Shown: positions 1-64,000 of the stretch, piece after piece | How the letters are laid out: every line of letters starts with the position of its first letter | How positions within the stretch are numbered: position 1 is the stretch's first letter | Source of the DNA: a virus | Length of the DNA stretch: 64,000 bases | IMG/VR virus record: IMGVR_UViG_3300042371_001161 | Span: 1 to 64,000 of that record | Reading direction: 5' to 3' (one strand) | Program-made: the position numbers and the translations under genes | Notes under the pieces: generated by a model | Seen by the model: the letters and a program-made list of their open reading frames with translations, nothing else | Database searches by the model: none | Told to the model about the DNA's origin: nothing

Positions 1-1136
1 GCATCGGCGACCAAGTCGTCAACAGCTTCTGCGAGTTCGTTATTAGATATGGGCGTATCAAAAATGTCCTCGACGGCAGTGTCGGCGGCATCCTGAACAT
101 CTTCTGGAACTTCTATCGGCGGTTCGCTCGTCGTTGGCGTTGTTTCGGGTGGTTCTGTTGGTTTAGGTATCGTTTCTTCAACTGTTTCTTCTGGTGTTGT
201 TGTTCCAACTGGAACCTCCACTTCCGTGGTTGTTGTGGTTTCGGGTTCTGGTTCTGGTTCTGGCTCTGTAGTGGTTGTAACTATTTCTGGTTCTGGTTCA
301 GTAGTAGTTGTGGGTTCTGGCTCTGGCTCGGTAGTAGTTGTGGGTTCTGGCTCTGGCTCGGTAGTAGTTGTAGTACTGGTCGTGGTAGTTACGGCGGTTG
401 TTTCAGAAACCTCATTACTCCAACCTGAATAAACCGAGACAGAATCATTGTCGGCACGAACCTTAAATTGATAGGTGGTTCCTGGTTCTAGATTTTCAAC
501 AACTGCAGATGTGTCCGTAGATGAGATTGCCCAGCCAGAAACCCAATTGTCATTGGAGAAAAAAATGGCATATCTCTCCACTTGGATATTTGACTGTTCC
601 GGAGCGTTCCACGACAAATAAACTTTATTTTCATTACTGGATGTGACTATTAGGTTTTCTGGACTATTTAAATACGGAGCGATAGTCGTAGTGGTAGTGC
701 TAGTGGTGGTTGTGCTGGTACTGGTTGTGGATGGGGTGTTGGTCGGCGTTAAGTCTGATTCGACTACGTAAGATGTTCCATACCACCTCGTAGGGTCCCC
801 GCAGCAAACGCCCGTACGGATGCGATAGGTCCCAGTTGCTTGTACGTTATAAGAGATGTATGAATCAAGACCGTAAAAGTCGTCGTTTGAAGCCAATTCC
901 GTATTATTACTGTCATACAGCCATAGCTGGCTGTCAATACCGTATTGCTGAGCGTAGGTTCTTACGGTAAATGTAGTTCCGGCTTGCAGCTCATAATAAT
1001 AGTCATTGGCGCCATCGGTTGTTAGAGTGCTGGCCTTTAATGGGCTCGAAAAAAAAGAAACAACCGAAAAAATCAAAATAGGTATTATCGCCCATGTGCT
1101 GGGTCGTGGTCTTATATATCTGTTGCCAATTCTCAA
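1..1136 (-). CDS. Partial (runs off window start) secreted or membrane-anchored protein: N-terminal hydrophobic segment, PPC-like domain, FN3 domain, Thr/Pro/Glu-rich linkers
   Basis: Manual translation: TTG at 1136 preceded by GGAGAGG, open to position 1. Reads MRIGNRYIRPRPSTWAIIPILIFSVVSFF..., then DSQLWLYDSNNTELASNDDFYGLDSYI (PPC-like), then PENLIVTSSNENKVYLSWNAP...NLEPGTTYQFKVRA (FN3), then PEPEPTTTTE repeats. Not in the ORF track because the stop lies outside the window. Confidence 0.8.
   Translation of the reverse strand, partial: MRIGNRYIRPRPSTWAIIPILIFSVVSFFSSPLKASTLTTDGANDYYYELQAGTTFTVRTYAQQYGIDSQLWLYDSNNTELASNDDFYGLDSYISYNVQATGTYRIRTGVCCGDPTRWYGTSYVVESDLTPTNTPSTTSTSTTTTSTTTTTIAPYLNSPENLIVTSSNENKVYLSWNAPEQSNIQVERYAIFFSNDNWVSGWAISSTDTSAVVENLEPGTTYQFKVRADNDSVSVYSGWSNEVSETTAVTTTTSTTTTTEPEPEPTTTTEPEPEPTTTTEPEPEIVTTTTEPEPEPEPETTTTTEVEVPVGTTTPEETVEETIPKPTEPPETTPTTSEPPIEVPEDVQDAADTAVEDIFDTPISNNELAEAVDDLVAD
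226..385 (-). repeat. Coding tandem repeat (about 30 nt unit) encoding PEPEPTTTTE linker
   Basis: gtagtagttgtgggttctggctctggctcg-like units repeated about 3-4 times inside the 1-1136 ORF. Confidence 0.8.
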
Positions 1137-1193
1137 TCCCTGTCCTCTCCCGACAGAAACAATTTTACAGCATGCTATTTATAATGTGTGCAA

Positions 1194-2468
1194 TTAAATA
1201 TCCCTCTTGGGAATGTTTCTTTGTTCAATAGGGCTCAGTCTGCCTTTATGCTGAACATCTATGTCTTTTCTGACCCACGTCATCCCGTATGGCGTGTCTA
1301 GATTCTCAACTCCAACTCTCATCATCAGGCGTTCCGCCATTGATTGAAACGAAGGGTCGTCACTTAAATTGAGATACGAGTTATGAAACCACGGAAGGTC
1401 ATAGAAAGCTGGAGAATTAACAAGAAGACACCCGGCCGTAGTCCAGTGCTCTTCAATTGGGGGGCTTTCGCTTATTACTTTTCCAGACAAACAATAAGCC
1501 CCAACATTTGCCCCAACAAGAGGTCTGTCTACTTCAAGCATTTTTTCAACAATCTCTACTGTTAGCTGTATGTCTGAGTCGACATATAGGATTGCTTGAT
1601 AATTAACTACCCCAATGTTCCTTTCGGCGCAGTCTTCTCCCCAGTGGTGACCAGAGGTGACCCTATGTCTTTGAGCAAATTCTCGGATTAGGTTACGACC
1701 AGTTTCTATGCGAATCCATCTATTGCCGGACGTGACTTCTGCCTGCATGTCGTTTATCGAGTAGGTCCAGTAGTCGCCATTGACTTCGCGAAGTGCAGCA
1801 ACGACTTCGTGGAATGGTTCAACGCCGCGCACATCTGTCTCAAGTGCGGCAAACCATTTAACGTTTGGAAACTTTTCGATGATTTGAGCCCTGTTTGAAA
1901 GCCAGTCCAAGTGTTCTCTAGCCTCGCACTTCCATGGGACTAGAGGGGTTCCGATGACAAAATGCTTGCTGTAATCTATTGATTTTAATACCGAGGAAAT
2001 GTGAGGTGCTGGTTCCGGATTTTTTAACTTCGATACAAAATCTGAACAAACTCCAGCATATTGAATCTCCCATCCTGGAGTTAGTTCTGACCAGTTCGCT
2101 TCAGGCATCACCTTTATACATTTTGCAGAGGTGTATTTTTTTCCTGGATAGGACCACACATATCCCGTGCTTGTTAGTGTGTAATCGTCTACGTTATGAA
2201 AAAAACAATTCAAACCATTTCTCATAGCAAAACTTAATGCGTCAGTGTTTTTGCAATGAACCCATATTTGGGTTGTTCTGTCAACCAGCCACTCGGCTGG
2301 GACTTGGTGCTGGGGCCAGTCATGGCCAAGAAATATTCCAGATTCATTAATCCATAAATCAACCTCAACATCAAAGCCTTGCGCTATTGCTTGCTCAATG
2401 TAGTCTGGCTGATTTTCAAATTCAGGATTAGGCCCGTTAAGGTTTCCGCGATGTGATATGTAAATCAT
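1194..2468 (-). CDS. Fusion of glycerophosphodiester-phosphodiesterase-like (PI-PLC fold) domain and GT-A-like glycosyltransferase domain
   Basis: N-terminal ISHRGN...GFDVEVDLW...LGHD...WVHCKN motifs; C-terminal ILYVDSD (DxD-like) and TTAGCLLV. Confidence 0.7.
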   Translation of the reverse strand: MIYISHRGNLNGPNPEFENQPDYIEQAIAQGFDVEVDLWINESGIFLGHDWPQHQVPAEWLVDRTTQIWVHCKNTDALSFAMRNGLNCFFHNVDDYTLTSTGYVWSYPGKKYTSAKCIKVMPEANWSELTPGWEIQYAGVCSDFVSKLKNPEPAPHISSVLKSIDYSKHFVIGTPLVPWKCEAREHLDWLSNRAQIIEKFPNVKWFAALETDVRGVEPFHEVVAALREVNGDYWTYSINDMQAEVTSGNRWIRIETGRNLIREFAQRHRVTSGHHWGEDCAERNIGVVNYQAILYVDSDIQLTVEIVEKMLEVDRPLVGANVGAYCLSGKVISESPPIEEHWTTAGCLLVNSPAFYDLPWFHNSYLNLSDDPSFQSMAERLMMRVGVENLDTPYGMTWVRKDIDVQHKGRLSPIEQRNIPKRDI

Positions 2469-3172
2469 TTTTCAACCTGAATCCATATCCAGTTTCTGTG
2501 ATTGTCTCCAGGACCGGTATCTCTGATATCTGACTTGTAGTTGGTATACCCAATCTCGTCAACGAGGTCCTTTTGTATATCTGCTTCTTCTGTAATGCTT
2601 ACATCTGCATGCCCGTTAGTGCTTGCCGCATCAAATATGTCATCGAAATATCCAGCAGTAGGAATTCCGTCTTTGCCCCCGTGTCCCATTTGGAAGCAAA
2701 GCTTTCCTCCCGGTTTTAGGACTCGATAAATATCTTTAAGAATATTAAATCTAATCTCGTGAGAACAAATATGTTGAAAGCAAATAACAGCGAAAACAAC
2801 GTCATAGGTGTTTTCTTCTATCATCGATAAGTTGTCACCACTTGTGACGTAAAGGTTTGAGTTAAAAATATTGTTGTGTTCTAGGTTTATCTTTGCTTTA
2901 TCAATATTGATATCGGAGATGTCTATTCCGTCGATTCTTGCAAAACGGTTAGAAAACTTCACAAGGTTTCTTCCCGGGCCACACCCGTACTCGAGGGCAA
3001 TTAGACCATTTGTATCAAAGTCCTTAAACAAAACAGTGTCATAGTCTGCCCAGTTGTTGTGGGCATCGTACGAACCAACGACAGGGTCTCTGAAAGACAA
3101 CGACCACTGACTCGCATATTCGTCATAATACTTATTTTGCATGGACAGGTAGTCCGTTTTTGTCTTTTTCAC
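2465..3172 (-). CDS. Class I SAM-dependent methyltransferase
   Basis: ALEYGCGPGRN motif I, GIDIS, YDVVF, RVLKPGGKL. Confidence 0.92.
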   Translation of the reverse strand: MKKTKTDYLSMQNKYYDEYASQWSLSFRDPVVGSYDAHNNWADYDTVLFKDFDTNGLIALEYGCGPGRNLVKFSNRFARIDGIDISDINIDKAKINLEHNNIFNSNLYVTSGDNLSMIEENTYDVVFAVICFQHICSHEIRFNILKDIYRVLKPGGKLCFQMGHGGKDGIPTAGYFDDIFDAASTNGHADVSITEEADIQKDLVDEIGYTNYKSDIRDTGPGDNHRNWIWIQVEK

Positions 3173-4542
3173 TTATGGTTCTCCAAGTAATAGTTGAGGT
3201 CTTCCGGTGTTCCGATTCCCCACATCTCGGAAACTTCTTTAATTCGTATTTTCTTTCCGTCTTGAATTGCTTCATTAAATACGGGGCAAACATAGAACTC
3301 ATTGTTGGTTCTTATGTTTTTTTCAATCATTTGATTTGCGTATTTAACATAGTCAGAGCCATGCTTCCAGTAGTAAACCCCTACCGTGGCATTGTCTGAT
3401 ATTGGATTTTTTTCAGCAACTTCATCAACAAACCCGTCTTCCCCTATTTTTGCATAAGACCACTTTGGGTGAGTTGCTTTAAACGTAAGTATTCCGCCGT
3501 CAATTTCATCTGCATCAAACGCGTATAGGCACTCATTGCTGTTCCACTCGATTAACTGGTCAGAGTTTGCCATAAGAAGAGGGGCGTCATTGTCTATAAG
3601 GTCAGAAGCGAGAAGGGTCGTGCATGCTGCCCCTTCTGTCATTCCGTCAACAATTACTATTTCGCATCCAGGTTTAATAATGCTCAATACTTGCTTGAGG
3701 TTGTATTTTTCGTAATGCTCTTTCTGTACAAGAAATATGAAATGGGCATCAATATTAAGATTATCGACCACCATCTGAATCATTGGCTTGCCGTGAACCT
3801 CGATGAGAGGCTTGGGAAATGTGTATCCAGCCTGGGAGAAACGTGAACCAGCTCCAGCCATAGGAATAAGAACGTTCATCTTTTCGTTCTTCCACGCAAC
3901 ATTTGTTCTTTGGCTTGCATTAATTTCTGATGCCATTCGTAATAATCTTTCTTTATCTAGGCTGTATGAGTCTTTTATTGCATAGAGGTGAGCCCCAGAA
4001 GCGTTAGCTCCCTCTCTACCTATGTGCGAGTCTTCAACAATTATCGTTGAAGAAGGAGTTGCACTGCAGTTAATCATGCACTGCCAGTACATTTCTGGGT
4101 GAGGCTTATGATGTTTTACATCTTCGTTACTCATGATGTGGCTAACCATGTGCAGGACGCCTATGGCGTTGAGAGCAGTAATTACTGTTTCACGAATAGC
4201 ATTGCTCGCAACGGCTATTTTCCAGCCATCCGCTTTTAGGGTTTGCATTATGTCTATTGCGTTTGCGTTTTTTGGCAATAAGCTCAATATTTCAATAGTT
4301 GACTTTTGCTTGTTTTCCCACACTTCTGAATGGGAATCTTTTGGAAGCCCTTTCATAGAGGTGAGCATTTCTAGTTTCTTTGTAGTTCCAAGTCCATCAA
4401 AGGTAGATAAATGTTCACTGCGAGAGATAACGAACTCTTCTCCAACCAGAGATAGGGCTTTATTTAGCGATTCGTAATGAACATCGCGTGAATCTATAAG
4501 CACTCCATCTAGGTCAAATATAATCAGTTTTTGACTTTTCAT
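3169..4542 (-). CDS. HAD-family phosphatase fused to sugar nucleotidyltransferase (BcbE-like)
   Basis: IIFDLDGVL (DxD), KPHPE and IVEDS HAD motifs; then LIPMAGAGSRF...PKPLI nucleotidyltransferase signature and GIGTPEDL. Confidence 0.9.
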   Translation of the reverse strand: MKSQKLIIFDLDGVLIDSRDVHYESLNKALSLVGEEFVISRSEHLSTFDGLGTTKKLEMLTSMKGLPKDSHSEVWENKQKSTIEILSLLPKNANAIDIMQTLKADGWKIAVASNAIRETVITALNAIGVLHMVSHIMSNEDVKHHKPHPEMYWQCMINCSATPSSTIIVEDSHIGREGANASGAHLYAIKDSYSLDKERLLRMASEINASQRTNVAWKNEKMNVLIPMAGAGSRFSQAGYTFPKPLIEVHGKPMIQMVVDNLNIDAHFIFLVQKEHYEKYNLKQVLSIIKPGCEIVIVDGMTEGAACTTLLASDLIDNDAPLLMANSDQLIEWNSNECLYAFDADEIDGGILTFKATHPKWSYAKIGEDGFVDEVAEKNPISDNATVGVYYWKHGSDYVKYANQMIEKNIRTNNEFYVCPVFNEAIQDGKKIRIKEVSEMWGIGTPEDLNYYLENHK

Positions 4543-5192
4543 TGGGATTCCGGGCCGGCATGTCTATGCCATTTATTGTGTCTAACAACGCTTCCACCAT
4601 TACATTTCATGACGTACTTGTTACGCACCCTCATAGACCATTCGACATCTTCTTCTTCATTCCAACCCCGAGACTCATCAAGAGGCTCTTCTTGTAGAAC
4701 GTGTTTTTTAACTATAAAGAATCCGCCAGAGATATACATGTATTGGGTTTGCGACCAGTCGTCGTAGTCGAGTGACCATGCCCTGCCGTGGTCTGGCTTA
4801 TCCCAAAGAGACCAATCCATCGGGTTTCTGGCTCCGGTAATCAAATACTGAGGGCATGAACATATTTCCCAGTCTGTACCAAAAGATTTAAAATTCACAT
4901 ACCAGTCTTTATCAAAAACGTGATAGTCATGCATTAATACAATATTTTCGTATTTTGCTTCAGCGGCAAGAATGTTCTTTTTTCTTGTTATCCATTTAGA
5001 TTTTTGTGATTCGTCAAAATCGATTACCCTCAAGTCTTCGGCGGAATTAGAAAATTCATTGCCACCCCCGCCAATCAAGAGAATTTCATATTCGGGAATG
5101 GACAAATTCCTTATTGAATTAATTATTTCATCAAGTCTTTGACGGTCTTCAAATCCCGTAACTATCCCAAAAGTCCACCGAATATCATTCAC
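4539..5192 (-). CDS. GT-A (family 2-like) glycosyltransferase
   Basis: YEILLIG, ITRKKN, VLMHDYH, ISGGFFIVK, EEEDVEWS. Confidence 0.75.
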   Translation of the reverse strand: MNDIRWTFGIVTGFEDRQRLDEIINSIRNLSIPEYEILLIGGGGNEFSNSAEDLRVIDFDESQKSKWITRKKNILAAEAKYENIVLMHDYHVFDKDWYVNFKSFGTDWEICSCPQYLITGARNPMDWSLWDKPDHGRAWSLDYDDWSQTQYMYISGGFFIVKKHVLQEEPLDESRGWNEEEDVEWSMRVRNKYVMKCNGGSVVRHNKWHRHAGPESQ

Positions 5193-5194
5193 GG

Positions 5195-6289
5195 CTAAAT
5201 ATTGTCCTTGATGAACTTCATCGTTGCGTCCCAGTCATCACCACGAGCATCCATGGAAAAATCTTTTGCAATCTCGTAATTTTTGTCAGCTTCGTTTCGT
5301 CTCGCGGTGACGTCAATTAGTTGGTCTAAATGGTGCATCCATTCGTCTTTTGTGTTTGCAATTCGACCTACTCCCTTGTCTGCTAAATATTGATATTCGG
5401 GAGAATATGAAGAAACAAAGGGAATGCCGGCCGCCACATACTCAAGACCCTTGATGAAGGATTTTGCGTGATTGAATTCAATATTATTCAAAGGAACAAT
5501 TCCAATATCAATTTGTTTAAATAAATTGGGGTATTGGTAAATTGGGGCCATGGATGTAATTTTAGAATACTTTTCATCAATTCCTAAAAGCTCATGTGCC
5601 AGCGGCGCACTTGGGTTGTGTCCAGAATGTTGAAAAAAAAGTTTTCTGCTTTGAATGTATTTGCCCATAAACTTATTGAGCTGCTCAAGGTCGTTGGAGC
5701 GCCAATGAGTTGCTCCGACCCATCCGATACGAGGACGTTTGTTAACTGTTATTTGCTTTCGCGTCCATCGATGAAGGTCGATGCCGTTGCGCACCATGAA
5801 AACATTGTTGCGTTTTTTGCTGTAATATTCAAACAGGAACGGTGTTGACGTGATTATGGCGTCGGCAGCCATAATTATCTGTGCGTATATCTCTCTATTT
5901 GAATCTGGGTTAGTTTTTGGGTCAGTTGCCGCATAAGCCCTATTCGATTCCGACAGCCCGTCGTGCCAATCGTCAACATCTACGACGATTTTTTGCCCCA
6001 TTGCTTGAGCCTTAAATACTGATTCGAGTACTTCTTTCTGCATTAAAAGCTTCAGGACAATAATGTCCCATCCGTGGACAGACCGACCGTCTTCTGTGAG
6101 CATCCCAAATCCGCGTTGTTCGTTATATCCCGGGAATCCAACAGCACTAAACCACCCTCTTTTGTTCAGTTCATCAGAAGGGAGCTTACACCTGTACCAT
6201 GCGCACCCATTCGGCTGTAGAGGGTCTGTGCCCCAACACCAATCATGGGTGAGGAATGCAATCGTTGGTTTTTGGGTTCGGCGTTTCAT
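5195..6289 (-). CDS. GT-B (family 4-like) glycosyltransferase
   Basis: IVVDVDD, DAIITST, RNGID, RIGWVG, DIGIVPL...KSFIKGLEYVAAGIPFVSS. Confidence 0.85.
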   Translation of the reverse strand: MKRRTQKPTIAFLTHDWCWGTDPLQPNGCAWYRCKLPSDELNKRGWFSAVGFPGYNEQRGFGMLTEDGRSVHGWDIIVLKLLMQKEVLESVFKAQAMGQKIVVDVDDWHDGLSESNRAYAATDPKTNPDSNREIYAQIIMAADAIITSTPFLFEYYSKKRNNVFMVRNGIDLHRWTRKQITVNKRPRIGWVGATHWRSNDLEQLNKFMGKYIQSRKLFFQHSGHNPSAPLAHELLGIDEKYSKITSMAPIYQYPNLFKQIDIGIVPLNNIEFNHAKSFIKGLEYVAAGIPFVSSYSPEYQYLADKGVGRIANTKDEWMHHLDQLIDVTARRNEADKNYEIAKDFSMDARGDDWDATMKFIKDNI

Positions 6290-6466
6290 ATAGGTCTTGA
6301 CTCAGACTAATAAAAAACGGTCACACGACCCCGTCAAGAAATATTGAGAATTTAATCATGTTTTCAAACAGAGATATCATCAAGCGGTTCAAATACTTGG
6401 CCATATTTGAGTGATATTTAATCTACAATCAATAGTGAAACTGCTTTTTGGGAGGCTCTAGGCGCG

Positions 6467-6850
6467 ATGTTGGCAGGAAATTATAACTTAACGTGTCAAC
6501 AGGGCTCAACCTTTACTCGATTAATAGAAATTGAGCAGCCCGACCTCACAACTGACCCGACCGGGAACACATTTGAGCCTTATAATTTGTCCGGATTTAC
6601 GGCCAGAATGCAGGTACGTAGAACCATAGACTCGGCAAGCGTCTTACTGCACCTCACTACGGCAAACGGGGCACTGACAATCAACCCTTCAGGGGCCGCC
6701 ACAAATCAAATATATATTAACGTCAGTGCTTCGGTTACGGCTTCGGTCTCTACCAGCGGCGTCTATGACCTGGAGATAGTTAGCTCGACAGGGACTGTTA
6801 CTAGAGTTCTTCAGGGGGAGTTTAATTTGAGTCCAGAAGTGACGCGATGA
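6467..6850 (+). CDS. Virion structural protein (baseplate/fibre-attachment-like beta domain)
   Basis: GGAGG RBS; QGSTF...ARMQVR...GVYDLEI...RVLQG pattern typical of phage fibre-associated small proteins; first gene of fibre operon. Confidence 0.55.
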   Translation: MLAGNYNLTCQQGSTFTRLIEIEQPDLTTDPTGNTFEPYNLSGFTARMQVRRTIDSASVLLHLTTANGALTINPSGAATNQIYINVSASVTASVSTSGVYDLEIVSSTGTVTRVLQGEFNLSPEVTR

Positions 6851-7218
6851 GTAATGTCCCGAATAATGTAATCGTCAATCAGGATGCTCCCAATCAGGTG
6901 GTTGTCAACCAATCCGCCCCTAATAATGTCATTATTAATGAGGATTCTGCCAATCAAGTAATCGTCAATCAGGATGCCCCAAATCAGGTTGTTGTTAGAT
7001 TATCCGCTCCTGCTTCCTCGAACACTAGGCGATACGTCCATATCCAGGAGCAGGCCTCGTCAACATGGACCATTGCGCATACTCTTGGCGGCAGGCCTTC
7101 AGTAACCGTTGTCGATTCTGCTGGGACCGTGGTCTACGGTGAGGTACAATATTTATCAGACACTCAGGTTTCAGTGCTATTTAGTGCTGGATTTTCAGGG
7201 TACGCATACCTTACATAA
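6847..7218 (+). CDS. Small structural protein with five N-terminal decapeptide repeats and a C-terminal beta domain
   Basis: NNVIVNQDAP/NQVVVNQSAP/NNVIINEDSA/NQVIVNQDAP/NQVVVRLSAP; ATGA overlap with upstream gene. Confidence 0.7.
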   Translation: MSNVPNNVIVNQDAPNQVVVNQSAPNNVIINEDSANQVIVNQDAPNQVVVRLSAPASSNTRRYVHIQEQASSTWTIAHTLGGRPSVTVVDSAGTVVYGEVQYLSDTQVSVLFSAGFSGYAYLT

Positions 7219-7227
7219 GGACTCACT

Positions 7228-8832
7228 ATGGCTCAGAAGTTTCTTACAAATATTGACCTCAATAAAAATGCGGTAGTTAACGCCAGTTTTGAGGTCCTTA
7301 CTACCGACCCCTCAACCGAGCTTTTTGATGGCCGGATGTACTTCAATAGTGTCGATGGCGTCATTAAAATCTATGATTCAACTGCCGCTGCGTGGCGAAA
7401 AGTCGTTGCTGGCATTGGTGCGGCTGCTGGCGTAATAGCCGCGGGCACTCACGCCACAGCCCTAACGATAAGTGATTCCGGTGGGCAAATTTCAATTACC
7501 CCAAATCTTGCAACTTCTGCAAGTGCTGGTCTTTTCTCTGCAACGGATTTCACCAAACTTGCCGACGCTACCGCAGATGCAACTGCATCCAAGTTGGTTA
7601 TGCGTGATGCAAGCGGTCAGGCTAAAATCGCCACCCCTACAGATGCAGCACATATTGCCACCAAGGGGTATGTTGATGCCGCCCGTCAGGGCTTGGACGT
7701 AAAGCAATCGGTCAGAGTTGCCTCTGCTACTCCAGTAGCAATCGCCAACGGTCTTGAAGCCGGCGACACAATTGATGGAGTGACGCTTGCCGAGGGCGAC
7801 CGAGTCCTTCTTATGGGCCAAACCTCTGCATCAGAGAACGGAATTTATGTTGCCGTCGCTTCTGGTGCTGCTTCTCGCTCGTCTGACGCAAATGGTACGG
7901 CCGATACCGGCGAGCTCAAGCCAGGAACATTCACTTTCGTTGAAGAAGGTACTGACAACTCCGACAAGGGATTTGTTATCTCGACTAACGGAACCATCAC
8001 TGTCGGCTCTACTGCTATTGCTTTCACGCAGTTCTCCGGCGCAGGCTCGTTTACAGCAGGTAATGGTCTTTCCCAGAGCGGAAACACAATCAATGTCAAC
8101 GTCACCTCTAACAGAACAGCAATTACCGAAGATGCGATTGACATTTCAGCCAACTATGTTGGTCAGTCTTCAATCACGACACTTGGCATAATTGGTACAG
8201 GAACGTGGCAAGGCAATGTCATTGCTGGTCAGTACGGTGGTACTGGAGTAGCCAACACCGGCAAAACCATCACTTTGGGTGGAAACCTCACCACCTCTGG
8301 AGCACACGCTACTACGCTCACCACGACCGGCACTACGGGCGTAACTCTACCCACAACGGGAACCCTCTCTACCTTAGATGGTACTGAGACCCTTACCAAC
8401 AAAACGCTCACTGCTCCAGCATTGGGAACGCCTGTATCGGGAGTTCTCACTAACGCAACTGGACTCCCATTAACAACTGGCGTTACTGGAACGCTTCCTA
8501 TTGCCAATGGTGGTACTAACGCAACGACCGTAGCAGATGCCCGAGCGAACCTTGGCATCAAGACATCCGCTGGTGCCGCATCCACAACCACTTCAGCGCT
8601 TGCTCGAATTGCCGCCCAACCTTGTGCTGCAACAGTAGAAGGCAACCCAGCTTCGGTTACGACCGTCGAACACAAGTTCAATACAAAGAATGTTATTGTT
8701 CAGGTTTTTCAAGTGTCTACTGGTGAAACAGTCAACTGTGATGTCGTTCGTTCCACCGATGATGCAGTCGTGGTAACAATTAACGGAACCTCTATCACCC
8801 TGGACGAGTTCCGTATTGTCGTAACAGGCTAA
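7228..8832 (+). CDS. Tail fibre-like protein
   Basis: ATKGYVD...[10 protein letters not shown] motif, TLTNKTL and LPIANGGT fibre motifs, Thr/Gly/Ala-rich. Confidence 0.75.
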
Positions 8833-8870
8833 GCAACCATAAGAACTACTCCAGAAAACAGAGGAAAACT

Positions 8871-9059
8871 ATGAAAATCACAGCAGAACACAAAGCTATG
8901 GCAGCATCTTACGCACGAAGCGTGCTTGGAGCAGCAGTGGCTGTTTACGTATCAACAGGAGATGTCAAGATGGCAGCCAATGCTCTCTGGGCAGCAGCGT
9001 TGCCTGTTATTCTTCGTTACTTCAATCCAAAAGATATGGCTTTCGGCAAGAAAGCTTAA
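8871..9059 (+). CDS. Putative holin (small two-TM protein)
   Basis: 62 aa, two hydrophobic segments, basic C-terminus, ...RYFNPKD..FG pattern resembling actinophage holins. Confidence 0.55.
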   Translation: MKITAEHKAMAASYARSVLGAAVAVYVSTGDVKMAANALWAAALPVILRYFNPKDMAFGKKA

Positions 9060-9087
9060 TTAATCGGCCCTGAGGGGCTCGACATAA

Positions 9088-12113
<3,026 letters not shown>

Positions 12114-12114
<1 letters not shown>

Positions 12115-12482
12115 TGCCCTTGACACAGAAAAGACTTGTCGGACCAGCAGCATTTGCTACGTCTGCAGCAGATATATACACCGTGCCATATAATGCTGGA
12201 TACGTAACGACGGTTGTAATTAAAGAAATTATTTTGTGCAACACGTCTGCTTCCGCACAAACAGTAACGCTATATCTAAAGCCATACGGAGTAACTGTAG
12301 CAAGTTCGCACATTTTTATTAACTCGCTAACACTTGCAGCTAACGAAACAGTGACATTGTCAACTTCAATGGTATTAACAAATAATAATAATACTGCCGG
12401 AGATACATATTCAGATAAAATACGAGGACTAGCAAGCGCAGTAACCGTCAACTATATTTTGAATGGATACGAGGAATACTAA
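12114..12482 (+). CDS. Small virion structural protein, hypothetical
   Basis: 122 aa beta-rich ORF overlapping the collagen stop codon; in fibre operon. Confidence 0.65.
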
Positions 12483-12483
12483 A

Positions 12484-13302
12484 ATGGGAAAGTTCATTTT
12501 TACGAATGGAGGTGGTCTGAGCATTGCTTCTGGACCATCAACAACGTCAAAAGCGAACTCCAATTTGACCGGCTTTCTTGACGCACCAGACCCAGTTTAC
12601 GGTTCTGCTGCGCACGGAACGGCAACGCTAAACACAACAACTGGCGCTGCGGGAACGTATTCAGTAGCTGCAACTTCGTTAGGACTCACGTACTCCGCTG
12701 GTCCGCCAATTGTGTTCACCATGACGCAGGACATATTTGCATTTAATTTGATAATTGCAGACAACGTTAGATTAAATCCAGCAGGGTATAGAATTTTTGT
12801 TCAAAATGTTTTAACGCTTGGTGATGGTTCAATCATTGGCCACACCGCAGGATTTTCAACCGATGGTTCCATTAAGCAAGGAGGTGCAGCAGCCAGCGCG
12901 GCATTAGTGCATAGTCTCGGCGGCTCGAGTGCAACGGCTGGAGCAGCTGCACCAACCGCACCTACGGGTGGGACCGACTACTATAAGCAACCTTTTCAAG
13001 CAATCAAGGGCTATTCGATTACGGCAACGTCAACTACTCCGTCACCTCTACGTGGAGGAGCTGGGGGCGCAACGGGAGCGGGCGGCGGAGTAATAATTTT
13101 AGCAGCGCGATATATCGGTCTTTCTAGTGGCACGGCAACTGCATCTATTAAAGCGCCTGGCACTTCTGGCACAGGCGGAGGAGGCGGTGGAGTAATTATT
13201 GTTGTTTCATCCGCTGGAGCTTTGCCTGCCAACGTATCAACAGACGTTACTGGTGGAACTAGCTGCAATGCGGGTACATATATCTATTCGCAGGTAGTAT
13301 AA
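12484..13302 (+). CDS. Glycine-rich structural protein, paralog of 13304-14947
   Basis: ATG at 12484 just after the upstream stop; GYRIFV, GGAGGATGAGGGVIIL and GGGGGGVIIV motifs shared with the next gene. Confidence 0.75.
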   Translation: MGKFIFTNGGGLSIASGPSTTSKANSNLTGFLDAPDPVYGSAAHGTATLNTTTGAAGTYSVAATSLGLTYSAGPPIVFTMTQDIFAFNLIIADNVRLNPAGYRIFVQNVLTLGDGSIIGHTAGFSTDGSIKQGGAAASAALVHSLGGSSATAGAAAPTAPTGGTDYYKQPFQAIKGYSITATSTTPSPLRGGAGGATGAGGGVIILAARYIGLSSGTATASIKAPGTSGTGGGGGGVIIVVSSAGALPANVSTDVTGGTSCNAGTYIYSQVV

Positions 13303-13303
13303 A

Positions 13304-14947
13304 ATGGCGATTAAAAGAACAAACAGACCTATTGTTCAAAGAGAAGGCGGAGACGCCATCTTTGGGGAAGGCACAGACAGCGACGTCACCATAGCTAGTG
13401 GAACTACGACCTTAACCAAGGACATGTACTACAACAACCTGACGGTCAACTCTGGCGCAACGTTGTTTACAAATGGCTTTCGTGTATTTGTGAAAGGAAC
13501 TTTCACAAACAACGGAACAGTCGGGATGCCCACCGCAACTGAACACTCTGTGGCAGACGGCAGCGGCACGATTGCCGGAAGACAGAACGCCCTTAACCCA
13601 GCAAAAGCGTGGGGCACAAGTACAGACCCATTGTCAGTTACAGATATTTATGACCTAGATGATGCAGTATCTGGCTGGTTTATTACTGCCGCTGGAACAA
13701 TTACCAAAATTGGCGGAGGTTCACTAGGTACTGCCGGCGCTGCTGGAACAACTCTTGCAAACCCAGGAGCAGGTGGAGCTGGCAACGCCGGAACCTTCCC
13801 TGGAGCCTCGACGGGGCAAGCCGGTGGCGCGGGAAACGCAGGCAATCCTGGAAACCCCGCAGTTCCTGGTGCTGGCGGCGCGGGTGGTCTTGGCGGCGGA
13901 TTAGTTATTATATTCGCTAAAACAATTGCTGGTTCTGGGACTATAGTAAGTCAAGGACGCGCCGGGTCTGCTGGGAGTTCGCCTACGCCAGGTGCCTCTG
14001 GCAACTTGGGCAACTCGGCGCCCGGCATAACTGGCTACCATACTTCAGGTTCTTACCACCACCCCGCAGGGTCAACAGGGCCAAACCCTGGTGCAGGAAA
14101 CCCACACCCGGCAGGCCATAATCCCCACGTCGCAGGGAACCCGCACCCAGCAGGGCATAATCCTCATTCGCCAGGAAACCCGCACCCGGCTGGGCATAAT
14201 CCACATGTTGCAGGGAATCCCCACCCAGCAGGACATAATCCGCACGTTGCAGGAAACTATCATGGGTCAGGCACGCACACCAGTGCGCACAACCCCAATA
14301 CGCATACTTATTGGTCAAACCACAACGCAACATACAACGGCAACCATGTCCCCGCGCTGCACTTTGCACACGGAAATACTGGCACTGGCGGACTTGCGAA
14401 TCACAATGGGACAGTAAACAAAGGCGGAAATCACAACCCTGGCAGTGGTCACTCGCCTGCGGTCCATAATCCTGGCAATCACAATAGTGGGCACGGCAGC
14501 CACCACCACCCGGCGGGCCATAATCCTCACGTTGCAGGGAACCCGCACCCGGCGGGCCATAATCCTCACGTTGCAGGGAACCCGCACCCAGCAGGGCATA
14601 ACCCCCATGTCCCAGGAAATCCGCATCCGGCAGGGCATAACCCCCATGTCCCAGGAAATCCCCACGCAGCAGGACATAACTCGGGAACGCACCCGCACAC
14701 TGCAGCAACGGTCAACTCTTCAACAGGTGCGGTGACGAGCAATAAAGCTGCCGCCCCCACCAGTACTGCCACCAATGCAAACTACACGGGCGGAACTGGA
14801 GGTTCAGCTGGCACAGCTGGAACAGCTAACCCAGGAGCTCCTGGGGCTACGGGTTCAACTGGTGGAATAGTTGTTGTAGCTAGAAACACTGGCAACGCCG
14901 CAAGTCAAATTGGACATTCGAATTATTCTAAAGTAATAGACATATAA
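13304..14947 (+). CDS. Glycine-rich structural protein with large His/Asn/Pro repeat insertion
   Basis: GFRVFV and GGAGGLGGGLVIIF motifs; GNPHPAGHNPHVA repeats in two blocks. Confidence 0.8.
   Translation: MAIKRTNRPIVQREGGDAIFGEGTDSDVTIASGTTTLTKDMYYNNLTVNSGATLFTNGFRVFVKGTFTNNGTVGMPTATEHSVADGSGTIAGRQNALNPAKAWGTSTDPLSVTDIYDLDDAVSGWFITAAGTITKIGGGSLGTAGAAGTTLANPGAGGAGNAGTFPGASTGQAGGAGNAGNPGNPAVPGAGGAGGLGGGLVIIFAKTIAGSGTIVSQGRAGSAGSSPTPGASGNLGNSAPGITGYHTSGSYHHPAGSTGPNPGAGNPHPAGHNPHVAGNPHPAGHNPHSPGNPHPAGHNPHVAGNPHPAGHNPHVAGNYHGSGTHTSAHNPNTHTYWSNHNATYNGNHVPALHFAHGNTGTGGLANHNGTVNKGGNHNPGSGHSPAVHNPGNHNSGHGSHHHPAGHNPHVAGNPHPAGHNPHVAGNPHPAGHNPHVPGNPHPAGHNPHVPGNPHAAGHNSGTHPHTAATVNSSTGAVTSNKAAAPTSTATNANYTGGTGGSAGTAGTANPGAPGATGSTGGIVVVARNTGNAASQIGHSNYSKVIDI
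14096..14690 (+). repeat. 39-nt coding repeats, GNPHPAGHNPH(V/S)(A/P), in two blocks of about 4-5 units
   Basis: Blocks at about 14096-14260 and 14505-14690; synonymous positions vary while the peptide is conserved. Confidence 0.88.
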
Positions 14948-15009
14948 CATAGCTTGATAAGCAATGCAAAAAAATGATAACATGGACAAAACTACAATAA
15001 GGAGTGGAA

Positions 15010-15258
15010 ATGGCTTTATTTGATTCATTAACTAAAGAAATGAAATTGCAAGCAATAGAGATGCGAATCATGTCCCTAACTACGCAACTTTACGGTCTTT
15101 TAATTGCCGTAGGACTTGACCCAGAAGAAGTAAATCTAGATACTTTAAATCCTGAAACCGACCTCGATGAAAGATACTTGGGTTATGCCTCGGAAATTGT
15201 TCTGCTCAAAGGACAAATTAGTCATGCAGAAGAAATGCGCGAGAGAGTTGCTGCGTGA
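15010..15258 (+). CDS. Small helical protein, paralog family A/B/C
   Basis: AAGGAG RBS 5 nt before ATG 15010; LYGLLIAVGLDPEE motif. Confidence 0.7.
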   Translation: MALFDSLTKEMKLQAIEMRIMSLTTQLYGLLIAVGLDPEEVNLDTLNPETDLDERYLGYASEIVLLKGQISHAEEMRERVAA

Positions 15259-15845
15259 AAAAAACAGAACGAGCTATTGGCATCATCGAGTACAGTGATG
15301 TTTTTGATGCCGAAAAGTTCATTCCCATGCTCGAGCAAGAATGTAGCCAAGCCTGGGGATATTTGCATTGGGAAAGGTCAACCGTAGGCGACGGCTTCGT
15401 CGCGCCCATAAGAACATCTATGAGCTGCGAACTAAGTCCTCTAGGTGTTGAAGACATAGCCGTAGAGAGAGTGATTCCTCTTGCAAAATCATGGCTAAAC
15501 CTCTGGAAGGATATAGACCCAACTGTCTGGGACTACCGTAGTCAATTTGAATTAGACCTTGAAACCGACGAAGGTTACAGGGTTCTTAAATACGGCGGTG
15601 GGGCGGGATACAAAGCTCATCACGACCACTTTCGTAGCAACTCAAGAAGTATTAGTCTGGTGGCTTTTTTGAACGATGGATATAGTGGAGGCGAGCTAGT
15701 ATTCCCGCGTTTTGATGTGACAATTACACCCAAGGCTGGAAGTCTAGTAATATTTCCTTCCAATTTTCCGTACATACATATAGCTCAGCCTGTTGGAAAA
15801 GATGATGAAACAATCAAATACTCTTTGGTGACGTGGTTTAGATGA
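15255..15845 (+). CDS. 2OG-Fe(II) oxygenase, prolyl-4-hydroxylase-like
   Basis: YRVLKY, HHD (HxD), SLVAFLND...GGEL.F, YIH, KYSLVTW. Confidence 0.92.
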   Translation: MKKTERAIGIIEYSDVFDAEKFIPMLEQECSQAWGYLHWERSTVGDGFVAPIRTSMSCELSPLGVEDIAVERVIPLAKSWLNLWKDIDPTVWDYRSQFELDLETDEGYRVLKYGGGAGYKAHHDHFRSNSRSISLVAFLNDGYSGGELVFPRFDVTITPKAGSLVIFPSNFPYIHIAQPVGKDDETIKYSLVTWFR

Positions 15846-16009
15846 ATCCAGAAGAAGTCTACGCAAACATCGAAAACAACGAAGGCTTAGTTTTTGATGC
15901 GCTAGATGGAAGATACAAAATGATTGGGCAAACAGACAGCAAGTGCCCCACATGGATTGATTTGCCAATTCTTTCTGATTTAGAAGAAAAGAAAAAGTAT
16001 GACTTATAA
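15842..16009 (+). CDS. Small hypothetical protein (55 aa), below ORF-track cutoff
   Basis: Manual translation MNPEEVYANIENNEGLVFDALDGRYKMIGQTDSKCPTWIDLPILSDLEEKKKYDL; ATGA overlap upstream and overlap with the next start; fills the operon gap exactly. Confidence 0.6.
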   Translation: MNPEEVYANIENNEGLVFDALDGRYKMIGQTDSKCPTWIDLPILSDLEEKKKYDL

Positions 16010-16268
16010 TCTTGAACAAGATTTTTTATACAATCAAAACAACCTATTCGCCACATTGGAAACAATTGGCTTGGATTGTGAATTAATAGACACCTACACG
16101 TTGGGTCAAGTTTTAGAGCAATGTACGGCAGTGTATGGTTCGTCAGAATACGACAAAAGCTCTGCATCAGAAGGCGAGCGTTACGCATCATTGCGTCGAG
16201 CACAAATAAATGTTCGCAGATTCTGGTATTATTACACGCTTTTGAAATGGAGAATGCAAAATGTTTAA
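15999..16268 (+). CDS. Small helical protein, possible divergent member of paralog family A/B/C
   Basis: LFATLETIGLDCE resembles LYGLLIAVGLDPE. Confidence 0.6.
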   Translation: MTYNLEQDFLYNQNNLFATLETIGLDCELIDTYTLGQVLEQCTAVYGSSEYDKSSASEGERYASLRRAQINVRRFWYYYTLLKWRMQNV

Positions 16269-16983
16269 GCAGAATCCAAATTTATACGATATTAGTTTAC
16301 TAAGTAAGTTATTGAGCAACGCTCCTGGGGCCGACTATAGCGTTCAGGAAATATCTGCCTTTTGTCAAAGTGCCCTATCGGAAGAGTTGGAATCTGGAGT
16401 CGACAGAAGCCGTCAGGCAATTGGATTTTTAACTACTTTAAATTATTTAGAATACTTATCGCCGTCAGATAGCGTTTCACATGACGTGGCCGCTATGCAC
16501 TTTTTGATGGTCGAAATGCTCGTAGCCTTGCTGAAGCCTTCAAAAATATTACTTGCGCCATTTGTCTACAAGGGCCTTGACGCTAATTATCCTCTTTTTG
16601 CAGAGAATGACGTTTCTGAAGTGCACGTAATGAACCTGCCAGTTCTTGATTACATTGAACGCTATTGGGGTATTAATGTTTCTGACGAGCAGACCATTCG
16701 CATGCAGGACATCCAAGATGGCAACTTTGATAATGACTACAACCTTATTGTTACCTACTTGGAAAACTTTTGCCATGACGACCAAATGCTAAACGGCATA
16801 GTGGACCATCTGGCTAGTGGTGGTGCGCTGTTACTAATGGCAACCAATGACCTCGGCAGCCTGTACGTTAATCAGGAAGCCCATCCATACTATCAGCCTC
16901 ACCAGATTATGTCTCAAAGAGAAGATGTGCTAACTTTTCATTTACCTTTTGCACTTGGGTACACATTGGTAATTAAAAAATGA
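16261..16983 (+). CDS. Degenerate class I methyltransferase-fold protein
   Basis: C-terminal DYNLIV...IVDHLASGGALLL resembles methyltransferase motifs IV-VI; no clear GxGxG motif I. Confidence 0.5.
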   Translation: MFKQNPNLYDISLLSKLLSNAPGADYSVQEISAFCQSALSEELESGVDRSRQAIGFLTTLNYLEYLSPSDSVSHDVAAMHFLMVEMLVALLKPSKILLAPFVYKGLDANYPLFAENDVSEVHVMNLPVLDYIERYWGINVSDEQTIRMQDIQDGNFDNDYNLIVTYLENFCHDDQMLNGIVDHLASGGALLLMATNDLGSLYVNQEAHPYYQPHQIMSQREDVLTFHLPFALGYTLVIKK

Positions 16984-18455
16984 ACCAAAAGAAAATAATT
17001 GTTGTTGGTTCAGGTACTGCAGGACTAGTGACTGCATTGATAATTAAATCAGTAATGCCGGCGTACGAAGTAATTATTGTGTCCTCTAGTAAGAGAGGCA
17101 TCATTGGGGTCGGCGAAGGCTCAACCGAGCATTGGCAGTTATTCCAAAACATAGTAGGCATAGATGTTGATGACATGGTGAGAAACGCAGACATCACACA
17201 TAAGTACGGTATCCGTTATGAAAATTGGACCAATCATACCCCTGATTATTTTCATAGCGTAGGAGGTACGGGCTTGCAGAGCAATACTTTTTGGGGAAGC
17301 TATGCTTACGCTTTAGAAAATGATTTACTACTGACTAACACTTTCTCTTGGCGGGGATTAGTCGACAACATGGTAGTTGATAATGGGCCGGACGTACACC
17401 GTGGAACAAATCAGTATCATTTCGACACTTTCAAATTAAATAAATATCTAACAAATATAGCTGCAAGTAAGGGAATTGTATTTATAGACGACGAAGTTGC
17501 AGACGTTTCTGTTGAAAAAAATGGTTTTATTGGTAGTGTCTTTCTGAAAAGCGCACAAAAAGACATTTGTGGTGATTTTTTTATAGACGCAACTGGGTTT
17601 CATAGAGAGATACTAAGCAAGATAGCTGATAAGACTTTTATTTCTTATCGTAAGTTCTTGCCTTGCGACAAGGCCATTGCATTTCCCACGGAGTCAGAAG
17701 AATCTGGGCAAATAAGGCCATATACGAGAGCACGGGCACTCAAGAATGGCTGGATGTGGGAAATACCAACTCAATCTCGTCGTGGCAACGGTTATGTTTT
17801 TGCATCTGATTTCTGCTCACCAGAACAAGCTATTGAGGAAGCTTCAGAAGCGCACGGTTTCCAAGTGGAGCCAGCTAAAGTTGTCGACTTTAATTCTGGA
17901 TATTTTAAGGAAACATGGAAGAATAATTGTGTCGCCGTTGGCTTGGCAGCGGGTTTTGTCGAACCCCTGGAGGCCACTTCTATTTCTACGACTATCCAAC
18001 AGGCAAGATTGATTTGTTCATATTTGCCGACATTCTCAGAAGAGAGAATGTATGGCATTAAAGAATATCATCGTGTAGTCGATTCAATAATGGAAAATAT
18101 TCTATGCATGATTTCTTTGCACTATATGTCCGACAGAACAGATTCAGAAATGTGGAGAGCACAGAGTAAATCAGAAAAGCCAGAGCTTCTGCAACATCTG
18201 TTAAATATTTGGAACGAAAGATGCCCAGAAAGTCACGACGTACCTTTTACTGGATTTGAGCTCTTTACTGCGGCGCACTTGTGGCACGTAGCTCAAGGGC
18301 AGGGCGTCCTGAATAAGCAAGTTGCCAGCATACAGCTTGATGCATATGCGTCAAGAAAAAATACTAGTGAAGACATATCCAACTATTCAAAATCATTACT
18401 CAAGCAAAGGTTGATAGGTCATGCGCAAGCGCTCAAGAACACTCGAAATAGTTAG
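16980..18455 (+). CDS. Flavin-dependent halogenase, tryptophan-halogenase family
   Basis: VVGSGTAG FAD motif, IGVGEGS, THKYGIRYENW with the catalytic Lys equivalent, FFIDATG, GWMWEIP (WxWxIP), GFVEPLEATSI. Confidence 0.92.
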   Translation: MNQKKIIVVGSGTAGLVTALIIKSVMPAYEVIIVSSSKRGIIGVGEGSTEHWQLFQNIVGIDVDDMVRNADITHKYGIRYENWTNHTPDYFHSVGGTGLQSNTFWGSYAYALENDLLLTNTFSWRGLVDNMVVDNGPDVHRGTNQYHFDTFKLNKYLTNIAASKGIVFIDDEVADVSVEKNGFIGSVFLKSAQKDICGDFFIDATGFHREILSKIADKTFISYRKFLPCDKAIAFPTESEESGQIRPYTRARALKNGWMWEIPTQSRRGNGYVFASDFCSPEQAIEEASEAHGFQVEPAKVVDFNSGYFKETWKNNCVAVGLAAGFVEPLEATSISTTIQQARLICSYLPTFSEERMYGIKEYHRVVDSIMENILCMISLHYMSDRTDSEMWRAQSKSEKPELLQHLLNIWNERCPESHDVPFTGFELFTAAHLWHVAQGQGVLNKQVASIQLDAYASRKNTSEDISNYSKSLLKQRLIGHAQALKNTRNS

Positions 18456-19236
18456 TCCAAGAATTTTCAACGACATCCCTAAATTAAAAAAGGGTGAAGT
18501 ATTGTTGGCTCCAGATTCAAGACTTTTAATGGACGACTCGTGTAGACCATACGAAAACTTAGGTAATTGGCCAGAATGGTGGAAGGCACTTAATGGCAAT
18601 GATGCCAGTCTAAAGCGGTGTTCTGGGACGTCAGATTACTTATCAACTGGATTTACAATACCTCTCTGGGCAAAGCTAGAATTTCGCCCTTCATTAGATT
18701 CGCAGAATTGGGATGTAAGATTTGACCTTGCTGGCCACATGGGGAATTTTGGTATTGAAAGTTTTTCATATAATCAAACTGGCAAATGCCCAGTGTCAGA
18801 AATTCGCGCAAGGAAAGAGTCAGGCTACGTAAAAATCGTTAACCCATGGGTGATTAAAACACCTCCAGGTTGGTCGTCACTATTCTTGCCGCCACTATGG
18901 AATCCAAACCCCAACTACACAATTCTGCCTGCAGTGGTCAATACCGATTACTATCACACGGCGAATATCGTAATAAATGTTTTGACTAACGAGCCATTTG
19001 AAATAGAAATAGGAGAACCAATGTGGCATGTTATTCCGTTCCAAAGGAGTAGGTCCAACACTATTGTCTGGGGAGACGAGAGCGCTCATCAACTCTTGCA
19101 TCGAAGAGGTTTTGGTGGAGTCTTCATGCCTCAGAGGCAGAAGAGTAAGTACAAAAAACTGGAACGAGATATTGATGCATCGCTAGATGCCGAAGACCCC
19201 TCAATCTTAGATAAAATTCTAAGACGTAATAGATAG
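18421..19236 (+). CDS. Hypothetical protein of the DUF6065-like family often found beside phage oxygenases
   Basis: PWVIKTPPGWSSLF...ILPAVVNTDYY...GEPMWHVIPF pattern. Confidence 0.55.
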   Translation: MRKRSRTLEIVSPRIFNDIPKLKKGEVLLAPDSRLLMDDSCRPYENLGNWPEWWKALNGNDASLKRCSGTSDYLSTGFTIPLWAKLEFRPSLDSQNWDVRFDLAGHMGNFGIESFSYNQTGKCPVSEIRARKESGYVKIVNPWVIKTPPGWSSLFLPPLWNPNPNYTILPAVVNTDYYHTANIVINVLTNEPFEIEIGEPMWHVIPFQRSRSNTIVWGDESAHQLLHRRGFGGVFMPQRQKSKYKKLERDIDASLDAEDPSILDKILRRNR

Positions 19237-19246
19237 GAAATTTATT

Positions 19247-19486
19247 ATGGAATTCAGCATAACAGTCGCTCAAAAGCAACTAGCCCTTCAGACAGCGCGT
19301 AGACGATTGGAATCAGAGATATACTTACTAGCGTTGCTTTCAGGCATGGACCCCGATACGTTGGAAGTAGTTGATGAAAAGTTTACGTGGCAACCGGATG
19401 CTTCTATGCCAATTTTCGTTGATTCAACACAGAGAAGGCTGAGGAATGTTCTAGACATTTATGAAACCTTATTGGAAAAATTGTAA
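19247..19486 (+). CDS. Small helical protein, paralog family A/B/C
   Basis: Ungapped 36-aa alignment to the 15010 protein with 10 identities (IYLLALLSGMDPD). Confidence 0.7.
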   Translation: MEFSITVAQKQLALQTARRRLESEIYLLALLSGMDPDTLEVVDEKFTWQPDASMPIFVDSTQRRLRNVLDIYETLLEKL

Positions 19487-19494
19487 TACTGGAG

Positions 19495-20184
19495 TTGGTG
19501 ATGAATAGCAAGCCTAGATTTTTCTGGCCATGTGGAAAGTCGTCGGCCATCATGGTTGCCGAATCCATCATTGAAGAAGAACTATGTCAAAGCATAATTA
19601 GTGAGTGCAAAACTCACTACGACAAACTATTCTCTCCAGGTCCAGTCATTAGTGGAATTTTTCCCGATATCAAGTCAAGCATGGATATGAGTTGGTCGGA
19701 CGGAGAAGTAATTAGGCTTGGCGCCCCATCTATGCCATTTCTTAATTATGAAGGTCAGGTAGTAGACGCGTTATTTAGTTCTATTGAATACTACAGAGAA
19801 ACCTTTAGATGGCTATGGGAATGGCCGGGCCTGTCGGATACTGGGTTTAGACTGCAGCATTATCGCAAGAACAGTGGGTTTTATCGAGAGCACATAGACG
19901 GCGGGCCAGGGCCTGGCGTGGCTGCAGACAGAATGCTTGGGGCTATCATCTACCTAAATACAGTGGAAACTGGCGGGGAAACCTATTTCCGCGAGCATGA
20001 CCTAAAAATTCCAGCAAAAGCAGGCTCAATAGCTTTGTTCCCCGCGTATTGGACGCACCCACATCAGGGTTGTGTTCCTATATCCGATGATAAATGGATT
20101 GTAAGTACGTTCGTTGTTAAAAAAACAGAAGAACAAGAAAACACAACAAAGAGCACCCCAATGCCACAGCTTGATAATGAATGA
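19495..20184 (+). CDS. 2OG-Fe(II) oxygenase, prolyl-4-hydroxylase-like
   Basis: FRLQHY, HID, AIIYLN...GGETYF, THPH, KWIVSTF. Confidence 0.92.
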   Translation: MVMNSKPRFFWPCGKSSAIMVAESIIEEELCQSIISECKTHYDKLFSPGPVISGIFPDIKSSMDMSWSDGEVIRLGAPSMPFLNYEGQVVDALFSSIEYYRETFRWLWEWPGLSDTGFRLQHYRKNSGFYREHIDGGPGPGVAADRMLGAIIYLNTVETGGETYFREHDLKIPAKAGSIALFPAYWTHPHQGCVPISDDKWIVSTFVVKKTEEQENTTKSTPMPQLDNE

Positions 20185-20800
20185 ATTTTATGACCACGAA
20201 TCTGGTAGGACGCTGCAAGAAAGACCAGAAGCCTACATTTTAGATAAAGTTTTTGACCCAGAATATTTTTCTGAACTAAAAGAATCGCTCGCGCTAATTA
20301 GAGAAAATAATGTTCTTCCGTATACCTTGGAGCTTGGGCGGAGCGGTATAAATACATTAGATAAGAGCTTTGGAGCCGATGTTCTTAATGGCGCTTTTGA
20401 TAAGGTCGTCGCAACGGCGCGTTCTATTTTTGGTCAAGACGTGAAGCCAACTTATGCCCTATGGGTGGCCTATAGGGGCTTTCGGGCTAGTCTTCCACGT
20501 CATATAGATGATAATGCTTGCACCTATACGATTGACTTATGCATGTCCTATGAGACACAGTGGCCCATTTGTATCGAAGGGAAAGAGCTACTTCTTGAAC
20601 CAAATCAAGCTGCAGTATATTACGGCGAAGACCAGTACCACTGGAGGGGTGAATTCCCTAGCCCGTTAAAAAATGAAGTGCAAATGATTTTTTTCCATTT
20701 TGCTGAGCCAGACCACTGGTTCTTCACTAAGGGTCCGCAGCACAAGCAGGAAATAGTTCGTATAAAAGAAGAACATCAAAGAAGGAACGGTATAAAGTAA
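20177..20800 (+). CDS. 2OG-Fe(II) oxygenase, cyanophage-type subfamily
   Basis: LPRHIDD, CTYTIDLC, WPICIEG, YHWR, QMIFFH; ATG 20177 overlapping the upstream stop. Confidence 0.8.
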   Translation: MNEFYDHESGRTLQERPEAYILDKVFDPEYFSELKESLALIRENNVLPYTLELGRSGINTLDKSFGADVLNGAFDKVVATARSIFGQDVKPTYALWVAYRGFRASLPRHIDDNACTYTIDLCMSYETQWPICIEGKELLLEPNQAAVYYGEDQYHWRGEFPSPLKNEVQMIFFHFAEPDHWFFTKGPQHKQEIVRIKEEHQRRNGIK

Positions 20801-20805
20801 GTTAC

Positions 20806-21102
20806 ATGAGTAAAGTTGTTCAGTTCAGTCAAAAGATAGTCGATGCTGTCAAAATGATGTCCAAGAAAGAATATTGGAATCGTCCCAATGCCGTCGAGGC
20901 GTGGGGTTTTGCAACAAAGATTCTCATTATTTTTCCTGGCCTACTTCTGGGCAAGCAGTGGTGGTGGCTGTACATTTTCGCCATTATTTCGAGTACGGCG
21001 CTAATTTGGTCATCTACTAAGAAAACACTGCCGACTATTATTCTATTCAACGTTGCCTGGGTCATCTTAGCAACTGCTTCGATTGTGAAGCATTTCGTAT
21101 GA
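20806..21102 (+). CDS. Small membrane protein (about 3 TM)
   Basis: 98 aa with three hydrophobic stretches. Confidence 0.65.
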   Translation: MSKVVQFSQKIVDAVKMMSKKEYWNRPNAVEAWGFATKILIIFPGLLLGKQWWWLYIFAIISSTALIWSSTKKTLPTIILFNVAWVILATASIVKHFV

Positions 21103-21716
21103 GACTACACACGCAATATTCATACAACGAAGAGTTCTCCAAAAAACTTGCTTTTGAATTTACTGTTGTAGGTTCAGATAAATCATCACATCATGGGTAC
21201 GAGGATGTGTATTCACACCTGTTGTCCGGTATGTCTCCGAAATCCTTTTTGGAGATTGGTCTTTTTCTTGGAGAGACTCGCAGTACTGACCTCTTTGCTT
21301 GGGAGCAGATGTTTCCTGACGCAAAAATTTATGGAGCAGACATAAAGTCTCACCTACTTTTCAAGAGTGGGAATATTCAGACATTCTTTGTTGACCAGTC
21401 GCGACCGGAAACTTTCTTGGACTTAAAGAACTCGATTGGCAACAAGGTTGACATCATTCTGGACGACGCTTCGCATGTTTTTGATTTGACAATTTCCACA
21501 TTTGAAAACATGTTTGATTTCCTTGAAGATGATGGCATTTATCTCATAGAGGATATCCTTTACGAGAACTACAACATGGATAGTTGGGAACAGCGCTCAT
21601 CTGAATTGAAAGAATATTTTGACAAAACTGGCCTTTCTTACGACATGTATGCAACATCAAAAATTCATTCCTGTGTAGATAGTGTTGTTTTGGCGGTATC
21701 AAAGGAGAAACAATGA
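21099..21716 (+). CDS. SAM-dependent O-methyltransferase-like protein
   Basis: FLEIG, IYGADI, VDQS, DIILDDASH, LEDDGIYLIED pattern of sugar O-methyltransferases. Confidence 0.85.
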   Translation: MRLHTQYSYNEEFSKKLAFEFTVVGSDKSSHHGYEDVYSHLLSGMSPKSFLEIGLFLGETRSTDLFAWEQMFPDAKIYGADIKSHLLFKSGNIQTFFVDQSRPETFLDLKNSIGNKVDIILDDASHVFDLTISTFENMFDFLEDDGIYLIEDILYENYNMDSWEQRSSELKEYFDKTGLSYDMYATSKIHSCVDSVVLAVSKEKQ

Positions 21717-22771
21717 GATTCCATGTTGTGGGCCTCCCGCATACAAACACCACTGAAGATTTTACGGCTTGCGCATATACAGAGAAAGTCCGTAAGTTCT
21801 GCATCATGATGAAAGACCTTGGGCATACGGTCTTTTTGTATGGTGGCGAGTTCAACGAAGCCCCCTGTGACGAGCAGGTAATGTGCATTACTGAGGAACA
21901 GCGATTAAAAGCCGTGGGCAACAATCACTACTCCGCCGCATCGTTTGATTGGAACCTACCCCATTGGGTCGAGTTCAATAACAATGTCATTAAAGGCATT
22001 CATGAGCGCCTAGAGCACAAAGATTTTATTTGCCTTATCGCAGGCTATGCCTCTAAGCCAATTGCTGACGCATTCCCCAATGAACTAAGCGTGGAATTCG
22101 GAATAGGTTACGGTGGTTCATTCTCTGAATACAAAGTTTTTGAATCATATGCGTGGATGCACGCTTGCTATGGTTCCAAGGTCACCGACCCACATACATT
22201 GGATGGCAAGTTTTATCACGCCGTAATACCGAGTTATATCGATATTCAAGATTTCCCATTACAAAACGAACCAGACGACTACTATCTTTACATTGGGCGT
22301 CTCACAGAACGCAAGGGTTACATGATAGCTGCAGAGGTCTGCGAATATCTTGGCAAGCGCCTGATTATTGCAGGGCAGGGCACACCACCTAGGTACGGAG
22401 AATACGTCGGGGTAGTAGGAACGGAGGAACGAGCCAAGCTGATGGGTGGAGCAATTGCCACTTTTGCGCCAACTATTTATGTTGAGCCTTTTGGAACCGT
22501 TGCCATAGAAGCAATGGCCTGTGGTTCTCCAGTTATTTCCACCGACTGGGGTGCTTTCACCGAGACAGTTCTTGATGGATTGACAGGATTTAGATGTCAC
22601 ACAATGCAGGAATTCGCGGATGCTACCGAGAAAGTCAAGACTCTTGATAGGTCACTAATCAGCGCTTACGCAAAGGGGCGTTATGGACTGGACACTGTCG
22701 GGCTCATGTACGAAAAGTATTTTACTCGTTTGCAGGGTCTTTGGGGCAAGGGCTTTTACGAACTTTCGTAA
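21713..22771 (+). CDS. GT-B family 4 glycosyltransferase
   Basis: YLYIGRLTERKG, EPFGTVAIEAMACGSPVISTDWGAFTETV. Confidence 0.92.
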   Translation: MRFHVVGLPHTNTTEDFTACAYTEKVRKFCIMMKDLGHTVFLYGGEFNEAPCDEQVMCITEEQRLKAVGNNHYSAASFDWNLPHWVEFNNNVIKGIHERLEHKDFICLIAGYASKPIADAFPNELSVEFGIGYGGSFSEYKVFESYAWMHACYGSKVTDPHTLDGKFYHAVIPSYIDIQDFPLQNEPDDYYLYIGRLTERKGYMIAAEVCEYLGKRLIIAGQGTPPRYGEYVGVVGTEERAKLMGGAIATFAPTIYVEPFGTVAIEAMACGSPVISTDWGAFTETVLDGLTGFRCHTMQEFADATEKVKTLDRSLISAYAKGRYGLDTVGLMYEKYFTRLQGLWGKGFYELS

Positions 22772-22779
22772 TCTACGAA

Positions 22780-22998
22780 TTACCACTTATCTATTGGGCA
22801 AGATGCATCAAGAAGTTTGACTTTAAGATGCATGAAACACCCACATTTTGCGCATTGTTTTGATATGGAGATGAACATTGGGCATTCAACACATATTGCA
22901 TATCGCTCATCTTGCATGGCCTTGTCGGCATGAGCGGTGCCCTTACGGAAAAAATCTAAAGGGCTTGATTTTCTGTTTTGTCCAGTATTGTCTCGCAT
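22780..22998 (-). CDS. Small Cys-rich protein (DUF6171-like)
   Basis: CVECP...QCAKCGCF...CPIDKW. Confidence 0.7.
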   Translation of the reverse strand: MRDNTGQNRKSSPLDFFRKGTAHADKAMQDERYAICVECPMFISISKQCAKCGCFMHLKVKLLDASCPIDKW

Positions 22999-23010
22999 GA
23001 TGGCTTAAGT

Positions 23011-23331
23011 CTATTCTATTTCTGCTTCAGCGTCGTCTGCTTGTTCCGGTGGGATTATAATTTCCTCTAAACCCAATCCCTCTTCTTGATAATCAAATTC
23101 AACACCATTCCAAGCCACTCCGGGCGAAACTGGCGGGTGGTCGATGATAGTTGCGGTACCGTCGAACAACGTAATGAAGGTATCGTAATCGGGCACGCTA
23201 ACTGCGATGCATCCTTCGTAATCGGCTGCTTTATACATCGAGAAGACAACAACACCATCGGAAATTATCACCTTGGAAAATTCTGGGGCTGGATTTTCTG
23301 AATTATCATAATCAAACATGATTGTTGGCAT
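23011..23331 (-). CDS. Acidic hypothetical protein, possible fibre assembly chaperone
   Basis: 106 aa ORF directly downstream of the FN3 fibre gene, GxxWNG motif, acidic tail. Confidence 0.55.
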   Translation of the reverse strand: MPTIMFDYDNSENPAPEFSKVIISDGVVVFSMYKAADYEGCIAVSVPDYDTFITLFDGTATIIDHPPVSPGVAWNGVEFDYQEEGLGLEEIIIPPEQADDAEAEIE

Positions 23332-23340
23332 GGTTTTCCT

Positions 23341-26181
23341 TTAAATTGAGTTTGCGGTTCTTTGTGTATAAACCACTATTGCTTTGACGTTTATTATTCG
23401 GTTGGTGTTATAGGTGCTAGCCGGAACGCCGTAGCCTTCTACGGATATTTTTTGATTATCATTTCCGAAGGCATAACTTGAGTTGTCATCCCCACCAGGA
23501 TTCCAGTATTCGCCTGCATAGATTGCGGTTTCACCGTATCCGCCACCAGTAACTGCACGTAGAGGTGCGAGGTCATAGAGAGCAATAGACCCCCGTACAC
23601 TAGCGGTGGTATTCCCGTGGATGCGCACGACAGGGTTTCTTTCTACGGAAACTGTATTGTAATTTGTTACGGGAATGTTTGTATAAAGCGCCACTAGGGT
23701 AACGTTCTGATTACTGGTACCCGACCAGTTGAAAAATTTCTTGCCCATTGTAGTACTGGTTACTGTTTGTACGTCAGTGGCGAAGGTGTTGTTTTCGGTA
23801 TAGGTGTAATGGTTGACGGATGCGCTCGTTGTGAAAGTCGTTGTTGCAGATTGAACATACTGTCCAGCTGTATTATGAACTCTCATGAAACATTCAACGG
23901 CGACACTGGTGCCAATATTCTGGGTGTCGCCGAATGCGTTAACAAAAGTATAAAATATTGTTCCGGCAGCAACGTTTGAAGTGGTCTCAACTACCTCGGT
24001 AGGATTATATGTTCCCGTGACCTTGAAGTGGATAGAAGCTTTAGAAAAATTTAGACAATCAGTAGGGTCGAATGAAACCTGGACAGGCCTCTTGCCCCAT
24101 GTGCCGGAGTTTGTAGTCGAAGGATAGCCAGCTGCTACAGATAACGTAGGGGCAGTAACCGCAAATGACGGAGTTCGTGTTGTTGCGTAGTCGGAGTACG
24201 TGCCGTCACCGGCTGCGTTTTTGGCTCTAACTCTCGCCTTATATTCTTTTCCGATGGTTAGTCCTGTAAATTTCTTCGTTCTTATAGTCGAACCAGCGTT
24301 AAAGAGTGTTGTTGTTCCGGCGGCTATGTCAAGTAGTTCAACATCGTATCCCGTTATTGCGCTGCCGCCAGTTGCTGGGGCAACCCATGTGACCTCGTAG
24401 AATTGGTCGCCAGAACTCGAGGTCGGCGTGGCTGGAGCGTCAGGTATCGTGTATGGGGTTCCGCTCGCCGAAGCAGTGGCGCCTGCTCCTGCGGCGTTTA
24501 CGACTCTCACTCTTGTTGAATATGTATTACTAGGTATCAGTCCAGTGACTGTCTTAGTTACTGCTGTGCTAGTGCTGAGATTTCCGTTTACAGCAGTAAA
24601 GGAACCGAAAGAAGTTCCACCAGAAGAGTAGGCCCCACTAGTGGAGCCGTTAAACAACGTGAAATAGAATTGGGTTGCTGAAAAAGCAACAACTTCCGCC
24701 GTCCTATCGAATGAACTTGGCGTCACGCCAGTAACGGTAACCACCTCACCTGTTGAATACCCATGAGCTGTTCCTGTTGTGTAGAGCGTCAGACCATAGA
24801 CGTCCACATAAATAGCTCCTGATATAAACCGGTTTCCATCATTGTGAGTAATGTATTCGTAACCTGTGATTTGGCTGCCGCCATTGGAGGCTGGGGTAGT
24901 GAAGTCGAGAACCAGAGAACTGCTTCCGGCAGTTGCGGTGAATCCGGTGGGAGCATTTGGAACCGTATATGGAGTTCCGCTGCTCGAGGCGGCCGCGCCT
25001 GCTCCTGCGGCGTTTACTACTCTTACTCTCGTCTGGAAAGTTGTACCAGCTGTGAGGCCAGTGACTGTCCTTGTTACCGCCGTGCTGGTACTGAGGTTTC
25101 CACTGACAAGGACATAGGTAGTGCCCCCATTGGTACTGTACTCGTAGCCGGTAATTTGACTACCGCCGTTAGATGCTGGAGTAGTGAAGGCAAGAATTAG
25201 CTCACTGCTTCCTGCAGTTGTAGTGAATGAGGTGGGAGCGTTCGGAACGGTGTATGGAGTTCCACTGCTTGAAGCAGCAGTGCCTGCCCCTCTAGCGTTT
25301 ACTACTCTCACTCTTGTCTGGAAAGTCGTACCGGGCGTGAGGCCAGCAACTGTCCTGGTCACTGCCGTGCTGGTACTCAGGTCTCCGCTGACCAAAACAT
25401 AGGTCGTACCGCCGTCAGTGCTGTATTCGTAGCCAGTGATTTGGCTTCCGCCATTTGATGCTGGGGTGGTGAAAGCGAGAATCAGGGAACTACTTCCGGC
25501 GGTTGTGGTGAACGAGGTAGGAACGTTCGGAACTGTAAATGGAACAATTGCCGATGAATTGGCAGATACGGTGCCATTTCCTGCAACCGTTACGGCATAA
25601 ACTCTAAAGATGTATGAAGTGCCGTTAGTTAAGCCGGTCACCGTAATAGACGTCGCAGTTGATGTACCGTCAGTAAATGCTGTCCAAGACGAGCCTGAGT
25701 TGGAAGAATACTCTACGACATAGTCGGTGATGCTCCTTCCTCCATTAGAGGAAGGTGCACTGTAGGCGACCGTAACGCTGCCGCTTGATGGGGACGTAAC
25801 TGAAGTTATAGTTGGGGCACCAGAGATGGTGAATGGGGTCGTATTTGTTGACAATACAGCAGATTCGAGGCCGGCAGAAATGGCGTTTACCGCTCTTATT
25901 TTAACGTAATATTGTTGTCCGTTGGTGAGTCCACCGATAGTGATAGGGGACGTGGTGTCGGCTGGGTCGAGGGATGTAAACGCCGAGAACGTGGTGCCAT
26001 CAGTAGACAAAGAGTATTGATAGTTAACGATGTCTCCACCACCACTAAAGGTGGGGTCAGTGAAGGATATCGCTAACTGTTGATTACCCTCAAGCGAGGA
26101 CAGAGAGGTTGATTCAGAAGGCGTTCCGCCAATTCCAAAAAATCCTCTAGTCGCAGAGCTTCTTCCACCAATAAAAGGCAT
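23341..26181 (-). CDS. Multi-FN3 virion fibre/adhesin protein
   Basis: About six FN3 repeats (PASNGGSQITGYEY...GLTxGTxYxxRVRxVN). Confidence 0.9.
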   Translation of the reverse strand: MPFIGGRSSATRGFFGIGGTPSESTSLSSLEGNQQLAISFTDPTFSGGGDIVNYQYSLSTDGTTFSAFTSLDPADTTSPITIGGLTNGQQYYVKIRAVNAISAGLESAVLSTNTTPFTISGAPTITSVTSPSSGSVTVAYSAPSSNGGRSITDYVVEYSSNSGSSWTAFTDGTSTATSITVTGLTNGTSYIFRVYAVTVAGNGTVSANSSAIVPFTVPNVPTSFTTTAGSSSLILAFTTPASNGGSQITGYEYSTDGGTTYVLVSGDLSTSTAVTRTVAGLTPGTTFQTRVRVVNARGAGTAASSSGTPYTVPNAPTSFTTTAGSSELILAFTTPASNGGSQITGYEYSTNGGTTYVLVSGNLSTSTAVTRTVTGLTAGTTFQTRVRVVNAAGAGAAASSSGTPYTVPNAPTGFTATAGSSSLVLDFTTPASNGGSQITGYEYITHNDGNRFISGAIYVDVYGLTLYTTGTAHGYSTGEVVTVTGVTPSSFDRTAEVVAFSATQFYFTLFNGSTSGAYSSGGTSFGSFTAVNGNLSTSTAVTKTVTGLIPSNTYSTRVRVVNAAGAGATASASGTPYTIPDAPATPTSSSGDQFYEVTWVAPATGGSAITGYDVELLDIAAGTTTLFNAGSTIRTKKFTGLTIGKEYKARVRAKNAAGDGTYSDYATTRTPSFAVTAPTLSVAAGYPSTTNSGTWGKRPVQVSFDPTDCLNFSKASIHFKVTGTYNPTEVVETTSNVAAGTIFYTFVNAFGDTQNIGTSVAVECFMRVHNTAGQYVQSATTTFTTSASVNHYTYTENNTFATDVQTVTSTTMGKKFFNWSGTSNQNVTLVALYTNIPVTNYNTVSVERNPVVRIHGNTTASVRGSIALYDLAPLRAVTGGGYGETAIYAGEYWNPGGDDNSSYAFGNDNQKISVEGYGVPASTYNTNRIINVKAIVVYTQRTANSI
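24440..25545 (-). repeat. Three near-identical FN3 tandem repeats (about 290 nt unit), the third interrupted by an insertion
   Basis: Visible nucleotide identity between units, e.g. tttactactctcactcttgtctggaaagt at about 25290 and tttactactcttactctcgtctggaaagt at about 25012. Confidence 0.85.
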
Positions 26182-26197
26182 ACCTTATTCCCCGCTA

Positions 26198-27289
26198 CTA
26201 CGCGAACTTCGATTGACTTGCAAAAACGGTATAAGTACTGGTCGCGGTTTTAATCATCACAAACGTGTACGCATCAAACGCATTGCTGCCACTACCGTTA
26301 GGAAACGATAGCCCACCAAACCACTTGACAGTCTGTACGACCCCGTCAATAGAGACGGCCGTCGGTCTGGCTGTAGTGCTGCCAGAATTAATTAGGACAA
26401 CCGCAGTAATGGATTGATTATCGGCCATCGTAGCGTTAAGCGTTGTTGATGCATTCCCTCTGAAGTCGAGCGAGCATGAGGCACTAGTGGAAGTCGGGTA
26501 AAAATGAATTGCGCCATCTAGCATGTTGATGTTTAGTGCCCCAGTCGCCTGACCCAAGGACTGTACGGTTTCTAGGACTTCGGAAAACGTAGACGTACCC
26601 GTAACCGTTGAGTTGCCCGCAACCGTTGAGTTGCCCGTAACTGCAACGTTGGCAGAAGCTGAGACGTTACCTGTGACCGCAAAGGTTCCAGCAACTGCAA
26701 TGTTTGTATCTAGTTTGGCAGAAGTGACCGCGCCAGCCCCAATTTTTGCGGCAGTAACGGAACCACTGTCAAGTTTGGCTTCAACTATTCCCGCGTCCTT
26801 GACTCTTAAAGTATCTGCATTTACCTCAATTGTGGAGCTGTCGACGTTTACGGCAAGAGCGGTGCCGTTGCCTCCAGAAAGTCCGCTTCCTGCAACTGAA
26901 GTAGTTAGCTTGGCCTCGGTGATTGTGTTGTCTGCAATGTCCGCAGCAATAACCGTTCCAGCCGCAATCTTGGCACTCGTAATTGAGTTGTCTGCAATCT
27001 TTACGGTCGTGATGGTGCCATCGCCCACCACGAACTGCGATGAGTCTATCCATGCGGAACCGCTCCAGTACTGCACTACATTGTCATTTTTGAGATAACA
27101 AAATTTACCTTCCGATAGGAGCGGTCTTCCATTTCCTCCAGCTGATGTCGGAATGCCATCACCGAAAGCGTTATCTCGTGCAGTTCCGCTATCAAAAACA
27201 CTAATTACCTGGTCCATTAGGTATGTGTTAATTTCACTCGCGTATGCAACTTCGCCAGAGACAAAAAGTTTTACTCCTGAGCCTGCCAT
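26198..27289 (-). CDS. Tail fibre/structural protein with ITxAKI repeats
   Basis: GGAG RBS; DNSITSAKIAAG/DNTITEAKL/GSVTAAKI repeats; C-terminal VKWFGG...DAYTF domain. Confidence 0.7.
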   Translation of the reverse strand: MAGSGVKLFVSGEVAYASEINTYLMDQVISVFDSGTARDNAFGDGIPTSAGGNGRPLLSEGKFCYLKNDNVVQYWSGSAWIDSSQFVVGDGTITTVKIADNSITSAKIAAGTVIAADIADNTITEAKLTTSVAGSGLSGGNGTALAVNVDSSTIEVNADTLRVKDAGIVEAKLDSGSVTAAKIGAGAVTSAKLDTNIAVAGTFAVTGNVSASANVAVTGNSTVAGNSTVTGTSTFSEVLETVQSLGQATGALNINMLDGAIHFYPTSTSASCSLDFRGNASTTLNATMADNQSITAVVLINSGSTTARPTAVSIDGVVQTVKWFGGLSFPNGSGSNAFDAYTFVMIKTATSTYTVFASQSKFA

Positions 27290-27327
27290 GTTATTCTCCT
27301 GAATCTTTCATTGTTAATTTTATCATT

Positions 27328-28551
27328 TCATCCAAAGGTCATGGAGTCGAATCTGCCAAGAACTGGGTCGTCAATAGTAAAGTTAAATTGGTTAACGGTT
27401 TCTTGAGAAATTAAGTAGCCCATTGGTTTGGCCCAATTGACAGACTGCATGACAAGTTCGCTCACCTGATTGGCGTTGGCATCTGGGGTTTCATTAGCCA
27501 AGGTGCGAATATGTATTGCGAATGGGTCATTTTCATATCTTGGGGTCAATGAAACTGAAAAAGTGCTCTGGGCACCATTCTCGGTATAAGAAAGAACCTG
27601 CTTGGCGGCCTCAATCATTGCCTCCCTTGACCCAGCAGCGCGTCCATAATAACCCTTGGACAACTGCCATTCAATAAAATCCCTACGGATGCTTTCGTTC
27701 CCAAAGAAGGCGGTCCCGTTTGAGTAATAAATATTTTGGCGAATAAAATCGCCAGAAAACTGAGAAAGCCATGGGACATACCTGTTTTTAACCGAACGAG
27801 GCGAGACAAGAGAACTTTGCGCCCAATATGCAACTGTAAGATTTTCGTATAGTAGCTGACTGCCTTCTATTCCATACATGAGACCATATTCTGCGAATAC
27901 CTCGCCCGCAGCAGATGTTAACATATCTAGCAATCTAAAGAATGGGTATGAAGGCTGGCTTTGCAGTGAATCTATTTCAAAATAAAAATCTGGTAAAAAA
28001 TTTCTAGCCGTACCCAGAAATGAATTTTCAAATAAAGCCAAATCGTGGATTAGGTGCGGCATTGTCATGTGTGCTGTCTGGCCACCAAGAAGCCCAGAAA
28101 TCGTAATTTGTATAGTTGCGGTATGATTTGCTTCGTCATCTGGAACAACCGCCCTATTGGTATGAACAGCGTTATATGAGCCACTTGAGTAAGTTTTTAA
28201 GTAGGGCTCATATGTGGCGGATGCTGAATCTATATAAAGAAGCGAACTCACTGTAATTGGCGCATTTGCCTTAATTCGCATATTCGCAGACAAGACACGA
28301 CTATTGTCATCCAAGGTTAGTGGTATATCTGCAAGGGTTAGCACTACATCTTGTACTTCTCCCTCAGAGCCTGCCGCAAGCGCCAGAGTATAGCGACTAT
28401 CGACTACAAAATCCGTACTACTAATCATTATGGATGCATTAGTGGCTGTCCAATCATACTCAACAGCAGCAAGGCCTATAGGTGTTCCGTCTAGAGAGGA
28501 GAATCTACGTAAGGCATTGCCATCTGATAGGAGGTTTACTGTGGTTGCCAT
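27328..28551 (-). CDS. Baseplate wedge protein (P2 gpI-like)
   Basis: Position after baseplate J; VPWLSQFSG, GRAAGSREAM, WAKPMG motifs. Confidence 0.6.
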   Translation of the reverse strand: MATTVNLLSDGNALRRFSSLDGTPIGLAAVEYDWTATNASIMISSTDFVVDSRYTLALAAGSEGEVQDVVLTLADIPLTLDDNSRVLSANMRIKANAPITVSSLLYIDSASATYEPYLKTYSSGSYNAVHTNRAVVPDDEANHTATIQITISGLLGGQTAHMTMPHLIHDLALFENSFLGTARNFLPDFYFEIDSLQSQPSYPFFRLLDMLTSAAGEVFAEYGLMYGIEGSQLLYENLTVAYWAQSSLVSPRSVKNRYVPWLSQFSGDFIRQNIYYSNGTAFFGNESIRRDFIEWQLSKGYYGRAAGSREAMIEAAKQVLSYTENGAQSTFSVSLTPRYENDPFAIHIRTLANETPDANANQVSELVMQSVNWAKPMGYLISQETVNQFNFTIDDPVLGRFDSMTFG

Positions 28552-28552
28552 A

Positions 28553-30232
28553 TTATTGAGTCACATCTACTGTCGTGTATGTAAAGCTAATATCCTCAAT
28601 GGATATAATTGGCAAAGAACCCTTGTATCTAAATAGAAGGTCGTCTTCGTATTGCGGCAACCATCCATCTTCGATAGGTGTTAAAGTCAAGGAGTTGACG
28701 TACACAACTCCTGGAATATTGCTAATTAAGGAAACTATTTGATTATGTCGTATTCTGTCAACATTGAGAGGAAAATTCACTGGGCTGAGGTAATCCACGA
28801 GCGTGTCCTCTATCGTTTGAGCAAGAGAATCTTGGTCGTATCGTTGACTTATGGAAATAGTTCCACTAAGTTGAAGTGTTACAAAAGCTGGGTCAACGAC
28901 ATTAATTGTCAATCCAGCAACAGATTTTGATTGTATGTCAGTCAGTATGTTAACTTTTTGCGTCTCCGTCAACAGCGTATTGTTTCCGTAAGCAACAACG
29001 CTCACAAACCCTGAAACATCCTGTCCGGCGTATGCGGAACCACTGATGGTTGCGCTGGCCGACGTGCCAGTCTTGGCAAATCTAAACGTCGTGTCCGTTG
29101 GGACGTGAGTAATAGTGTGCTGACCGCTAAACGAATTTAATCTAACTTTTGTCAAAGCGCCACTGAATGTCGCTGAACCTGATGTTGAGTCTGATACCGT
29201 GAACGTCGTTACGGTTGGAACTGTGTTAATTGTAAATGTTCCGTTGTAACCAGTTGTTAGTCCGACGCCCTCTACGGTTACCGATTGACCGGCCAACAAA
29301 GCATGACTAGTACTTGTTGTATACGTTATGAGAGTGCCGTTACCTGAGGCTGAAGTAATTGTCGAGCCGTTAAAGTCCATTTCAACAACATCCCCAACCA
29401 CGAACAGGTGTGGGGCTGCGGTTGTTATCGTTGCGACAGAACTTTGCACCTGTGTCTGAATGACGCCAATTGAACGATTGACAGTCAAGTCTCCACTATC
29501 AAGGTCGCCATCTGTTAAGTCGTATGTTTTTGCACGTGAGATTATTCCTGGATAGGTAGTCAAGAGATAGGCGTCAACCTGTGATGCTCGGACTAGTGCT
29601 GATGTGAGCGAACGCAGATACGTGGTGGCTTTGGACAGGTAGTCGATGTCTCCGTCGGCGTTGATTCCGTTAGAAAAACTCGATGGAGTGGCAATAACGG
29701 CGGATACGATGTCGGTCCCAGAGGAGATGATATTTAACTCAGTCCCAGAAGCTAGAGGCGGGATGACACCAGGGTCAAGCGATATAACTTTAGCCACTCC
29801 TGATGGATATTCACCCAACTCTGGGTCAACTCCTTCTATTTCGAGAGCAAAAAGCAACACAAATGCGTACTGTTGGGCCTCGTCTTCAAAAAGTGCGTCG
29901 TACGAAAAAGTCGTTCCAGCAGGGATGGTTCCTCCACTATAGGAACCTAGTGTGATTTCGACATTTACTTCTGCAGGGGTCGCTTCTTGACGCTGATACC
30001 CAAGCATTGTGACTATTCCGGCCATAAGTCTGTCTGGCAAGCGATTAATTGCATTTATGTTTAGGGCGCTAATATATGCTGCGGCTTGAAAAATCGCGTC
30101 TTCTGGAGTCCCAACGCGCAGATTGAAGTCGGGCATAGTTAGACGCCCTAGTTCGATGGCGTCAGTGTAAATATCACCTGGCTCTTTGTCAAAGATTGCT
30201 AAGTTAATGTATTCTGAAAAATCTACCGGCAT
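28553..30232 (-). CDS. Baseplate J/gp47-like protein with inserted beta-barrel domains
   Basis: GYQRQEATPA, TIPAGTTF, NGINADGDIDY, LVRASQVDAY, ISNIPGVVYV. Confidence 0.8.
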   Translation of the reverse strand: MPVDFSEYINLAIFDKEPGDIYTDAIELGRLTMPDFNLRVGTPEDAIFQAAAYISALNINAINRLPDRLMAGIVTMLGYQRQEATPAEVNVEITLGSYSGGTIPAGTTFSYDALFEDEAQQYAFVLLFALEIEGVDPELGEYPSGVAKVISLDPGVIPPLASGTELNIISSGTDIVSAVIATPSSFSNGINADGDIDYLSKATTYLRSLTSALVRASQVDAYLLTTYPGIISRAKTYDLTDGDLDSGDLTVNRSIGVIQTQVQSSVATITTAAPHLFVVGDVVEMDFNGSTITSASGNGTLITYTTSTSHALLAGQSVTVEGVGLTTGYNGTFTINTVPTVTTFTVSDSTSGSATFSGALTKVRLNSFSGQHTITHVPTDTTFRFAKTGTSASATISGSAYAGQDVSGFVSVVAYGNNTLLTETQKVNILTDIQSKSVAGLTINVVDPAFVTLQLSGTISISQRYDQDSLAQTIEDTLVDYLSPVNFPLNVDRIRHNQIVSLISNIPGVVYVNSLTLTPIEDGWLPQYEDDLLFRYKGSLPIISIEDISFTYTTVDVTQ

Positions 30233-30248
30233 TTTGTGCAGCCTTCCT

Positions 30249-30578
30249 CTATATATCTAATTCAAATGAAACGGAAACTTTGCTAGAGCCGTTTACTGAT
30301 TCTTGGTCAAGTATTTCTATATTTGTTATTATTACTTCTGGAACAAACTGGGAAGCGTTAAGGACAAATATGCTTTTATTTATCAAACGGAATGATGGGT
30401 CATATGCCCCAAATTGGGGGCTCATGGGGTGGGTTCCAGGCTCGGTGAGCATAGACACTGAAAGCAACTGCGAATAGTAATCCGTCGTTGCTTCATCTAG
30501 TTTTGCTAGGCCAGTAGAATCAAATTTAATTGGGAATTTAATTGCTTGCATATTCAATCCTGTCTTTAAACTTTTCAA
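30249..30578 (-). CDS. Baseplate gp25/GpW-like wedge subunit
   Basis: IKFPIKF, LTEPGTHPMSPQFG, FVPEV motifs; position in baseplate module. Confidence 0.7.
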   Translation of the reverse strand: MKSLKTGLNMQAIKFPIKFDSTGLAKLDEATTDYYSQLLSVSMLTEPGTHPMSPQFGAYDPSFRLINKSIFVLNASQFVPEVIITNIEILDQESVNGSSKVSVSFELDI

Positions 30579-30629
30579 TTACCCGAACAAGATGCTCAGC
30601 AATTTTTGGTACTATCAAACAAATAGTTT

Positions 30630-31640
30630 TCATGAGAATCTCCGCACGGGACGGACATAGATTGCGCTGTTCTTGGTGTAGAGGCCCTCATTGCCGTAGA
30701 AGAAGTTCTGGTTCCACGCAGAGGTGGCGCTGAACTCAGAAGAAGTCCAATAGTAGTCAGCCACAAAATCACCAACACCTAGTTGAAGATATAGAACCCC
30801 ATAGATAGTTTTCATCTCTGCGATACTCCCGAGATACCAGTCCGACTGACCGCCAGAAACCAAATCATCACAGTATTTTGCAGCAGAAGTTGCTGGATTT
30901 GTATGCCCTTGGGCAACCATGTCAATGGTGTTTTGATAGCCAGCGCCCAATGCTTTTGAGTCCGCACCGGTAACTGCTATGCTCTGATAGTTTACGGGAC
31001 TTGATGGTGCCCAGCCTCTCTGTACTTGGGTAGAGACTGGGGCTACTTCAAGGTATGTGAATCCGTCGTACTCGTCATATCTGTCAACAAAGAAGATTAT
31101 CCCCCCACCTGGTCCAGTATCGCCGACCTTGTATGTAAATGTTGGAGCAGCTCCAGTTGGTCCTGTTGCGCCCGTATTGCCCGTTGGTCCTGTTGCGCCC
31201 GTATTGCCCGTTGGTCCTGTTGCGCCCGTATTGCCCGTTGGTCCTGTTGCCCCAGTCAGGCCAGTTGGTCCAGCTAGTCCAGTGGGTCCGGCGGGCCCAG
31301 TAGGTCCGGTAGGTCCGGGGTTGTTGCTTATAGATTCAAGTAGGGCATCGTATTGAGCAATCGTTGGGTGCTTGTCGGAGCGGACTCCGGCCGAGCCGTA
31401 TACGATTAGCTCTGTAAAGAATTCATCAGAAAAACCACACTTCACGGAATCCCCGACCGAAAAGTGCGAATTAGGGGTTGTGTTTAGTGGCATTACTTTC
31501 TCGAAAGTTGAGCCGAGCTCCATGACTCTGACCGACACGAAACCTTTTGCGTCCACGGACTTAACTATGCCAGTATAGAACCTACCCGGGACAAGCGGGT
31601 GGGACGATGATTTGTTCCTGCTGACTATATCTGGACGCAT
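30630..31640 (-). CDS. Baseplate central-spike-like protein: N-terminal OB-fold, collagen stalk, C-terminal Lcl/DUF1566-like C-type lectin domain
   Basis: YTGIVKSV...VSVRV...[11 protein letters not shown]-like region; GPT/GAT/GNT repeats; [14 protein letters not shown]...DWYL.SIAEM...YWTSSE...YVRPVRRF. Confidence 0.8.
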
Positions 31641-31681
31641 ATTAATAACCTTACTATTTTGAATGGATTAGCCATTGCTAC

Positions 31682-33403
31682 TTACCAATTACTATCGGAA
31701 CCGCCTGGAGTATTGACTAGTTTCTTTTCATTAAAATTGGGTGTCTTTATCAGCAATACCCACGCTGACTGAATACTCAATAGGTGTCCATAGTCGCGAG
31801 CGTTTCTGACGGCGTCTTCAAATGTGTTCCCGCGCAAAACACCCAAATGTTTGGCCGCGCCTGCAAATCCACCATCAGCGTTGTACCTAGCTATGATTTC
31901 GTCGTTTGTCTTCATGACCGAAGTGCCATTTTGGGTAAAAACACTCGGCAAAAGAATGGCCCTATACTCTGAGCCAGCCTGAACAACATGCGTTATGGAA
32001 TGAATGGTTCGCCACTCGATTACTTCATTTTTCTTGTTTCTTACCACAAAAATAGGGCGATTATAAAGGTCAAGATTTCCCGTAATTATTAGCGAATTAT
32101 AATCATTGGTGCTTGCTGGCATCGGCCCTTTTTCCGCTGCGTACGTTCTAGATATGTTCGCGTAAGGCATTTCTGGATATCTATACACATTGTTCGCATC
32201 GGGCAAATTTGCTCCAGTAATTCTTTTATCAGCAAAGGAGAATTTTATTTCCGGCATGTTTAATATTGCATTTTGCTCAGCAGTCGTCTTTATTTTTTCT
32301 CCTGCTATAAATGTTTGCTGATAAGTGACGCCAATCGGCAGTAGCTCAATTTTTTCTTTTTCTTCGTCACGTGTCAATGTTCTGAAACCTACAGACACGG
32401 GGTCTGGCGTCATTTCGTTAAATGACACAGATTCAACAATGTAATACCCAGACATGTCAGGCACATTGCCAACATAGGCGGTCATTCCTGGCCGTATTTG
32501 TGTGCCGTTGAAACGCTCGACCGAGCAACTGCCTTCTGCCGCATACGGGTCGTTGGCTTTTTTTGTAATGGTTGGCCGTTCCATCAGTCTAAAATACCCC
32601 GATTTCCCGACGTAATCCGGTCCGCTATTTGGCCACTGGAGCGGTATGAATCTCAGGGTGAATGGTGTGCTTTTTGTTTTCTTGGCCTTTGGGTCAAATC
32701 CTGAAAGGTCTACCGTAGTTGTACTTGTCCCCCACTTACTTAGTAAATATTTCTCAGAAGCAAATACTAGAATTCCGTCCACTTCAAACAAAACAAACTT
32801 TGCGTCACCAGCCATTCTTGTCATGACATCCCATAGGGATTCGGTTTGTTTCGAGCCGCTTGCCTTGGTCGTGCCTTTTCCTTTGGCCGTTTGCTCGCAA
32901 TAAAAATCTAATCCATATTTTTTTGCAGCATTAATAATATATTGACTACCGCTTCCCGGTATTGAGCCAGGCTGCTTGTCTCGTTTCATTTGCTGTATGG
33001 CCTTGGAATAGCACTTCAATGAGTACACGGCGCTTCCACCCGGACCCTGAGATACGCTTACATCGGATATTTCAAAAAGCTGTTGTATCGGCTTAATGCC
33101 CCCTGTGCGTGCGTTAATCTGGCCAAGCGTTTGTGTCTCGTAAATGACGTCGCGCCCAAGTATGAAGTAATTCTTTTTAGCCATCTGCAAATCAACATCT
33201 ATGACATCAAAAGATAATTCAGATGCCATAGAAATTGAATAATTAATACTTGCTCTAGTTACTCGTGACGATACGTCGTCGTAAGCTTTATCCGAAAGAC
33301 TTGCAATAATTATTTTGCGTTTATACCTGTCCGGCGACCTAGATATTCTGCCGTATTCATCTGTGGCCGTCTGAGGGGCAAATATTGTATCTGGCGTGTT
33401 CAT
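31682..33403 (-). CDS. Baseplate hub (gp27/gpD-like) with C-terminal extension
   Basis: ASINYSISMASELSFDV, ESLWDVM.RMA...LFEVDG.LVF, IRPGMT...SGYYIVESV. Confidence 0.7.
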   Translation of the reverse strand: MNTPDTIFAPQTATDEYGRISRSPDRYKRKIIIASLSDKAYDDVSSRVTRASINYSISMASELSFDVIDVDLQMAKKNYFILGRDVIYETQTLGQINARTGGIKPIQQLFEISDVSVSQGPGGSAVYSLKCYSKAIQQMKRDKQPGSIPGSGSQYIINAAKKYGLDFYCEQTAKGKGTTKASGSKQTESLWDVMTRMAGDAKFVLFEVDGILVFASEKYLLSKWGTSTTTVDLSGFDPKAKKTKSTPFTLRFIPLQWPNSGPDYVGKSGYFRLMERPTITKKANDPYAAEGSCSVERFNGTQIRPGMTAYVGNVPDMSGYYIVESVSFNEMTPDPVSVGFRTLTRDEEKEKIELLPIGVTYQQTFIAGEKIKTTAEQNAILNMPEIKFSFADKRITGANLPDANNVYRYPEMPYANISRTYAAEKGPMPASTNDYNSLIITGNLDLYNRPIFVVRNKKNEVIEWRTIHSITHVVQAGSEYRAILLPSVFTQNGTSVMKTNDEIIARYNADGGFAGAAKHLGVLRGNTFEDAVRNARDYGHLLSIQSAWVLLIKTPNFNEKKLVNTPGGSDSNW

Positions 33404-33404
33404 G

Positions 33405-34958
33405 TTACAAGAAGACTATGGGATAGAGCGCAGACCAGTTAACCTGGCTTCCCTTACAGGCCGAAGGTGGAATTTTAAAGCCTTTGCCAAGTTCGTCGGT
33501 AGCTCTTCGAATGCATAGCTCTAAGTCGGTAGGTTTCCGAGGCGGGGGCGTTGGGATGATGGGGTCTTTCTTGAGTAGTGGCATAAATATTAATTGGTCC
33601 TCATTCATCCTTACTTCTTGAATTGTTATACTCACTGTTGCTCTACTAATGCTGCCTTGAGCGCTGTCACTAGAGCTCGAGCCGCCAGGGGTCCTTTGTA
33701 TTGAGTTGAATGACATCTCGGCAATCGCCCACTGGCGATATTTGACAGTAGAACTATTTGTTATTCCGCTAAATAGTGAATCGAAATTAGTAAATACGAC
33801 CAACTCTGGTGTTTCTGCCATTTGTTTAAGCAACCTGAGTTTATGTTCGCAAGAATCATAAAGACTTGACACGTAAGAAGGTTGACTGTCGACGACAAAT
33901 TCAAACGATATTTTCATAAGTTTGTTGTTTTTGTAATCGACAAGAGGGAAGTTCGCAACTCTTTCAATGTCAGTCCATGTTACGCCTATGTTCGAATAAG
34001 AAACATTATTGGGCTTTAAAGTAAATTCATACGTAAGAGCAGTTGTATTATCGGCCGTTCGTTGAATCATCGTAGGAAGGTTTTCGGGGGCTGTGGTGGC
34101 GATGGCGGCTTGTCCGCTGCTCACTCGTGCCCCGACATTCATGGAAGTAACGACAGTCGCCCTGCTTCTTTGTCCAAGTACATCTCTGTAACCATTGCTA
34201 TTTTGTGCACCAGAAACGACGCTGGATGATTGATTAATAGAAGAACCCGATATTGCCTTCTTGGTGAGGGAGGCAATGGTGGCCTCTGCTGCCTTGGTAG
34301 ACAATCCCGTAGATTGAAGTAACTTTATTTGTGCAAATGTAAAGTTTTCAAGATTCATATCTTTTGCATCGCCGATAAATTCATTCCAGCGCGACTGTGA
34401 GGGTTCGTCGAAGTCTGGCAGTTCCTGTAATGTTGGCGTATTTTCAAGGAGAAAAAATCTACGTAAAAGTGGGTGATACCAGTACTGCACCCAGTTGACG
34501 CTGTCCGTATCGTCAAACTTGCGCCACTTCGTTATTCTTGTTGACTTATATGGGTTCAGGGATAGGTCCGAGACGAGCTCATACCAGTCAAAAGTGTATG
34601 TTGTCGCTACGTATATTGTATTACCCCATACGATTTTTTCCCCAGATGGGACACTGTCATATTTTGCTGTTCTGGGGTTGGAATAAGATATCTCTTTTGC
34701 GCGAACCTCTTGGTCGTCGGACCACCCAAATTCATCACTTACCTCATATGGAATGAAATCGTAATCCGACACAGCCACGCCCTGAAAGGGAAACCAATAT
34801 GTGTCATCCGAAACTAAAACAAAATCTGCTGGAAAAATTGGATATTGAGTATTCGTAATTTGCTTGTATCTTTTTTTTATTGGATAGTTTTTACGTAAAC
34901 TACTATTACTAGAGTCCGTGTATCCCACTGTATGATAGTGAATGCTTCCTACTGCCAT
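33405..34958 (-). CDS. Tail-tube-initiator-like baseplate protein with long N-terminal extension
   Basis: C-terminal FTLKPNNVSY...LMKISFEF...RATVSITIQE resembles contractile-injection tube-initiator domains; follows the tape measure gene. Confidence 0.55.
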   Translation of the reverse strand: MAVGSIHYHTVGYTDSSNSSLRKNYPIKKRYKQITNTQYPIFPADFVLVSDDTYWFPFQGVAVSDYDFIPYEVSDEFGWSDDQEVRAKEISYSNPRTAKYDSVPSGEKIVWGNTIYVATTYTFDWYELVSDLSLNPYKSTRITKWRKFDDTDSVNWVQYWYHPLLRRFFLLENTPTLQELPDFDEPSQSRWNEFIGDAKDMNLENFTFAQIKLLQSTGLSTKAAEATIASLTKKAISGSSINQSSSVVSGAQNSNGYRDVLGQRSRATVVTSMNVGARVSSGQAAIATTAPENLPTMIQRTADNTTALTYEFTLKPNNVSYSNIGVTWTDIERVANFPLVDYKNNKLMKISFEFVVDSQPSYVSSLYDSCEHKLRLLKQMAETPELVVFTNFDSLFSGITNSSTVKYRQWAIAEMSFNSIQRTPGGSSSSDSAQGSISRATVSITIQEVRMNEDQLIFMPLLKKDPIIPTPPPRKPTDLELCIRRATDELGKGFKIPPSACKGSQVNWSALYPIVFL

Positions 34959-37900
34959 TATCGACGCTCCTTTTCTGAACGTTCCCTATCCTGTAATTTT
35001 GCCATAACCATCTGAGCTATAGCTTCTGGCGAGCTATTTCCGCCGTTTACCTCGATTGAGTAGTAGTTGTTAGTACTACCTCCACCGCTAGTAGCGGATG
35101 AGATTGGTCGCGCGACTGACGTGTCTCCGACTCCAGGGCCGGGAACGACGTGTAGATGGCGGTTTGCCGCACTTCCGTGGAACTCTGCGAATCCACCATT
35201 TGCATGAACCAACTTCGAGTATTGTCCAAGATTTTGACCAACAAGGTCGTACGCCGAGCCAGTGGCATGGTCGGAACTTGGTGAACCAAGAGCATAATTT
35301 CGCAAGCTAGACGTAACTGTTCTCTTGCCAGTTAGCTGGCCATTCATGGCGGCATGTCGGCTCATTGTTTGAGAAAGTTTGCTTGTGGAAGTATCTCCGA
35401 TAGCGCCTCCGCGAGGGGTAGAGGTATCGGGTGGAGCGAGGGTCTTTCCATCGTCGCTCATAACTAGGCCGTTCCTCCACCAGTCCGGCATTTCGCCTAG
35501 CGGAGCCGTAAAGAAACCTTCCATATTCGTATTAAATATTTTGATTGCCTCTTCCAGTCCTGTCGCCGCGGTGCCCATGTTTGTAGCCGCTGTTGCAATG
35601 TCGTCCAATGCAACCGTGTTTTCTTTTGCCAAACCTAACTCACCCATCCCATAGCCAGACAATGCGCTTTGGGCTCCGAGCGCCGGATTGTAGGCGCTTT
35701 CCAACCCTAATGTTCCGGTTGGAATCGCCCCTGCCCCGCCCTTGGGCGCATTTAGCAATCGTTGACGTAAGCCATCTTTGTCGTCGTAGGTTAAATCATA
35801 GTCCTTAATATCACCTAAGAGTTTAAGGAATTGTTCTGGGTTATTTTGAAGTAGCGTTGTTAGTTGCGACTCCAAAACCCCTTCTTCAATTTTCAGATTT
35901 CCATGCTCTTCGCTTGACAGAATGGTTCGAAGTTGCTCCGAGGCTGCACCTACCGCTCCTTTTTCCATGTCTCGCACCGACGCCTGATATATCGGGTCAT
36001 TTACGAATGTTTCGCCTTGTCCAGCGAGCTCAGCACCGGGAGCAAATATTTTCCCATCGGCATTCTTTCCGCCAAAAAGGTCAATGAATCCTTGGTACGC
36101 CATGATGCCGTCACCACCGGCAACTTGTAATAATTGATTAAATGCAGGCTCCATATGCGCACGCATTGCGGTTGTTTTTTCGTCAGCGGTCGTACTAGGG
36201 TCCCTCATTATGTCGCCCAGTTGCCTCAAATTTGAATCAAGAGCGTATGTTGCCTCTTCCTTCTCTCGTTGCGTCTTGAAGGCGTTGGCGCCAGAAAGGA
36301 CAATATCAGCTATTAGGTCGTTTAATTCTGCTCCGGTCTTTTTCAGGGAGCCTGAGAACTTTAAAAGAAGGTCGTTGTATTTTATTGTTGGGTCATACAG
36401 GTCGACGCCAAGCGTTTTTGCCAGCTGCTCTAGCTCTGCTCCGCTCTTACCCGTAGCTCGTGATAATGCGCCGATTCTTTCGGTGTTTTGTTTGTCTATT
36501 CTCGACAACTGCGCTTCGATGAGCGGGTCTGATGTTTTCATGATATGTCGGATAGAGTTGGTTGCTCTGGCTTTTAGAGCGTCTCTCTCCTCTGATGTTA
36601 ATTTTTTACCTGAATCTGTTTTGAAGTATTCGTCGAGTATGCCTTTGGCGTCATTAAATTCTGTTTTCCCATTACTCTCGTAACTTCCGCCACCAGCTGC
36701 AATGGCTGCCGTAATATCCCTATTAAACTGACCTAAAGTTTTTCCAAAGCTTGTCCCCAGGCCCACCATTGCGGCATCTCGGCCCTTGAGGCTTCCGCCA
36801 CCTTTTACTGTTTCTGCATTTCTCTGAAACTGCCGACCCGCTTTCTGGAGGTCAATCATGAAGAAGCTAGCCATGCTGGCGTCTATAATCTTTTTGGCCT
36901 TTTTTAACTTCTCTTTACCAGCATTCACCGCACCCATAATGCCTCCAACAAGAAGGCCCACTCCAGCACCTATCGCCGCGCCATAAGGTCCGAACATTGC
37001 GCCTGCGGCTGCTCCACCGGCTGCTCCAGCGAGTGCTCCAGCCTTCACTGACGTTGCCTTGAGCGCGGAGCCGATTCCTGCAACGGCAGCACCCAACATG
37101 GGGTTCACTTGCGCAACCATTCCGCCTAGCGCAATTGCTCCTTGCATTTCTTCAGGGGCGTATTGGCTTGCCAGTCCTAGTCCCATACCGACGCCCATTT
37201 TCGCGCCCATACTGTTGTTAAACTTTTTTACTCCTCCGCCAAATTTGCTATCATTTCGTGAAATTCTGTTCATATCGCGACGATAAGACAGTCTTCCTCC
37301 AAGCTTCTTTAGGCCTCCTTGCTTATCGCTTTCGCCCCTTCTGGCTAGCAAAGCCCCACGTGCCGTACCTAAATCCTTGTACTCGCCCTTCTCTGCATCC
37401 CATGCCCCAGAGTTCATCTGAGCGAAACCGCCGCGAATGGCGCCAAAGCCACGTCTAGCGAGGTATTGCCCCCTATCGGCGACTCCTACGGCCTTTAGCG
37501 CGCCACGCTTTGCGCTGTTGGCAAGACCTTGCCCGATGCTTACCGTACGACCGTCATTCTTGAATTCTGCGGTCGAGCCTTTCTTCGCCATTATTGCTTT
37601 GACTAGTAGTTTTCTATCGGCGAAAGTATCACTCATTCTGGGTGCACCTGGTCCTTGCTGACCACCCCCCATTACTCCGCCGATTTGAGTACCAACAATC
37701 CCTTTTTGTGTAGCTATTTGTCGCAGCTCATCCATTGAGCGGGCATTGAGAGATTGAGTGGCCCTAAATTTTGCGCTCAGTGGGAGGTTGACATTAGGAT
37801 TGACCGGCTTGGTCGTGCCGTCTGGATTTGTTATCTGACCCCTGTCCGCGTAAGGGTCTCTAGCGCGAGCTCCAGTGGCCGCATATACAACCCCACGGCC

Positions 37901-39817
37901 AATTCTGCTATCTATTTCTTTGCGTTTTACAATTCTGCCATCTATTCCGCTAAGAGCAACCTGATGTCGACTACCAGCTTTTGCGCTTCCAAAAAACTTC
38001 GAGTTCGGGTCGTTTGAAATAGCACGGAATTTTGAACCAGTGACCGACCCAGGCATGATTACTGGACTCGTCGCCGGATATCCGCTAGAAAGGGCCCCTC
38101 CGCCGCCCCCACCACGACCTGAGGCCAGCGATGACGTTGGGCCAGCCGGACCAAGATTTTTGCCACCAATAGAAACATTTTGAGCGTTAACGCTCATGGT
38201 CTTGACAGTTTGAACCCCTGGCATTAAACGGCCCTTTACGCCGCTCATTTTTTTACCTATAATCGAGAATGCCAGCAATGGTGCAAGGGCCGAAGCTAGT
38301 CCTCCGCCAGCCCCACCACTAAACATTTTGGAAATCATATTGAAGACGCTTGTTAGTCCAGATACTAAGTCACTCAAAAAGGGGAGCATATCCATGAACA
38401 TCTTTTTAAGATTCATGAAGAATTTTGATAAAGAATCGATGAGCTCCCCAACACGTTCGCCGAATTCTGCAACTTCATTTTTGTTTTCAACAAGAAGGTC
38501 CTTGAATAAGGTCAGGTTTCCGGCACCTCGTTTAATTGCCTCCCACACTGGAGTAAAAGCTTTATAAAGCACCTTTGCGCCATCTATGAGTGGGCGAGTT
38601 TGCTCAAGGACCATATCCCAACCACGCTTGAATTTAGAGAACCAATCTCCAATTCTGTCGAACATGCCTAACGCGCCAGGGAGGTATTCGCGAATCATTT
38701 TCACGAGCCAATTAGATGCTTTTTCTATTCCGCCAGCAAAGCCGTCGATTATGCCCGTCGCCCCAAAACTATATGAAATAGCGCCCATTATGCGCTGCAA
38801 GTCTCTGCGTATTGTCCCGAATACCCTCTCAAATGAAGCCTTGAGTGGCTCCAAGAACTGGTCGCCAAAATCAGCAAACTCGCCACGCAATCGACTAAAG
38901 TAGCCCTTCATCTGGGAGATTAAAGTACCGTTTACGGCTTCAAACTGACCAGCGACACCGCCTTTGTCCGCCAACTGCCCGGACATCAGAAGTTCTTTAA
39001 ATTGTTCCTTGGTTTTTATGGTTGTCCCTTTTAGGGCTTTTTCCATTTCTGGGCCAAGTTTTTTAGCTTCTGTTATTACGTCAGAAATACTCTTTTTACT
39101 GTTAGAAAGATTTTCGATAACAATAGATACTTGTTCTAGGCCCTTTGCGGGGTCTTGGCCCGCTGAACCAAAGTCCATCAAAGCCTTGATTGATGCACCG
39201 CTTTTATTTATTTGTGCGGTATTCATCGACTTGGACATGGTTCCGTAAGCCTTGTTGAGTGCTTCGACTCCGAGAGTCGCCAGACTTGCGTCGCTCTGTA
39301 GGTTCCGCATGCCCATTCTTGTCTGATTCATCGCTGAACCAAATGCAGGGGCTCCCTTGCCTCTGTAGGCATAAATGGCGGCCTGCTGCTCCCTGATAGC
39401 GGCGCTCGCTGCCGATATTGCGACGACTACCCCCGCCGCACCAGCAGAAAGCATTTGCATCGCCCCCCTATATGCTTTGACAAGTAATTGCCCAGCTGCA
39501 AATAGTGCGTGGACTCCTATCATCGCAGCTCCAAGGGCTGCCATTTCTATAACGACACCCTTGATAGCCATACCGAGGAACTTAGTGAGCCCTTTTCCTG
39601 CCATTTTGGCGCCAGCATCTATGGCGTCGAAACTGCGTTTCCAGCCTTTTGTGGTATTTGCTAGTTTACTACCCGATTGTTGAGCGAGAGCTTCGCCCCT
39701 GCCGCTGGAAAGTTTTTTTACTCTTTTTTCTAGTAATGAAAGCTGAGCTATTGCTTTAGTGAGCTCCCTAGTTTGGGCCTCAAACTTAATTTTAATATCA
39801 ACTATTTCATCAGCCAT
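34958..39817 (-). CDS. Tape measure protein with C-terminal M15-like (LAS) metallopeptidase domain
   Basis: 1619 aa Ala/Gly-rich helical protein after tube and chaperone genes; DHATGSAYD (H-x6-D) and HLHV. Confidence 0.9.
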   Translation of the reverse strand: MADEIVDIKIKFEAQTRELTKAIAQLSLLEKRVKKLSSGRGEALAQQSGSKLANTTKGWKRSFDAIDAGAKMAGKGLTKFLGMAIKGVVIEMAALGAAMIGVHALFAAGQLLVKAYRGAMQMLSAGAAGVVVAISAASAAIREQQAAIYAYRGKGAPAFGSAMNQTRMGMRNLQSDASLATLGVEALNKAYGTMSKSMNTAQINKSGASIKALMDFGSAGQDPAKGLEQVSIVIENLSNSKKSISDVITEAKKLGPEMEKALKGTTIKTKEQFKELLMSGQLADKGGVAGQFEAVNGTLISQMKGYFSRLRGEFADFGDQFLEPLKASFERVFGTIRRDLQRIMGAISYSFGATGIIDGFAGGIEKASNWLVKMIREYLPGALGMFDRIGDWFSKFKRGWDMVLEQTRPLIDGAKVLYKAFTPVWEAIKRGAGNLTLFKDLLVENKNEVAEFGERVGELIDSLSKFFMNLKKMFMDMLPFLSDLVSGLTSVFNMISKMFSGGAGGGLASALAPLLAFSIIGKKMSGVKGRLMPGVQTVKTMSVNAQNVSIGGKNLGPAGPTSSLASGRGGGGGGALSSGYPATSPVIMPGSVTGSKFRAISNDPNSKFFGSAKAGSRHQVALSGIDGRIVKRKEIDSRIGRGVVYAATGARARDPYADRGQITNPDGTTKPVNPNVNLPLSAKFRATQSLNARSMDELRQIATQKGIVGTQIGGVMGGGQQGPGAPRMSDTFADRKLLVKAIMAKKGSTAEFKNDGRTVSIGQGLANSAKRGALKAVGVADRGQYLARRGFGAIRGGFAQMNSGAWDAEKGEYKDLGTARGALLARRGESDKQGGLKKLGGRLSYRRDMNRISRNDSKFGGGVKKFNNSMGAKMGVGMGLGLASQYAPEEMQGAIALGGMVAQVNPMLGAAVAGIGSALKATSVKAGALAGAAGGAAAGAMFGPYGAAIGAGVGLLVGGIMGAVNAGKEKLKKAKKIIDASMASFFMIDLQKAGRQFQRNAETVKGGGSLKGRDAAMVGLGTSFGKTLGQFNRDITAAIAAGGGSYESNGKTEFNDAKGILDEYFKTDSGKKLTSEERDALKARATNSIRHIMKTSDPLIEAQLSRIDKQNTERIGALSRATGKSGAELEQLAKTLGVDLYDPTIKYNDLLLKFSGSLKKTGAELNDLIADIVLSGANAFKTQREKEEATYALDSNLRQLGDIMRDPSTTADEKTTAMRAHMEPAFNQLLQVAGGDGIMAYQGFIDLFGGKNADGKIFAPGAELAGQGETFVNDPIYQASVRDMEKGAVGAASEQLRTILSSEEHGNLKIEEGVLESQLTTLLQNNPEQFLKLLGDIKDYDLTYDDKDGLRQRLLNAPKGGAGAIPTGTLGLESAYNPALGAQSALSGYGMGELGLAKENTVALDDIATAATNMGTAATGLEEAIKIFNTNMEGFFTAPLGEMPDWWRNGLVMSDDGKTLAPPDTSTPRGGAIGDTSTSKLSQTMSRHAAMNGQLTGKRTVTSSLRNYALGSPSSDHATGSAYDLVGQNLGQYSKLVHANGGFAEFHGSAANRHLHVVPGPGVGDTSVARPISSATSGGGSTNNYYSIEVNGGNSSPEAIAQMVMAKLQDRERSEKERR

Positions 39818-39882
39818 TTGGCACTCCGTGTGAGTTTTAAGTCACGTGAGTGTAAGGCTGCCAAGCTATGGGGGCTCCACCC

Positions 39883-40074
39883 CTAAGTCTTCGGCTTGCG
39901 CTCTTGCTCTTCGCGGTCGTTACTTATAACTTTAGCACAGGCAAGAAGTAGTAACCAGTCATTATCGTCTACGTCCATTAATTCCAATGGACTAACGTGA
40001 AATAACTCGCCTAATCTTGCCGCAGATATAAGTGTGGAATCTTCAACTAGTTCGTCGAAGACTCCTTCGTAGGG
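39883..40074 (-). CDS. Tail assembly chaperone -1 frameshift extension (G-T-like)
   Basis: Open -1 frame PYEGVFDELVEDSTLISAARLGELF...ERKPKT with no own start codon; overlaps the end of the TAC gene at GAC CCT ACG. Confidence 0.7.
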   Translation of the reverse strand, partial: PYEGVFDELVEDSTLISAARLGELFHVSPLELMDVDDNDWLLLLACAKVISNDREEQERKPKT

Positions 40075-40598
40075 TCCACAGCAGCAACCGTGTCTGAGTA
40101 TCCAGCGGAGTCAAGGATTGCCAAAGCTGCGGATTCAACATGTGGGTCAACGCCAAACATCGCCCGAACTGCATCCGGAACCGGCTTCATCGACTCGGTC
40201 ATTTCGAGAATTTGAGGATGGGCAAAATTGAGATTATTGCCGTTTTCGTCAAAAATCTCTTCATCATCAATGCAGATACCTATGGTGGTGTGGCCGATAA
40301 CTAGACAAGCAAACTTGAGCGAGTCAAGTCCATTTCTTGAATCTTCACCAGCATTTTTGCGCCAGTTCTTCATCTGCGATTGAGTGATATTGGGGCTCAC
40401 TTTGAGGCTTACACCCGGGCGTTCTGTCACCTGAATGTGGACTACGGACCGCTCAACCTTTTTCTTGACAATGTTTCTCAGCTTTTCAAGCTGGGTCTCT
40501 TCCTTGGCGGCAGGCAACAAGGAATCACGATGAGTTGACTTCTTGTTGCTTTTTCCGTCGTCGGCTTCTTCAGTTACGTATAGTGAATTTTCGCTCAT
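40047..40598 (-). CDS. Tail assembly chaperone
   Basis: Located between tube and tape measure genes; overlapping -1 frame ORF. Confidence 0.75.
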   Translation of the reverse strand: MSENSLYVTEEADDGKSNKKSTHRDSLLPAAKEETQLEKLRNIVKKKVERSVVHIQVTERPGVSLKVSPNITQSQMKNWRKNAGEDSRNGLDSLKFACLVIGHTTIGICIDDEEIFDENGNNLNFAHPQILEMTESMKPVPDAVRAMFGVDPHVESAALAILDSAGYSDTVAAVDPTKESSTN

Positions 40599-40605
40599 AG
40601 AGCAA

Positions 40606-40640
40606 AAACTATCACATAATTAACCGACTCTATGCAACTA
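40606..40640 (-). promoter_or_regulatory. Putative promoter TAGTTGCA ... TAGTTT, leaderless to the TAC gene
   Basis: TTGCAT-N20-TAGTTT, 7 nt before ATG 40598. Confidence 0.45.
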
Positions 40641-41141
40641 GCTTAAAGTTGGTGCGTTTACGTCCGAGATAGCAAAGGTCAAGGCGAATGTCGCCGGAGC
40701 ACCCGAAGAAGAGTCACCTTCTGGTTCGGTCATTCCCACCAACAAAGCATTGGAGTAAATTCTGTCGTTTGTGGGGTCTTTGATGTCGCAGCTATAAACA
40801 GATACCGTAATGTTGTAGTAACCGGTACCTACATATTTGCGCAGGCCCTGCAGCTTGGCGCCAATGCCAGCAGCAGTATCGGCGCTGGTCATATCGTCGT
40901 CGTAGTGTGCCGTCAGTGTAATGTCGCCTATTTCAGATGGAGCGCAGAGAACTGTAGGTCGAGCACTGCCACCTTCGTAGATTTTTTCTACAGAGGCGGT
41001 GATTTCTCCACCCGACACCTGGGCAAAGCGAAGATTACCCCACTTGGGAAGGTTCACCTGCACGTTGGTCTGCTGCTTGCCGTTAATGAAAGTGCTTGGA
41101 ACTATTGTTGCAAGTACTTGTCTCTGTGATACTTTTGCCAT
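40638..41141 (-). CDS. Tail tube protein
   Basis: 167 aa following the sheath; FAQVSGGEI...GDITLT...LVGMTEPEGDSSS pattern. Confidence 0.75.
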   Translation of the reverse strand: MAKVSQRQVLATIVPSTFINGKQQTNVQVNLPKWGNLRFAQVSGGEITASVEKIYEGGSARPTVLCAPSEIGDITLTAHYDDDMTSADTAAGIGAKLQGLRKYVGTGYYNITVSVYSCDIKDPTNDRIYSNALLVGMTEPEGDSSSGAPATFALTFAISDVNAPTLS

Positions 41142-41157
41142 TAGCTACTTCCTTCGA

Positions 41158-42621
41158 TTAAACCACTGTTGAAGTGAGGTTAGACTTTACGATATCGATT
41201 TCAATTCTGTCACCAATGCTGCTGACACGGACACCGACTCTGGCTTTCACCAAACCATTTGCCAACTGTGAGGTTGGGTTGATTGAGGAATCGCACTTCA
41301 CGATGTATCCGTTATCTAGCTCACGGCCGTTGGCATCAAATGCTGGGTAAAGAGCACCGAGGTTGCGCATTACCGACAGGATTGACACAAGGCGTGACTC
41401 GATGTCAGCGAAAATGGTGTTTCTTCCATCGATTGAGCTGAACACCACATCTTCAAGCGACCGGTAGCACTCTGTAACGATTGAGTTAACAACATCCTGT
41501 TGCGTGATATAGCGGAAGTTGTCGTTATCGGAAGAGAGCGAACGGGCTCCATACACGCGAATCGTGTTTTGAATCACTCGAATTGCGTTTACGTTGCCTT
41601 CGTCAAGGTCGTCACCGACAACCTTGCTAATGTCAGTCTTGATGCCGGTCACAAACTTGGCCGCTGAAACAATTCCTGCGGCTGGAAGATGTGGTCCGGT
41701 CCCATTATGGGCAACGGCGCGCTTTGCAGCGATATATCCAACTGGTGGAATGAATCGTCCTATGCCAGGCACGCTAGTGGGAACTAAAACCCACGGATGG
41801 TACAGTGCCGCATGCTCTGAGCCTTCTCCCGTTTGAAGTGAGAGTGCCTTTTCCTTCATGGCGGTAGCAGTTGCGTCTTCTGTTCCAAACAAAATTGCGA
41901 TTCTGCTATTTGCGTTTGCGTGGTCGATGAGGGCTTCAGCCACAGTGTCGCCGCTATCCTCTGGGCAAACAACAGCGCCCGAGCCGAGAGCGTCATTGAA
42001 CAACGTAAGCTGAGCGATGTATTCAGCAGAAGTTACGGTGTCATTGTTGTCGTCGCCTGTTCCCAACGCCGTTTCTGCAAGTACTACCGGCTTCAGGGCC
42101 GTACCACCAGAAGCAACCGCTGCTGTCACATAGCGAGCAGCAACCGCACTTAGGTTAATTCGTCCGACTGCCTGTGATACTGTCGTTACGCTTCCAGTTG
42201 TGTATTTCAAAACGCCGTCGTAGTAAATATCAACTTTGAAGGTTGTTGCGGTTGGGTGCGTTACAGCAACTCCGACGTCCGCGCTCCAAGCGCCTGCGCC
42301 ATTTGCCGTCAACGTAATTGCGGCGGCGGAGGCTGGACCATTCAAAGTCAACGAGCCGACTGTTGCTGATGCACCAACGGCGCGCGCAATGAAAGCTCGC
42401 GTTCCACCTTCCTCGAAAAATGTCTCCACCGTTGGGTGGGTGTACGAGGACGTCAGAAATCCACCGAAAATGTCTTCGAAGTCACTAAGACTCTCGACAA
42501 GTACGGCTTCGTCCGATGGACCACGCTCTGTTTTGCCAACAATGAACAGCTGCGAAGATTCGCGCACCGTTGCCGTTGATGGACCAGTTCTAACTGAAGT
42601 TGAAATGACTACGCCAGGCAT
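41158..42621 (-). CDS. Tail sheath protein
   Basis: MPGVVI, FIVGKTERGP, FFEEGG.RAFI.R, NVNAIR...RVYGARSL, RYI. Confidence 0.92.
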   Translation of the reverse strand: MPGVVISTSVRTGPSTATVRESSQLFIVGKTERGPSDEAVLVESLSDFEDIFGGFLTSSYTHPTVETFFEEGGTRAFIARAVGASATVGSLTLNGPASAAAITLTANGAGAWSADVGVAVTHPTATTFKVDIYYDGVLKYTTGSVTTVSQAVGRINLSAVAARYVTAAVASGGTALKPVVLAETALGTGDDNNDTVTSAEYIAQLTLFNDALGSGAVVCPEDSGDTVAEALIDHANANSRIAILFGTEDATATAMKEKALSLQTGEGSEHAALYHPWVLVPTSVPGIGRFIPPVGYIAAKRAVAHNGTGPHLPAAGIVSAAKFVTGIKTDISKVVGDDLDEGNVNAIRVIQNTIRVYGARSLSSDNDNFRYITQQDVVNSIVTECYRSLEDVVFSSIDGRNTIFADIESRLVSILSVMRNLGALYPAFDANGRELDNGYIVKCDSSINPTSQLANGLVKARVGVRVSSIGDRIEIDIVKSNLTSTVV

Positions 42622-42664
42622 AGAACCTCACTGTTTCGCATAGGGAATCCTGTTTGTGATTTCA

Positions 42665-42700
42665 ATTGTACAGATGGGATTCTATTATTTTGTGCAACTA
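42665..42700 (-). promoter_or_regulatory. Putative promoter TAGTTGCA(C)-N21-TACAAT upstream of the sheath gene
   Basis: Motif shared with 40633-40640 and 56640-56647. Confidence 0.55.
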
Positions 42701-42726
42701 TGAATTGAACTTTTAAAACAATATTT

Positions 42727-43335
42727 TCAGTAATCAAGGGACGGCATCTCCTGACCAACACCAGTAGGGGTGGTCTCGACCTCTACTTCTGAGACAACAC
42801 CCAATGCTTCTCGAGCGACAACCTCGTCCATTTCTAGCGTGTAGGCAATGTATGCCCCTGCCATCATTCGGTCGCCCTTGAGTAGGGTTATGTCTGAATA
42901 CTCTTCCCGGAAGCTATTTTCGCTGATAAGAGCCCTAAAAGACGTTCGTGAGTCGTGGGCCTTGAGGCAAGGGTAGTCAAGAAGGGCGCTCCTAGTTACC
43001 GTCGTCAATCTATCTCTCATTAAAGTTGTTGCTTCGTTTCCTTCGTCTCGCACCCATAGATAGGTCCGCATGGAGTAGCTGACGCGATAAAGAGGGTCGG
43101 TTTGGTCGTAACCTATTCTTTCAAGTCCATTCATGGAGAGCGCGACGGTAATAACCGAGGGCCATTCATCTATCGCCATTGGCTCGTAACCTATGTACTG
43201 ACCGGGGTCCGGAAGCTTTGTGCTATCGAGGTTCCAGCCGTTTCTGTACCGAATGAGGCGAATCGGAAGGTCGGCGGTCAAATAGTCATTGACATATTTT
43301 TTAGCAAAATGCGAGCCATTCATTAAGTAGGTCAT
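42727..43335 (-). CDS. Tail terminator/completion protein
   Basis: Position between neck and sheath; EWPSVI, YRVSYSMR.Y.WV. Confidence 0.65.
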   Translation of the reverse strand: MTYLMNGSHFAKKYVNDYLTADLPIRLIRYRNGWNLDSTKLPDPGQYIGYEPMAIDEWPSVITVALSMNGLERIGYDQTDPLYRVSYSMRTYLWVRDEGNEATTLMRDRLTTVTRSALLDYPCLKAHDSRTSFRALISENSFREEYSDITLLKGDRMMAGAYIAYTLEMDEVVAREALGVVSEVEVETTPTGVGQEMPSLDY

Positions 43336-43832
43336 GCCAGCTTGCTCCCCTGGACGATGTACTGCGTTGCTTTTTTATTAATGTCTTTGTCAAAACTATT
43401 GGGAACGAACAGTATCTTGCGAGCAGGCATGTCCTGGGTTCCATACTGATGAAATTTTGCAATTGGGCTATCAACCACAAAAGTTGCTTCCATGTCACTA
43501 ATTGAGTTCTTGGGGCTAGACCCAATGCCGGCAACGCTGCGAAACAGCTTTCCAGTTAATACCAAGGGCGGAGCCCCAGGTGCGTTACGGAACTTCCACG
43601 ACTCATACTCTTCATCAAGTGGTGGCCATGCACCCTTGAGCATCGCCTTGGCGGAAAGGGCACCCATGGTGGTGAAATTCTTAGAATATGCTCTTTCTAA
43701 ATAACCCTTAGCCCAATTCAAAACAGGCCGCATTGATTTAGCCCTGTCTTTCATGTTTCCTAAGCGGTCCTTTGCGTCCTCGCCGTGGAAATCAGTATCT
43801 CCAATATAAACTACTATGCCGCTTCTGGACAT
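43332..43832 (-). CDS. Neck/virion morphogenesis protein (Mu gpG-like)
   Basis: WPPL, LVLTGKL, AKFHQYGT..MPAR. Confidence 0.8.
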   Translation of the reverse strand: MSRSGIVVYIGDTDFHGEDAKDRLGNMKDRAKSMRPVLNWAKGYLERAYSKNFTTMGALSAKAMLKGAWPPLDEEYESWKFRNAPGAPPLVLTGKLFRSVAGIGSSPKNSISDMEATFVVDSPIAKFHQYGTQDMPARKILFVPNSFDKDINKKATQYIVQGSKLA

Positions 43833-43834
43833 AA

Positions 43835-44479
43835 TTAAGCCCGAACGCGACGGTATTTGCGCAATGAAGAAAGTTCCGAATCAAGGAAGCCCGTAACAAG
43901 CGGACCGGTATTTCTTGTTGTGATGTCTTTGACTCCAACCACGTCATCGTGCATGTTTTGCATTTCACGTGATGCTGCTCTAAGTATCATTAGCTTGAAG
44001 ACGGGTATTGATGGACCATCCAATCCAGCGGTATACGTAATGGTTATTAGGTCATCCGAATATCCGTGGTAGTAATCAATCCCGTATGTTCGCGTAACGT
44101 AGTCGGTATCTTCAATAAGTACTCTTTCCGTGCCAAAAAGTGGCTTTACCTTAACCTCTGATATTGAAGCAATTGGGGTATTTCTAAAGTAAATAGCGGG
44201 TGGCGGTGTCGCCCACGCAACTATGTCGGTGTATGAACCTTTAGTGAAAGAAGAATTATAACTGGTGTTGTCTGCTGTTAAAAATGTCCCCATTGGGGTG
44301 CCATTGTGATTGGAGTCCAGACGGTGCTCTTCTACATATTCGCCGACCTCTATCGGGCGACGTAGGAATGATTCGAGCTCGCTTTGAAGACCGGCGAGGA
44401 CCATGACGGCGGCATCTTCCTGACGTGCCGACAGCTTGATATCCATATATACCTTGACATCATTAACTGAGACAATCAT
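43835..44479 (-). CDS. Head-tail connector/adaptor protein
   Basis: VSVNDVKVY, ESFLRRP, ITITYTAG, LRKYRR; probable start at ATG 44479. Confidence 0.75.
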   Translation of the reverse strand: MIVSVNDVKVYMDIKLSARQEDAAVMVLAGLQSELESFLRRPIEVGEYVEEHRLDSNHNGTPMGTFLTADNTSYNSSFTKGSYTDIVAWATPPPAIYFRNTPIASISEVKVKPLFGTERVLIEDTDYVTRTYGIDYYHGYSDDLITITYTAGLDGPSIPVFKLMILRAASREMQNMHDDVVGVKDITTRNTGPLVTGFLDSELSSLRKYRRVRA

Positions 44480-44563
44480 CGTCACTCCCGTGATAAAGCG
44501 ATTTTGCAAATAAATGCTTCATCAAATTCTAACACCTAGTTAACTTGTGGGAGGAGAGAAGGG

Positions 44564-44601
44564 TTGACCGAGCAACGGAATTGGTGTAGATTCATGCCAT
44601 G
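44564..44601 (+). promoter_or_regulatory. Housekeeping sigma-type promoter TTGACC-N17-TAGATT driving a leaderless mRNA
   Basis: -35 at 44564-44569, -10 at 44587-44592, ATG 6 nt downstream. Confidence 0.7.
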
Positions 44602-44901
44602 TCGGGAAAAAGTAAATTCGATACAATTATTGACATTAAGGGAGATGACCTTAAGTCAATAAATATGGAGATTCTTGGAAGAATAACTAGGGTTATTTTT
44701 TTCCTGTTCATGCCCGACGGTCAGCCAATGAGCGACTCGGACATAGATGAACTGATGGACGAGTCTTTTGGCCTTGCCTCGCTCTTGATGGCCGTGGCAG
44801 GGATGCGGGTGGTTGGGGAGAATATTAACGGCGACTACGTTGTGAAATTCAAGCCATATAAGTCACTAGAACACTTTGAAAAGGAGAATGAATCCAAATG
44901 A
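44599..44901 (+). CDS. Acidic hypothetical protein, paralog of the next gene
   Basis: MAVAGMRVVGENINGDYVVKFKP versus MAATGMKIIGKDETGKYVATLEP. Confidence 0.7.
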   Translation: MSGKSKFDTIIDIKGDDLKSINMEILGRITRVIFFLFMPDGQPMSDSDIDELMDESFGLASLLMAVAGMRVVGENINGDYVVKFKPYKSLEHFEKENESK

Positions 44902-45308
44902 AAACAGAAATTACGATTACAGAATATTTTTCCAACGAAGAAACCAAGCGGGCAGCAAATGTTGAAGTTTTGCAAAATGTCCTAAAGGTCCTTTTTTTCT
45001 GGGTAAACGAAAGAGAAGAAAACATCTTTGACGAAGAAGGCGAAGTCAATGAGGATGCAATGAGTGATTACACGGATTTTCTATGGTCCATCACTTGCTC
45101 CATGATGGCCGCTACAGGTATGAAGATTATTGGTAAAGACGAAACGGGAAAGTACGTAGCAACGCTAGAACCGAGACCGTCCGTCAAAGAGTTCCTCATT
45201 AAGGAAGATATTGCCACAGAAGAAGACATTCACTGGGATGACATCCTGGAAGACTTTGAGCCAGATAGTGGCTTCGAAAGACATGATGACTATTTAATGA
45301 GGAACTAA
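44898..45308 (+). CDS. Acidic hypothetical protein, paralog of the previous gene
   Basis: Shared motif as above; ATGA overlap. Confidence 0.7.
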   Translation: MKTEITITEYFSNEETKRAANVEVLQNVLKVLFFWVNEREENIFDEEGEVNEDAMSDYTDFLWSITCSMMAATGMKIIGKDETGKYVATLEPRPSVKEFLIKEDIATEEDIHWDDILEDFEPDSGFERHDDYLMRN

Positions 45309-45324
45309 ATCGGCGCGAAGAAGT

Positions 45325-46071
45325 TTATTTCTTCTTGCCTTTTTTGCTTCCGCCTTTTGCAAGTTTGTCAGCTTCACGCCTGCCCGCGGCTGCTCGTTCC
45401 GCTGGAGTTTTTGCCCGTTGCGCCGCCTTTTGGTTTGATTTAGCCTTAGGTGGACGAATTGGTCCACCTACACGCTTAATGCGACCTGCAGCGGCCTTCC
45501 CTCCTCTTGGTCTGTTGAGAATATCGCTGCTGCCTTCACGCGTTCTTGCTATGTTCAATTTATCAACCTGAGATAAGAAGTTGCCTGGCTTTGTGGTCCC
45601 CTTTGCAATGGGGTCTCTGCCAAACTTTGCTCCATTTTTATTCATTCTTCTTTGAGCTCGGCCTTCAAGTTCCCGGAATCTCTTTGACCTGGTGCGACCC
45701 GCGTACCATGAATCGGCTGGGGCGCCTACGCCACCAGGCTTGCGACCACTAGTGTCGCCACGGTCTGCAAACTCTTTACTGACGGACTTTTTCATGGTTC
45801 CGCCAGTTCTCCAACTTTTTGCAGCCTTGCTTCGTGACTTGGAACCACCGTATCTGGCCATTTCTGCCAAATCGCCAAGCTTGCCTTTATCGAAGTTTTC
45901 GGGCTTTACACCAAAAATGTCTTCTGCAATCTGTTTATATTTATCAAGTTTTTTGCGGTCCCGGGTGTCTACCTTCACTCCCTTGCGCAGCTTTGCTTGC
46001 GTTTCCTTGACAAAATCGGTAATATGTGCGGCGTCATCACTAATGTCTGGGCCGTAGCGTACTCCTGGCAT
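45325..46071 (-). CDS. Highly basic Lys/Arg/Gly-rich protein, putative DNA-binding or core protein
   Basis: 248 aa dominated by K/R/G/A, ends GGSKKGKKK. Confidence 0.65.
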   Translation of the reverse strand: MPGVRYGPDISDDAAHITDFVKETQAKLRKGVKVDTRDRKKLDKYKQIAEDIFGVKPENFDKGKLGDLAEMARYGGSKSRSKAAKSWRTGGTMKKSVSKEFADRGDTSGRKPGGVGAPADSWYAGRTRSKRFRELEGRAQRRMNKNGAKFGRDPIAKGTTKPGNFLSQVDKLNIARTREGSSDILNRPRGGKAAAGRIKRVGGPIRPPKAKSNQKAAQRAKTPAERAAAGRREADKLAKGGSKKGKKK

Positions 46072-46118
46072 AAAAGCTCCTATAGTCTTTGTTCAAATAT
46101 ACCAGAAAATACTTTTAT

Positions 46119-46676
46119 CTATCTGTCGGAATTGGGTGGTCTTTCTATTGAAAGCACTTCTGGGGGCACAGAATTCGGAGGAGCCTCTATCGGAACCCAT
46201 GCTCTAGCGTAATTGTGTTCTTTTATTTTTCTGACTTTGAACAGATTTCCGTCAAGCATTAATGCAAGTTCTTCTGCTCGCATGCAGAGAATGTCCTGGA
46301 AATCGGATGCGCCGTACTTTCCGGAACGCCTGACGGACCTGATGATTTTAGAAGCTTTCTCCGCAATCACGTGTGAATGCCCTCGATTTAGGCGAAGGTG
46401 CATCATCATCGCGTCAACCTGGTCGACGTCATGAAAAACTACTGGAATTTTCCCCTCGGTCTTTTTTAAAATCTGCGGAATACTGGTTGCCAAAATAAAA
46501 CGCTCGGAACCATCAATTATCTCCCCGGTAGATAAGCGAGCATGTATCGGTTGAATGAATCCAAGCTCAGATAGCGATGCTGAAATTATTAACATCTCCG
46601 GACGCAGGGTGTACGTAGCTCGCCACTCAGGAGTAGATAAGCGCGATGGCTCTACGTATTCAATATTAATATTCAT
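46119..46676 (-). CDS. ParB/Srx-like protein (IbrB/YbdM-like, degenerate active site)
   Basis: GFIQPI, IIDGSERF, LRLNRG. Confidence 0.75.
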   Translation of the reverse strand: MNINIEYVEPSRLSTPEWRATYTLRPEMLIISASLSELGFIQPIHARLSTGEIIDGSERFILATSIPQILKKTEGKIPVVFHDVDQVDAMMMHLRLNRGHSHVIAEKASKIIRSVRRSGKYGASDFQDILCMRAEELALMLDGNLFKVRKIKEHNYARAWVPIEAPPNSVPPEVLSIERPPNSDR

Positions 46677-47805
46677 ATATGTCTGCTCTCTCTAGTTCTA
46701 CTGCCCTGACAGTGTGCGCCTTTGTCTTGGGTCCAACTGGTGTTGGAGAGTTAACGTCAATGTCGTTCAGCATCAAATTTCTTATAAGCCAGCTAACTGG
46801 GTACCCGTGTGGGTCTGATAGGTGCTTTTTTCTAAACTTAGAAACATAAGCACGGGCTTCCGTTTGACGTCGTTCGCCCACCAAGTATTGTTCGATGAAA
46901 CTTGATGCACCATCAAATCCAAACTGAGAGTAGATATCAATCAGCTTCTCCGAGTCAAACTCTGGCCAAAGTCTGCGTTGTGCGTCTATGTATGGGAAGC
47001 ACTCGTAAAGCCTGTCGTAGAATTCTGGTTCCGTAGCAATAACGTCTCCAATCCGCCTTATTGCAGTCGCATGCAAGGGGATTCCAACTCGCGTGTTGCT
47101 TCCGGTGATTGTTGCGAGGTCATAGTACTTGCAGTATTCTGCGTCGTGTTCCTCGATGATGAATTTAAAAACATCATCCGTATTCCAGTCATATATGACT
47201 TTGGCGAACTTGAGTGGTATTCCCTTTTTTAACTTGTACGGCGTATTTATGTAATTCTCGTGAAGTTTCTGAACAATCGACCTGTATCTAACCATCGACT
47301 CGCTTGCTCTGACTCCAGTCAGAAAGGCAACATTTCCTTTTTTGCCCTGCATTGTGTAGTAATCGGTCTGTTCAGGCAATGAAACGCTGTGACTTAGTCC
47401 AAAATTCTTGCCGCTGATTGCCCATGGGGGCATCGGTCGCACCCACCTGCCTTGTTCAAATCTTTCTTGACTCCACAGGAGGGTCGTTATCCTGTAACCA
47501 AGAACCCAAATTTCTGCTGGATATGGCAAGCAGTACCACTCCATGTCAACCCAATCGTAGTTGCGGACCCTCTCTACGTAGTCCATGACGACAGGGCTCA
47601 CCATTTCTTCGTCGCGGAAAATCACCTTAACAGGGCCTAGGCCACGCTCTTCGTGGACCTCCTTGGCAAGGAGAAGAACGGCGGTTGAGTCTTTGCCGCC
47701 AGAAAATTGAACACACACCGTGTCAAAGGTGTCGTATACGTGACGTATTCTTTGACGAGCAGCGTCAACGCAGCTCATATCCAAGAACAGGCGTTGACGA
47801 GTCAT
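46666..47805 (-). CDS. PP-loop PAPS-reductase-family protein (IbrA/YbdN/DndC-like)
   Basis: VQFSGGKDS PP-loop, VIFRDEE, TGVRASES..R, IYDW...DV. Confidence 0.88.
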   Translation of the reverse strand: MTRQRLFLDMSCVDAARQRIRHVYDTFDTVCVQFSGGKDSTAVLLLAKEVHEERGLGPVKVIFRDEEMVSPVVMDYVERVRNYDWVDMEWYCLPYPAEIWVLGYRITTLLWSQERFEQGRWVRPMPPWAISGKNFGLSHSVSLPEQTDYYTMQGKKGNVAFLTGVRASESMVRYRSIVQKLHENYINTPYKLKKGIPLKFAKVIYDWNTDDVFKFIIEEHDAEYCKYYDLATITGSNTRVGIPLHATAIRRIGDVIATEPEFYDRLYECFPYIDAQRRLWPEFDSEKLIDIYSQFGFDGASSFIEQYLVGERRQTEARAYVSKFRKKHLSDPHGYPVSWLIRNLMLNDIDVNSPTPVGPKTKAHTVRAVELERADIYEY

Positions 47806-48005
47806 TAGTTTTTGTGCATTTTGTTGAGGCGGAGTATTTCTGTCCTGAGTTCGTTATTCTCATTTAGAGCTCTCTCGGCAACAGCCTTCCAATATGCGGA
47901 GTCCGCTATGTGCTTGTCCATGATGTCCAATATCTTCGGACAGTCATTCTTGGAGACCCTAGCCACTTGTAGTAGATGTCTGTATACCTGTTCTTGTTGG
48001 TCCAT
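47805..48005 (-). CDS. Small coiled-coil hypothetical protein
   Basis: 66 aa ORF translationally coupled between ParB and PP-loop genes. Confidence 0.6.
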   Translation of the reverse strand: MDQQEQVYRHLLQVARVSKNDCPKILDIMDKHIADSAYWKAVAERALNENNELRTEILRLNKMHKN

Positions 48006-48006
48006 A

Positions 48007-48888
48007 TTAAACCTCTATGTGTTGATTAATAAAATCTATCAGCTTCTCAGCGGTAGTTGCTCCGACTACTGCGGGGTCGGATTTTATCCACTTCAAAAAT
48101 TCATACCATCTAGCCTGCTGTGTCGTGTCGTCAAATACAATTGTGCACTGAACGACGGCTCGTGGGGCCGAACCCGGAGAGACGGTCGTCGAGCCACGTT
48201 TGACGGCATCATTTTGGTCGAAGCCTGAACGTATTTCAATGTGTTGCTTGCCATCTTCCGTATGGGTAACGTTCACCATATTACGGTCTAGTTCTGGCGC
48301 AGTAGGTGATGCGTTTGTGCTTGTTTTGTTCTCTCCATAATTGTCATAGTCGTCATAACTGTCAAATTTTGCAACAACAGTAAATCCGTTGTCTGAAGAC
48401 CCAGTGATAGTCGGTGGAATAAATCCAGCCCCAGGCTCTATTACTCTATTGTCCTCACGAATGAGTTTTTGTTCTATTTCGGCAGTGTAAAATTCATCCC
48501 ATCCGAGTCCGTTGATGAGCTCCGGGTAGATATCTGCCAGTTCAAGTATTACTTCATTCAATAACTCTGGCTCGGTATATCCAAGCTCCATCGTTCTGTT
48601 GTCTGCAAGTGCAAAGGCAATAGCTCGCTCGCCATCAACCGCAAAGCTGACGGCTGCTATTTTGTCCCAGCCCAACCTTTTTGCTGCCTCTAGCTGGTGA
48701 TTTCCAGCGATAACTGTCGCCGTTCCATCATCGTTGGGTCGAACAACTATTGGTTTGATTTGTCCAAATTCGCGATACGAAGCCATAATTGCTCCTACGT
48801 CACCGCGTCTGGGGTTTGATTCTAATGGCAGCAGCGTCTCGATGTCTACGGCCATTTGAATGAGTGATTCGTGAATTCCATGAGTCAT
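48007..48888 (-). CDS. ParB-like nuclease domain protein with acidic C-terminus
   Basis: NPRRGD, EFGQIKPIVV, IAGNHQLEAAK.LG, ADNR. Confidence 0.85.
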   Translation of the reverse strand: MTHGIHESLIQMAVDIETLLPLESNPRRGDVGAIMASYREFGQIKPIVVRPNDDGTATVIAGNHQLEAAKRLGWDKIAAVSFAVDGERAIAFALADNRTMELGYTEPELLNEVILELADIYPELINGLGWDEFYTAEIEQKLIREDNRVIEPGAGFIPPTITGSSDNGFTVVAKFDSYDDYDNYGENKTSTNASPTAPELDRNMVNVTHTEDGKQHIEIRSGFDQNDAVKRGSTTVSPGSAPRAVVQCTIVFDDTTQQARWYEFLKWIKSDPAVVGATTAEKLIDFINQHIEV

Positions 48889-48892
48889 AGTT

Positions 48893-49228
48893 CTATACCT
48901 GATTTCTAACGTTGGCGTTTAGTGTTCGTATTGCATCCATGGATGAGCGAACGGAAAGAAGCTTTTCTCTTTTAGATTTAACAAGAGCTTCGGCACACTT
49001 GTATTCAAAGTACTCCTGGTCAAGCTTGTAATCCGCCCACGCTTCTCTCTCTTTTATAGACCCCTTGGCAGACAGATATTCGCGAGCCCAATTGGCTTTA
49101 TAGAGAGCTTCTTTTTTTGCCATATCCATAGATAGAGATTCAAATTGCTCTGTCTCTTCTTCAAGCATATCCATCAACCGGAGCAACTCCTGCTCAATAT
49201 CAATTTGGCTAATTGGCGTTGTTCTCAT
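48893..49228 (-). CDS. Coiled-coil protein, UvsY-like recombination accessory (tentative)
   Basis: All-helical 111 aa, KEREA, DAIRTLNAN; adjacent to RuvC. Confidence 0.5.
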   Translation of the reverse strand: MRTTPISQIDIEQELLRLMDMLEEETEQFESLSMDMAKKEALYKANWAREYLSAKGSIKEREAWADYKLDQEYFEYKCAEALVKSKREKLLSVRSSMDAIRTLNANVRNQV

Positions 49229-49229
49229 A

Positions 49230-49757
49230 CTAAGAAACCTCTCTCATTCCCTCGATAGGGGACCAGTCTACTTTTATTAAAGCCTCTAATTGCTCTTTAG
49301 TCCAAGATTCCTTTGATTCTCCGATATAAGCAAGGCCCATCTGCCGGAGTATCCATGCATCGCATTCGTCATCTGCTCCAGCACCCAAAAAAGTGAGTCC
49401 GGTCTTGGCAGAAATAGCCGAAATAACCTCAGTCTTCCCGGCATTGCCCTTACCGGTGGCAAACTTCGCCCTACAGGTAGGTGGGACCTCTACATAGGGG
49501 GTTCCCATCTCCCACAACTTCATTCTCACAACGCCCCCCATTTCACCAATACTGTGTGCCTGGCTGTTGCGCGAGGCAAAAGAATAGCCCTCAATTATGA
49601 CTGCTTCTATCGAGTGGGTGGTAATTATTTTAATAATCTCGTCAGAAACCTTAGACAGTCTTTCAGCCCCTTTTAGCTTCAGGGCGATTATTCCAGTTTC
49701 TCCTTCTACACAGTAACCGGTAGATGTAAGAGAAAGGTCAAGCCCAAGCAAACGCAC
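49230..49757 (-). CDS. ruvC: RuvC-like Holliday junction resolvase
   Basis: LLGLDLSLTSTG, VIIEG, GEMGG, KFATGKGNA.K, DECDA. Confidence 0.9.
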   Translation of the reverse strand: MRLLGLDLSLTSTGYCVEGETGIIALKLKGAERLSKVSDEIIKIITTHSIEAVIIEGYSFASRNSQAHSIGEMGGVVRMKLWEMGTPYVEVPPTCRAKFATGKGNAGKTEVISAISAKTGLTFLGAGADDECDAWILRQMGLAYIGESKESWTKEQLEALIKVDWSPIEGMREVS

Positions 49758-49773
49758 AATTAGGGACTATAGC

Positions 49774-49818
49774 AAATACAAAGGCGGGCAGTGGCTCACC
49801 ATTGAACAACTACCCGCC
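49774..49818 (-). terminator. Intrinsic terminator-like hairpin
   Basis: Minus strand GGCGGGTAGT...ACTGCCCGCC stem (one G-U pair, extendable inward) followed by TTTGTATTT; a TGCTATAGT extended -10 follows just upstream of the ruvC start. Confidence 0.65.
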
Positions 49819-49874
49819 CGTGCACCTATTTGGGTCCTCAGGTAGCGATTTCTGAAGATAACTAAATAATACAC

Positions 49875-50228
49875 TCACTCCCATGAGTGTTTGGCCAACC
49901 CAAGCGAAAAAGCAAGGGCCGGTTCGTTGCCGATTCTTGAGTGACACTTTCTGCACACGGTAACGAGATTTTCTTCTTCAAGTATTGAGCCACCCTGCGA
50001 GCGACGAACGAGCTCATGCACATCGACACTATTGCGATGAATAAAAACATGCAATCCATCATTCTTGGCAAAAACTGGGCAGGCAAAACAAAGTGGGAAA
50101 TCAGACAGCATTCGAGCAACAATCTTGCGGCGCTCAACGTATATTTCTTCAGTTTTTTGGCTACGTTTGGCTATTTTCTTTGTACTGCGTTTGAGCGGCG
50201 TTCGTTTAATTGGCTTATTGGGCTTCAT
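49875..50228 (-). CDS. HNH endonuclease
   Basis: CFAC, DVHE...SQGG, NLVTVCRKCH. Confidence 0.85.
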   Translation of the reverse strand: MKPNKPIKRTPLKRSTKKIAKRSQKTEEIYVERRKIVARMLSDFPLCFACPVFAKNDGLHVFIHRNSVDVHELVRRSQGGSILEEENLVTVCRKCHSRIGNEPALAFSLGLAKHSWE

Positions 50229-50245
50229 TAAGTATGAATATTACA

Positions 50246-50761
50246 TCATAAATTGTCATTATTAATGTCCCCGAAAGTCCATTTACCATCAAGGCAATCC
50301 CATAGCGAACGGTCGATGGCCGTATCTTCAAGGTCAAACTCTTCTAATAAGTTTTTGTGCGCAATGATTGCCCTGCGGTAAAAGTCAACTTCCTTCCACC
50401 CGTCGTTATTACTGGTTTCCCCTGTGTCAATCATTAGGCAGACGTCGTCAAGACGGCGGTCTACGTGATATTTGAATCTCTTGATTCGGGTTGCTTTTTC
50501 ACCATAGTAACGAAGTGCTTCCGTCGTTAGTTTCCCACCTTTGGCACCAAGAGAAGAATAACGCTGCTGGTCTGATTCACTATCTGCCTCTATTGAGTCA
50601 ATTTGTCTTTGTAGGTTGTCCGAAAGAGCTATAAGAGCACGCTTCCATCTATCCCAATGTTCTGGATTTTGAAGTTCTTCGCGTTCTTGAAGTGAAGTTT
50701 TGTTTTTTACTTCTTCGGCAACCATTCTTGCAAAGGCGTCGTCGTTCCATTTTGTATTCAT
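50246..50761 (-). CDS. Hypothetical helical protein
   Basis: Probable start MNTKWNDDAF at 50761; longer upstream starts overlap the neighbouring gene. Confidence 0.65.
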   Translation of the reverse strand: MNTKWNDDAFARMVAEEVKNKTSLQEREELQNPEHWDRWKRALIALSDNLQRQIDSIEADSESDQQRYSSLGAKGGKLTTEALRYYGEKATRIKRFKYHVDRRLDDVCLMIDTGETSNNDGWKEVDFYRRAIIAHKNLLEEFDLEDTAIDRSLWDCLDGKWTFGDINNDNL

Positions 50762-50801
50762 TGTTTTATTAATCTGTGATGTCTCCATTAGGGCCTGCAA
50801 C

Positions 50802-51593
50802 TTATTTCCAGGCTGGGCAAATTGACTTGAAGCCGCACCAATTGCAAAGAATTGACTTGTTTGGCTCAAAATGACCCTGAGCAATTCTCAGGTCGATGCC
50901 GGCTTTAACCTCAGCAATGACAGAAGCAACATTTGCAATGTCTTCTTCGGTTACTCGTTTTTCAAATCTGACGCCGTCTTTTAGATAAAGCAATTCAATC
51001 TCAAAGTTTTTTGCCTCTATTCCGGCACTTCCTAGAAGTTGAGTGTAAATTATTAATTGGAAATACTTATCATCAACATACTGTTTTTTGGGAGTTTTCC
51101 CGGTTTTGTAATCACAAACCTTGGCCGTATCTCCATCCACATGAAGGCGGTCTATGTATCCGTGGAGCTTCACTCCAGAGATTTCCCCCTCTACATGCTC
51201 TTCAATCGCCCATGGCTGAACCTCCATAGGTTGCTCTAGGGCCCAAACATTTTCAACACACCACCAAGCGGTCCACCTAAAAAGTTTGATTTCTTTTTCT
51301 GAACGAATAATGGTTTTTACCATTTCTTCCCATTTTGACTCCCACAGGTCGCGAGCAATCAATCTCGCAGTGTCTTGAGTTCTTTGCTCAGGAGGAAGGG
51401 CGTACATTGTTTCGAGAATCTCATGCACGAAATTTCCAAGCATTGTGGATTCAGTGGGAGAATCTTGCAAGCCATCAATTTTAGTGAACTTAAACTTTAA
51501 TGGACACTGACGGAATGTTCCAATTGAAGACGGTGAAAGCATGTTTGGGGCTTTCATGACAACCGACTGTTCACTTGTCATTTGGTGACTCAA
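50802..51593 (-). CDS. RecB-family PD-(D/E)XK exonuclease
   Basis: LSPSS...CP, GNFVHEILE, GYIDRL...DYKTGK, QL.IY, C-terminal CNWC...CP. Confidence 0.9.
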   Translation of the reverse strand: MSHQMTSEQSVVMKAPNMLSPSSIGTFRQCPLKFKFTKIDGLQDSPTESTMLGNFVHEILETMYALPPEQRTQDTARLIARDLWESKWEEMVKTIIRSEKEIKLFRWTAWWCVENVWALEQPMEVQPWAIEEHVEGEISGVKLHGYIDRLHVDGDTAKVCDYKTGKTPKKQYVDDKYFQLIIYTQLLGSAGIEAKNFEIELLYLKDGVRFEKRVTEEDIANVASVIAEVKAGIDLRIAQGHFEPNKSILCNWCGFKSICPAWK

Positions 51594-52269
51594 TAATTGT
51601 CGCTCCGAAAGATAAACGCATTGCTTCTACTATGAGAGCCTTAATTTCTTCTTCTGTCACTGTAGTGCGGGTCGGCTTTGGCTTTCCAGAAGAGTATTTC
51701 GCCCAAAAGTCATTTAGGGACTCTTTTTGCTCTTTGTCAAGAGTCTTTGTGACGCCTACAAAGTTGTTCCATTCTTCGTCCAATTCAGAAGATGGTTCAA
51801 TATTGGGGCTCGGCTCAACGTGAGGCATGGATGCGCCAATTGCGTCTTCGGCATCCATGGCATCGGAAGAGCGTGCTAGATAAAGTCCGACACCAAGTAG
51901 CTGTGCTGCTTTTTTAAGGGCATCCGAGACTGCTCCCTTGAAATCGTTGCCAAGGTCAACAGGCTTATTGTCTTTTCTCTGACGCTTTACTGACTGTCCA
52001 CCGAAGCCGTGCTTAGTTATCGTGCATCCATCAATCGTTGCCGTAAGGGAAACGTGCGCAATTATTTCGTCGGTATCGATTAAATCACGAGCAACAGAAA
52101 TGATTTCGAATGACCAGTTGCTCATTCCCAGCACCTTATTTAGGCGATTTATAACTTCACTAATTGGCAGATAAATTAACTCAACACCACTTTTTATGAG
52201 TGTTCGTTCCATTTCTTCTGGAAACGGCTCCGCCAAGAGACGGGCGATATCGTTGCTGTTCTGTGTCAT
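51571..52269 (-). CDS. Rad52/Rad22-family ssDNA annealing protein
   Basis: LIYLPISEVINRLN.VLG..NWSFE, GAVSDALKKAA..LGVGLYL. Confidence 0.88.
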   Translation of the reverse strand: MTQNSNDIARLLAEPFPEEMERTLIKSGVELIYLPISEVINRLNKVLGMSNWSFEIISVARDLIDTDEIIAHVSLTATIDGCTITKHGFGGQSVKRQRKDNKPVDLGNDFKGAVSDALKKAAQLLGVGLYLARSSDAMDAEDAIGASMPHVEPSPNIEPSSELDEEWNNFVGVTKTLDKEQKESLNDFWAKYSSGKPKPTRTTVTEEEIKALIVEAMRLSFGATIIESPNDK

Positions 52270-52280
52270 TTTTCCTCTAT

Positions 52281-52775
52281 TCAGTTTTTCGGTTTACGGA
52301 CAATAATGCTGGTTTTGAGCTCGCCGACTTCGCTAAAGCTATCGGCGTTAATCCCAATTTTGTTCAGTTCTTTAATTCGCCAATACGAAGGGGCGCAGTA
52401 TGTAAGCATTTCTTCTGCTATTTGTTTTGGAGATTTTGTAACTTCGCCAGTATCCATATCAACCGACATTTTTACGATACGGTCCGCAACGGCAGAACCC
52501 AGGTCTAGGTGCTTCCAGCCCTTTCGGTCATAGGAAGATTTCTTTTCAATGGTTGTGCCATCTGGAAGGAGGAGCGTGTCAGAAGCGCCCATAATGTCAG
52601 CAAAAAGATTTGCAAATTGTTCGTAGACAACAGACATGTCTCGTTTGAGGAAGTTTAACTCTGCAAGAACTTCTCCAGCTTCTTCTGCTGTTGGGTCCCC
52701 TGCAAGGAATGACGAAACATGTCCGTCAAGCTCTAAAATAGCCGAACGGAGTTCCTGGATTTTTTCTAAGCTCAT
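52281..52775 (-). CDS. Hypothetical protein
   Basis: 164 aa ORF in operon with recombination genes. Confidence 0.65.
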   Translation of the reverse strand: MSLEKIQELRSAILELDGHVSSFLAGDPTAEEAGEVLAELNFLKRDMSVVYEQFANLFADIMGASDTLLLPDGTTIEKKSSYDRKGWKHLDLGSAVADRIVKMSVDMDTGEVTKSPKQIAEEMLTYCAPSYWRIKELNKIGINADSFSEVGELKTSIIVRKPKN

Positions 52776-52812
52776 ATTGGTCCCTTTAGTATGTGTCTAA
52801 TTGCTTGCTAGT

Positions 52813-54126
52813 TTAGAGGAGTATAGAAGCTTTCCTGCGTCTAGGCAACCCCAAGCCGGTAAGAAAAGTAAAAGCCCCAACAGCGGAGTCTACTTGGTCG
52901 TCGTGATTAGCGGACTCGGGGAAAGATGAAAATTCATCAAGGAAATCTGTGAGCCATGGAGCCCTAACTAGGCGAACATTCCCGTTTGCAGCAGATGCAG
53001 CGAATGGACGCGCTCTCGTGACCTTGTCTCCGGTTGGCCTCATAGCTCCAAAATCGTACCCAGGAACCACATATCTGGCGTACTGGTCAACTAGCGCCTT
53101 GCCAGATGAACCAGGCTCCTGCTCCATCCTGACGGCCACTCCGTATCCGTCCTCTGCCGCCGTCTGGGCAATTAGTTGTTCTACTTTCTCGCCCCTTACT
53201 CGTGCTTTTTTGATGTCAAGAATGTACGAAACGCCACCGTCGAACATCATGAGGGTTCCGACTGTCCAGTCAGGGTCAGGGTATGACGCGGTGGGCTCGG
53301 ATGCTGCAAGGTCCCAGAATCTAACGACTCTGGCAGAATTGGTTATGACGGGGATTTCGCTGGGGTCAATAATTATGAAAGATTCGCGGTCAAAAAGGCT
53401 ACCGAGGGTCGTCGACCACCAGTCGCCTTCTTCTAGACGTCGCCGTTCAACGGGGTCTAGGGCAGACAGGGCCTGCCTATATGAATCTGCATCAATTCCT
53501 GGGTTGTCTTTAAGCGTGGATGGAACAAAGACCCGTCCAGTCTCTCTGCCCTCTACGATGAACCGCTGACGAACCCAATTCGGAGCAGGGTTGGATGCCG
53601 CCCTCATCCGAAGCGGAATCTGCGCCAAAGGACCACTTGCGGGACGACGCAGACGAGAGAAAAGGTATCTATAGTCGGATTCTCGGATTTCTGTAACTTC
53701 GTCCATCCCTATGAACTGAAACTCAGAACCTTTGTATCTCAGATAGTCGTTAACGTTATTTAGGTAGCCGAATGAAATGCGAGCCCCAGATGGGAAGGTG
53801 GCCACGAAACTATTGTTATTCCAGTGAACATCGTCATAGTTACTCATCCACGATTTAAAGCGGTCCATCAAGGCACCTGGCAGAGAGAGGTCGGCAAATG
53901 TTCTACGGAAGAGGATTGCTGAATAGCCAGGGACATCCACATACTGTAGGGCGGCCATCAAAAGGGCTGAGGACTTGCCTCCACCAGCCGCCCCACCAAA
54001 GAGACCTTCAAGGCAGTTTGTCCTCAAAAAAACTTTTTGATTCAAAGATGGCTCTTCTGGGCAAAAAGGAGGCAGCTTGGGGCTCAGATACTCTAGAACT
54101 TCTTCCCAGTTAGATTTTGATGCCAT
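52813..54126 (-). CDS. terL: Terminase large subunit
   Basis: GGAAGGGKS Walker A, FIGMDEVT Walker B, MRAASNP, RFWDLAAS, HDDQVDS nuclease motif. Confidence 0.95.
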   Translation of the reverse strand: MASKSNWEEVLEYLSPKLPPFCPEEPSLNQKVFLRTNCLEGLFGGAAGGGKSSALLMAALQYVDVPGYSAILFRRTFADLSLPGALMDRFKSWMSNYDDVHWNNNSFVATFPSGARISFGYLNNVNDYLRYKGSEFQFIGMDEVTEIRESDYRYLFSRLRRPASGPLAQIPLRMRAASNPAPNWVRQRFIVEGRETGRVFVPSTLKDNPGIDADSYRQALSALDPVERRRLEEGDWWSTTLGSLFDRESFIIIDPSEIPVITNSARVVRFWDLAASEPTASYPDPDWTVGTLMMFDGGVSYILDIKKARVRGEKVEQLIAQTAAEDGYGVAVRMEQEPGSSGKALVDQYARYVVPGYDFGAMRPTGDKVTRARPFAASAANGNVRLVRAPWLTDFLDEFSSFPESANHDDQVDSAVGAFTFLTGLGLPRRRKASILL

Positions 54127-54195
54127 AAGTTAACGTAACCAATCAAATAGCGCCCATGGTGCCCGAGGGCCAACTTCTGCGCTACTGTATCTTAC

Positions 54196-54462
54196 ATGCC
54201 ACCAGCATCAGAGAACATAAAAAAACAACGCAAAAAATCACCCGGAAGACTTAGGGTGGTATTATTATCTCCAGTTTTATTCCTCAAAAAAACAAAATCT
54301 TCACTAGCAGCCAAGGCGAACAGAGGAACTTTCGCAAATTTGTTAATGGTTTGCTTTATAATGTTCTGTAGTATTGGTACAGGTATGATATTCATGCCTG
54401 CCGGTTGGGTGGTTGCTGGTGTTTGTTGCGGACTTTTCGCTTTGTTATTGGGCCTCGGGTAG
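54196..54462 (+). CDS. Small membrane protein
   Basis: Basic N-terminus and two C-terminal hydrophobic helices; TACTGT 7 nt before ATG suggests a leaderless start. Confidence 0.6.
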   Translation: MPPASENIKKQRKKSPGRLRVVLLSPVLFLKKTKSSLAAKANRGTFANLLMVCFIMFCSIGTGMIFMPAGWVVAGVCCGLFALLLGLG

Positions 54463-54469
54463 GTAGCGC

Positions 54470-56581
54470 ATGCGTTGGAACCCGTCTCAAAATAAAAATA
54501 TAATCCCCCCGTCCCGCAAGGACCTGGGCTATGGAGCTCCGGTATCCATAAACCCGTCCCTAGCAGGGAAAGCGTATAAGGATGGATGGGACATTGAACG
54601 CGCCTATCGCGAGGGAATGTCCAAGATTACTTGGGTCAATAGATGTATTGATGCGATTGCTGGAAATCAGGCTCGCCTTCCAATTATTCTTAGGAAAGAC
54701 AACTCTAATCAGGGGGAAATAGTTCGCGGCCGCGAGGCCAACAGGTCTACCCTCTTAGAGCTCTTGAATAATAAGGCGAATGTAGGAGAAAACTCTTTTA
54801 TTTTCCGATACAGATTGTCGGCTCAGCTGATGCTCGGTACTCGAGGGGCATTCGTAGAGAAAATTAGAGGACGGGATGGGGGAATTATTGCCCTCAACCT
54901 TCTTCCACCTCAATCAACGGCACCAATACCGGACCCCAAAAAGTTCGTATCAGGGTACGAAGTACAAATGCCCTACGGAGAAAAGCAGTTCTTAAAGCCA
55001 GAAGATGTTTGCTGGATAAGGAGACCGCACCCTCTCGACCCTTATCTGTCCCTTACGCCACTGGAAGCGGCTGGGGTTGCCATTGAGATAGAAAACCTAG
55101 CCAAAATCTACAACCGCAACTACCTGCTTAATGATGGTCGTCCTGGCGGCATTTTGGTTGTTCGTGGAGAGATGGAAGAAGACGATAAGGAGGAGCTTAG
55201 AAATAGGTTCCGCGGCAATCTGGCAAGGGCTGGTCATACAACAGTTATTGCTGCCGATGACGGTGTTGATTTCGTCGATACTTCGGCCAATCCGCGCGAT
55301 GCGGCATATGTTCAGATGCGTCAAATAACAAAAGAAGAAATTCTGTCAGCATTTGGTGTTCCTGAATCCGTCATAGGAAACGCTTCTGGAAGAACATTCA
55401 GTAATGCCGGAGAAGAAATCCGTGTTTTTTGGATGGAAACAATGCTCCCCCATCTTGAGCCAATCGCCAGAGCTCTTGATGAACTCGATGACAAGTATTA
55501 TCTAGATTTTGACACGTCAGAAGTCCCAATTCTTATGCTCTACAAGCAGGAAAGAGACAGGTACCTGTTGCAGGAGTTCCAGACTGGCTTAATTAGTGCA
55601 AACGAGTATAGAATCGGTTCTTCTCGTAAAGAAGTTGAGGCAGACCTCGCAGACTCCTTGCTCCAGAACCCCAATCTCATTCCGATTGCTAACACCAAGA
55701 AGAAAATGGAAGAAGGCCAGACTGAAGTCCCAGGTATGCCAGGAATGCCTCCGGGAATGCCAGGAATGCCGCCGGGAATGCCGGGAATGCCTCCAGGTGT
55801 GCCAGGAATGCCCCCAGGACCAGTTCCGCCGGGCGGCGAACCTGTACCGCTGGACGTCAATACGATGGCTGGGGCACTTGCGGAGTCCGCAGCCAGTGGC
55901 CAGCTTGCGCAAACAACAACCCCACCAGAGGCCTTTGGAGGCGGCGTACAGGCTCCAATGCCCCCAGGACCTATGTCCGTGGCATCGTCGCCGGATAACG
56001 AGATACAGGTAAAGTCCACGGAAGAAAAACAAGAGACCAAAGACGCAATTGACCGCAATGAACAGGCGATAGAGCGATGGACGAACATTCTAGCTCGTGG
56101 CATGGAGAGAGTTATTGAGCGCCAGCAACGAGTAGTTCTTGAAAAGGCAAGCGGGACAAAATCAAGGAAAGCCCTAATGCACGGCACGCTTGATATTGAA
56201 TCCGTATTGTCAATAGATACGTGGAACAAGCAGTTCGATGAGGATATTCGTCCTGTTGTGTCATCAATTATTAATGATTCTTTTGAATCGAGAGTTAATG
56301 ACGCATCCACAAACGGTCTCAAAATCAAAGCCTTGCCAGCAAAAGATGTTCGAGCAATGGTTGATGCACATACATTGAGAATTAAGAAAATTAACGAGTC
56401 TCATTTCAATGAAATTAACTCTTTAATGCTCAAATCTTTCGTGTATGCGGATGAAGAAAAACGGTTTAGTTTCTTTCGCGATGGTCTCGTAGAAATGTTC
56501 ACGGATTTTTTTGCGCACCAACAAGAATTACTGGCAGAGCGCGAGACAAGGTCGGCATGGAGTTTCGGCCAGACAGTTTAA
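54470..56581 (+). CDS. Portal protein with PGM repeat linker and C-terminal extension
   Basis: WVNRCIDAIA, GTRGAF, RRPHPLDPY.SLTPLEAA, NDGRPGGIL, EILSAFGVP, ISANEYR. Confidence 0.92.
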   Translation: MRWNPSQNKNIIPPSRKDLGYGAPVSINPSLAGKAYKDGWDIERAYREGMSKITWVNRCIDAIAGNQARLPIILRKDNSNQGEIVRGREANRSTLLELLNNKANVGENSFIFRYRLSAQLMLGTRGAFVEKIRGRDGGIIALNLLPPQSTAPIPDPKKFVSGYEVQMPYGEKQFLKPEDVCWIRRPHPLDPYLSLTPLEAAGVAIEIENLAKIYNRNYLLNDGRPGGILVVRGEMEEDDKEELRNRFRGNLARAGHTTVIAADDGVDFVDTSANPRDAAYVQMRQITKEEILSAFGVPESVIGNASGRTFSNAGEEIRVFWMETMLPHLEPIARALDELDDKYYLDFDTSEVPILMLYKQERDRYLLQEFQTGLISANEYRIGSSRKEVEADLADSLLQNPNLIPIANTKKKMEEGQTEVPGMPGMPPGMPGMPPGMPGMPPGVPGMPPGPVPPGGEPVPLDVNTMAGALAESAASGQLAQTTTPPEAFGGGVQAPMPPGPMSVASSPDNEIQVKSTEEKQETKDAIDRNEQAIERWTNILARGMERVIERQQRVVLEKASGTKSRKALMHGTLDIESVLSIDTWNKQFDEDIRPVVSSIINDSFESRVNDASTNGLKIKALPAKDVRAMVDAHTLRIKKINESHFNEINSLMLKSFVYADEEKRFSFFRDGLVEMFTDFFAHQQELLAERETRSAWSFGQTV
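55732..55822 (+). repeat. Coding repeat PGMP/PGMPP within the portal
   Basis: ccaggaatgcc / ccgggaatgcc units. Confidence 0.8.
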
Positions 56582-56639
56582 AGAAATTACTATTTCAGTA
56601 AAATAAATAATATTTTCTTTAAACAAATAACTTTGGTGA

Positions 56640-56675
56640 TAGTTGCACCGGACAGACTTCTAAATCGCTTATTAT
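56640..56675 (+). promoter_or_regulatory. Putative promoter TAGTTGCA(C)-N21-TATTAT upstream of the protease polyprotein
   Basis: Same motif and spacing as 42665-42700. Confidence 0.55.
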
Positions 56676-56707
56676 TTTCAATAGACACGACGTGAAGGGT
56701 CTATCGA

Positions 56708-59700
56708 ATGCCATCAGAATTGTTTGAATATAAGTCGTCTACGCTCGGGCACTCCGACTCCATCAATTTGGATGAAGCGCAGGGAATTGTCGAATGCTTC
56801 GTGGCTGGCATCGGCAACAAGGACTCTGTGGGCGACATCGTTGCCACTGGAGCATTCACGAAGAGCCTCCAACGCCGTAAGCCGCGCGTTGTCTGGGGAC
56901 ACAGTTGGAATGACCCCATTGGCAAGGTTCTAGAGATTTACGAAGTTCCGAACACGGATAATCGCCTTCCTATGAAAATGAAGATGGCCGGAATTGGTGG
57001 CCTGTTCGCTCGAGTTCAGTTCAATCTCAATTCAGAAAAAGGTCGCGAAGCATTCGCCATGGTCGCCTTCTTTGGCGAAGAGCAGGAGTGGTCGATTGGT
57101 TACAAGACACTTCGAGCTCAGTTTGACCAGAAATCCCAAGCAAATATCATTTATGAACTTGAGTTATATGAGGTATCTCCGGTTCTGCATGGCGCAAACC
57201 AGCTAACTGGGACTATTTCCGTTAAGTCCGAAGAGTTGTCCGGTGGAATCTTGATGTCCATGATGAACGAAGAAAACCCAATTGACAAGGCAGAGATAGA
57301 AAAGCAGCTTGCTGCAATTTTGGGCGCAAAAGTATCTTTAATGGAAGTTAACGACGAAGAGATTACGTTTGCGCGAAGAATGGACAACGGAGAAGTTGGC
57401 CGCTACAAGTGTGGATTCAGCAATAATCGCGGACATTATATGTTCGGTGCGCCGCGCCCCATTGTTGTAATGCCCGTGCGTAAGCCCATTGCTCCTGTAA
57501 GCGCAATGCCAATGGCGATGCCAGGTATGCCCCCAAATGAGCCACAAAGAATTGTTCGGCCTTCTCAAATGCCATCAATCCCAGTTGCTATTAAGCCAGG
57601 CGAAAACGGCAACCAGATAGTTCCTTTGCCACCAGTGCAATACGAAAACGATAATGGAAGTCGATTTGACCCAAGTAATCTTGACCAAGAAGAAGCTGAC
57701 TTAAGAGATGCTCTTTTAAAAATCGTAAAGCGTCACGGAAAGTTTAACGAAGATTCCGAGGGAGTATGGGCAGCGTATACCCCTGCTGCACAAAATGAAG
57801 TTGCCGGAATCGGCGTCAAGTGCTCCAACTGCGTCTTTTATCAGGGTGGAAGCGCCTGCAAGATAATCGACATGGAAGTAGAACCTGAAGGTAAGTGTCG
57901 TTTTGCCGTCATCCCAAAGGGCGTTGTCAAGGGAGCCGGCTCAAAAGCATATGAACTCGACGAGGAATTCGCCGAAGAAGATTACGTCGCTGACCTCGAG
58001 GTGAAATACCCCGGGGAATTAGCAGTTGCAGGACTTCGTGGAGTGGTCGGCAAGCGGAGAAAGAAGCGTCGGAGCTTTAAGTTCTTGAGTGAATTTGGTT
58101 CCAAGAGTGAAGATTTTGAAGACAAGCCATACTTACTTCCAGTTGTACCTCAGTTCGCGTTCCAAGTAAAACAAGTTCTTGACCCAATCTTTGATTACCA
58201 TGGTGTTGATTCTTACGTCGACACAAGCGGTATCTTCATGACTTCTGGCGTTACTTACGAATTGATTGAGGCAGTCGACAACGCTGTCGCAAATTTAAAA
58301 AAAAAATCCTTAAGTGAAAACAACCTAGAGTGGAAAGCAGCCGGGTATCGCCTCGGCAGAGCTATCAGCAGTCGATTAATTGACCGCCCAAACATCGGCG
58401 GAGGTCGTTCTCGCGGTCGTTTCTTCACATCTGTGGGTGCGGAAGACTTTGACCCATTCACTGCACGCGACTCCAACCTTAACGGCATCGTAGGAGAGGG
58501 ACTGTTCCTGCGTGGAGTTCCGCTTGCCGTAAATGACCCAACACCAGATGGTCCTGGCTCTATTCGTAACCCCAAGCCATCCCCCAGGCAGGTTGCGAAG
58601 CCGAATGCTGCAGCAATTTCTCGAGCGGAAATTCAAGTAGAGAAAATAACAAAACCTAAAGAGCGCCAGAAACTTTCCTCTGGAAGCGAGCTTGTAAATC
58701 TTCCGCGAATAGACGACCCGGATGTTGATTCGGCAGAAAAATATGGCGCAGCAGAGTCGCAGCGTGACGAGCTTCAAGGCGTTTTGGATGGAGCATCAGA
58801 TTCTGACCAAATAAAGAAGTTAAAGAAGGCCATTGCGGAAATCGACAAATACATGGAACGTGTCGAGAAGATGGCCGAAGGCGAAATGGCTGATACTGAA
58901 AAGCCAAAGAAAAAGCCCGTAAAGAAGCAGGTAGAAAAGACCAGTCAGGGTCTTTCAAGCGGCTACGGCAAGTATCTAAATAAGCCCGAGGCGAAGCGGA
59001 CGCAAGACGAGCGCCGCAAATATGACGGCCCCCTGTCCTCGCTTTCATCAGGAAAGTTGGCAGACAAGGCAGAGCTTCCCGAAGGCTCCAGCCAGCTTGA
59101 AGAGTTATACAAGGAAATGGCAAAAGATATTGTCGCTATTTTGCAGGAACTCGCCAACAATCCAGACGCATCAAAAAGATGGGAATTGCCATGGCGTAAT
59201 GCCGAGAATTATGCGCGGAATCCAACTAGTGACCGCATCTACCAAGGCATGAATCAGATGATTTTGTCCCTTACGGGCTCAGCTCGCGGCTACAAAATGA
59301 ATCGATGGGCCGGAGAGGGACAGTGGAAAAAGTTAGGCGGCAAAGTAAAACCGGGAGGCAGAAACAGGGGAGTGCAGGTTCTCGTTCCTCGTGAAGGACG
59401 AAGCTTTACTGATTCAACTGGCAAGCAAGTTGAAATGGGTCGCTACTATTCTGTTCAAACGGTATACAACGTCGATGAAATTGCAGGACTCCCAGAAAGT
59501 TTCTACGAGCTTGGTGATGTAGAAATAAACCAAGAGCAACGGTTGCAGGATATAGAAAATGTCATTAAGGAAATAGGTCCTTCTTTTGTCGAATCTCTAG
59601 GCTCGCAGGCTTTTTATCGCCCCGCCACCGACAAAATTCATATGCCTGCATTTGAACAGTTCAAGGATGCTTTGGCTTTTTATGGAACTGCAATGCATGA

Positions 59701-64000: not shown

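What the first reader, a model, noticed from the sequence alone, without database searches (positions are those of the whole stretch)
15010..22771. Candidate virion-protein tailoring cassette: three 2OG oxygenases, halogenase, DUF6065-like protein, two methyltransferase-like proteins and a GT4
Seen: a tightly coupled operon wedged between two fibre clusters, with no DNA-metabolism genes in it. Known: T4-like cyanophages carry multiple 2OG-Fe(II) oxygenases and tryptophan-halogenase homologues near tail-fibre genes, with natural substrates largely unknown. Inference: a stepwise hydroxylate, glycosylate, O-methylate and halogenate pathway for post-translational decoration of fibres. Here the putative substrates (His/Pro repeats, G-X-T collagen) are encoded right beside the enzymes, which makes the idea testable.
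Basis: partly seen in the sequence, partly recalled or inferred. Interest (0 to 1): 0.8.

Follow-up and report, generated by a model that had tools for sequence, protein, structure and literature searches.

The report
Phage fibre-loop tailoring enzyme module
An uncultured lake phage keeps a halogenase, protein-hydroxylase-type oxygenases and an odd dUTPase-shaped partner next to a fibre-like protein with a long histidine-rich loop. The enzymes probably decorate that loop chemically, which would be a new kind of virus-particle chemistry, but no modification has been measured.

Summary
The gene cluster is real and tightly coupled. Confirmed here are two P4H-type 2OG oxygenases, an apparently intact flavin-dependent halogenase, a GT4 and one sugar-O-methyltransferase-like gene. 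The "third 2OG" (only a conserved HxD...H...R) and the "second methyltransferase" are unverified. The "DUF6065-like" protein has a dUTPase-superfamily fold but lacks the catalytic Asp.

The conserved unit is not the 12 listed genes. In 57 of 57 relatives fetched through the upstream Gly-rich gene, with at least 7 kb of downstream DNA, g12, one 2OG oxygenase, the halogenase and the dUTPase-fold protein are all present. The methyltransferase (3/57) and GT4 (8/57) are accessories.

g12-type proteins always carry a low-complexity loop. It is His-rich where a halogenase is present. It is Tyr-rich in a halogenase-less sister lineage that keeps the oxygenases. It is absent in distant homologues that have none of the enzymes. 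On a tree this is one gain or loss each, so it is a clade-level pattern and not a statistic.

Best reading (about 0.5): post-translational tailoring of the g12 loop, and perhaps of the collagen fibre. Main rival: a halogenated sugar or amino-acid metabolite, or glycan decoration (Iyer et al. 2021).

Earlier notes of this scan on this genome had flagged the His-rich pair, the small paralogues and the halogenase. None had tested neighbourhoods.

The parts
9103..12114 (+). g09, a collagen-like fibre protein of 1003 aa made of G-X-T triplets. It is a possible secondary substrate.
   Evidence: Pfam Collagen E 1.8e-93 with 9 stretches. A homologue lies in 36 of 57 related loci within the fetched range.
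12114..12482 (+). g10, a 122-aa protein of unknown function that travels with the module
   Evidence: No Pfam or PHROG hit. Present in 53 of 57 g11-fetched loci, and also beside c06-family genes and collagen genes in other lineages.
12463..13302 (+). g11, a Gly-rich beta-solenoid protein. It is the paralogue of g12 without the loop insert.
   Evidence: AF2 model has pLDDT 75. The fold is a beta-helix, like TPS and autotransporter adhesins, at Z about 6 only. The best viral matches are giant-virus collagen-domain proteins (E 6e-11). There is no hit in GenBank phages.
13304..14947 (+). g12, a beta-solenoid protein carrying a roughly 270-aa His/Asn/Pro/Gly low-complexity loop. It is the proposed main substrate.
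   Evidence: Sequence read. All homologues carry such an insert. Pooled insert composition is His 20%, Gly 16%, Asn 10%, Pro 10%. Enriched motifs are HPAG (38 seen, 1.8 expected) and HNAG (29 seen, 1.9 expected).
15010..15258 (+). c01, a small helical protein and paralogue of c07. It precedes 2OG oxygenase a.
   Evidence: hhalign of the c01 family against the c07 family gives 94%, E 1e-7. The ATG at 15010 fits the homologues' starts.
15255..15845 (+). c02, the P4H-type 2OG-Fe(II) oxygenase a (core member)
   Evidence: PF13640 E 3.4e-15. Bacillus anthracis P4H 3itq at 2e-8. Present in 57/57 loci.
15999..16268 (+). c03, a small 89-aa protein, possibly a distant relative of c01 and c07
   Evidence: hhalign gives only 30% and 9%. 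Present in 16 of 57 loci.
16261..16983 (+). c04, a 240-aa protein. It is methyltransferase-like by a weak lead only.
   Evidence: Atlas feature score 0.90 to O-methyltransferase clusters. No Pfam, NCBIfam or PDB hit. Present in 16 of 57 loci.
16980..18455 (+). c05, the flavin-dependent halogenase (core member)
   Evidence: PF04820 E 5.6e-100. Thirty solved halogenases match, including MibH and VirX1. Present in 57/57 loci. No flavin reductase was found in the 119.7-kb record.
18421..19236 (+). c06, a dUTPase-fold partner protein (core member). It is probably not a dUTPase.
   Evidence: AF2 pLDDT 82. VIA Z 9.8, and all eight chains at Z of 8 or more are dUTPases. Pfam dUTPase hits 6 of 25 relatives. 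Motif III aligns but reads VNTDYYH. A c06-family ORF follows directly after 67 of 112 distinct halogenase ORFs.
19247..19486 (+). c07, a small helical protein and paralogue of c01. It precedes 2OG oxygenase b.
19501..20184 (+). c08, the P4H-type 2OG-Fe(II) oxygenase b
   Evidence: PF13640 E 9.5e-10. hhalign to c02 gives 99.7%. Present in 38 of 57 loci.
20177..20800 (+). c09, a probable metal-dependent DSBH-like enzyme. It belongs to the family that cyanophage papers call 'ferrochelatase-domain'.
   Evidence: Invariant HxD...H..R. PHROG 2954 E 3.6e-13. Not detectably related to c02 or c08. Present in 26 of 57 loci.
20806..21102 (+). c10, a 98-aa membrane protein that is very strongly conserved
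   Evidence: 57-90% identity even where the neighbouring genes are at 35-45%. At least 1194 unnamed homologues. Present in 43 of 57 loci.
21099..21716 (+). c11, a SAM methyltransferase-like protein of the sugar-O-methyltransferase type (accessory)
   Evidence: Present in only 3 of 57 loci, always together with the GT4.
21713..22771 (+). c12, a GT4 glycosyltransferase (accessory)
   Evidence: Present in 8 of 57 loci. It is 41% identical to Synechococcus phage ACG-2014f gp018, which sits between a collagen protein and a tail fibre next to a 2OG oxygenase.
22780..22998 (-). d01, a Cys-rich DUF6171 protein convergent on the cassette
   Evidence: PF19668 E 1.5e-7. It recurs beside c06-family and 2OG genes in other lineages.

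Best explanation
The cassette is the variable end of a conserved late-gene module. The invariant core is three fibre-operon genes (g10, g11, g12), one prolyl-hydroxylase-type 2OG oxygenase, a flavin-dependent halogenase and a dUTPase-fold protein directly behind the halogenase.

The most likely job of the enzymes is post-translational tailoring of the long low-complexity loop that g12 displays from an adhesin-like beta-solenoid scaffold.
- The 2OG oxygenases would hydroxylate Pro and/or Asn in the recurrent H-P-(A/S)-G and H-N-A-G motifs.
- The halogenase, using host-made reduced flavin, would halogenate an electron-rich side chain of the loop. Histidine is the only abundant candidate.
- The dUTPase-fold protein has lost the catalytic Asp. 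It would act as a partner or adaptor of the oxidative enzyme rather than as a nucleotidase.
- In this phage an added GT4 and sugar-O-methyltransferase pair would put a methylated sugar on the same protein or on the neighbouring collagen fibre.

Shown: gene families, motifs, folds, gene order and co-occurrence. Inferred: that g12 is in the virion, that it is the substrate, and every chemical step.
For: 1. Linkage. 57 of 57 loci fetched through g11, with at least 7 kb of downstream DNA, hold g12, 2OGa, the halogenase and c06. Accessory genes vary. Gene order is kept down to about 35-45% protein identity.
2. Every g12 homologue carries a His/Asn/Gly/Pro insert. The insert keeps its composition and short motifs, but not its sequence.
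3. Three-way pattern among 97-99 distinct g12-type ORFs. With a halogenase, the maximum His count per 60 residues has a median of 19. The halogenase-less lineage has 3-4 oxygenases and 2-3 c06 copies and a Tyr-rich insert (median Tyr 15, His at most 10). Twelve distant N-domain homologues without any aromatic insert have no oxygenase, c06 or halogenase nearby.
4. The oxygenases fall in PF13640, and their best solved relatives are protein prolyl hydroxylases.
5. Partly independent recurrences. A phage with an HK97-type capsid has fibre, Gly_rich_2 protein, 2OG-like gene, halogenase and Asp/Asn hydroxylase in a row. Cyanophage ACG-2014f has collagen, GT4, 2OG and tail fibre in a row.
6. The g11 fold matches giant-virus collagen-domain proteins and adhesin beta-helices.
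7. Precedents from papers. Flavin-dependent halogenases act on ribosomal peptides and proteins (PMC10286304, PMC10858898). Mimivirus L230 hydroxylates collagen (PMC5802723, PMC9546862). GT and O-methyltransferase genes sit inside the structural operon of mycobacteriophage Corndog (PMC4351075).
8. Pfam found no carrier-protein, NRPS/PKS, carbamoyltransferase or amino-acid-activating family in the cassette.
Against: - No modified residue has been seen, and there is no proteomic evidence that g12 is a virion protein.
- On a tree of the g12 N-domain, halogenase presence changes once and enzyme presence changes once. That leaves only one independent contrast each, so the pattern could be inherited synteny.
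- I know of no flavin-dependent halogenase that acts on histidine.
- The halogenase's closest solved relatives act on free tryptophan.
- c06 has a nucleotide-binding fold.
- The methyltransferase resembles small-molecule sugar O-methyltransferases.
- A divergent glycan operon with a HAD-nucleotidyltransferase fusion lies just upstream.
- The Gly-rich neighbour of the HK97-type lineage's halogenase is only mildly His-bearing.
- More distant halogenase homologues (33-40% identity) have no His-rich neighbour.
Confidence: 0.5

Rival explanations
1. The enzymes build or decorate a small molecule or a glycan. [quoted passage not shown] Iyer, Anantharaman, Krishnan, Burroughs and Aravind (2021) predicted this for a cyanophage cluster of halogenase, 2OG oxygenases, cupin-like enzymes, HAD phosphatases and O-methyltransferases.
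For: - The published prediction itself (PMC7824862, read).
- The halogenase's nearest solved relatives use free tryptophan.
- The methyltransferase is nearest to the macrolide sugar O-methyltransferases MycE and TylE.
- A GT4 is present.
- The upstream divergent operon holds a HAD+NTP-transferase fusion, a methyltransferase and a GT.
- c06 has a nucleotide-binding fold that could hold a nucleotide-sugar.
- A conserved small membrane protein is present that could move a substrate.
Against: - The carbamoyltransferase and HemK-like genes that form the core of the published cluster were not found in the cassette.
- The sugar genes are the least conserved part: methyltransferase 3/57 and GT4 8/57.
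- The invariant partners of the enzymes are the two Gly-rich proteins, not sugar genes.
- The oxygenases belong to a family of protein hydroxylases.
Confidence: 0.2
2. The association is inherited gene order only. The enzymes act on host proteins or metabolism as take-over functions, for example hydroxylating a translation factor as bacterial PPHD does, or consuming 2-oxoglutarate as proposed for cyanophages. They merely sit in a permissive gap of the late operon.
For: - There is only one independent evolutionary contrast for each association.
- In HTVC008M and S-H38, 2OG oxygenases and the halogenase sit among head, packaging or unknown genes, not next to fibres.
- Pseudomonas PPHD (4iw3) is among the solved relatives.
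- Sullivan et al. proposed a 2OG and nitrogen-stress role (PMC3037559).
Against: - The gap is kept filled with the same four genes while neighbouring accessory genes turn over.
- The loop's composition tracks which enzymes are present.
- Similar pairings recur in an HK97-type phage and in a T4-like cyanophage.
Confidence: 0.17
3. The halogenase and the dUTPase-fold protein act on a nucleotide or on DNA, giving a modified base.
For: - c06 is a dUTPase-superfamily protein.
- No canonical dUTPase was found in the record.
- A ParB/PAPS-reductase-type module lies elsewhere in the window.
Against: - The residue that aligns with the dUTPase motif III catalytic Asp is Asn or His, and the motif IV Arg/Gln is not kept. 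The position of the catalytic residue comes from my own knowledge of E. coli Dut D90.
- The genes lie in the late structural operon, with no polymerase, kinase or base-transfer gene beside them.
- c06-family copies also follow 2OG-like enzymes in lineages that have no halogenase.
- The record is only about 71% complete, so the missing dUTPase means little.
Confidence: 0.05

Closest known systems
2OG-Fe(II) oxygenase and tryptophan-halogenase genes of T4-like cyanophages and pelagiphage HTVC008M. VirX1 is the characterised viral halogenase.
   Same: The enzyme families are the same. The halogenase is 30-35% identical to cyanophage homologues and matches VirX1 (6qgm) at 1.4e-39. The enzymes come in several copies inside structural regions. 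The natural substrate is unknown (PMC3037559, PMC10452541).
   Different: The phage here is not T4-like. Its terminase is nearest to those of Gordonia and Methanothermobacter phages at 43% identity. The halogenase is locked to a His-rich beta-solenoid protein and a dUTPase-fold partner. These partners did not turn up beside the halogenase homologues at 33-40% identity or in the two cultured phages I inspected (S-H38 and HTVC008M).
Predicted halogenated amino-acid and sugar metabolite cluster of jumbo cyanophages (S-SSM6a; Iyer et al. 2021, PMC7824862)
   Same: Halogenase, 2OG oxygenases, a cupin/DSBH-like gene, O-methyltransferases and sugar-handling genes lie together.
   Different: Pfam found no carbamoyltransferase or HemK-like methylase here. 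The invariant neighbours are structural-type Gly-rich proteins. I did not compare the two clusters gene by gene.
Virion glycosylation of mycobacteriophages (Corndog, Che8: GT and O-methyltransferase genes; PMC4351075; Freeman et al. 2023 as cited in PMC12619734)
   Same: A GT and O-methyltransferase pair is embedded in a structural operon, and phage proteins are the presumed acceptors.
   Different: Here the GT and methyltransferase pair is an accessory. The core chemistry is oxidative (hydroxylase plus halogenase). Glycosylation has not been shown.
Viral collagen modification: Mimivirus L230 lysyl hydroxylase/glucosyltransferase (PMC5802723, PMC9546862). From my own knowledge, also the PBCV-1 prolyl 4-hydroxylase.
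   Same: A virus encodes both collagen-like proteins and 2OG hydroxylases and GTs. The g11 fold recurs in giant-virus collagen-domain proteins.
   Different: The oxygenases here are of the small P4H type, not a lysyl hydroxylase. The closest genomic partner is a non-collagen low-complexity loop. A halogenase is added.
Peptide- and protein-modifying flavin-dependent halogenases of RiPP pathways (SrpI, MibH, ChlH; PMC10286304, PMC10858898, 10.1101/2025.01.12.632611)
   Same: This is a precedent that this enzyme family can halogenate residues in ribosomal polypeptides, guided by disordered or leader regions. MibH (5uao) matches at 1.3e-46.
   Different: The known cases target Trp in short peptides. 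Here the candidate is a 547-aa protein whose loop is rich in His and poor in Trp (one homologue has no Trp at all).
Gly/His-rich hardened animal biomaterials with halogenated residues (Nereis jaw proteins). This is an analogy from my own knowledge and was not checked here.
   Same: A Gly- and His-rich low-complexity protein is associated with halogenation.
   Different: There is no homology, the organism and scale are different, and it is purely a functional analogy.

Membership tests
Flavin-dependent halogenase (Pfam Trp_halogenase PF04820) | Whole-protein score above the curated cut-off | tested here: met
   335.8 bits against a cut-off of 21, covering profile positions 1-450 of 458.
Flavin-dependent halogenase (Pfam Trp_halogenase PF04820) | FAD-binding GxGxxG motif and the halogenase-specific WxWxIP motif | tested here: met
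   GSGTAG near the N-terminus and GWMWEIP were read in the translation.
Flavin-dependent halogenase (Pfam Trp_halogenase PF04820) | Catalytic Lys and Glu (PrnA K79 and E346) | tested here: inconclusive
   THKYGIRY and VEPLE lie at the expected places. No residue-level alignment to PrnA was printed, and the numbering comes from memory.
Flavin-dependent halogenase (Pfam Trp_halogenase PF04820) | Free-tryptophan binding module of PrnA and RebH | tested here: inconclusive
   Alignments to PrnA and RebH stop at query residues 395-410 of 491, so the substrate-binding end is not covered.
Flavin-dependent halogenase (Pfam Trp_halogenase PF04820) | Halogenating activity and the identity of the substrate | not testable with these tools
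   This needs an enzyme assay.
P4H-type 2OG-Fe(II) oxygenase (PF13640) | Score above the cut-off and an HxD...H iron triad | tested here: met
   c02 scores 57.2 bits and c08 39.7 bits against a cut-off of 27. H122 and D124 are invariant across the three aligned proteins and a C-terminal His is readable in c02 and c08. Prolyl 4-hydroxylases are the top solved hits.
P4H-type 2OG-Fe(II) oxygenase (PF13640) | Membership of the third candidate (c09, 20177-20800) | tested here: not met
   No Pfam hit at E up to 5. hhalign to the c02 and c08 families gives 0.2% and 34% over N-terminal stretches only. No PDB profile hit. It does keep an invariant HxD...H..R, so it may be another metal-dependent fold.
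dUTPase (PF00692) | dUTPase-like beta-barrel fold | tested here: met
   VIA Z 9.8, rmsd 3.1 over 119 residues. All eight chains at Z of 8 or more are dUTPases, and unrelated rows fall below 4.5. Foldseek E 2e-4.
dUTPase (PF00692) | Sequence score for the window's own protein | tested here: not met
   The window protein has no PF00692 hit. Six of 25 relatives do, with a best E of 1.1e-6.
dUTPase (PF00692) | Catalytic Asp of motif III and Arg/Gln of motif IV | tested here: not met
   The profile alignment places VNTDYYH against G(V/I)(I/V)D.DY. The first Asp is Asn or His in this subfamily, and 'RIAQ' is replaced. The wider family keeps GIIDTD. Which Asp is catalytic comes from my own knowledge.
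DUF6065 (PF19541) | Score above the cut-off | tested here: not met
   16.4 bits against a cut-off of 26.6. This shows a distant relationship only.
GT4 glycosyltransferase (PF00534) | Score above the cut-off | tested here: met
   60.7 bits against a cut-off of 26.4. PHROG 3408 at 1.9e-83 over the full length.
Class I SAM methyltransferase | Family score for c11 and for c04 | tested here: inconclusive
   c11 scores 22.6 bits for Methyltransf_31, below the cut-off of 27, but has PHROG 6.7e-13 and PDB 8ia9 at 5e-8. c04 has no hit in Pfam, NCBIfam or PDB and only an Atlas score of 0.90.
Phage virion-protein modification system (as in mycobacteriophage glycosylation) | Modifying enzymes encoded inside the structural operon next to candidate acceptors | tested here: met
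Phage virion-protein modification system (as in mycobacteriophage glycosylation) | Modified residues detected on virion proteins | not testable with these tools
   There is no isolate and no proteome.
Cyanophage halogenated-metabolite cluster (Iyer et al. 2021) | Carbamoyltransferases and a HemK-like methylase as the core | tested here: not met
   Pfam found no such family in any cassette ORF.

The most novel reading that the evidence does not exclude
These lake and marine phages display a long low-complexity aromatic loop (His-rich or Tyr-rich) on an adhesin-like beta-solenoid. They rebuild it chemically with their own hydroxylases and, in one clade, a halogenase that acts on protein-bound histidine. 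A widespread dUTPase-fold family (over 2,500 sequence clusters) serves as a new kind of adaptor subunit for these tailoring enzymes. This would be the first halogenated virus structural protein and a new substrate class for flavin-dependent halogenases.
Probability: 0.2. Interest if true: 0.9.

Novelty: new variant of a known kind. Interest (0 to 1): 0.65.

Why it matters
The natural role of the many 2OG oxygenases and halogenases in aquatic phages has been open since the first cyanophage genomes. This module gives a concrete, cloneable hypothesis: one named protein loop as the substrate, one oxygenase, one halogenase and one partner protein. If it holds, it would show that phages chemically harden, functionalise or metal-load their host-contact organs. 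It would extend enzymatic halogenation to folded proteins and possibly to histidine. It would also give a function to a large family of dUTPase-shaped proteins of unknown role. If the metabolite rival is right instead, these abundant lake phages make halogenated compounds during infection, which also matters for freshwater chemistry.

Tried and rejected
- **Nucleotide search.** The cassette had no match in GenBank phages. g11 and the g12 N-domain had essentially none either. There is therefore no cultured relative to lean on.
- **g11 and Pfam Gly_rich_2.** A profile comparison with the Gly_rich_2 protein of the HK97-type lineage found only a 15-column GGGGGVI match. I do not call them homologous.
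- **c09 as a 2OG oxygenase.** hhalign and a PDB profile search failed.
- **c04 as a methyltransferase.** A PDB profile search failed.
- **Three small ORFs as one family.** This holds only for c01 and c07. c03 is not supported.
- **Promoter and terminator scans.** Both were at chance level (25 sites against 24.7 expected, and 16 against 16.9). The operon claim rests on gene spacing only.
- **Statistical test of halogenase against His-rich loop.** Only one independent pair exists, so no test is possible.
- **His-rich neighbours of distant halogenases.** None were found, apart from an unrelated small secreted His-rich ORF in S-H38.
- **Contexts of distant c06 relatives by exact look-up.** I used the search for related loci instead.
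- **c06-like gene in haloarchaeal virus HF2.** It lies between tail genes and ribonucleotide reductase, which is not informative.
- **NCBIfam.** It gave nothing beyond weak general flavoprotein hits.

Full report
**Setting**

The window is the first 64 kb of a 119.7-kb linear IMG/VR virus record, estimated at about 71% complete. It encodes a tail sheath, a large terminase and a portal, so it is a contractile-tailed phage. The terminase is only about 43% identical to any GenBank phage. Nucleotide searches with the cassette found nothing. The phage is uncultured and its host is unknown.

**The observation**

Twelve ORFs run on the + strand from 15010 to 22771. Neighbours overlap by 4-35 nt or are separated by 5-14 nt, and there is one gap of 153 nt. 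Promoter and terminator scans were at chance level, so coupling rests on spacing alone.

Securely identified:
- Two P4H-type 2OG-Fe(II) oxygenases, c02 and c08. Both exceed the PF13640 cut-off and have HxD...H. Prolyl 4-hydroxylases are their best solved relatives, and they are homologous to each other.
- A flavin-dependent halogenase (E 5.6e-100). The FAD motif and the WxWxIP motif are readable.
- A GT4.

Weaker or refined:
- The methyltransferase c11 is likely. It has a PHROG hit and matches MycE/TylE-type sugar O-methyltransferases, but its Pfam hit is below cut-off.
It belongs to the family that cyanophage papers list as "hypothetical with ferrochelatase domain".
- The second methyltransferase (c04) rests on a language-model lead only.
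- Of the three small ORFs, c01 and c07 are true paralogues. Each stands directly before one of the two homologous oxygenases, so a two-gene unit was duplicated. c03 is not supported as a member.

**The "DUF6065-like" protein**

The Pfam hit is sub-threshold. An alignment of 25 homologues gave an AlphaFold model with pLDDT 82.
- All eight solved chains at Z of 8 or more are dUTPases, with a top Z of 9.8. Unrelated folds score below 4.5.
- Foldseek agrees.
- Six of the 25 homologues hit Pfam dUTPase directly, with a best E of 1.1e-6.
- A profile search aligns motifs III to V with solved dUTPases.

The position that holds the catalytic Asp in E. coli Dut is Asn or His here (VNTDYYH), and the motif IV Arg/Gln is not kept. 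Which Asp is catalytic comes from my own knowledge. c06 is therefore a dUTPase-fold protein that is probably not a dUTPase. The wider family is large: 2,532 cluster representatives at E below 1e-3. That wider family still has GIIDTD at motif III.

**Neighbourhoods**

Loci fetched with the halogenase showed a fixed order: fibre-like g07, collagen g09, g10, g11, g12, 2OGa, halogenase, c06. A variable tail follows.

To avoid circularity I fetched loci with the upstream Gly-rich gene g11 instead. Among the 57 with at least 7 kb downstream, the counts were:

| Gene | Loci (of 57) |
|---|---|
| g12 | 57 |
| 2OGa (c02) | 57 |
| halogenase (c05) | 57 |
| c06 | 57 |
| g10 | 53 |
| c10 | 43 |
| c08 | 38 |
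| collagen g09 | 36 |
| c09 | 26 |
| small ORFs (c01, c03, c07) | 13-19 |
| GT4 (c12) | 8 |
| methyltransferase (c11) | 3 |

The conserved unit is therefore g10-g11-g12 plus 2OGa, halogenase and c06. The glycosyltransferase and methyltransferase are accessories. A c06-family ORF follows directly after 67 of 112 distinct halogenase ORFs. In other lineages one follows 24 of 43 c09-type ORFs.

**The candidate substrate**

g11 and g12 are paralogues with a beta-solenoid architecture.
- The g11 model matches adhesin beta-helices only at the level of general architecture, at Z about 6.
- Among viral models it matches giant-virus collagen-domain proteins (E 6e-11, TM 0.56).

g12 differs from g11 by a large insert placed between two GGGxVII-type rungs that are contiguous in g11.
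- Every g12 homologue has such an insert.
- The inserts are not alignable but share composition: His 20%, Gly 16%, Ala 11%, Asn 10%, Pro 10%.
- Short motifs are far over-represented against shuffles: HPAG 38 seen against 1.8 expected, HNAG 29 against 1.9, PHPA 30 against 1.2, HPSG 17 against 1.2.

**A natural comparison**

A sister lineage found through the c06 family has g10, a g12-type and a g11-type protein, three to four oxygenases, a methyltransferase-like gene, two to three c06 copies and a ferredoxin. It has no halogenase. Its insert is Tyr/Asn/Gly/Ser-rich rather than His-rich.

Among 97 distinct g12-type ORFs with enough flank:
- 55 with a halogenase have a median of 19 His in the richest 60 residues (range 9-30) and few Tyr.
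- About 30 with oxygenases and c06 but no halogenase have a median of about 15 Tyr and at most 10 His.
- 12 distant homologues of the N-domain have no aromatic insert and have no oxygenase, c06 or halogenase nearby.

This is what substrate-enzyme coupling predicts. However, on a tree of the N-domain (99 rows) halogenase presence changes once and enzyme presence changes once. There is one independent contrast each and no statistical weight.

Partly independent support comes from two other phages.
- An HK97-capsid phage has a CBM-bearing fibre, a Gly_rich_2 protein, a 2OG-like gene, a 54%-identical halogenase, a sulfotransferase-like gene, an Asp/Asn hydroxylase and c10 in a row. Its Gly-rich protein is only mildly His-bearing.
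- Cultured cyanophage ACG-2014f has a GT4 (41% identical) and a 2OG oxygenase between a collagen protein and a tail fibre.

**Weighing**

The main reading is post-translational tailoring of the g12 loop and possibly of the collagen fibre. It fits the linkage, the protein-hydroxylase family of the oxygenases, the loop motifs and the published precedents. Those precedents are RiPP halogenases acting on peptides and proteins (PMC10286304, PMC10858898), Mimivirus collagen hydroxylation (PMC5802723, PMC9546862), and GT and O-methyltransferase genes in the Corndog structural operon (PMC4351075).

Against it:
- No modification and no virion proteome exist.
- I know of no halogenase that acts on histidine.
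- One core member has a nucleotide-binding fold.
- The sugar genes resemble small-molecule tailoring enzymes.

[quoted passage not shown] Here the carbamoyltransferase and HemK-like core of that cluster were not found, and the sugar genes are the least conserved part. A glycan operon does lie just upstream. The halogenase must rely on a host flavin reductase, since none was found in the record.

**Verdict**

The finding is real and more interesting in its refined form than as listed. It is a conserved six-gene module that links a loop-bearing, adhesin-like protein to a hydroxylase, a halogenase and a dUTPase-fold partner. I searched full text for halogenase with tail fibre and histidine-rich terms, for cyanophage halogenase with 2OG terms, and for DUF6065. 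None of these turned up a description of such a module. The mechanism remains an inference at roughly even odds.

Noticed in passing
window 20806-21102 (+): A 98-aa protein with hydrophobic segments suggesting about three membrane helices is far better conserved (57-90% identity) than its neighbours (35-45%). It also sits beside the halogenase in an unrelated HK97-type phage. At least 1,194 unnamed homologues exist in metagenomes. Its role is unknown; transport of a substrate or halide, a holin-like function or exclusion are all possible.
   Followed up: partly
window 1194-6289 (-): A divergent operon next to the fibre operon encodes a HAD hydrolase fused to a sugar-phosphate nucleotidyltransferase, a class I methyltransferase and a GT. 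This is a likely nucleotide-sugar or glycan pathway that could feed the GT4 of the cassette. It co-occurs with the module in several relatives (L117, L143, L161).
   Followed up: partly
L002 (Synechococcus phage S-H38, MW117965.1) about 14820-15107 (+): In a gap between annotated genes, about 4 kb downstream of the halogenase, lies an unannotated small ORF with a signal-peptide-like start and a very His-rich tail (25 His in 60 residues).
   Followed up: no
L002 and L003; PHROGs 274, 2297, 2954, 3531: Database names look wrong for these families. P4H-type oxygenases match PHROGs called 'DNA endonuclease' and 'DNA endonuclease V', and c09-type proteins match PHROGs called 'ferrochelatase'. The two 'DNA endonuclease V' genes flanking the S-H38 halogenase may be such oxygenases; I did not check them. 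In PHROG 3531, c09 matches the front of the profile and c02 the back, so fused forms may exist.
   Followed up: partly
window 22780-22998 (-): A Cys-rich DUF6171 protein of 72 aa, convergent on the cassette, recurs next to c06-family and 2OG genes in other phage lineages (E down to 1e-18).
   Followed up: partly
L226:7729-7992 (+): In the halogenase-less sister lineage, a small ferredoxin-like gene (my reading of its Cys pattern; no family search was run) directly follows the last c06-family gene. That suggests a phage-supplied electron donor for the oxidative enzymes there.
   Followed up: no
window 7228-7260 and 9103-9135 (+): The fibre-like g07 and the collagen protein g09 begin with nearly the same peptide (MAQKF[LV]T). 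That suggests they dock to the same site on the particle.
   Followed up: no
L324 (Halorubrum phage HF2) 5824-6708: Haloarchaeal myoviruses (HF1, HF2 and the HRTV and HCTV groups) carry a distant c06-family gene (E about 1e-4) at the border between the tail-gene block and the ribonucleotide reductase gene. The dUTPase-fold family therefore reaches archaeal viruses.
   Followed up: partly

Follow-up and report, generated by a model that had tools for sequence, protein, structure and literature searches.

A large contractile-tailed lake phage has a central baseplate spike that ends in a lectin head whose extreme C-terminal segment is, judged by its sequence, a DGR-type variable region (VR), and no DGR was found with it. 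We consider that this patch was probably written by a DGR and is now orphaned, and we regard this as the best reading of the data. The window, i.e., the whole stretch of DNA analysed (64,000 nucleotides), is the first part of the 119,748-bp IMG/VR record IMGVR_UViG_3300042371_001161. The features of the spike locus are collected in Table 1.

Table 1. Coordinates of the spike gene, of its parts and of its neighbours in the window.
Feature	Position	Strand	Description	Evidence
Baseplate central-spike gene	30630..31640	(-)	336 aa: OB domain, collagen stalk, lectin head	ORF list, Pfam, fold matches
N-terminal OB-fold domain, gpV/gp45 spike type	31326..31640	(-)	residues 1-105	fold matches
Collagen Gly-X-Y stalk	31149..31319	(-)	residues 108-164, including 27-nt tandem repeats (repeat family D10)	Pfam PF01391
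Conserved body of Lcl_C/DUF1566 C-type-lectin-fold head	30735..31142	(-)	residues 167-302	fold, profile match
DGR-type variable-region patch	30642..30734	(-)	residues 303-333	codon bias, TR/VR collinearity, column entropy
Recombination breakpoint versus close relative L089	30660..30661	(-)	3′ edge of variable patch	identity drop
AT-rich hairpin, 6-bp stem, 5-nt loop	30611..30627	(-)	directly 3′ of spike stop codon	folding
Downstream baseplate protein, gp25/gpW position	30249..30578	(-)		phrog_5026 'baseplate protein', E 6.8e-11
Baseplate J-like wedge protein	28553..30232	(-)		Pfam Baseplate_J, E 5e-4, slightly below cut-off

The architecture proposed in the first-pass annotation (an OB-like N-terminus, a collagen stalk and an Lcl/DUF1566-like end with its terminal motifs) agrees with Pfam, with the fold matches and with the sequence. 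In the Pfam search, the collagen family scored E 2.3e-8 (34.1 bits versus a gathering score of 27.2), and Lcl_C/DUF1566 (PF07603) was matched at residues 250-333 with E 2.4e-10 (41.2 bits versus a cut-off of 34.9); the head also matched a PDB profile with E 1.6e-10. Pfam Phage_base_V (PF04717) gave no match to the spike protein of the window at E<=0.01, and is present in one homologue with a different N-terminus. Homologues of the spike protein are annotated by one source as 'baseplate assembly protein gpV', and some homologues of its head carry an Mtd_N domain. Close homologues have collagen stalks of up to 19 triplets or none at all, and in the closest homologues at the protein level the collagen is absent or reduced to a short stretch. 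A phage contig (L107:8665-11520) and a Spirochaetia contig (L264:9291-12750) each encode 3-5 tandem DUF1566 heads, every one with a different tip. Elsewhere in the window, at 9103-12114 (+), lies a 1003-aa ORF that consists nearly entirely of collagen triplets (Gly-X-Y), in hundreds of 9-nt units, and repeats of this type attract metagenome contigs from many other collagen genes.

An AlphaFold model of the spike monomer was built with 28 homologues (mean pLDDT 68, and above 80 across most of the head). It shows, in order, the OB domain, a helix, the collagen and the lectin head; the collagen has low pLDDT, and a monomer cannot model collagen. Residues 163-335 of the model matched the C-terminal domain of Legionella Lcl (8q4e) with Z 14.7 and rmsd 2.7 over 124 residues at 30% identity, and the head matched snake-venom C-type lectins with Z 8.4-9.2. 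Residues 16-92 form an OB barrel, whose best spike match was 9gtr of the Streptomyces CIS (Z 9.5), followed by VgrG 9jg9 (Z 8.9), R2 pyocin 4s37 (Z 8.5), P2 gpV 3qr8 (Z 8.4), Mu gp45 9ki1_V (Z 8.2) and P1 9vzk_q (Z 8.1); generic IF1-type OB folds tie with these six spike structures (Z 8.1-9.5) in the same comparison. No beta-helix segment is present in the model, nor a trimeric beta-helix with a membrane-piercing apex.

The OB fold match, the baseplate neighbours and the gpV-named homologues together lead us to accept the protein as the central baseplate spike, in which the model places collagen and lectin where a beta-helix needle would stand. The earlier suggestion of just such a replacement is thus upheld by the phrog_5026 neighbour and the fold matches. 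As in P2 gpV, Mu gp45 and the R2 pyocin spike, the N-terminal domain is an OB fold (Z 8.2-8.5) and the gene lies directly upstream of gp25/gpW-type (phrog_5026) and weakly J-like genes. In contrast to these spikes, that of the window has no beta-helix or apex domain and continues after the OB domain with collagen and a lectin head. The combination of collagen repeats and Lcl_C is that of Legionella pneumophila Lcl, the best structural match of the head; however, Lcl is a secreted bacterial adhesin without an OB spike domain, and to our knowledge it has no DGR-type patch. The OB domain of gpV/gp45 type would anchor the spike in the baseplate hub, and a collagen triple helix carrying the Lcl_C/DUF1566 heads would substitute for the needle. 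By analogy with trimeric collagen and the known trimeric spikes we would expect three lectin heads per spike, and the spike may act as a trimeric receptor-binding organelle. Two proteins encoded upstream of the spike gene (573 aa and 517 aa) had no family match.

The codon usage of the patch is unusual for this genome. In codons 303-331 (nt 30734-30648), 19 of the 29 end in C and 24 of the 29 in G or C. Only 2 of the preceding 14 codons end in C, and the remainder of the spike gene has a C3 of 0.27 and a GC3 of 0.45. The counts of C-ending codons, 19 of 29 and 2 of 14, are exactly those of the first-pass annotation, and the former marks the maximum of the whole record: when 95 long ORFs across all 119,748 bp are cut into 33,081 windows of 29 codons, the patch is the only one to reach 19 C-ending codons (mean 7.2, SD 2.6; C3 of the record 0.245; binomial tail 3.7e-6). 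This signal is not due to chance. It is also not explained by amino-acid composition, because the excess of C persists within the four-fold codons (31% versus 18%, p 1e-4) and within the two-fold pyrimidine codons (58% versus 40%, p 6e-5).

The homologue alignment, scanned against metagenome and genome collections, gave about 200 loci. A profile search found a DGR reverse transcriptase (RT) adjoining the homologue at 14 of them. These cassettes come from freshwater metagenomes and Actinomycetota MAGs and have the order target (collagen plus Lcl_C), bAvd, template repeat (TR) and RT, as confirmed by Pfam; their neighbours are cellular (Sua5, OmpA, acetyl-CoA synthetase, ABC transporters). In their TR/VR pairs, 15-21 mismatches fall at template adenines and 0-1 elsewhere, and one cellular TR pairs with at least 5 different VRs across contigs.

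In 13 RT-adjacent cassettes both the TR and the VR are collinear, codon for codon, with the patch of the window. The TRs encode AW-N-Q-N-F-NN-G-N-Q-NNNN-K-NN-T-N-YVRPVR, and the 26 residues of the window patch that correspond to it have identical spacing on the scaffold AW-x-Q-x-F-xx-G-x-E-xxxx-K-xx-A-x-YVRPVR. At the 12 template AAC/AAT codons the third position in the window is C in 11 and a pyrimidine in all 12 (p 1.8e-6). The corresponding counts of C are 9-10 of 12 in RT-adjacent VRs, 1-10 of 12 in sister phages and 0-10 of 12 in homologues without RT, including 8 of 12 (p 1e-3) in G006, a complete phage genome that has no RT. The third-position signal appears only when it is anchored on template AAC codons. 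Column entropy among the phage homologues follows the same division, with about 3.0 bits at the 12 template-AAC columns, about 1.5 at scaffold columns and a mean of 1.04 in the body. Under an adenine-tolerant metric the cassette TRs are the sequences closest to the patch: at the 45 non-adenine template positions its identity is 91% and 89% with two cellular TRs, as against 69-84% with sister-phage patches, even though the head body groups in a phage-only clade. Lys323, which is invariant, and Gln311, which is conserved, have adenine-containing codons; this was considered as an argument against a DGR and dropped, since genuine TRs encode K (AAG) and Q (CAG) and the VRs keep both.

One of the loci bears on the reach of these cellular DGRs. 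The chromosomal collagen plus Lcl_C gene L175:9686-10774 has no RT within 10 kb, and its neighbours include MMPL, a catalase-peroxidase and a two-component system. Its VR differs from the common TR (that of the L150-type cassette) at 21 adenine positions and at no other, so it is a remote DGR target. The targets of this commonest cassette (L150, L152, L154, L157 and L175, and also L214, L216 and L247) have a GC hairpin (5-bp stem, 4-nt loop) that spans the stop codon, and 3′ of it an AT-rich stretch with repeated CTATTTA-like words. In L175 the hairpin and these words are retained for about 30 nt, after which the sequence diverges, and their persistence in a remote target suggests that they are part of target recognition. 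BPP-1 likewise has a hairpin after its VR. The hairpin of the window is weaker than the GC hairpin of the cassette targets and differently placed. The 3′ end of the patch has a GC-rich run in the VRPVR codons and the AT-rich hairpin past the stop, and an IMH is definable only with a TR. The last 20 nt of this 3′ end are shared exactly with the close relative L089 only, so there is no conservation at the DNA level that would indicate an IMH.

The absence of a DGR from the window, claimed already in the first-pass annotation, is correct and holds for the entire record. There is no match to RVT_1 in its 119.7 kb, and the same search finds BPP-1 Brt as a positive control. Profiles of the DGR RT, made from the cassettes, and of Avd, built from BPP-1 and two bAvd sequences, gave no match to the whole record even at E<=10. 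The rest of the genome had been named as the place to look for an RT and a roughly 100-nt template repeat, and neither was found in the record: with adenine-tolerant sliding on both strands, the best TR-like copy had 29 non-A mismatches in 101 positions. The 51-nt gap between the spike gene and the start of the phrog_5026 gene leaves no space for an Avd-TR-RT cassette. A contig (L313) that overlaps the first 127 nt of the record at 100% identity extends it by 10 kb leftward, and RT, Avd and TR are all absent from this extension; the 14.9-kb record that contains the contig has no RVT_1 match. Thus the sequence around the target is free of RT for about 45 kb on its left and 89 kb on its right. 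The record is estimated by CheckV to be 71% complete, so some 20-35 kb are unseen even with the extension.

The same result was obtained for related phages and for wider collections. All 24 related phage records, among which are five complete genomes, lack an RT, and two complete phage genomes (G004 and G006), searched over their whole sequences, have neither RT nor TR. The viral collection was searched for any template able to yield the patch, using a TR-compatible pattern with a fixed 3′ 15 nt and a degenerate remainder, and gave zero matches. In 401 Nanopelagicales genomes the pattern found one true TR, located in a canonical cassette, with 10 non-A mismatches in 102 positions versus the patch. 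The best TRs overall likewise have 10 non-A mismatches over 93-102 nt (about 10% of non-adenine positions), as against 0-1 in real pairs. A Nanopelagicales species genome holds a complete small DGR cassette with target end, Avd, TR and RT (L306, G102:C15:1-2550); the literature that we searched does not mention DGRs in streamlined freshwater Nanopelagicales.

Comparison of close relatives shows that the spike tip in this lineage evolves via module exchange between near-identical phages. In the IMG/VR contig L001 (10001-11796) the flanking genes are 97-98% identical to the window at the nucleotide level, and the OB domain and collagen of the spike are kept; however, the lectin head has been replaced by a 27-residue tail, and after this tail comes a distinct ORF of 417 aa, made up of about nine beta-propeller-like repeats of ~43 residues each. 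L089 is 97-100% identical to the window from nt 30660 downward; in the patch the identity is only about 50%, and for the head body it amounts to 75-80%. The Baseplate J-like protein is 94-97% identical in both relatives. The closest complete relative, G424 (156 kb, with terminal repeats and no RT), has a spike with no part other than the OB domain (124 aa, 61% identity; G424:C1:57062-57379, L318). This minimal spike makes the heads look like later additions.

A tree of the head body, built without the patch, places the window in a supported clade of 18 rows, in which the rest are viral contigs except for one metagenome contig. All RT-adjacent targets in the tree form a separate clade together with homologues from Nanopelagicaceae, Acidimicrobiaceae and Ilumatobacteraceae MAGs. 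Within the phage clade, where no RT is found, fresh patches occur on two branches, with C at 11 of the 12 template-AAC codons in the window and at 10 of 12 in L090; their sisters have 1-8, and the nearest sister phages of the window 5-6 of 12.

How variable is the patch at present? In 24 lake-water metagenome runs, each holding 0.99 of the sampled 31-mers of 30250-31700, the allele is constant, and in four runs a single contig covers 30250-31185 with 0 differences to the window. The assemblies break only in the collagen repeat (four runs). Small contigs at 30723-30775 in two runs were considered as VR variants and rejected, because they come from relatives and their match is confined to the conserved segment that lies upstream of the patch. 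These are contig-level data, which drop rare variants, and the runs may all derive from a single lake campaign and be the very source of the record, so the constancy argues against brisk diversification only. Diversification at low frequency, as in BPP-1, would escape a comparison of contigs.

Of the first-pass statement that the segment is a current or former DGR target, the DGR-type VR itself stands, with its TR/VR collinearity and with NNC codons at template AAC, and 'former' is the better word; 'current' is unsupported. Unsupported, too, is active diversification of the patch: against the claim that the phage now diversifies its spike stand the lack of RT, Avd and TR in 119.7 kb plus 10 kb, the lack of RT in the 24 related records and the constant contigs, which are for the most part the findings named in the first-pass annotation as refuting it. 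With neither RT nor Avd nor template in its sampled DNA, the phage as sampled cannot itself have written the patch. We infer that a DGR wrote this very patch, and likewise the time of writing. In the orphan reading, which we favour, cDNA from an AAC-rich template repeat with randomised adenines would have set NNC codons on a fixed scaffold in the last ~31 codons of the head. An ancestor may have been the place of the writing, but a donor is more likely, and recombination would then have imported the head or its tip from this donor; alternatively to import, access to the DGR may have been lost, with ordinary evolution since. The patch would now be a fixed allele, altered by ordinary mutation and by whole-head swaps at the collagen and YVRPVR junctions. 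Apart from the unseen part of the genome and the limits of contig-level data, two observations count against this reading. In freshness the patch looks equal to active VRs (11 of 12, versus 5-6 of 12 in its nearest sisters), which points to recent writing and not to an old relic; and the searches gave no donor whose head or template matches, the TRs that come nearest being about 10% off at non-adenine positions.

This freshness relative to the sisters keeps alive two readings with a working DGR. If the spike were rewritten in trans by a DGR outside the phage, on the host chromosome or on a co-infecting element, then host machinery would diversify the tropism of the phage. Fresh patches on two branches of a clade without RT, next to decayed sister patches, would fit this, as would the remote reach of the cellular DGRs of the collagen plus Lcl_C family (L175), the cassettes for such targets in freshwater Actinomycetota and the TR of the same type in a Nanopelagicales genome; Avd-TR-RT functions were moreover active in trans from a plasmid (Wu et al. 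2018, PMC5758913). However, no sampled TR fits the patch, the window lacks the GC hairpin and downstream motif that accompany targets of the common cassette, and the allele is constant in the 24 runs, so that we hold rewriting in trans to be unlikely. The broader proposal, that spike tips of RT-less phages are rewritten in this way by DGRs of freshwater actinobacterial hosts or by co-infecting elements, appears a little more doubtful still. Alternatively, the DGR may lie in the unsampled part of the phage genome, the spike being its current non-adjacent target. The incompleteness of the record and the fresh look of the patch leave room for this, and phage DGRs can reach targets tens of kb away (PMC5758913). 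Nevertheless, nearly all phage-associated DGR targets are within 50 kb of the RT (PMC5758913), as against no RT over about 45 kb and 89 kb here; neither the phages of the spike-head clade nor the genome-level relatives, five complete genomes included, have one, and the contigs show no variation. We consider this quite improbable.

A patch shaped without any DGR, by ordinary diversifying selection on a receptor-binding loop and with C-ending codons from composition or chance, would agree with three results. K/E/Q/M/W are not depleted in the variable columns (0.118 versus 0.132 in variable body columns), many RT-less homologues are at background C3, and conservation of third positions across all homologues was not found. 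The last of these, among distant homologues, is due to saturation of synonymous sites. On the other hand, 19 of 29 is the genome-wide maximum, composition does not account for the enrichment within four-fold and two-fold codons, and the C positions coincide exactly with the template AAC codons of real DGRs. Such an origin seems to us very improbable.

DUF1566-class DGR targets, remote targets and phage receptor-binding targets are already known. The DUF1566/CLec2 class corresponds to category 'd' of DGR variable proteins, with the Legionella DGR target as an example (Wu et al. 2018, PMC5758913). The patch of the window resembles the targets of this class in Pfam family, in fold, in the extreme C-terminal position of the VR, in scaffold spacing and in NNC at template AAC; it differs in having no cognate TR, RT or Avd in the sampled DNA, in its position on a phage baseplate spike and not on a cell-surface protein, and in being a fixed allele in the sampled population. 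With Mtd of BPP-1 it shares the C-type-lectin-fold tip with a variable patch and, as far as its role can be predicted, the function of a phage receptor-binding protein. However, Mtd belongs to podovirus tail fibres and has the avd-TR-brt cassette directly downstream, whereas here a contractile-tail central spike is followed after 51 nt by a baseplate gene. The DGR of Treponema denticola has multiple remote targets. Like these, the spike gene bears a VR without an adjacent cassette; but remote targets lie in the same genome as their DGR and agree with its TR outside the adenine positions, and in the sampled DNA neither is true of the spike gene. The literature that we searched has nothing on orphan variable regions, on central baseplate spikes with a DGR-type patch, or on phage clades in which such patches occur without any DGR. 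Because surveys of DGRs start from the reverse transcriptase, target-like genes in genomes without RT go unseen.

At this locus a contractile-tail spike appears to be built for binding instead of piercing, and close relatives swap its heads freely. A whole clade of lake-phage central spikes bears DGR-type patches without any DGR found, and the closest template-like relatives of these patches are on the chromosomes of abundant freshwater Actinomycetota. Either DGR-written binding sites move as ready-made modules between cell and phage by recombination, or DGRs cross genome boundaries. If rewriting in trans were true, host hypermutation machinery would drive the change of phage tropism, and the fresh NNC patches on separate RT-less branches would be its footprints. 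Both readings bear on the natural evolution of phage host range.

Follow-up and report, generated by a model that had tools for sequence, protein, structure and literature searches.

Loading and delivery of large enzymes by phages are understood for a few models, namely the internal proteins of T4, the virion RNA polymerase of N4 and the ejection proteins of phiKZ-like phages. A different use of fusion proteins in capsid assembly is seen in herpesvirus UL26/UL26.5, P2 gpO and lambda C/Nu3, where an N-terminal maturation protease is joined to a part that resides inside the procapsid. Such protease-scaffold loci give rise to two related products each, by way of nested starts; the fusion processes itself and the scaffold part is destroyed. 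In T4 and in phiKZ/SPN3US-like phages, the prohead protease cleaves many head-packed proteins at a short motif, and these are ejected into the host (PMC7411985, PMC10052503). The polyvalent proteins of phages and conjugative elements, described by Iyer, Burroughs, Anand, de Souza and Aravind in 2017, are likewise predicted to be packaged and to reach the recipient cell together with the DNA (PMC5512222). Assemblin-like peptidases are rare among them and occur 'always at the C termini' (PMC5512222). Two products of one gene can also arise by slippage, as in Thermus dnaX, where slipped transcripts yield a truncated product without the C-terminal domains (PMC5009743).

Here we describe a locus in which loading appears to be the task of the maturation protease itself. 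We consider it rather probable that its product, protein A, is a cargo polyprotein destined for the head, with the capsid-maturation protease of the phage at its front.

A protease-cargo fusion gene between portal and capsid genes

The window, that is, the whole stretch of 64,000 nucleotides analysed here, corresponds to bases 1-64000 of a 119,748-bp parent virus record, which is about 71% complete and derives from an uncultured lake phage with a genome of roughly 170 kb. The large terminase subunit (TerL) is encoded on the minus strand at 52813-54126 (Pfam Terminase_6C/6N; phrog_979, E = 5e-106). The portal protein of 703 residues follows on the plus strand at 54470-56581 (Pfam Phage_portal, E = 1.3e-51), directly 5' of the fusion gene, and has its nearest cultured matches in Bendigovirus and Brevibacterium phage Cantare, at 44% identity. 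The locus then continues with protein A, a 580-aa ORF, the giant protein B, three further ORFs and the major capsid protein (MCP), an order that is the same in relatives. The 580-aa ORF 3' of protein A was considered as a capsid protein and ruled out, as it matches neither the MCP of phage Gray nor any family. The MCP itself is found at 80485-81834 (PF05065, E = 6e-41; HK97 chains, E = 1e-50). Compared with HK97 chains it carries about 100-160 extra, delta-like residues at its N-terminus, a region that is closed by a conserved LSS-R. The motif at this boundary reads LSS-R rather than LSSG, and the position is a candidate site for cleavage of the MCP.

Protein A is encoded on the plus strand, as are all of its features given below. 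Its ORF starts with the ATG at 56708, crosses the end of the window at 64000 and runs on to genome base 65371 in the parent record, where it is complete, with 2887 residues and a mass of 320 kDa. From the window alone, the original prediction had described an uninterrupted frame of at least 2431 codons leading from an HK97-type protease through ArdC-like and HExxH zincin domains to a UvrD-like helicase and beyond, and had recommended that the full ORF be retrieved and searched with domain HMMs. Frame and domain order are both borne out: there is no stop between 56708 and 64000, and Pfam models for S78, ArdcN, MPTase-PolyVal and UvrD-helicase all match above their curated cut-offs, with PHROGs and motifs giving the same succession. 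The complete order comprises an S78 protease, a Cys4 domain, an ArdC homologue, an SF1 helicase and a C-terminal module of 537 aa.

A megablast search with the fusion ORF against 50,697 phage records gave no match, and tblastn against cultured phages returned matches to the protease domain only. Metagenomic databases, by comparison, hold 294 proteins of 1587-5053 aa that share the N-terminal module (aa 1-480) at 50-97% identity, and this module is encoded in 64 viral contigs. Surveying S78-cargo fusions, as the original prediction had proposed, we found the protease at the N-terminus in all of the 150 closest protease representatives, 84 of which measure at least 1000 aa, the longest reaching 5358 aa. 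A segment analysis of 120 family members shows conserved ends and a variable middle. The fusion is a genuine, conserved architecture and not an artefact.

The S78 (HK97-type) prohead serine protease domain occupies aa 1-215 (56708-57352). Peptidase_S78 (PF04586) aligns with aa 27-170 at E = 1.2e-11; its 45.4 bits (51.1 in the genome scan) exceed the cut-off of 21, and PHROGs identifies a head maturation protease (E = 4.5e-26). The His/Ser/Glu motifs, taken in the original prediction as signs of an intact enzyme, are represented by His65, Ser129 and Glu155, invariant across 19 lineages. Of these, His65 and Ser129 align with His65 and Ser114 of HK97 gp4, which we take to be the catalytic residues of that protease. 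Among 120 family members, 119 match this domain at 67% identity or more. A PDB sequence search with the protease region found no match, and the AF2 model of aa 1-670 was poor (pLDDT 43). No other S78-, S77- or ClpP-type protease match is present in the 119.7-kb record, and the S78 domain appears to be the phage's own capsid-maturation protease; since the record is about 71% complete, a second protease could sit in the missing part.

A conserved extension of ~450 aa lies 3' of the protease and, together with the C-terminal module, flanks the variable cargo. The mobile Cys4 domain (aa 325-408; 57680-57931), which forms part of this extension and for which there is no Pfam model, is marked by the invariant residues C372, C375, C384 and C397. 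It is 60-77% identical to a domain of small phage proteins that also bear DUF5824, Dps or ParB-like parts, and exists as a single copy in the source genome. Its assignment to PF19141 was rejected, as the Cys4 domain adjoins PF19141 instead.

The cargo begins with a complete ArdC homologue (59054-60253), composed of the ArdC-N ssDNA-binding domain (ArdcN, aa 799-907, E = 1.7e-15) and the zincin MPTase (MPTase-PolyVal, aa 948-1071, E = 1.7e-39). In a phmmer comparison it matches the solved R388 ArdC (6sna/6i89) at E = 1.8e-40 over chain residues 24-293 of 297, PHROGs returns an anti-restriction protein (E = 3.7e-65), and the HExxH motif is intact at aa 997-1001. We predict that this part acts as an anti-restriction protein. 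Next comes an SF1 (UvrD-like) helicase of about 128 kDa with large insertions (60266-63745; Pfam UvrD-helicase and AAA_19; phrog_1967). Its UvrD-helicase match covers aa 1659-1710 (E = 4e-11), the P-loop lies at about aa 1239-1264, and helicase motifs are found at aa 1248, 1670, 1696, 2212 and 2256. With ArdcN, MPTase-PolyVal and an SF1 helicase in a single ORF, the cargo is of the polyvalent, anti-defence kind that had been claimed for it. In relatives the cargo differs and includes sigma-70 region 4, pentapeptide repeats and DEAD helicases.

The C-terminal module (aa 2351-2887; 63758-64000 in the window, extending to genome base 65368) is present in 71 of 120 family members (2850-4760 aa), always at the extreme C-terminus. 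Its AF2 model has a pLDDT of 73.5. With the whole model of more than 400 residues, Foldseek gave no convincing match in the PDB (best E 0.58) and none was obtained in BFVD (best E 0.07); a wide VIA search reached a best Z of 4.8, for one small helical sub-domain only.

A conserved A run and a recurrent junction peptide

An A10 homopolymer at 58297-58306, which encodes the L-K-K-K stretch of aa 530-533, is a predicted slippage site. It is the sole A run of at least nine on the plus strand, and the three other homopolymers of this length (two of T, one of G) lie outside called ORFs. Of 65 related loci, 53 have retained an uninterrupted run of A10 or A11. In every one of the 17 lineages with the run, stops in both other frames follow within 0-1 and 3-4 codons, for which the chance is 3.3% per position. 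In A9 variants the ORF ends at the run. An A run with nearby stops is the design of Thermus dnaX, and on this ground a protease-only product of ~535 aa (~59 kDa) is predicted. The cassette thus implies a modified model, with a protease-only short form beside the fusion; as about 10 of the 65 loci lack the run, the short form would not be essential.

What could separate the modules of so long a chain? The tetrapeptide LSSG recurs at aa 656-659 (58673-58684), in a predicted disordered stretch at the end of the conserved N-terminal module, at aa 749-752 (58952-58963), at aa 779-782 (59042-59053), 17 aa ahead of ArdC-N, and at aa 2347-2350 (63746-63757). A further site, at aa 1183-1186 (60254-60265), reads LASG here and LSSG in close relatives. 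The giant proteins A, B and C, which together with other large proteins were compared and showed no paralogy, contain 4, 3 and 10 LSSG copies against fewer than 0.1 expected in each, a number reached in 0 of 2000 shuffles. In the protein A family the mean is 8.4 junction sites per protein and the maximum 18, with almost none in the first ~560 aa. The sites border Pfam domains: the exonuclease of giant C (2506-2697), for example, is placed between sites 2461 and 2753. The LSSG junctions fit a release of the modules by proteolysis.

The junction peptide is also present at aa 36 and 576 of the tape measure protein (1619 aa; 34958-39817, minus strand). There its position is kept in 21 relatives, and its variant is that of protein A of the same genome. 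Variants (FSSG, LASG, GFAS) track the genome. In contig 3300042558_005069 protein A carries FSSG/FASG and the tape measure RFASG, L-variant genomes have LSSG in both, and in the relative L158 proteins A and B have SG[LM][RS]S in common. This covariation, which links genes lying apart in one genome, argues for one trans-acting protease. Because the tape measure is not a head protein, the cutter may act beyond the prohead or be a different enzyme.

Alternative readings of the locus

Could the long ORF have arisen from chimeric assembly, or from reading through separate genes? Its frame is indeed broken in two loci and in a few database proteins, yet every break falls at one and the same homopolymer, and the unbroken fusion is found repeatedly in independent samples and sources, so that this explanation is in effect refuted. 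The original prediction had named a frameshift between protease and cargo as evidence against the fusion. In a few assemblies a one-base difference in the A run does part the protease from the cargo. Since the breaks are confined to the conserved A run, we take them to belong to the design and see no refutation in them. The run itself might be unprogrammed, either a tolerated hot spot in a Lys-rich linker or a phase-variable DNA locus, the A9 forms then being errors or dead variants. AAA already accounts for 53% of the Lys codons in the ORF, homopolymers are prone to assembly error, and ten of the 65 loci do without the run, all of which would suit such an origin. However, the pure run is retained at 47-50% protein identity, the close stops in both frames are kept across at least 10 different downstream nucleotide contexts, where chance would give 3.3% per position, and lineages without the run also lack the entire 18-aa cassette. 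Moreover, runs of at least nine A/T slip efficiently in bacteria (PMC5009743). We regard an unprogrammed run as unlikely.

A further possibility accepts the polyprotein but assigns the cutting of LSSG to another enzyme, be it the zincin MPTase of ArdC, a papain-like module of giant C or a host protease, and leaves the S78 domain to mature the capsid only. Autoprocessing by the MPTase was proposed for polyvalent proteins by Iyer et al. (PMC5512222), and the LSSG sites conserved in the tape measure belong to a tail protein. The C-terminal module of giant C is conserved in the one relative tested and gives weak leads to papain-fold toxin domains (scores of 0.88-0.89), and within the S78 domain no residue change sets both F-variant lineages apart from those with the L variant, so no specificity-linked change was seen there. 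Against this, a 66-kb relative has 9 LSSG sites and no MPTase, and protein A lacks the MPTase in many family members. The papain-fold leads fall below the reliability line of the tool and point toward toxin domains, not processing proteases, and the HK97 S78 protease cuts its capsid protein at K103|SLGS, which resembles the junction motif. A separate cutter is a rather unlikely solution, if one to be reckoned with. Finally, the fusion may be no packaging device at all: a chain synthesised late would be processed in the cytoplasm, and ArdC and the helicase would stay in the producing cell and take part there in replication, repair or superinfection exclusion. The helicase and the exonuclease-bearing giants could serve DNA metabolism, and the tape measure sites show that cutting need not be limited to the head. 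But the gene is placed between portal and MCP, and across hundreds of lineages the protease stays fused to a cargo that is itself exchanged, as is typical of delivered polyvalent proteins. On plasmids, moreover, it is incoming DNA on which ArdC acts (PMC5512222). A purely cytoplasmic role seems to us improbable.

Proposed mechanism and comparison with known systems

In the reading that we favour, a head-targeted polyprotein, the protease moiety would draw the entire chain into the prohead during assembly, a behaviour known from prohead proteases and protease-scaffold fusions. Once inside, a phage protease, most likely the S78 domain, would cut the LSSG junctions and so release ArdC of about 45 kDa, the helicase of about 128 kDa, the 59-kDa C-terminal module and short linker peptides. 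The products could then exit together with the DNA, to protect or process it once the next host is reached. The original prediction had already envisaged packaging of the cargo by way of the protease, release in the prohead and injection with the genome; architecture, gene position, cargo type and junction peptide support it in part. Slippage of RNA polymerase on the A run would create mixed messages for a ~59-kDa protease-only form and the 320-kDa fusion, and would so set the ratio of free to cargo-laden protease, in the manner of retroviral Gag/Gag-Pol or of tau/gamma from Thermus dnaX. That the chain is packaged into the prohead, that it is cleaved and by which enzyme, and that the products are injected are steps that we infer. 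A bolder version, which we put forward tentatively and with more doubt than belief, extends this to a widespread lineage of uncultured tailed phages of Gag/Gag-Pol-like organisation: dnaX-type slippage would set the protease ratio, a single code (LSSG and its variants), co-evolving genome by genome and read by that protease, would process the head cargo of three giants as well as the tape measure, and the Cys4 domain would dock the chain in the prohead.

If confirmed, arbitrary proteins could be packed into capsids by a simple modular scheme of protease, junction peptide and cargo. The family would also be a natural collection of anti-defence effectors, with hundreds of early-acting candidates between recognisable junctions. 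It would further offer a case, rare among bacterial viruses, in which slippage controls the proportion of a structural enzyme to its cargo-bearing form. Each of these prospects is open to a direct test with synthetic genes and needs no phage culture.

How does protein A relate to what has been described? A search of the literature yielded no prior description of LSSG in connection with a prohead protease, nor of a maturation protease joined to ArdC. Polyvalent proteins are the closest known kind. Protein A shares with them the giant, multidomain, conflict-type make-up with ArdC-N, MPTase and helicases as hallmarks, the portal-terminase neighbourhood with TerL and portal directly upstream, and a domain content that varies among orthologues. 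It departs from the survey's rule on peptidase position, which is descriptive and not defining, in that its highly conserved protease (aa 1-215) is N-terminal; PMC5512222 makes no mention of an LSSG junction code, a conserved C-terminal module or a poly-A cassette. With HK97 gp4 and gp34 of Gordonia phage Gray it has in common the S78 family, the conserved His65 and catalytic Ser, and a gene position after the portal. Yet stand-alone proteases of the HK97 type measure 225-455 aa and have the capsid gene directly after them (in the nearest cultured phages, 455 aa followed by the MCP), whereas protein A adds about 2670 aa of in-frame cargo, and about 15 kb separate the end of its ORF from the capsid gene. 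In T4 and the phiKZ/SPN3US-like phages the cargo consists of separate genes with propeptides, and an S77-type protease cuts after Glu; protein A instead has an S78 protease and its cargo in one covalent chain, with an LSSG-like motif. The A run resembles that of Thermus thermophilus dnaX (PMC5009743) in being a run of at least nine A/T inside an ORF, near stops in both non-zero frames, although gene and biology are different. Compared with protease-scaffold fusions, in turn, the C-terminal part of protein A is made up of enzymes that would be kept and delivered, and its two products would arise by slippage.

A protease-led cargo protein and its setting

The original prediction described a single frame joining an HK97-type protease to ArdC-like, HExxH zincin and UvrD-like helicase domains. 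This frame starts with the ATG at 56708 (+) and runs for 2431 codons with no stop through the last base of the window. In the parent IMG/VR virus record (119,748 bp, with the window as bases 1–64000; completeness about 71% by CheckV) it ends at 65371, and the complete ORF encodes a protein of 2887 aa and 320 kDa, here called protein A. Pfam identifies Peptidase_S78 (aa 27–170), ArdcN (aa 799–907), MPTase-PolyVal (aa 948–1071) and UvrD-helicase (aa 1659–1710), all above curated cut-offs, as well as a P-loop at about aa 1239–1264. The matches in PHROGs are to head maturation protease (4.5e-26), anti-restriction protein (3.7e-65) and DNA helicase (7e-25). The description is confirmed in all its points; the interpretation that came with it, in which fusion guarantees packaging of the cargo into the prohead and release of the enzymes there for injection, is partly supported.

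Could the fusion be an artefact? It is not. A search of JGI, ENA, Logan and NCBI sources with aa 1–480 only, limited to subjects of 1587–5053 aa, retrieved 294 database proteins at 50–97% identity, nearly all of which combine S78 with cargo domains. The N-terminal 660 aa are encoded on 64 viral contigs, and most of those with enough sequence have an ORF of 2900–3700 aa. With the protease domain alone as query, exhaustive HMMER searches yielded 257 cluster representatives at E ≤ 1e-30; the protease is N-terminal in all of the best 150 (at least 58% identity), which range from 180 to 5358 aa in total length, 84 of them being at least 1000 aa long. The fusion is absent from all cultured phages in the collection searched.

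Segment conservation was scored over 120 relatives. The protease segment is kept in 119 (at least 67% identity), aa 216–533 in 111, aa 534–655 in 70, the ArdC segment in 98 and the helicase segments in 47–89, while the last 537 aa are kept in 71, always at the extreme C-terminus of proteins of 2850–4760 aa. Protein A thus follows a design of conserved head, variable middle and conserved tail. The S78 protease itself is strikingly conserved: in an alignment of 19 lineages His65, Ser129 and Glu155 are invariant, as are K9, K173, K433 and K543, and His65 and Ser129 align with His65 and Ser114 of HK97 gp4. It is followed by a domain of about 85 aa with four invariant cysteines (372, 375, 384 and 397), the Cys4 domain (aa 325–408; window 57680–57931), for which Pfam has no model. 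This domain is 60–77% identical to one found alongside DUF5824, Dps/ferritin or ParB-like parts in many small phage proteins. In an unrelated phage (L162), the gene for a Cys4-type protein (L162:7001–8146) is flanked by the portal gene on one side and by a giant ORF of 2331 aa or more on the other, which makes the Cys4 domain a candidate docking element; as a lead only, it may serve as an adaptor that docks in the head or binds metal. The ArdC segment is a complete homologue of the solved R388 ArdC (E 1.8e-40, residues 24–293 of 297) with an intact HExxH. The C-terminal module was modelled with fair confidence (pLDDT 73.5), and no convincing structural match to the model was found.

Upstream of protein A lie the large terminase gene (minus strand), an 88-aa ORF and the portal gene. 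Downstream follow a 580-aa ORF without family match, a second giant ORF (giant B, 2849 aa, genome 67258–75807, past the window), three more ORFs and the gene for an HK97-type capsid protein (genome 80485–81834; PF05065 E 6e-41, HK97 chains E about 1e-50). The order TerL, portal, A, an ORF of about 460–490 aa, B is kept in two distant relatives. The N-terminus of protein A is the only S78/S77/ClpP-type match in the record. Actinobacteriophage myoviruses (Bendigovirus; Brevibacterium phage Cantare) are the closest phages in culture, with 39% identity in the protease and 44% in the portal; Gordonia phage Gray encodes its protease as a stand-alone gene of 455 aa, directly followed by the capsid gene. 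On the minus strand of the window, an exonuclease (phrog_69) and an Erf-like single-strand annealing protein (50802–52269) are encoded directly downstream of the terminase gene. Between these recombination genes and the tail genes, a PAPS-reductase-like gene (phrog_2302, E 8e-76) sits between two ParB-like genes (46119–48888, –), a group that may form a DNA-modification cassette.

A junction peptide shared by head and tail genes

A short peptide, LSSG, recurs at the domain borders of the giant proteins. A genome-wide count gave four copies in protein A, three in giant B, ten in giant C (3305 aa, genome 92519–102436, past the window, with a DnaQ-like exonuclease) and two in the tape measure protein (window 34958–39817, –); beyond these, just two ORFs of the six frames hold LSSG, with one copy each. 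Shuffled sequence is expected to hold fewer than 0.1 copies per giant, and the observed counts were reached in none of 2000 shuffles. The peptide occurs as [RKGS]-LSSG-[RKA] within polar linkers, and the sites bracket domains: in protein A they fall at 656, 749, 779, 1183 (LASG) and 2347, and the exonuclease of giant C (2506–2697) is flanked by sites 2461 and 2753. In structural models of protein A, the linker around site 656 is disordered, as are the 31 residues that follow site 2347. The 121 family members (protein A and its 120 relatives) have a mean of 8.4 sites per protein and a maximum of 18, the first nearly always at about 560–830, just past the conserved N-terminal module. Some members of 4100–5400 aa, P0271 (5358 aa), P0277 and P0285 among them, carry 17–21 copies of a variant, G-F-x-S, the densest junction punctuation seen.

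Some lineages replace LSSG by LASG, FSSG, GFAS or G-[LM]-[RS]-S, and in one relative's genome (L158) the A-type and B-type giants have one unusual variant in common. The LSSG-type sites of the tape measure protein (aa ~35 and ~580) are positionally conserved in 21 relatives and change to FASG/FSSG in those genomes in which protein A changes too. On contig 3300042558_005069, protein A has F-variants only, three FSSG and one FASG, and the tape measure protein reads RFASG; three L-variant genomes have LSSG in both proteins. Here unlinked head and tail genes vary in step, which argues for a single trans-acting reader in each genome. A protease cleavage code would show this pattern, which implies that the tape measure protein would be processed by the same protease as protein A.

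Which protease might this be? We consider it quite likely that the junctions are cut by some protease, and rate the chance that the S78 domain is the cutter as evenly balanced. In favor of the S78 domain, all family members examined have it, these having been retrieved with the S78-bearing module. HK97 gp4, the type enzyme, cuts its own capsid protein (precursor 385 residues, mature chain 282) at K103/S-L-G-S, a site similar to basic-(small)-L-small-S. In the present phage, the capsid protein has a conserved [QH]-L-[ST]-S-R-E-I-K-S-I-G (aa 93–103) at the end of its coiled-coil delta-like region, where a divergent genome has K-G-L-G-S-S; this conserved stretch may be a site of maturation cleavage and related to LSSG. 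The MPTase domain is absent from a 66-kb relative with nine LSSG sites, which also counts for S78. Against it speaks that the tape measure protein is not a head protein, and that no substitution in the S78 domain sets both F-variant lineages apart. An alternative cutter is a candidate papain-like module of about 135 aa at the C-terminus of giant C, which is conserved in the one relative tested and gives weak leads to papain-fold toxin domains.

A poly-A cassette behind the protease module

In two related loci the N-terminal ORF stops at 536 and 548 aa and the cargo goes on in another frame. Both frame breaks fall in an A9 homopolymer, and the closest in-frame relative of one has A10. Protein A has an A10 run at window 58297–58306 (+), within the codons for L-K-K-K (aa 530–533), the sole A run of at least nine on the plus strand of the record. 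The other homopolymers of this length are T9, T10 and G9 (genome 103853, 113771 and 114784), all outside called ORFs; the T10 run comes after a short inverted repeat rich in GC and resembles an intrinsic terminator.

A pure in-frame A run is found in 53 of 65 related loci (A10 in 23, A11 in 30); two have A9 and ten have none. Among representative lineages, all 17 that carry the run meet a stop 0–1 codon later if one A is lost, and 3–4 codons later if one A is gained. Both stops are kept despite at least ten different downstream nucleotide contexts and differing encoded residues, and a random position in these ORFs would have such paired stops with a probability of 3.3%. In the four representative lineages that do not have the run, precisely an 18-aa cassette is missing. 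Six or more database proteins, 534–548 aa long and in some cases from contigs of up to 180 kb, end 1–6 residues past LKKK.

The same design is known from Thermus thermophilus dnaX, where a run of nine A/T, with stops close by in each of the non-zero frames, gives transcriptional slippage and a tau:gamma ratio of about 1:1; bacterial RNA polymerase slips efficiently on such A/T runs (PMC5009743). Together with the conservation of the run and its flanking stops, this analogy predicts that a frameshift at the A run would yield a protease-only product of about 59 kDa beside the 320-kDa fusion, about as large as the protease that stands alone in cultured relatives. Transcriptional or translational shifting and DNA-level polymorphism would look alike at the sequence level.

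Comparison with known systems

Iyer et al. 2017 (PMC5512222) defined polyvalent proteins, counting ArdC-N, MPTase and helicases among their typical domains, and predicted that those borne by phages are packaged into capsids. The protein A family fits this class. In their survey, however, assemblin-like peptidases are noted as rare and 'always at the C termini', whereas the protease of protein A is N-terminal and apparently the phage's own maturation enzyme. Protein A further differs in its conserved flanking modules, its junction code and its predicted slippage cassette; we found no prior description of these five features in the literature. In T4-like and phiKZ/SPN3US-like phages, the prohead protease is known to process ejected head proteins (PMC7411985, PMC10052503), but each of these is encoded by a gene of its own, unlike the protease-fused cargo of protein A. 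The interest of protein A rests mainly on its combination of protease-led cargo, co-evolving junction code and dnaX-like cassette, which amounts to a concrete, testable mechanism to load and dose injected enzymes.

Follow-up and report, generated by a model that had tools for sequence, protein, structure and literature searches.

The tetrapeptide L[SA]SG, as judged from sequence comparison with related phages, marks module boundaries in three giant cargo polyproteins and in the tape measure protein of an uncultured lake phage, of which a stretch of 64,000 nucleotides (the window) was the starting point of the analysis. It is the junction peptide, hereafter the code, of this phage's clade, and is probably a site-specific endoproteolytic processing signal in proteins that would leave the virion together with the DNA. 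Because other peptides occupy the same joints in relatives, a cutting signal for a protease is the most likely function. We infer that the peptide is cut, as well as when and by what, and the fusion of one giant to an S78 prohead protease, together with the position of the giants in the head module, suggests that they enter the recipient cell along with the DNA.

Distribution of the L[SA]SG peptide in ORF 1 and across the genome

The giant ORF 1, located immediately 3' of the portal gene and running on past the end of the window (Table 1), contains by Pfam a Peptidase_S78 domain (aa 27-170), an ArdC-N domain (aa 799-907), an MPTase-PolyVal zincin (PF18818, aa 948-1071; 135.5 bits versus a cut-off of 27.5) and an SF1/UvrD-type helicase from about aa 1224. 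A previous sequence-only reading of the window had placed the domains of ORF 1 in agreement with these positions. The zincin is missing in two clades that have a code of their own.

That reading had also listed five L[SA]SG sites, giving the position of the Leu codon of each motif, and all of them were found again (aa 656, 749, 779, 1183 and 2347). A count over the full ORF 1 yielded these five copies, compared to 0.13 expected from composition, with no further copy in the part beyond the window, up to position 65371; none of 20000 shuffles of ORF 1 gave five. In an unbiased 4-mer count LSSG was the most repeated word of ORF 1. The similar word MTSG (aa 511) falls within a folded block that is conserved, and was not counted as a copy of the code.

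Table 1. Position of the L[SA]SG sites and of the genes and domains that carry or adjoin them.
Feature	Position (nt)	Strand	Basis
Tape measure protein, 1619 aa	34958..39817	-	Gene order sheath-tube-chaperone-this ORF
Tape measure code copy LSSG, aa 36	39701-39712	-	Motif scan
Tape measure code copy LASG, aa 564	38117-38128	-	Motif scan
Tape measure code copy LSSG, aa 576	38081-38092	-	Motif scan
Portal protein, immediately 5' of ORF 1 (context and negative control)	54470..56581	+	Pfam Phage_portal, 1.3e-51
Giant ORF 1, 2887 aa	56708..64000, runs on to 65371 past the window	+	S78 protease followed by a conserved middle domain and cargo modules
Peptidase_S78 (HK97-type prohead protease) domain, aa 27-170	56786..57217	+	Pfam PF04586, 45.8 bits vs cut-off 21
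Junction site 1, K-LSSG-S, aa 656-659, closes the ~650-aa protease unit	58673..58684	+	Motif scan, homologue alignment
Junction site 2, G-LSSG-Y, aa 749-752	58952..58963	+	Motif scan, homologue alignment
Junction site 3, S-LSSG-K, aa 779-782, directly N-terminal to ArdC	59042..59053	+	Homologue alignment
ArdC-N and MPTase-PolyVal zincin module, aa 799-1071	59102..59920	+	Pfam; superposes on R388 ArdC 6i89
Junction site 4, A-LASG-K, aa 1183-1186, zincin/helicase border	60254..60265	+	Motif scan, homologue alignment
SF1/UvrD-type helicase module, sites 4 to 5	60266..63745	+	Pfam UvrD-helicase, AAA_19; homology block 1187-2346
Junction site 5, G-LSSG-A, aa 2347-2350, C-terminal to helicase	63746..63757	+	Motif scan, homologue alignment

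The four giant proteins together hold 23 copies of L[SA]SG (0.82 expected), whereas the remaining 116 ORFs hold three (2.0 expected), and closely spaced doublets of sites occur. The codons used are diverse, with Ser as both TCN and AGY and Leu as six codons, which places the signal at the protein level and rules out a repeat at the DNA level. Chance or a compositional effect, in favour of which there is nothing beyond the shortness of the motif, can be dismissed given the shuffling result, the 33-fold enrichment among homologues and the background level in portals described below. The sequence-only reading had seen just one of the four code-carrying proteins. The sites of the tape measure protein, some of them in the middle of the protein, are conserved in its homologues, with F replacing L in the F-type clade. 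No L[SA]SG was found in the major capsid protein (80485..81834), which in this phage's clade has QL[ST]SRE near the expected delta-domain junction.

The sites had been described as lying in charged or disordered linkers, with none inside folded domains. An AF2 model of ORF 1 aa 640-1200 upholds this for sites 656, 749 and 1183 (pLDDT < 50, with site 749 at the end of its low-pLDDT stretch), and no copies occur within the helicase, ArdC or zincin cores of ORF 1. Site 779 departs from the description, as it belongs to a segment predicted with confidence to be ordered (pLDDT 84-90), 14-17 residues ahead of the region that could be superposed on R388 ArdC (model residues 157-464, Z 24, 6i89), and is thus better regarded as a domain edge than as a floppy linker. 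Over the 24 [LF][SA]SG sites of the four giants, the flanks of 15 residues on either side have a hydrophobic fraction of 0.197 versus 0.280 (p = 2e-7); for site 5 it is 0.03.

Conservation of the sites and breaks in homology at module borders

Among 45 distinct homologues of ORF 1 (119 kaa) we counted 336 [LF][SA]SG motifs against 10.1 expected, a 33-fold enrichment, whereas 53 distinct adjacent portals had five against 3.3 expected, i.e. background. LSSG also tops the 4-mer count in most homologues. Where sites 779, 1183 and 2347 align, the motif is invariant and its flanks cannot be aligned. By column, [LFI]SSG occupies site 779 in 22 of the 23 homologues aligned, between flanks that vary (S141, S142 and G143 being invariant in alignment A1), [LF][SA]SG at site 1183 in 18 of 23, and LSSG, LASG or FSSG at site 656 in many. 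In a sequence logo built from 169 non-redundant sites, only positions -1 to +4 are informative, and the family consensus of the junction peptide is [R/K/S]-[L/F]-S-S-G-[A/R/K].

The motif coincides with the places where homology begins and ends. The fraction of HSP ends lying 25 aa or less from a motif was 0.296, compared to 0.139 ± 0.012 at random positions, and in giant 3 homology stops exactly at LSSG 3167. The RNase_T module of giant 3 is flanked on both sides by LSSG in this phage, by ISGRMG in the complete relative G009 and by RFSSG in the complete relative G001. In G001 the C-terminal module of giant 2, which here lies behind LSSG 2477, is encoded by a gene of its own that starts about 30 aa past the site; a search of the fetched loci for ORFs beginning or ending at a motif found none. 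The proposal that these are processing sites splitting a polyprotein into separate ejected proteins thus gains support from comparison, through the invariant joints, the homology breaks, the flanking of modules by each clade's own peptide and the gene fission.

If so, ORF 1 would be loaded into the prohead by means of its N-terminal S78 protease and middle domain, and would then be cut into a protease unit (aa 1 to ~656), two short pieces (660-748 and 753-778), an ArdC-zincin protein (783-1182), a helicase (1187-2346) and a C-terminal module (2351-2887).

Replacement of the code in related phages

In related complete phages the motif is replaced, genome-wide and in place, by SISGRMG, G[ILV]TG[AS]M, [LM]STRS, GM[SR]S or GFxSSTG, and the complete relatives G001, G009 and G011 each have another code, distributed over the proteins in the same way. 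In one clade ORF 1 and the tape measure protein have changed from L to F in concert. All codes share a core made up of a hydrophobic residue, S or T, and a small residue. The capsid proteins of phages with switched codes are about 75% identical, which points to a quickly changing reader; whatever reads the code must have changed between close clades. No recognisable protease co-varies with the code, and S78, the zincin and a papain-like module of giant 3, each of which was examined, fit it imperfectly. On a more far-reaching reading, which we consider less likely than not, each clade would possess a private genome-wide code, read on head cargo and tape measure by an unrecognised, fast-evolving protease, possibly only after ejection, with matched pairs of protease and code having switched at least five times.

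Candidate readers of the code

The S78 prohead protease at the N terminus of ORF 1, acting in the prohead or after ejection together with its cargo, is a possible though doubtful cutter. It is the sole recognisable protease present in every clade examined, and the polypeptide that contains it bears its own clade's code (aa 656 here, aa 648 in G011, aa 326 in G009), in a manner comparable to the autocleavage of SPN3US gp245. T4 gp21 and herpesvirus assemblin prefer a hydrophobic P3 and a small residue or Glu at P1, to which the shared core of the codes is similar, and the capsid peptide QL[ST]SRE near the expected delta-domain junction also speaks for S78. However, the S78 domain is 72-76% identical to that of the window phage in G009 and G011, and its GH and WSIGY motifs, which by comparison with HK97 gp4 would hold the putative catalytic His and Ser, are invariant in 10 clade representatives; the stretches around them are unchanged over the LSSG, ISGRMG, STRS, GM[SR]S and GFxSSTG clades. 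Three relatives (G009, L198 and L200) even have the same variable S78 residues and three different codes. The N-terminal region of the capsid protein lacks the clade code, a capsid delta-domain junction that tracks the cargo code was sought across clades and no co-variation was seen, and the tape measure protein, which assembles outside the head, nevertheless holds conserved sites. For these reasons (a near-constant S78 across codes, a code-free capsid and a code-bearing tape measure) we regard as doubtful the earlier suggestion of self-cleavage by the prohead protease in the way of T4 and phiKZ.

An unrecognised, fast-evolving phage protease, either a module of a giant or a universal but functionally unassigned protein of the head module, acting in the head or after ejection, is a cutter for which we hold an equally guarded expectation. 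Such an enzyme would suit the code switching, and universal divergent proteins do exist, namely a 673-aa protein (76958..78979; 34-45% identity) and the C-terminal module of giant 2 (28-34%). After ejection, such an enzyme would encounter cargo and tape measure together once more. The 135-aa module at the C terminus of giant 3 carries a Cys, two His and an Asp that are invariant, in a papain-like topology, and the clade's code always precedes it. Nevertheless, no protease signature emerged for the candidates in Pfam, PHROGs or PDB sequence searches, and PDB sequence searches with the universal head-module proteins gave no match. The papain-like module was set aside despite the support for its fold: its nearest structures are deamidases/amidases with weak E-values (0.04), and it is not universal, as phmmer found no match in the complete genomes of G001, G009 and G011. 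The conserved N-terminal RCPPGTPAANQFTD..NCFG block of giant 2 was likewise rejected as a Gln...Cys protease, with no conserved His following it in 48 distinct sequences.

That the peptide is not cut at all, and serves instead as a docking or modification motif (in loading, chaperoning or threading, or as a site of O-linked serine modification), seems unlikely to us, even though any co-evolving reader, including one that binds or modifies, would leave the comparative signature seen here, the gene fission and the doublets excepted, and the predicted order around site 779 would be in keeping with it. The peptide stands strictly between unrelated enzyme modules, the stand-alone gene of G001 starts shortly after a site, close doublets occur, and the giants if left uncut would have to work as polypeptides of 2800-3300 aa with many incompatible enzymes.

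The MPTase-PolyVal zincin of ORF 1, cutting its own flanks first, as in the autoprocessing proposed by Iyer et al. (2017), is an improbable reader. The best-conserved sites, 779 and 1183, do flank the ArdC-zincin module, all [LF]SSG relatives checked have the zincin, and once ejected this enzyme could also reach the tape measure. Zincins commonly favour a hydrophobic P1', which would fit a cut before L or F with the R or K of the logo at P1. Yet the complete genomes of G009 and G011 lack PF18818 and have codes equally strong, which rejects the zincin as a universal reader, and another relative (G006) has the zincin and uses GM[SR]S. Moreover, PMC5512222 describes the transfer of ArdC and TraC1, and the packaging of N4 vRNAP, as taking place without cleavage.

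Cutting by a host protease, after ejection or during assembly, with a code that follows the host, is similarly improbable. It would account for one code common to head cargo and tape measure, and there is a precedent in T5, where the host takes part in cleaving a tail protein (Zweig and Cummings 1973, as cited in 10.1101/2022.09.20.507954), but six very different codes in close relatives would need host enzymes of very different specificity.

Comparison with known systems

The prohead proteases of T4, phiKZ and SPN3US recognise motifs of three residues, at which they cleave many head and ejection proteins (L/I-x-E for T4 gp21, S/A/G-x-E for phiKZ, A-x-E for SPN3US gp245), 201phi2-1 also belongs to this group, and cleavage specificity drifts between related phages of this type (PMC5694885). 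The lake phage resembles them in having a short consensus in several virion-type proteins at far above the expected number of copies, and a head-module protease that itself carries the motif, here an S78 next to the portal with a site at aa 656. In those phages, however, a gp21-homologue protease acts on a Glu-ending motif, mostly for propeptide removal, whereas here the protease is of the HK97 type and the code lies between modules of proteins of 1600-3300 aa, including the tape measure. At least in T4, the capsid protein too is processed at the prohead-protease motif; here it has no code, and its QL[ST]SRE does not follow the codes of other clades. The wholesale swapping of the code between clades, with S78 near-invariant across five codes, is a further difference from prohead-protease systems.

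In eukaryotic RNA viruses with polyproteins, a single translation product is split into functional proteins at a recurring, lineage-specific consensus that a cognate site-specific protease reads (picornavirus 3C, potyvirus NIa). The recurring consensus at module junctions is similar here, but the genome is dsDNA, with many ordinary genes alongside, and the products would be virion cargo rather than replication proteins. The giants also resemble polyvalent proteins, in which conflict-type domains are strung together beside head genes and presumed to be injected (PMC5512222); ArdC-N, the hub domain MPTase-PolyVal and the UvrD-type helicase in ORF 1 and RNase_T in giant 3 are the corresponding domains. 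Iyer, Burroughs, Anand, de Souza and Aravind (2017, PMC5512222) proposed that the domains of polyvalent proteins are released by autoproteolysis; the passages covered define no cleavage signal and place assemblin-like peptidases at the C terminus only. In the lake phage, by contrast, S78 stands at the N terminus and the modules are set apart by a defined junction peptide, and relatives that lack the zincin still keep a code. As for tape measures, we know of no signal that lambda gpH or T5 pb2 shares with head proteins, whereas here the tape measure uses the clade-specific code of the head cargo. Both gpH and pb2 are cut at a defined place in tail morphogenesis (10.1101/2022.09.20.507954).

Should the peptide prove to be a cutting signal, tailed phages of this group would follow a true polyprotein strategy, in which a few giant genes deliver a dozen or more separate enzymes (anti-restriction, helicase, exonuclease, toxin-like) into the host. 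In their behaviour the modules resemble exchangeable cassettes with a short code at their borders, and the code would provide a simple rule by which giant metagenomic proteins that lack annotation, in their thousands, could be divided into functional units. Its switching genome-wide amounts to a natural experiment in protease-substrate co-evolution, and the switched codes could supply several mutually independent protease/site pairs.

Literature searches linking LSSG with phage cleavage returned no paper, and those on polyprotein, cargo or maturation protease returned nothing relevant. A megablast search of ORF 1 against cultured phages gave no match and tblastn only ArdC-type matches, and Gordonia phage GMA6, the one cultured relative by portal that was inspected, does not share the layout. 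The nearest cultured portals are those of actinophages, at 44% identity.

Distribution of L[SA]SG in ORF 1 and in the phage genome

The window covers the first 64 kb of one virus record of 119,748 bp, and ORF 1 leaves it before ending. Scanning of the full ORF located L[SA]SG at aa 656, 749, 779, 1183 and 2347 and nowhere else, compared to 0.13 copies expected by composition, and none of 20000 shuffles contained five. These are exactly the five sites that a sequence-only reading had proposed as a self-cleavage code, and the system proved to be much larger than that reading had noticed. With a crude ORF call over the whole record, the four proteins of at least 1500 aa contained 23 copies of the motif (0.82 expected), and the remaining 116 ORFs contained 3 (2.0 expected). 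L[SA]SG is therefore a genome-wide property and is not peculiar to ORF 1. One of the four carriers was identified as the tape measure because it follows the sheath, tube and tail assembly chaperone in the gene order. Both TCN and AGY codons are used for the Ser residues of the motif copies, and the Leu and Gly codons vary too, so selection acts at the protein level rather than the DNA level.

Features of the phage genome considered in the analysis (positions in the virus record unless aa is given)
Feature	Position	Strand	Length	Locus coordinates	Remarks
Tape measure	34958..39817	minus	1619 aa		3 L[SA]SG
PAPS-reductase-like gene	46666-47805	minus			phrog_2302, E 2e-76
Large terminase	52813..54126	minus			precedes ORF 1
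Portal	54470..56581				precedes ORF 1
ORF 1 (giant 1)	56708..65371		2887 aa		5 L[SA]SG
Peptidase_S78 (S78)	ORF 1 aa 27-170				Pfam
MTSG	58238-58249				ORF 1 aa 511-514
A-rich run	58294-58320				ORF 1 aa about 529-534, LKKKS
ArdC-N	ORF 1 aa 799-907				Pfam
MPTase-PolyVal (zincin)	ORF 1 aa 948-1071				Pfam
UvrD/AAA_19 helicase signatures	ORF 1 from about aa 1239				Pfam
Protein between giants 1 and 2	65502-67244		580 aa	L001:9502-11244	
Giant 2	67258..75807		2849 aa		4 L[SA]SG
Giant-2 N-terminal block	67858-68034			L001:11858-12034	aa 201-259
Major capsid protein	80485..81834			L002:5485-6834	
Giant 3	92519..102436		3305 aa		11 L[SA]SG; RNase_T exonuclease domain
Giant-3 C-terminal module	102029-102433		135 aa	L003:10029-10433	aa 3171-3305

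A look-alike of the code, MTSG, lies within a conserved folded block of ORF 1 (GIV-MTSG-VSYELI) and was discounted as a junction site, its conservation belonging to its domain. The A-rich run closes the conserved middle domain of ORF 1. The LKKK motif at this domain end is retained in most homologues, and in three loci (L037, L038 and L053) the protease ORF stops near it, at 543-551 aa, and is followed by a separate giant ORF.

Conservation of the motif in related phages

Searching IMG/VR with the portal yielded 80 loci with portal identities of 58-98%, and in almost all of them a giant ORF lies downstream of this gene. By unbiased 4-mer count, LSSG (or RLSS / FSSG) was the top repeated word in most of these giant ORFs, reaching a maximum of 16 copies in 3141 aa versus 0.1 expected. 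The 45 distinct homologues of ORF 1 (119,362 aa) contained 336 [LF][SA]SG compared to 10.1 expected, against 5 versus 3.3 in the neighbouring portals used as a control (53 distinct). An alignment of 23 sequences showed the motif to be invariant at sites 779, 1183 and 2347, and among closer kin also at sites 656 and 749, with flanks that could not be aligned on either side. A logo built from 169 non-redundant sites gives the consensus [R/K/S/T]-[L/F]-S-S-G-[A/R/K] and is essentially without information elsewhere; D, E, K, R, G, S and P are abundant in the flanks.

Among cultured phages, the closest portals (44% identity) come from actinophages, namely Brevibacterium phage Cantare and Gordonia phages. 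The G+C content of the record is about 46%. Our guess for the host is a freshwater actinobacterium.

Position of the sites at module borders

Among relatives, S78 and the middle domain are constant and the cargo content varies. Ends of BLAST blocks fell within 25 residues of a motif at a proportion of 0.296, compared to 0.139 +- 0.012 for random positions. Homology in the last 306 residues of giant 3 splits exactly at LSSG 3167, as some phages have only the preceding part and others only the following 135-aa module. Likewise, the module following LSSG 2477 of giant 2 exists as a gene of its own (337 aa) in the complete related genome G001, starting about 30 residues downstream of the motif-equivalent position. 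In an AF2 model of aa 640-1200 of ORF 1, sites 656, 749 and 1183 had pLDDT below 50, and site 779 lay in a confident segment 14-17 residues ahead of the ArdC core. Hydrophobic residues were depleted in the flanks of all 24 sites of the giants (p = 2e-7). Overall, the best explanation is that L[SA]SG probably constitutes a proteolytic junction code.

Junction peptides of different clades

Within the LSSG group, all sites of one clade have F, in ORF 1 and tape measure alike, and another clade mixes RFSSG and RLSSG. Of the copies in G001, 27 are in the big ORFs, tape measure included, and 2 are elsewhere. No LSSG enrichment was found in the complete genome G009, whose capsid protein is 75% identical to that of the window phage; its code is S-I-S-G-R-M-G in four giants, with a looser ASGRMG at aa 326 of the S78 protein and GRMG twice within aa 47-60 of the tape measure. 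The giants of a further complete genome, G011, contain G-[ILV]-T-G-[AS]-M, which also occurs at aa 648 of its S78 protein and twice in its tape measure (aa 46 and 853). Other fragments carry [LM]STRS, GM[SR]S or GFxSSTG. LSSG in the window phage, ISGRMG in G009 and RFSSG in G001 stand at both ends of a homologous exonuclease module, and the giant-3 C-terminal module directly follows LSSG, GMSS or STRS, depending on the clade. A hydrophobic residue, S/T and then a small residue form a loose core common to all codes. That many sites switch together genome-wide points to a changed trans-acting reader. One G009 giant (50408..60796; L221:408-10793) carries Zeta-toxin, DnaJ, NUDIX and sigma-70 region 4/HTH cargo; such domains in a relative with another code indicate that cargo modules are freely exchanged.

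In T4, phiKZ, 201phi2-1 and SPN3US, a motif of 3 residues directs the prohead protease to its cutting sites in many head and ejection proteins, and homologous prohead proteases show some specificity drift (PMC5694885). Cleavage of the tape measure is known in lambda and T5 (10.1101/2022.09.20.507954). The available part of Iyer et al. 2017 (PMC5512222) describes polyvalent proteins that combine ArdC-N, zincin and helicase domains, proposes zincins as their processors and mentions assemblin-like peptidases at C-termini, and names no cleavage signal. A full-text literature search retrieved no paper linking LSSG with phage and cleavage. The window phage differs from the known systems in its protease type (S78), in a code placed between modules of giant proteins, missing from the capsid protein and present in the tape measure, and in the wholesale replacement of this code between close clades.

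Candidate readers of the code

Self-cleavage by the S78 prohead protease fused to ORF 1 is one option among several, and not a likely one. S78 is the sole recognisable protease found in every clade, and its polypeptide bears its own clade's code; however, the catalytic domain retains 72-76% identity between code types, nothing differs in the conserved stretches that surround the GH and WSIGY motifs, and the variable S78 residues are the same in three clades whose codes all differ. The capsid protein is the canonical substrate of prohead proteases in HK97-type systems, yet here it lacks the clade code. Close relatives share its QL[ST]SRE stretch (aa about 92-99) near the presumed delta-domain/N-arm junction, and more remote ones have a different sequence there. 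The stretch is similar to the opening three residues of the code but does not track it in other clades. Moreover, tails are assembled separately from heads, yet one or more sites in a variable Gly-rich region are preserved in all tape-measure homologues, as is a site near aa 36-60 in many of them. The junction-code part of the sequence-only reading stands as the best explanation, whereas a near-constant S78, a capsid protein without the code and a tape measure with it leave the fused protease unsecured as the cutter.

Another candidate is the giant-3 C-terminal module. One Cys, two His and one Asp are invariant in it, its topology as predicted by AF2 is papain-like, and it always follows the junction peptide of its clade. 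Against this role, its nearest structures are deamidases/amidases (SseI, PMT C3 domain, NTAQ1 and protein-glutaminase) with weak E-values, and phmmer did not find it in G001, G009 or G011. The zincin lies between the two best-kept sites and occurs in every [LF]SSG genome that was checked, but its absence from the complete G009 and G011 excludes it as a general reader.

PDB sequence searches gave no matches for the universal head-module proteins of unknown function. The giant-2 N-terminal block (K.L.G...RCPPGTPAANQFTD..G.NCFG.S) is almost invariant in 48 distinct sequences from all code clades; it was rejected as a protease, having two Cys and no conserved His downstream in these sequences, and might serve in loading or as a plug. 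The 580-aa protein has an extremely acidic, repetitive N-terminal half and a C-terminal half that is conserved, at 54-64% identity, across all four complete genomes, and could be a scaffold or DNA mimic. The PAPS-reductase-like gene lies within the tail/neck gene block and shows 67-79% identity in three complete relatives.
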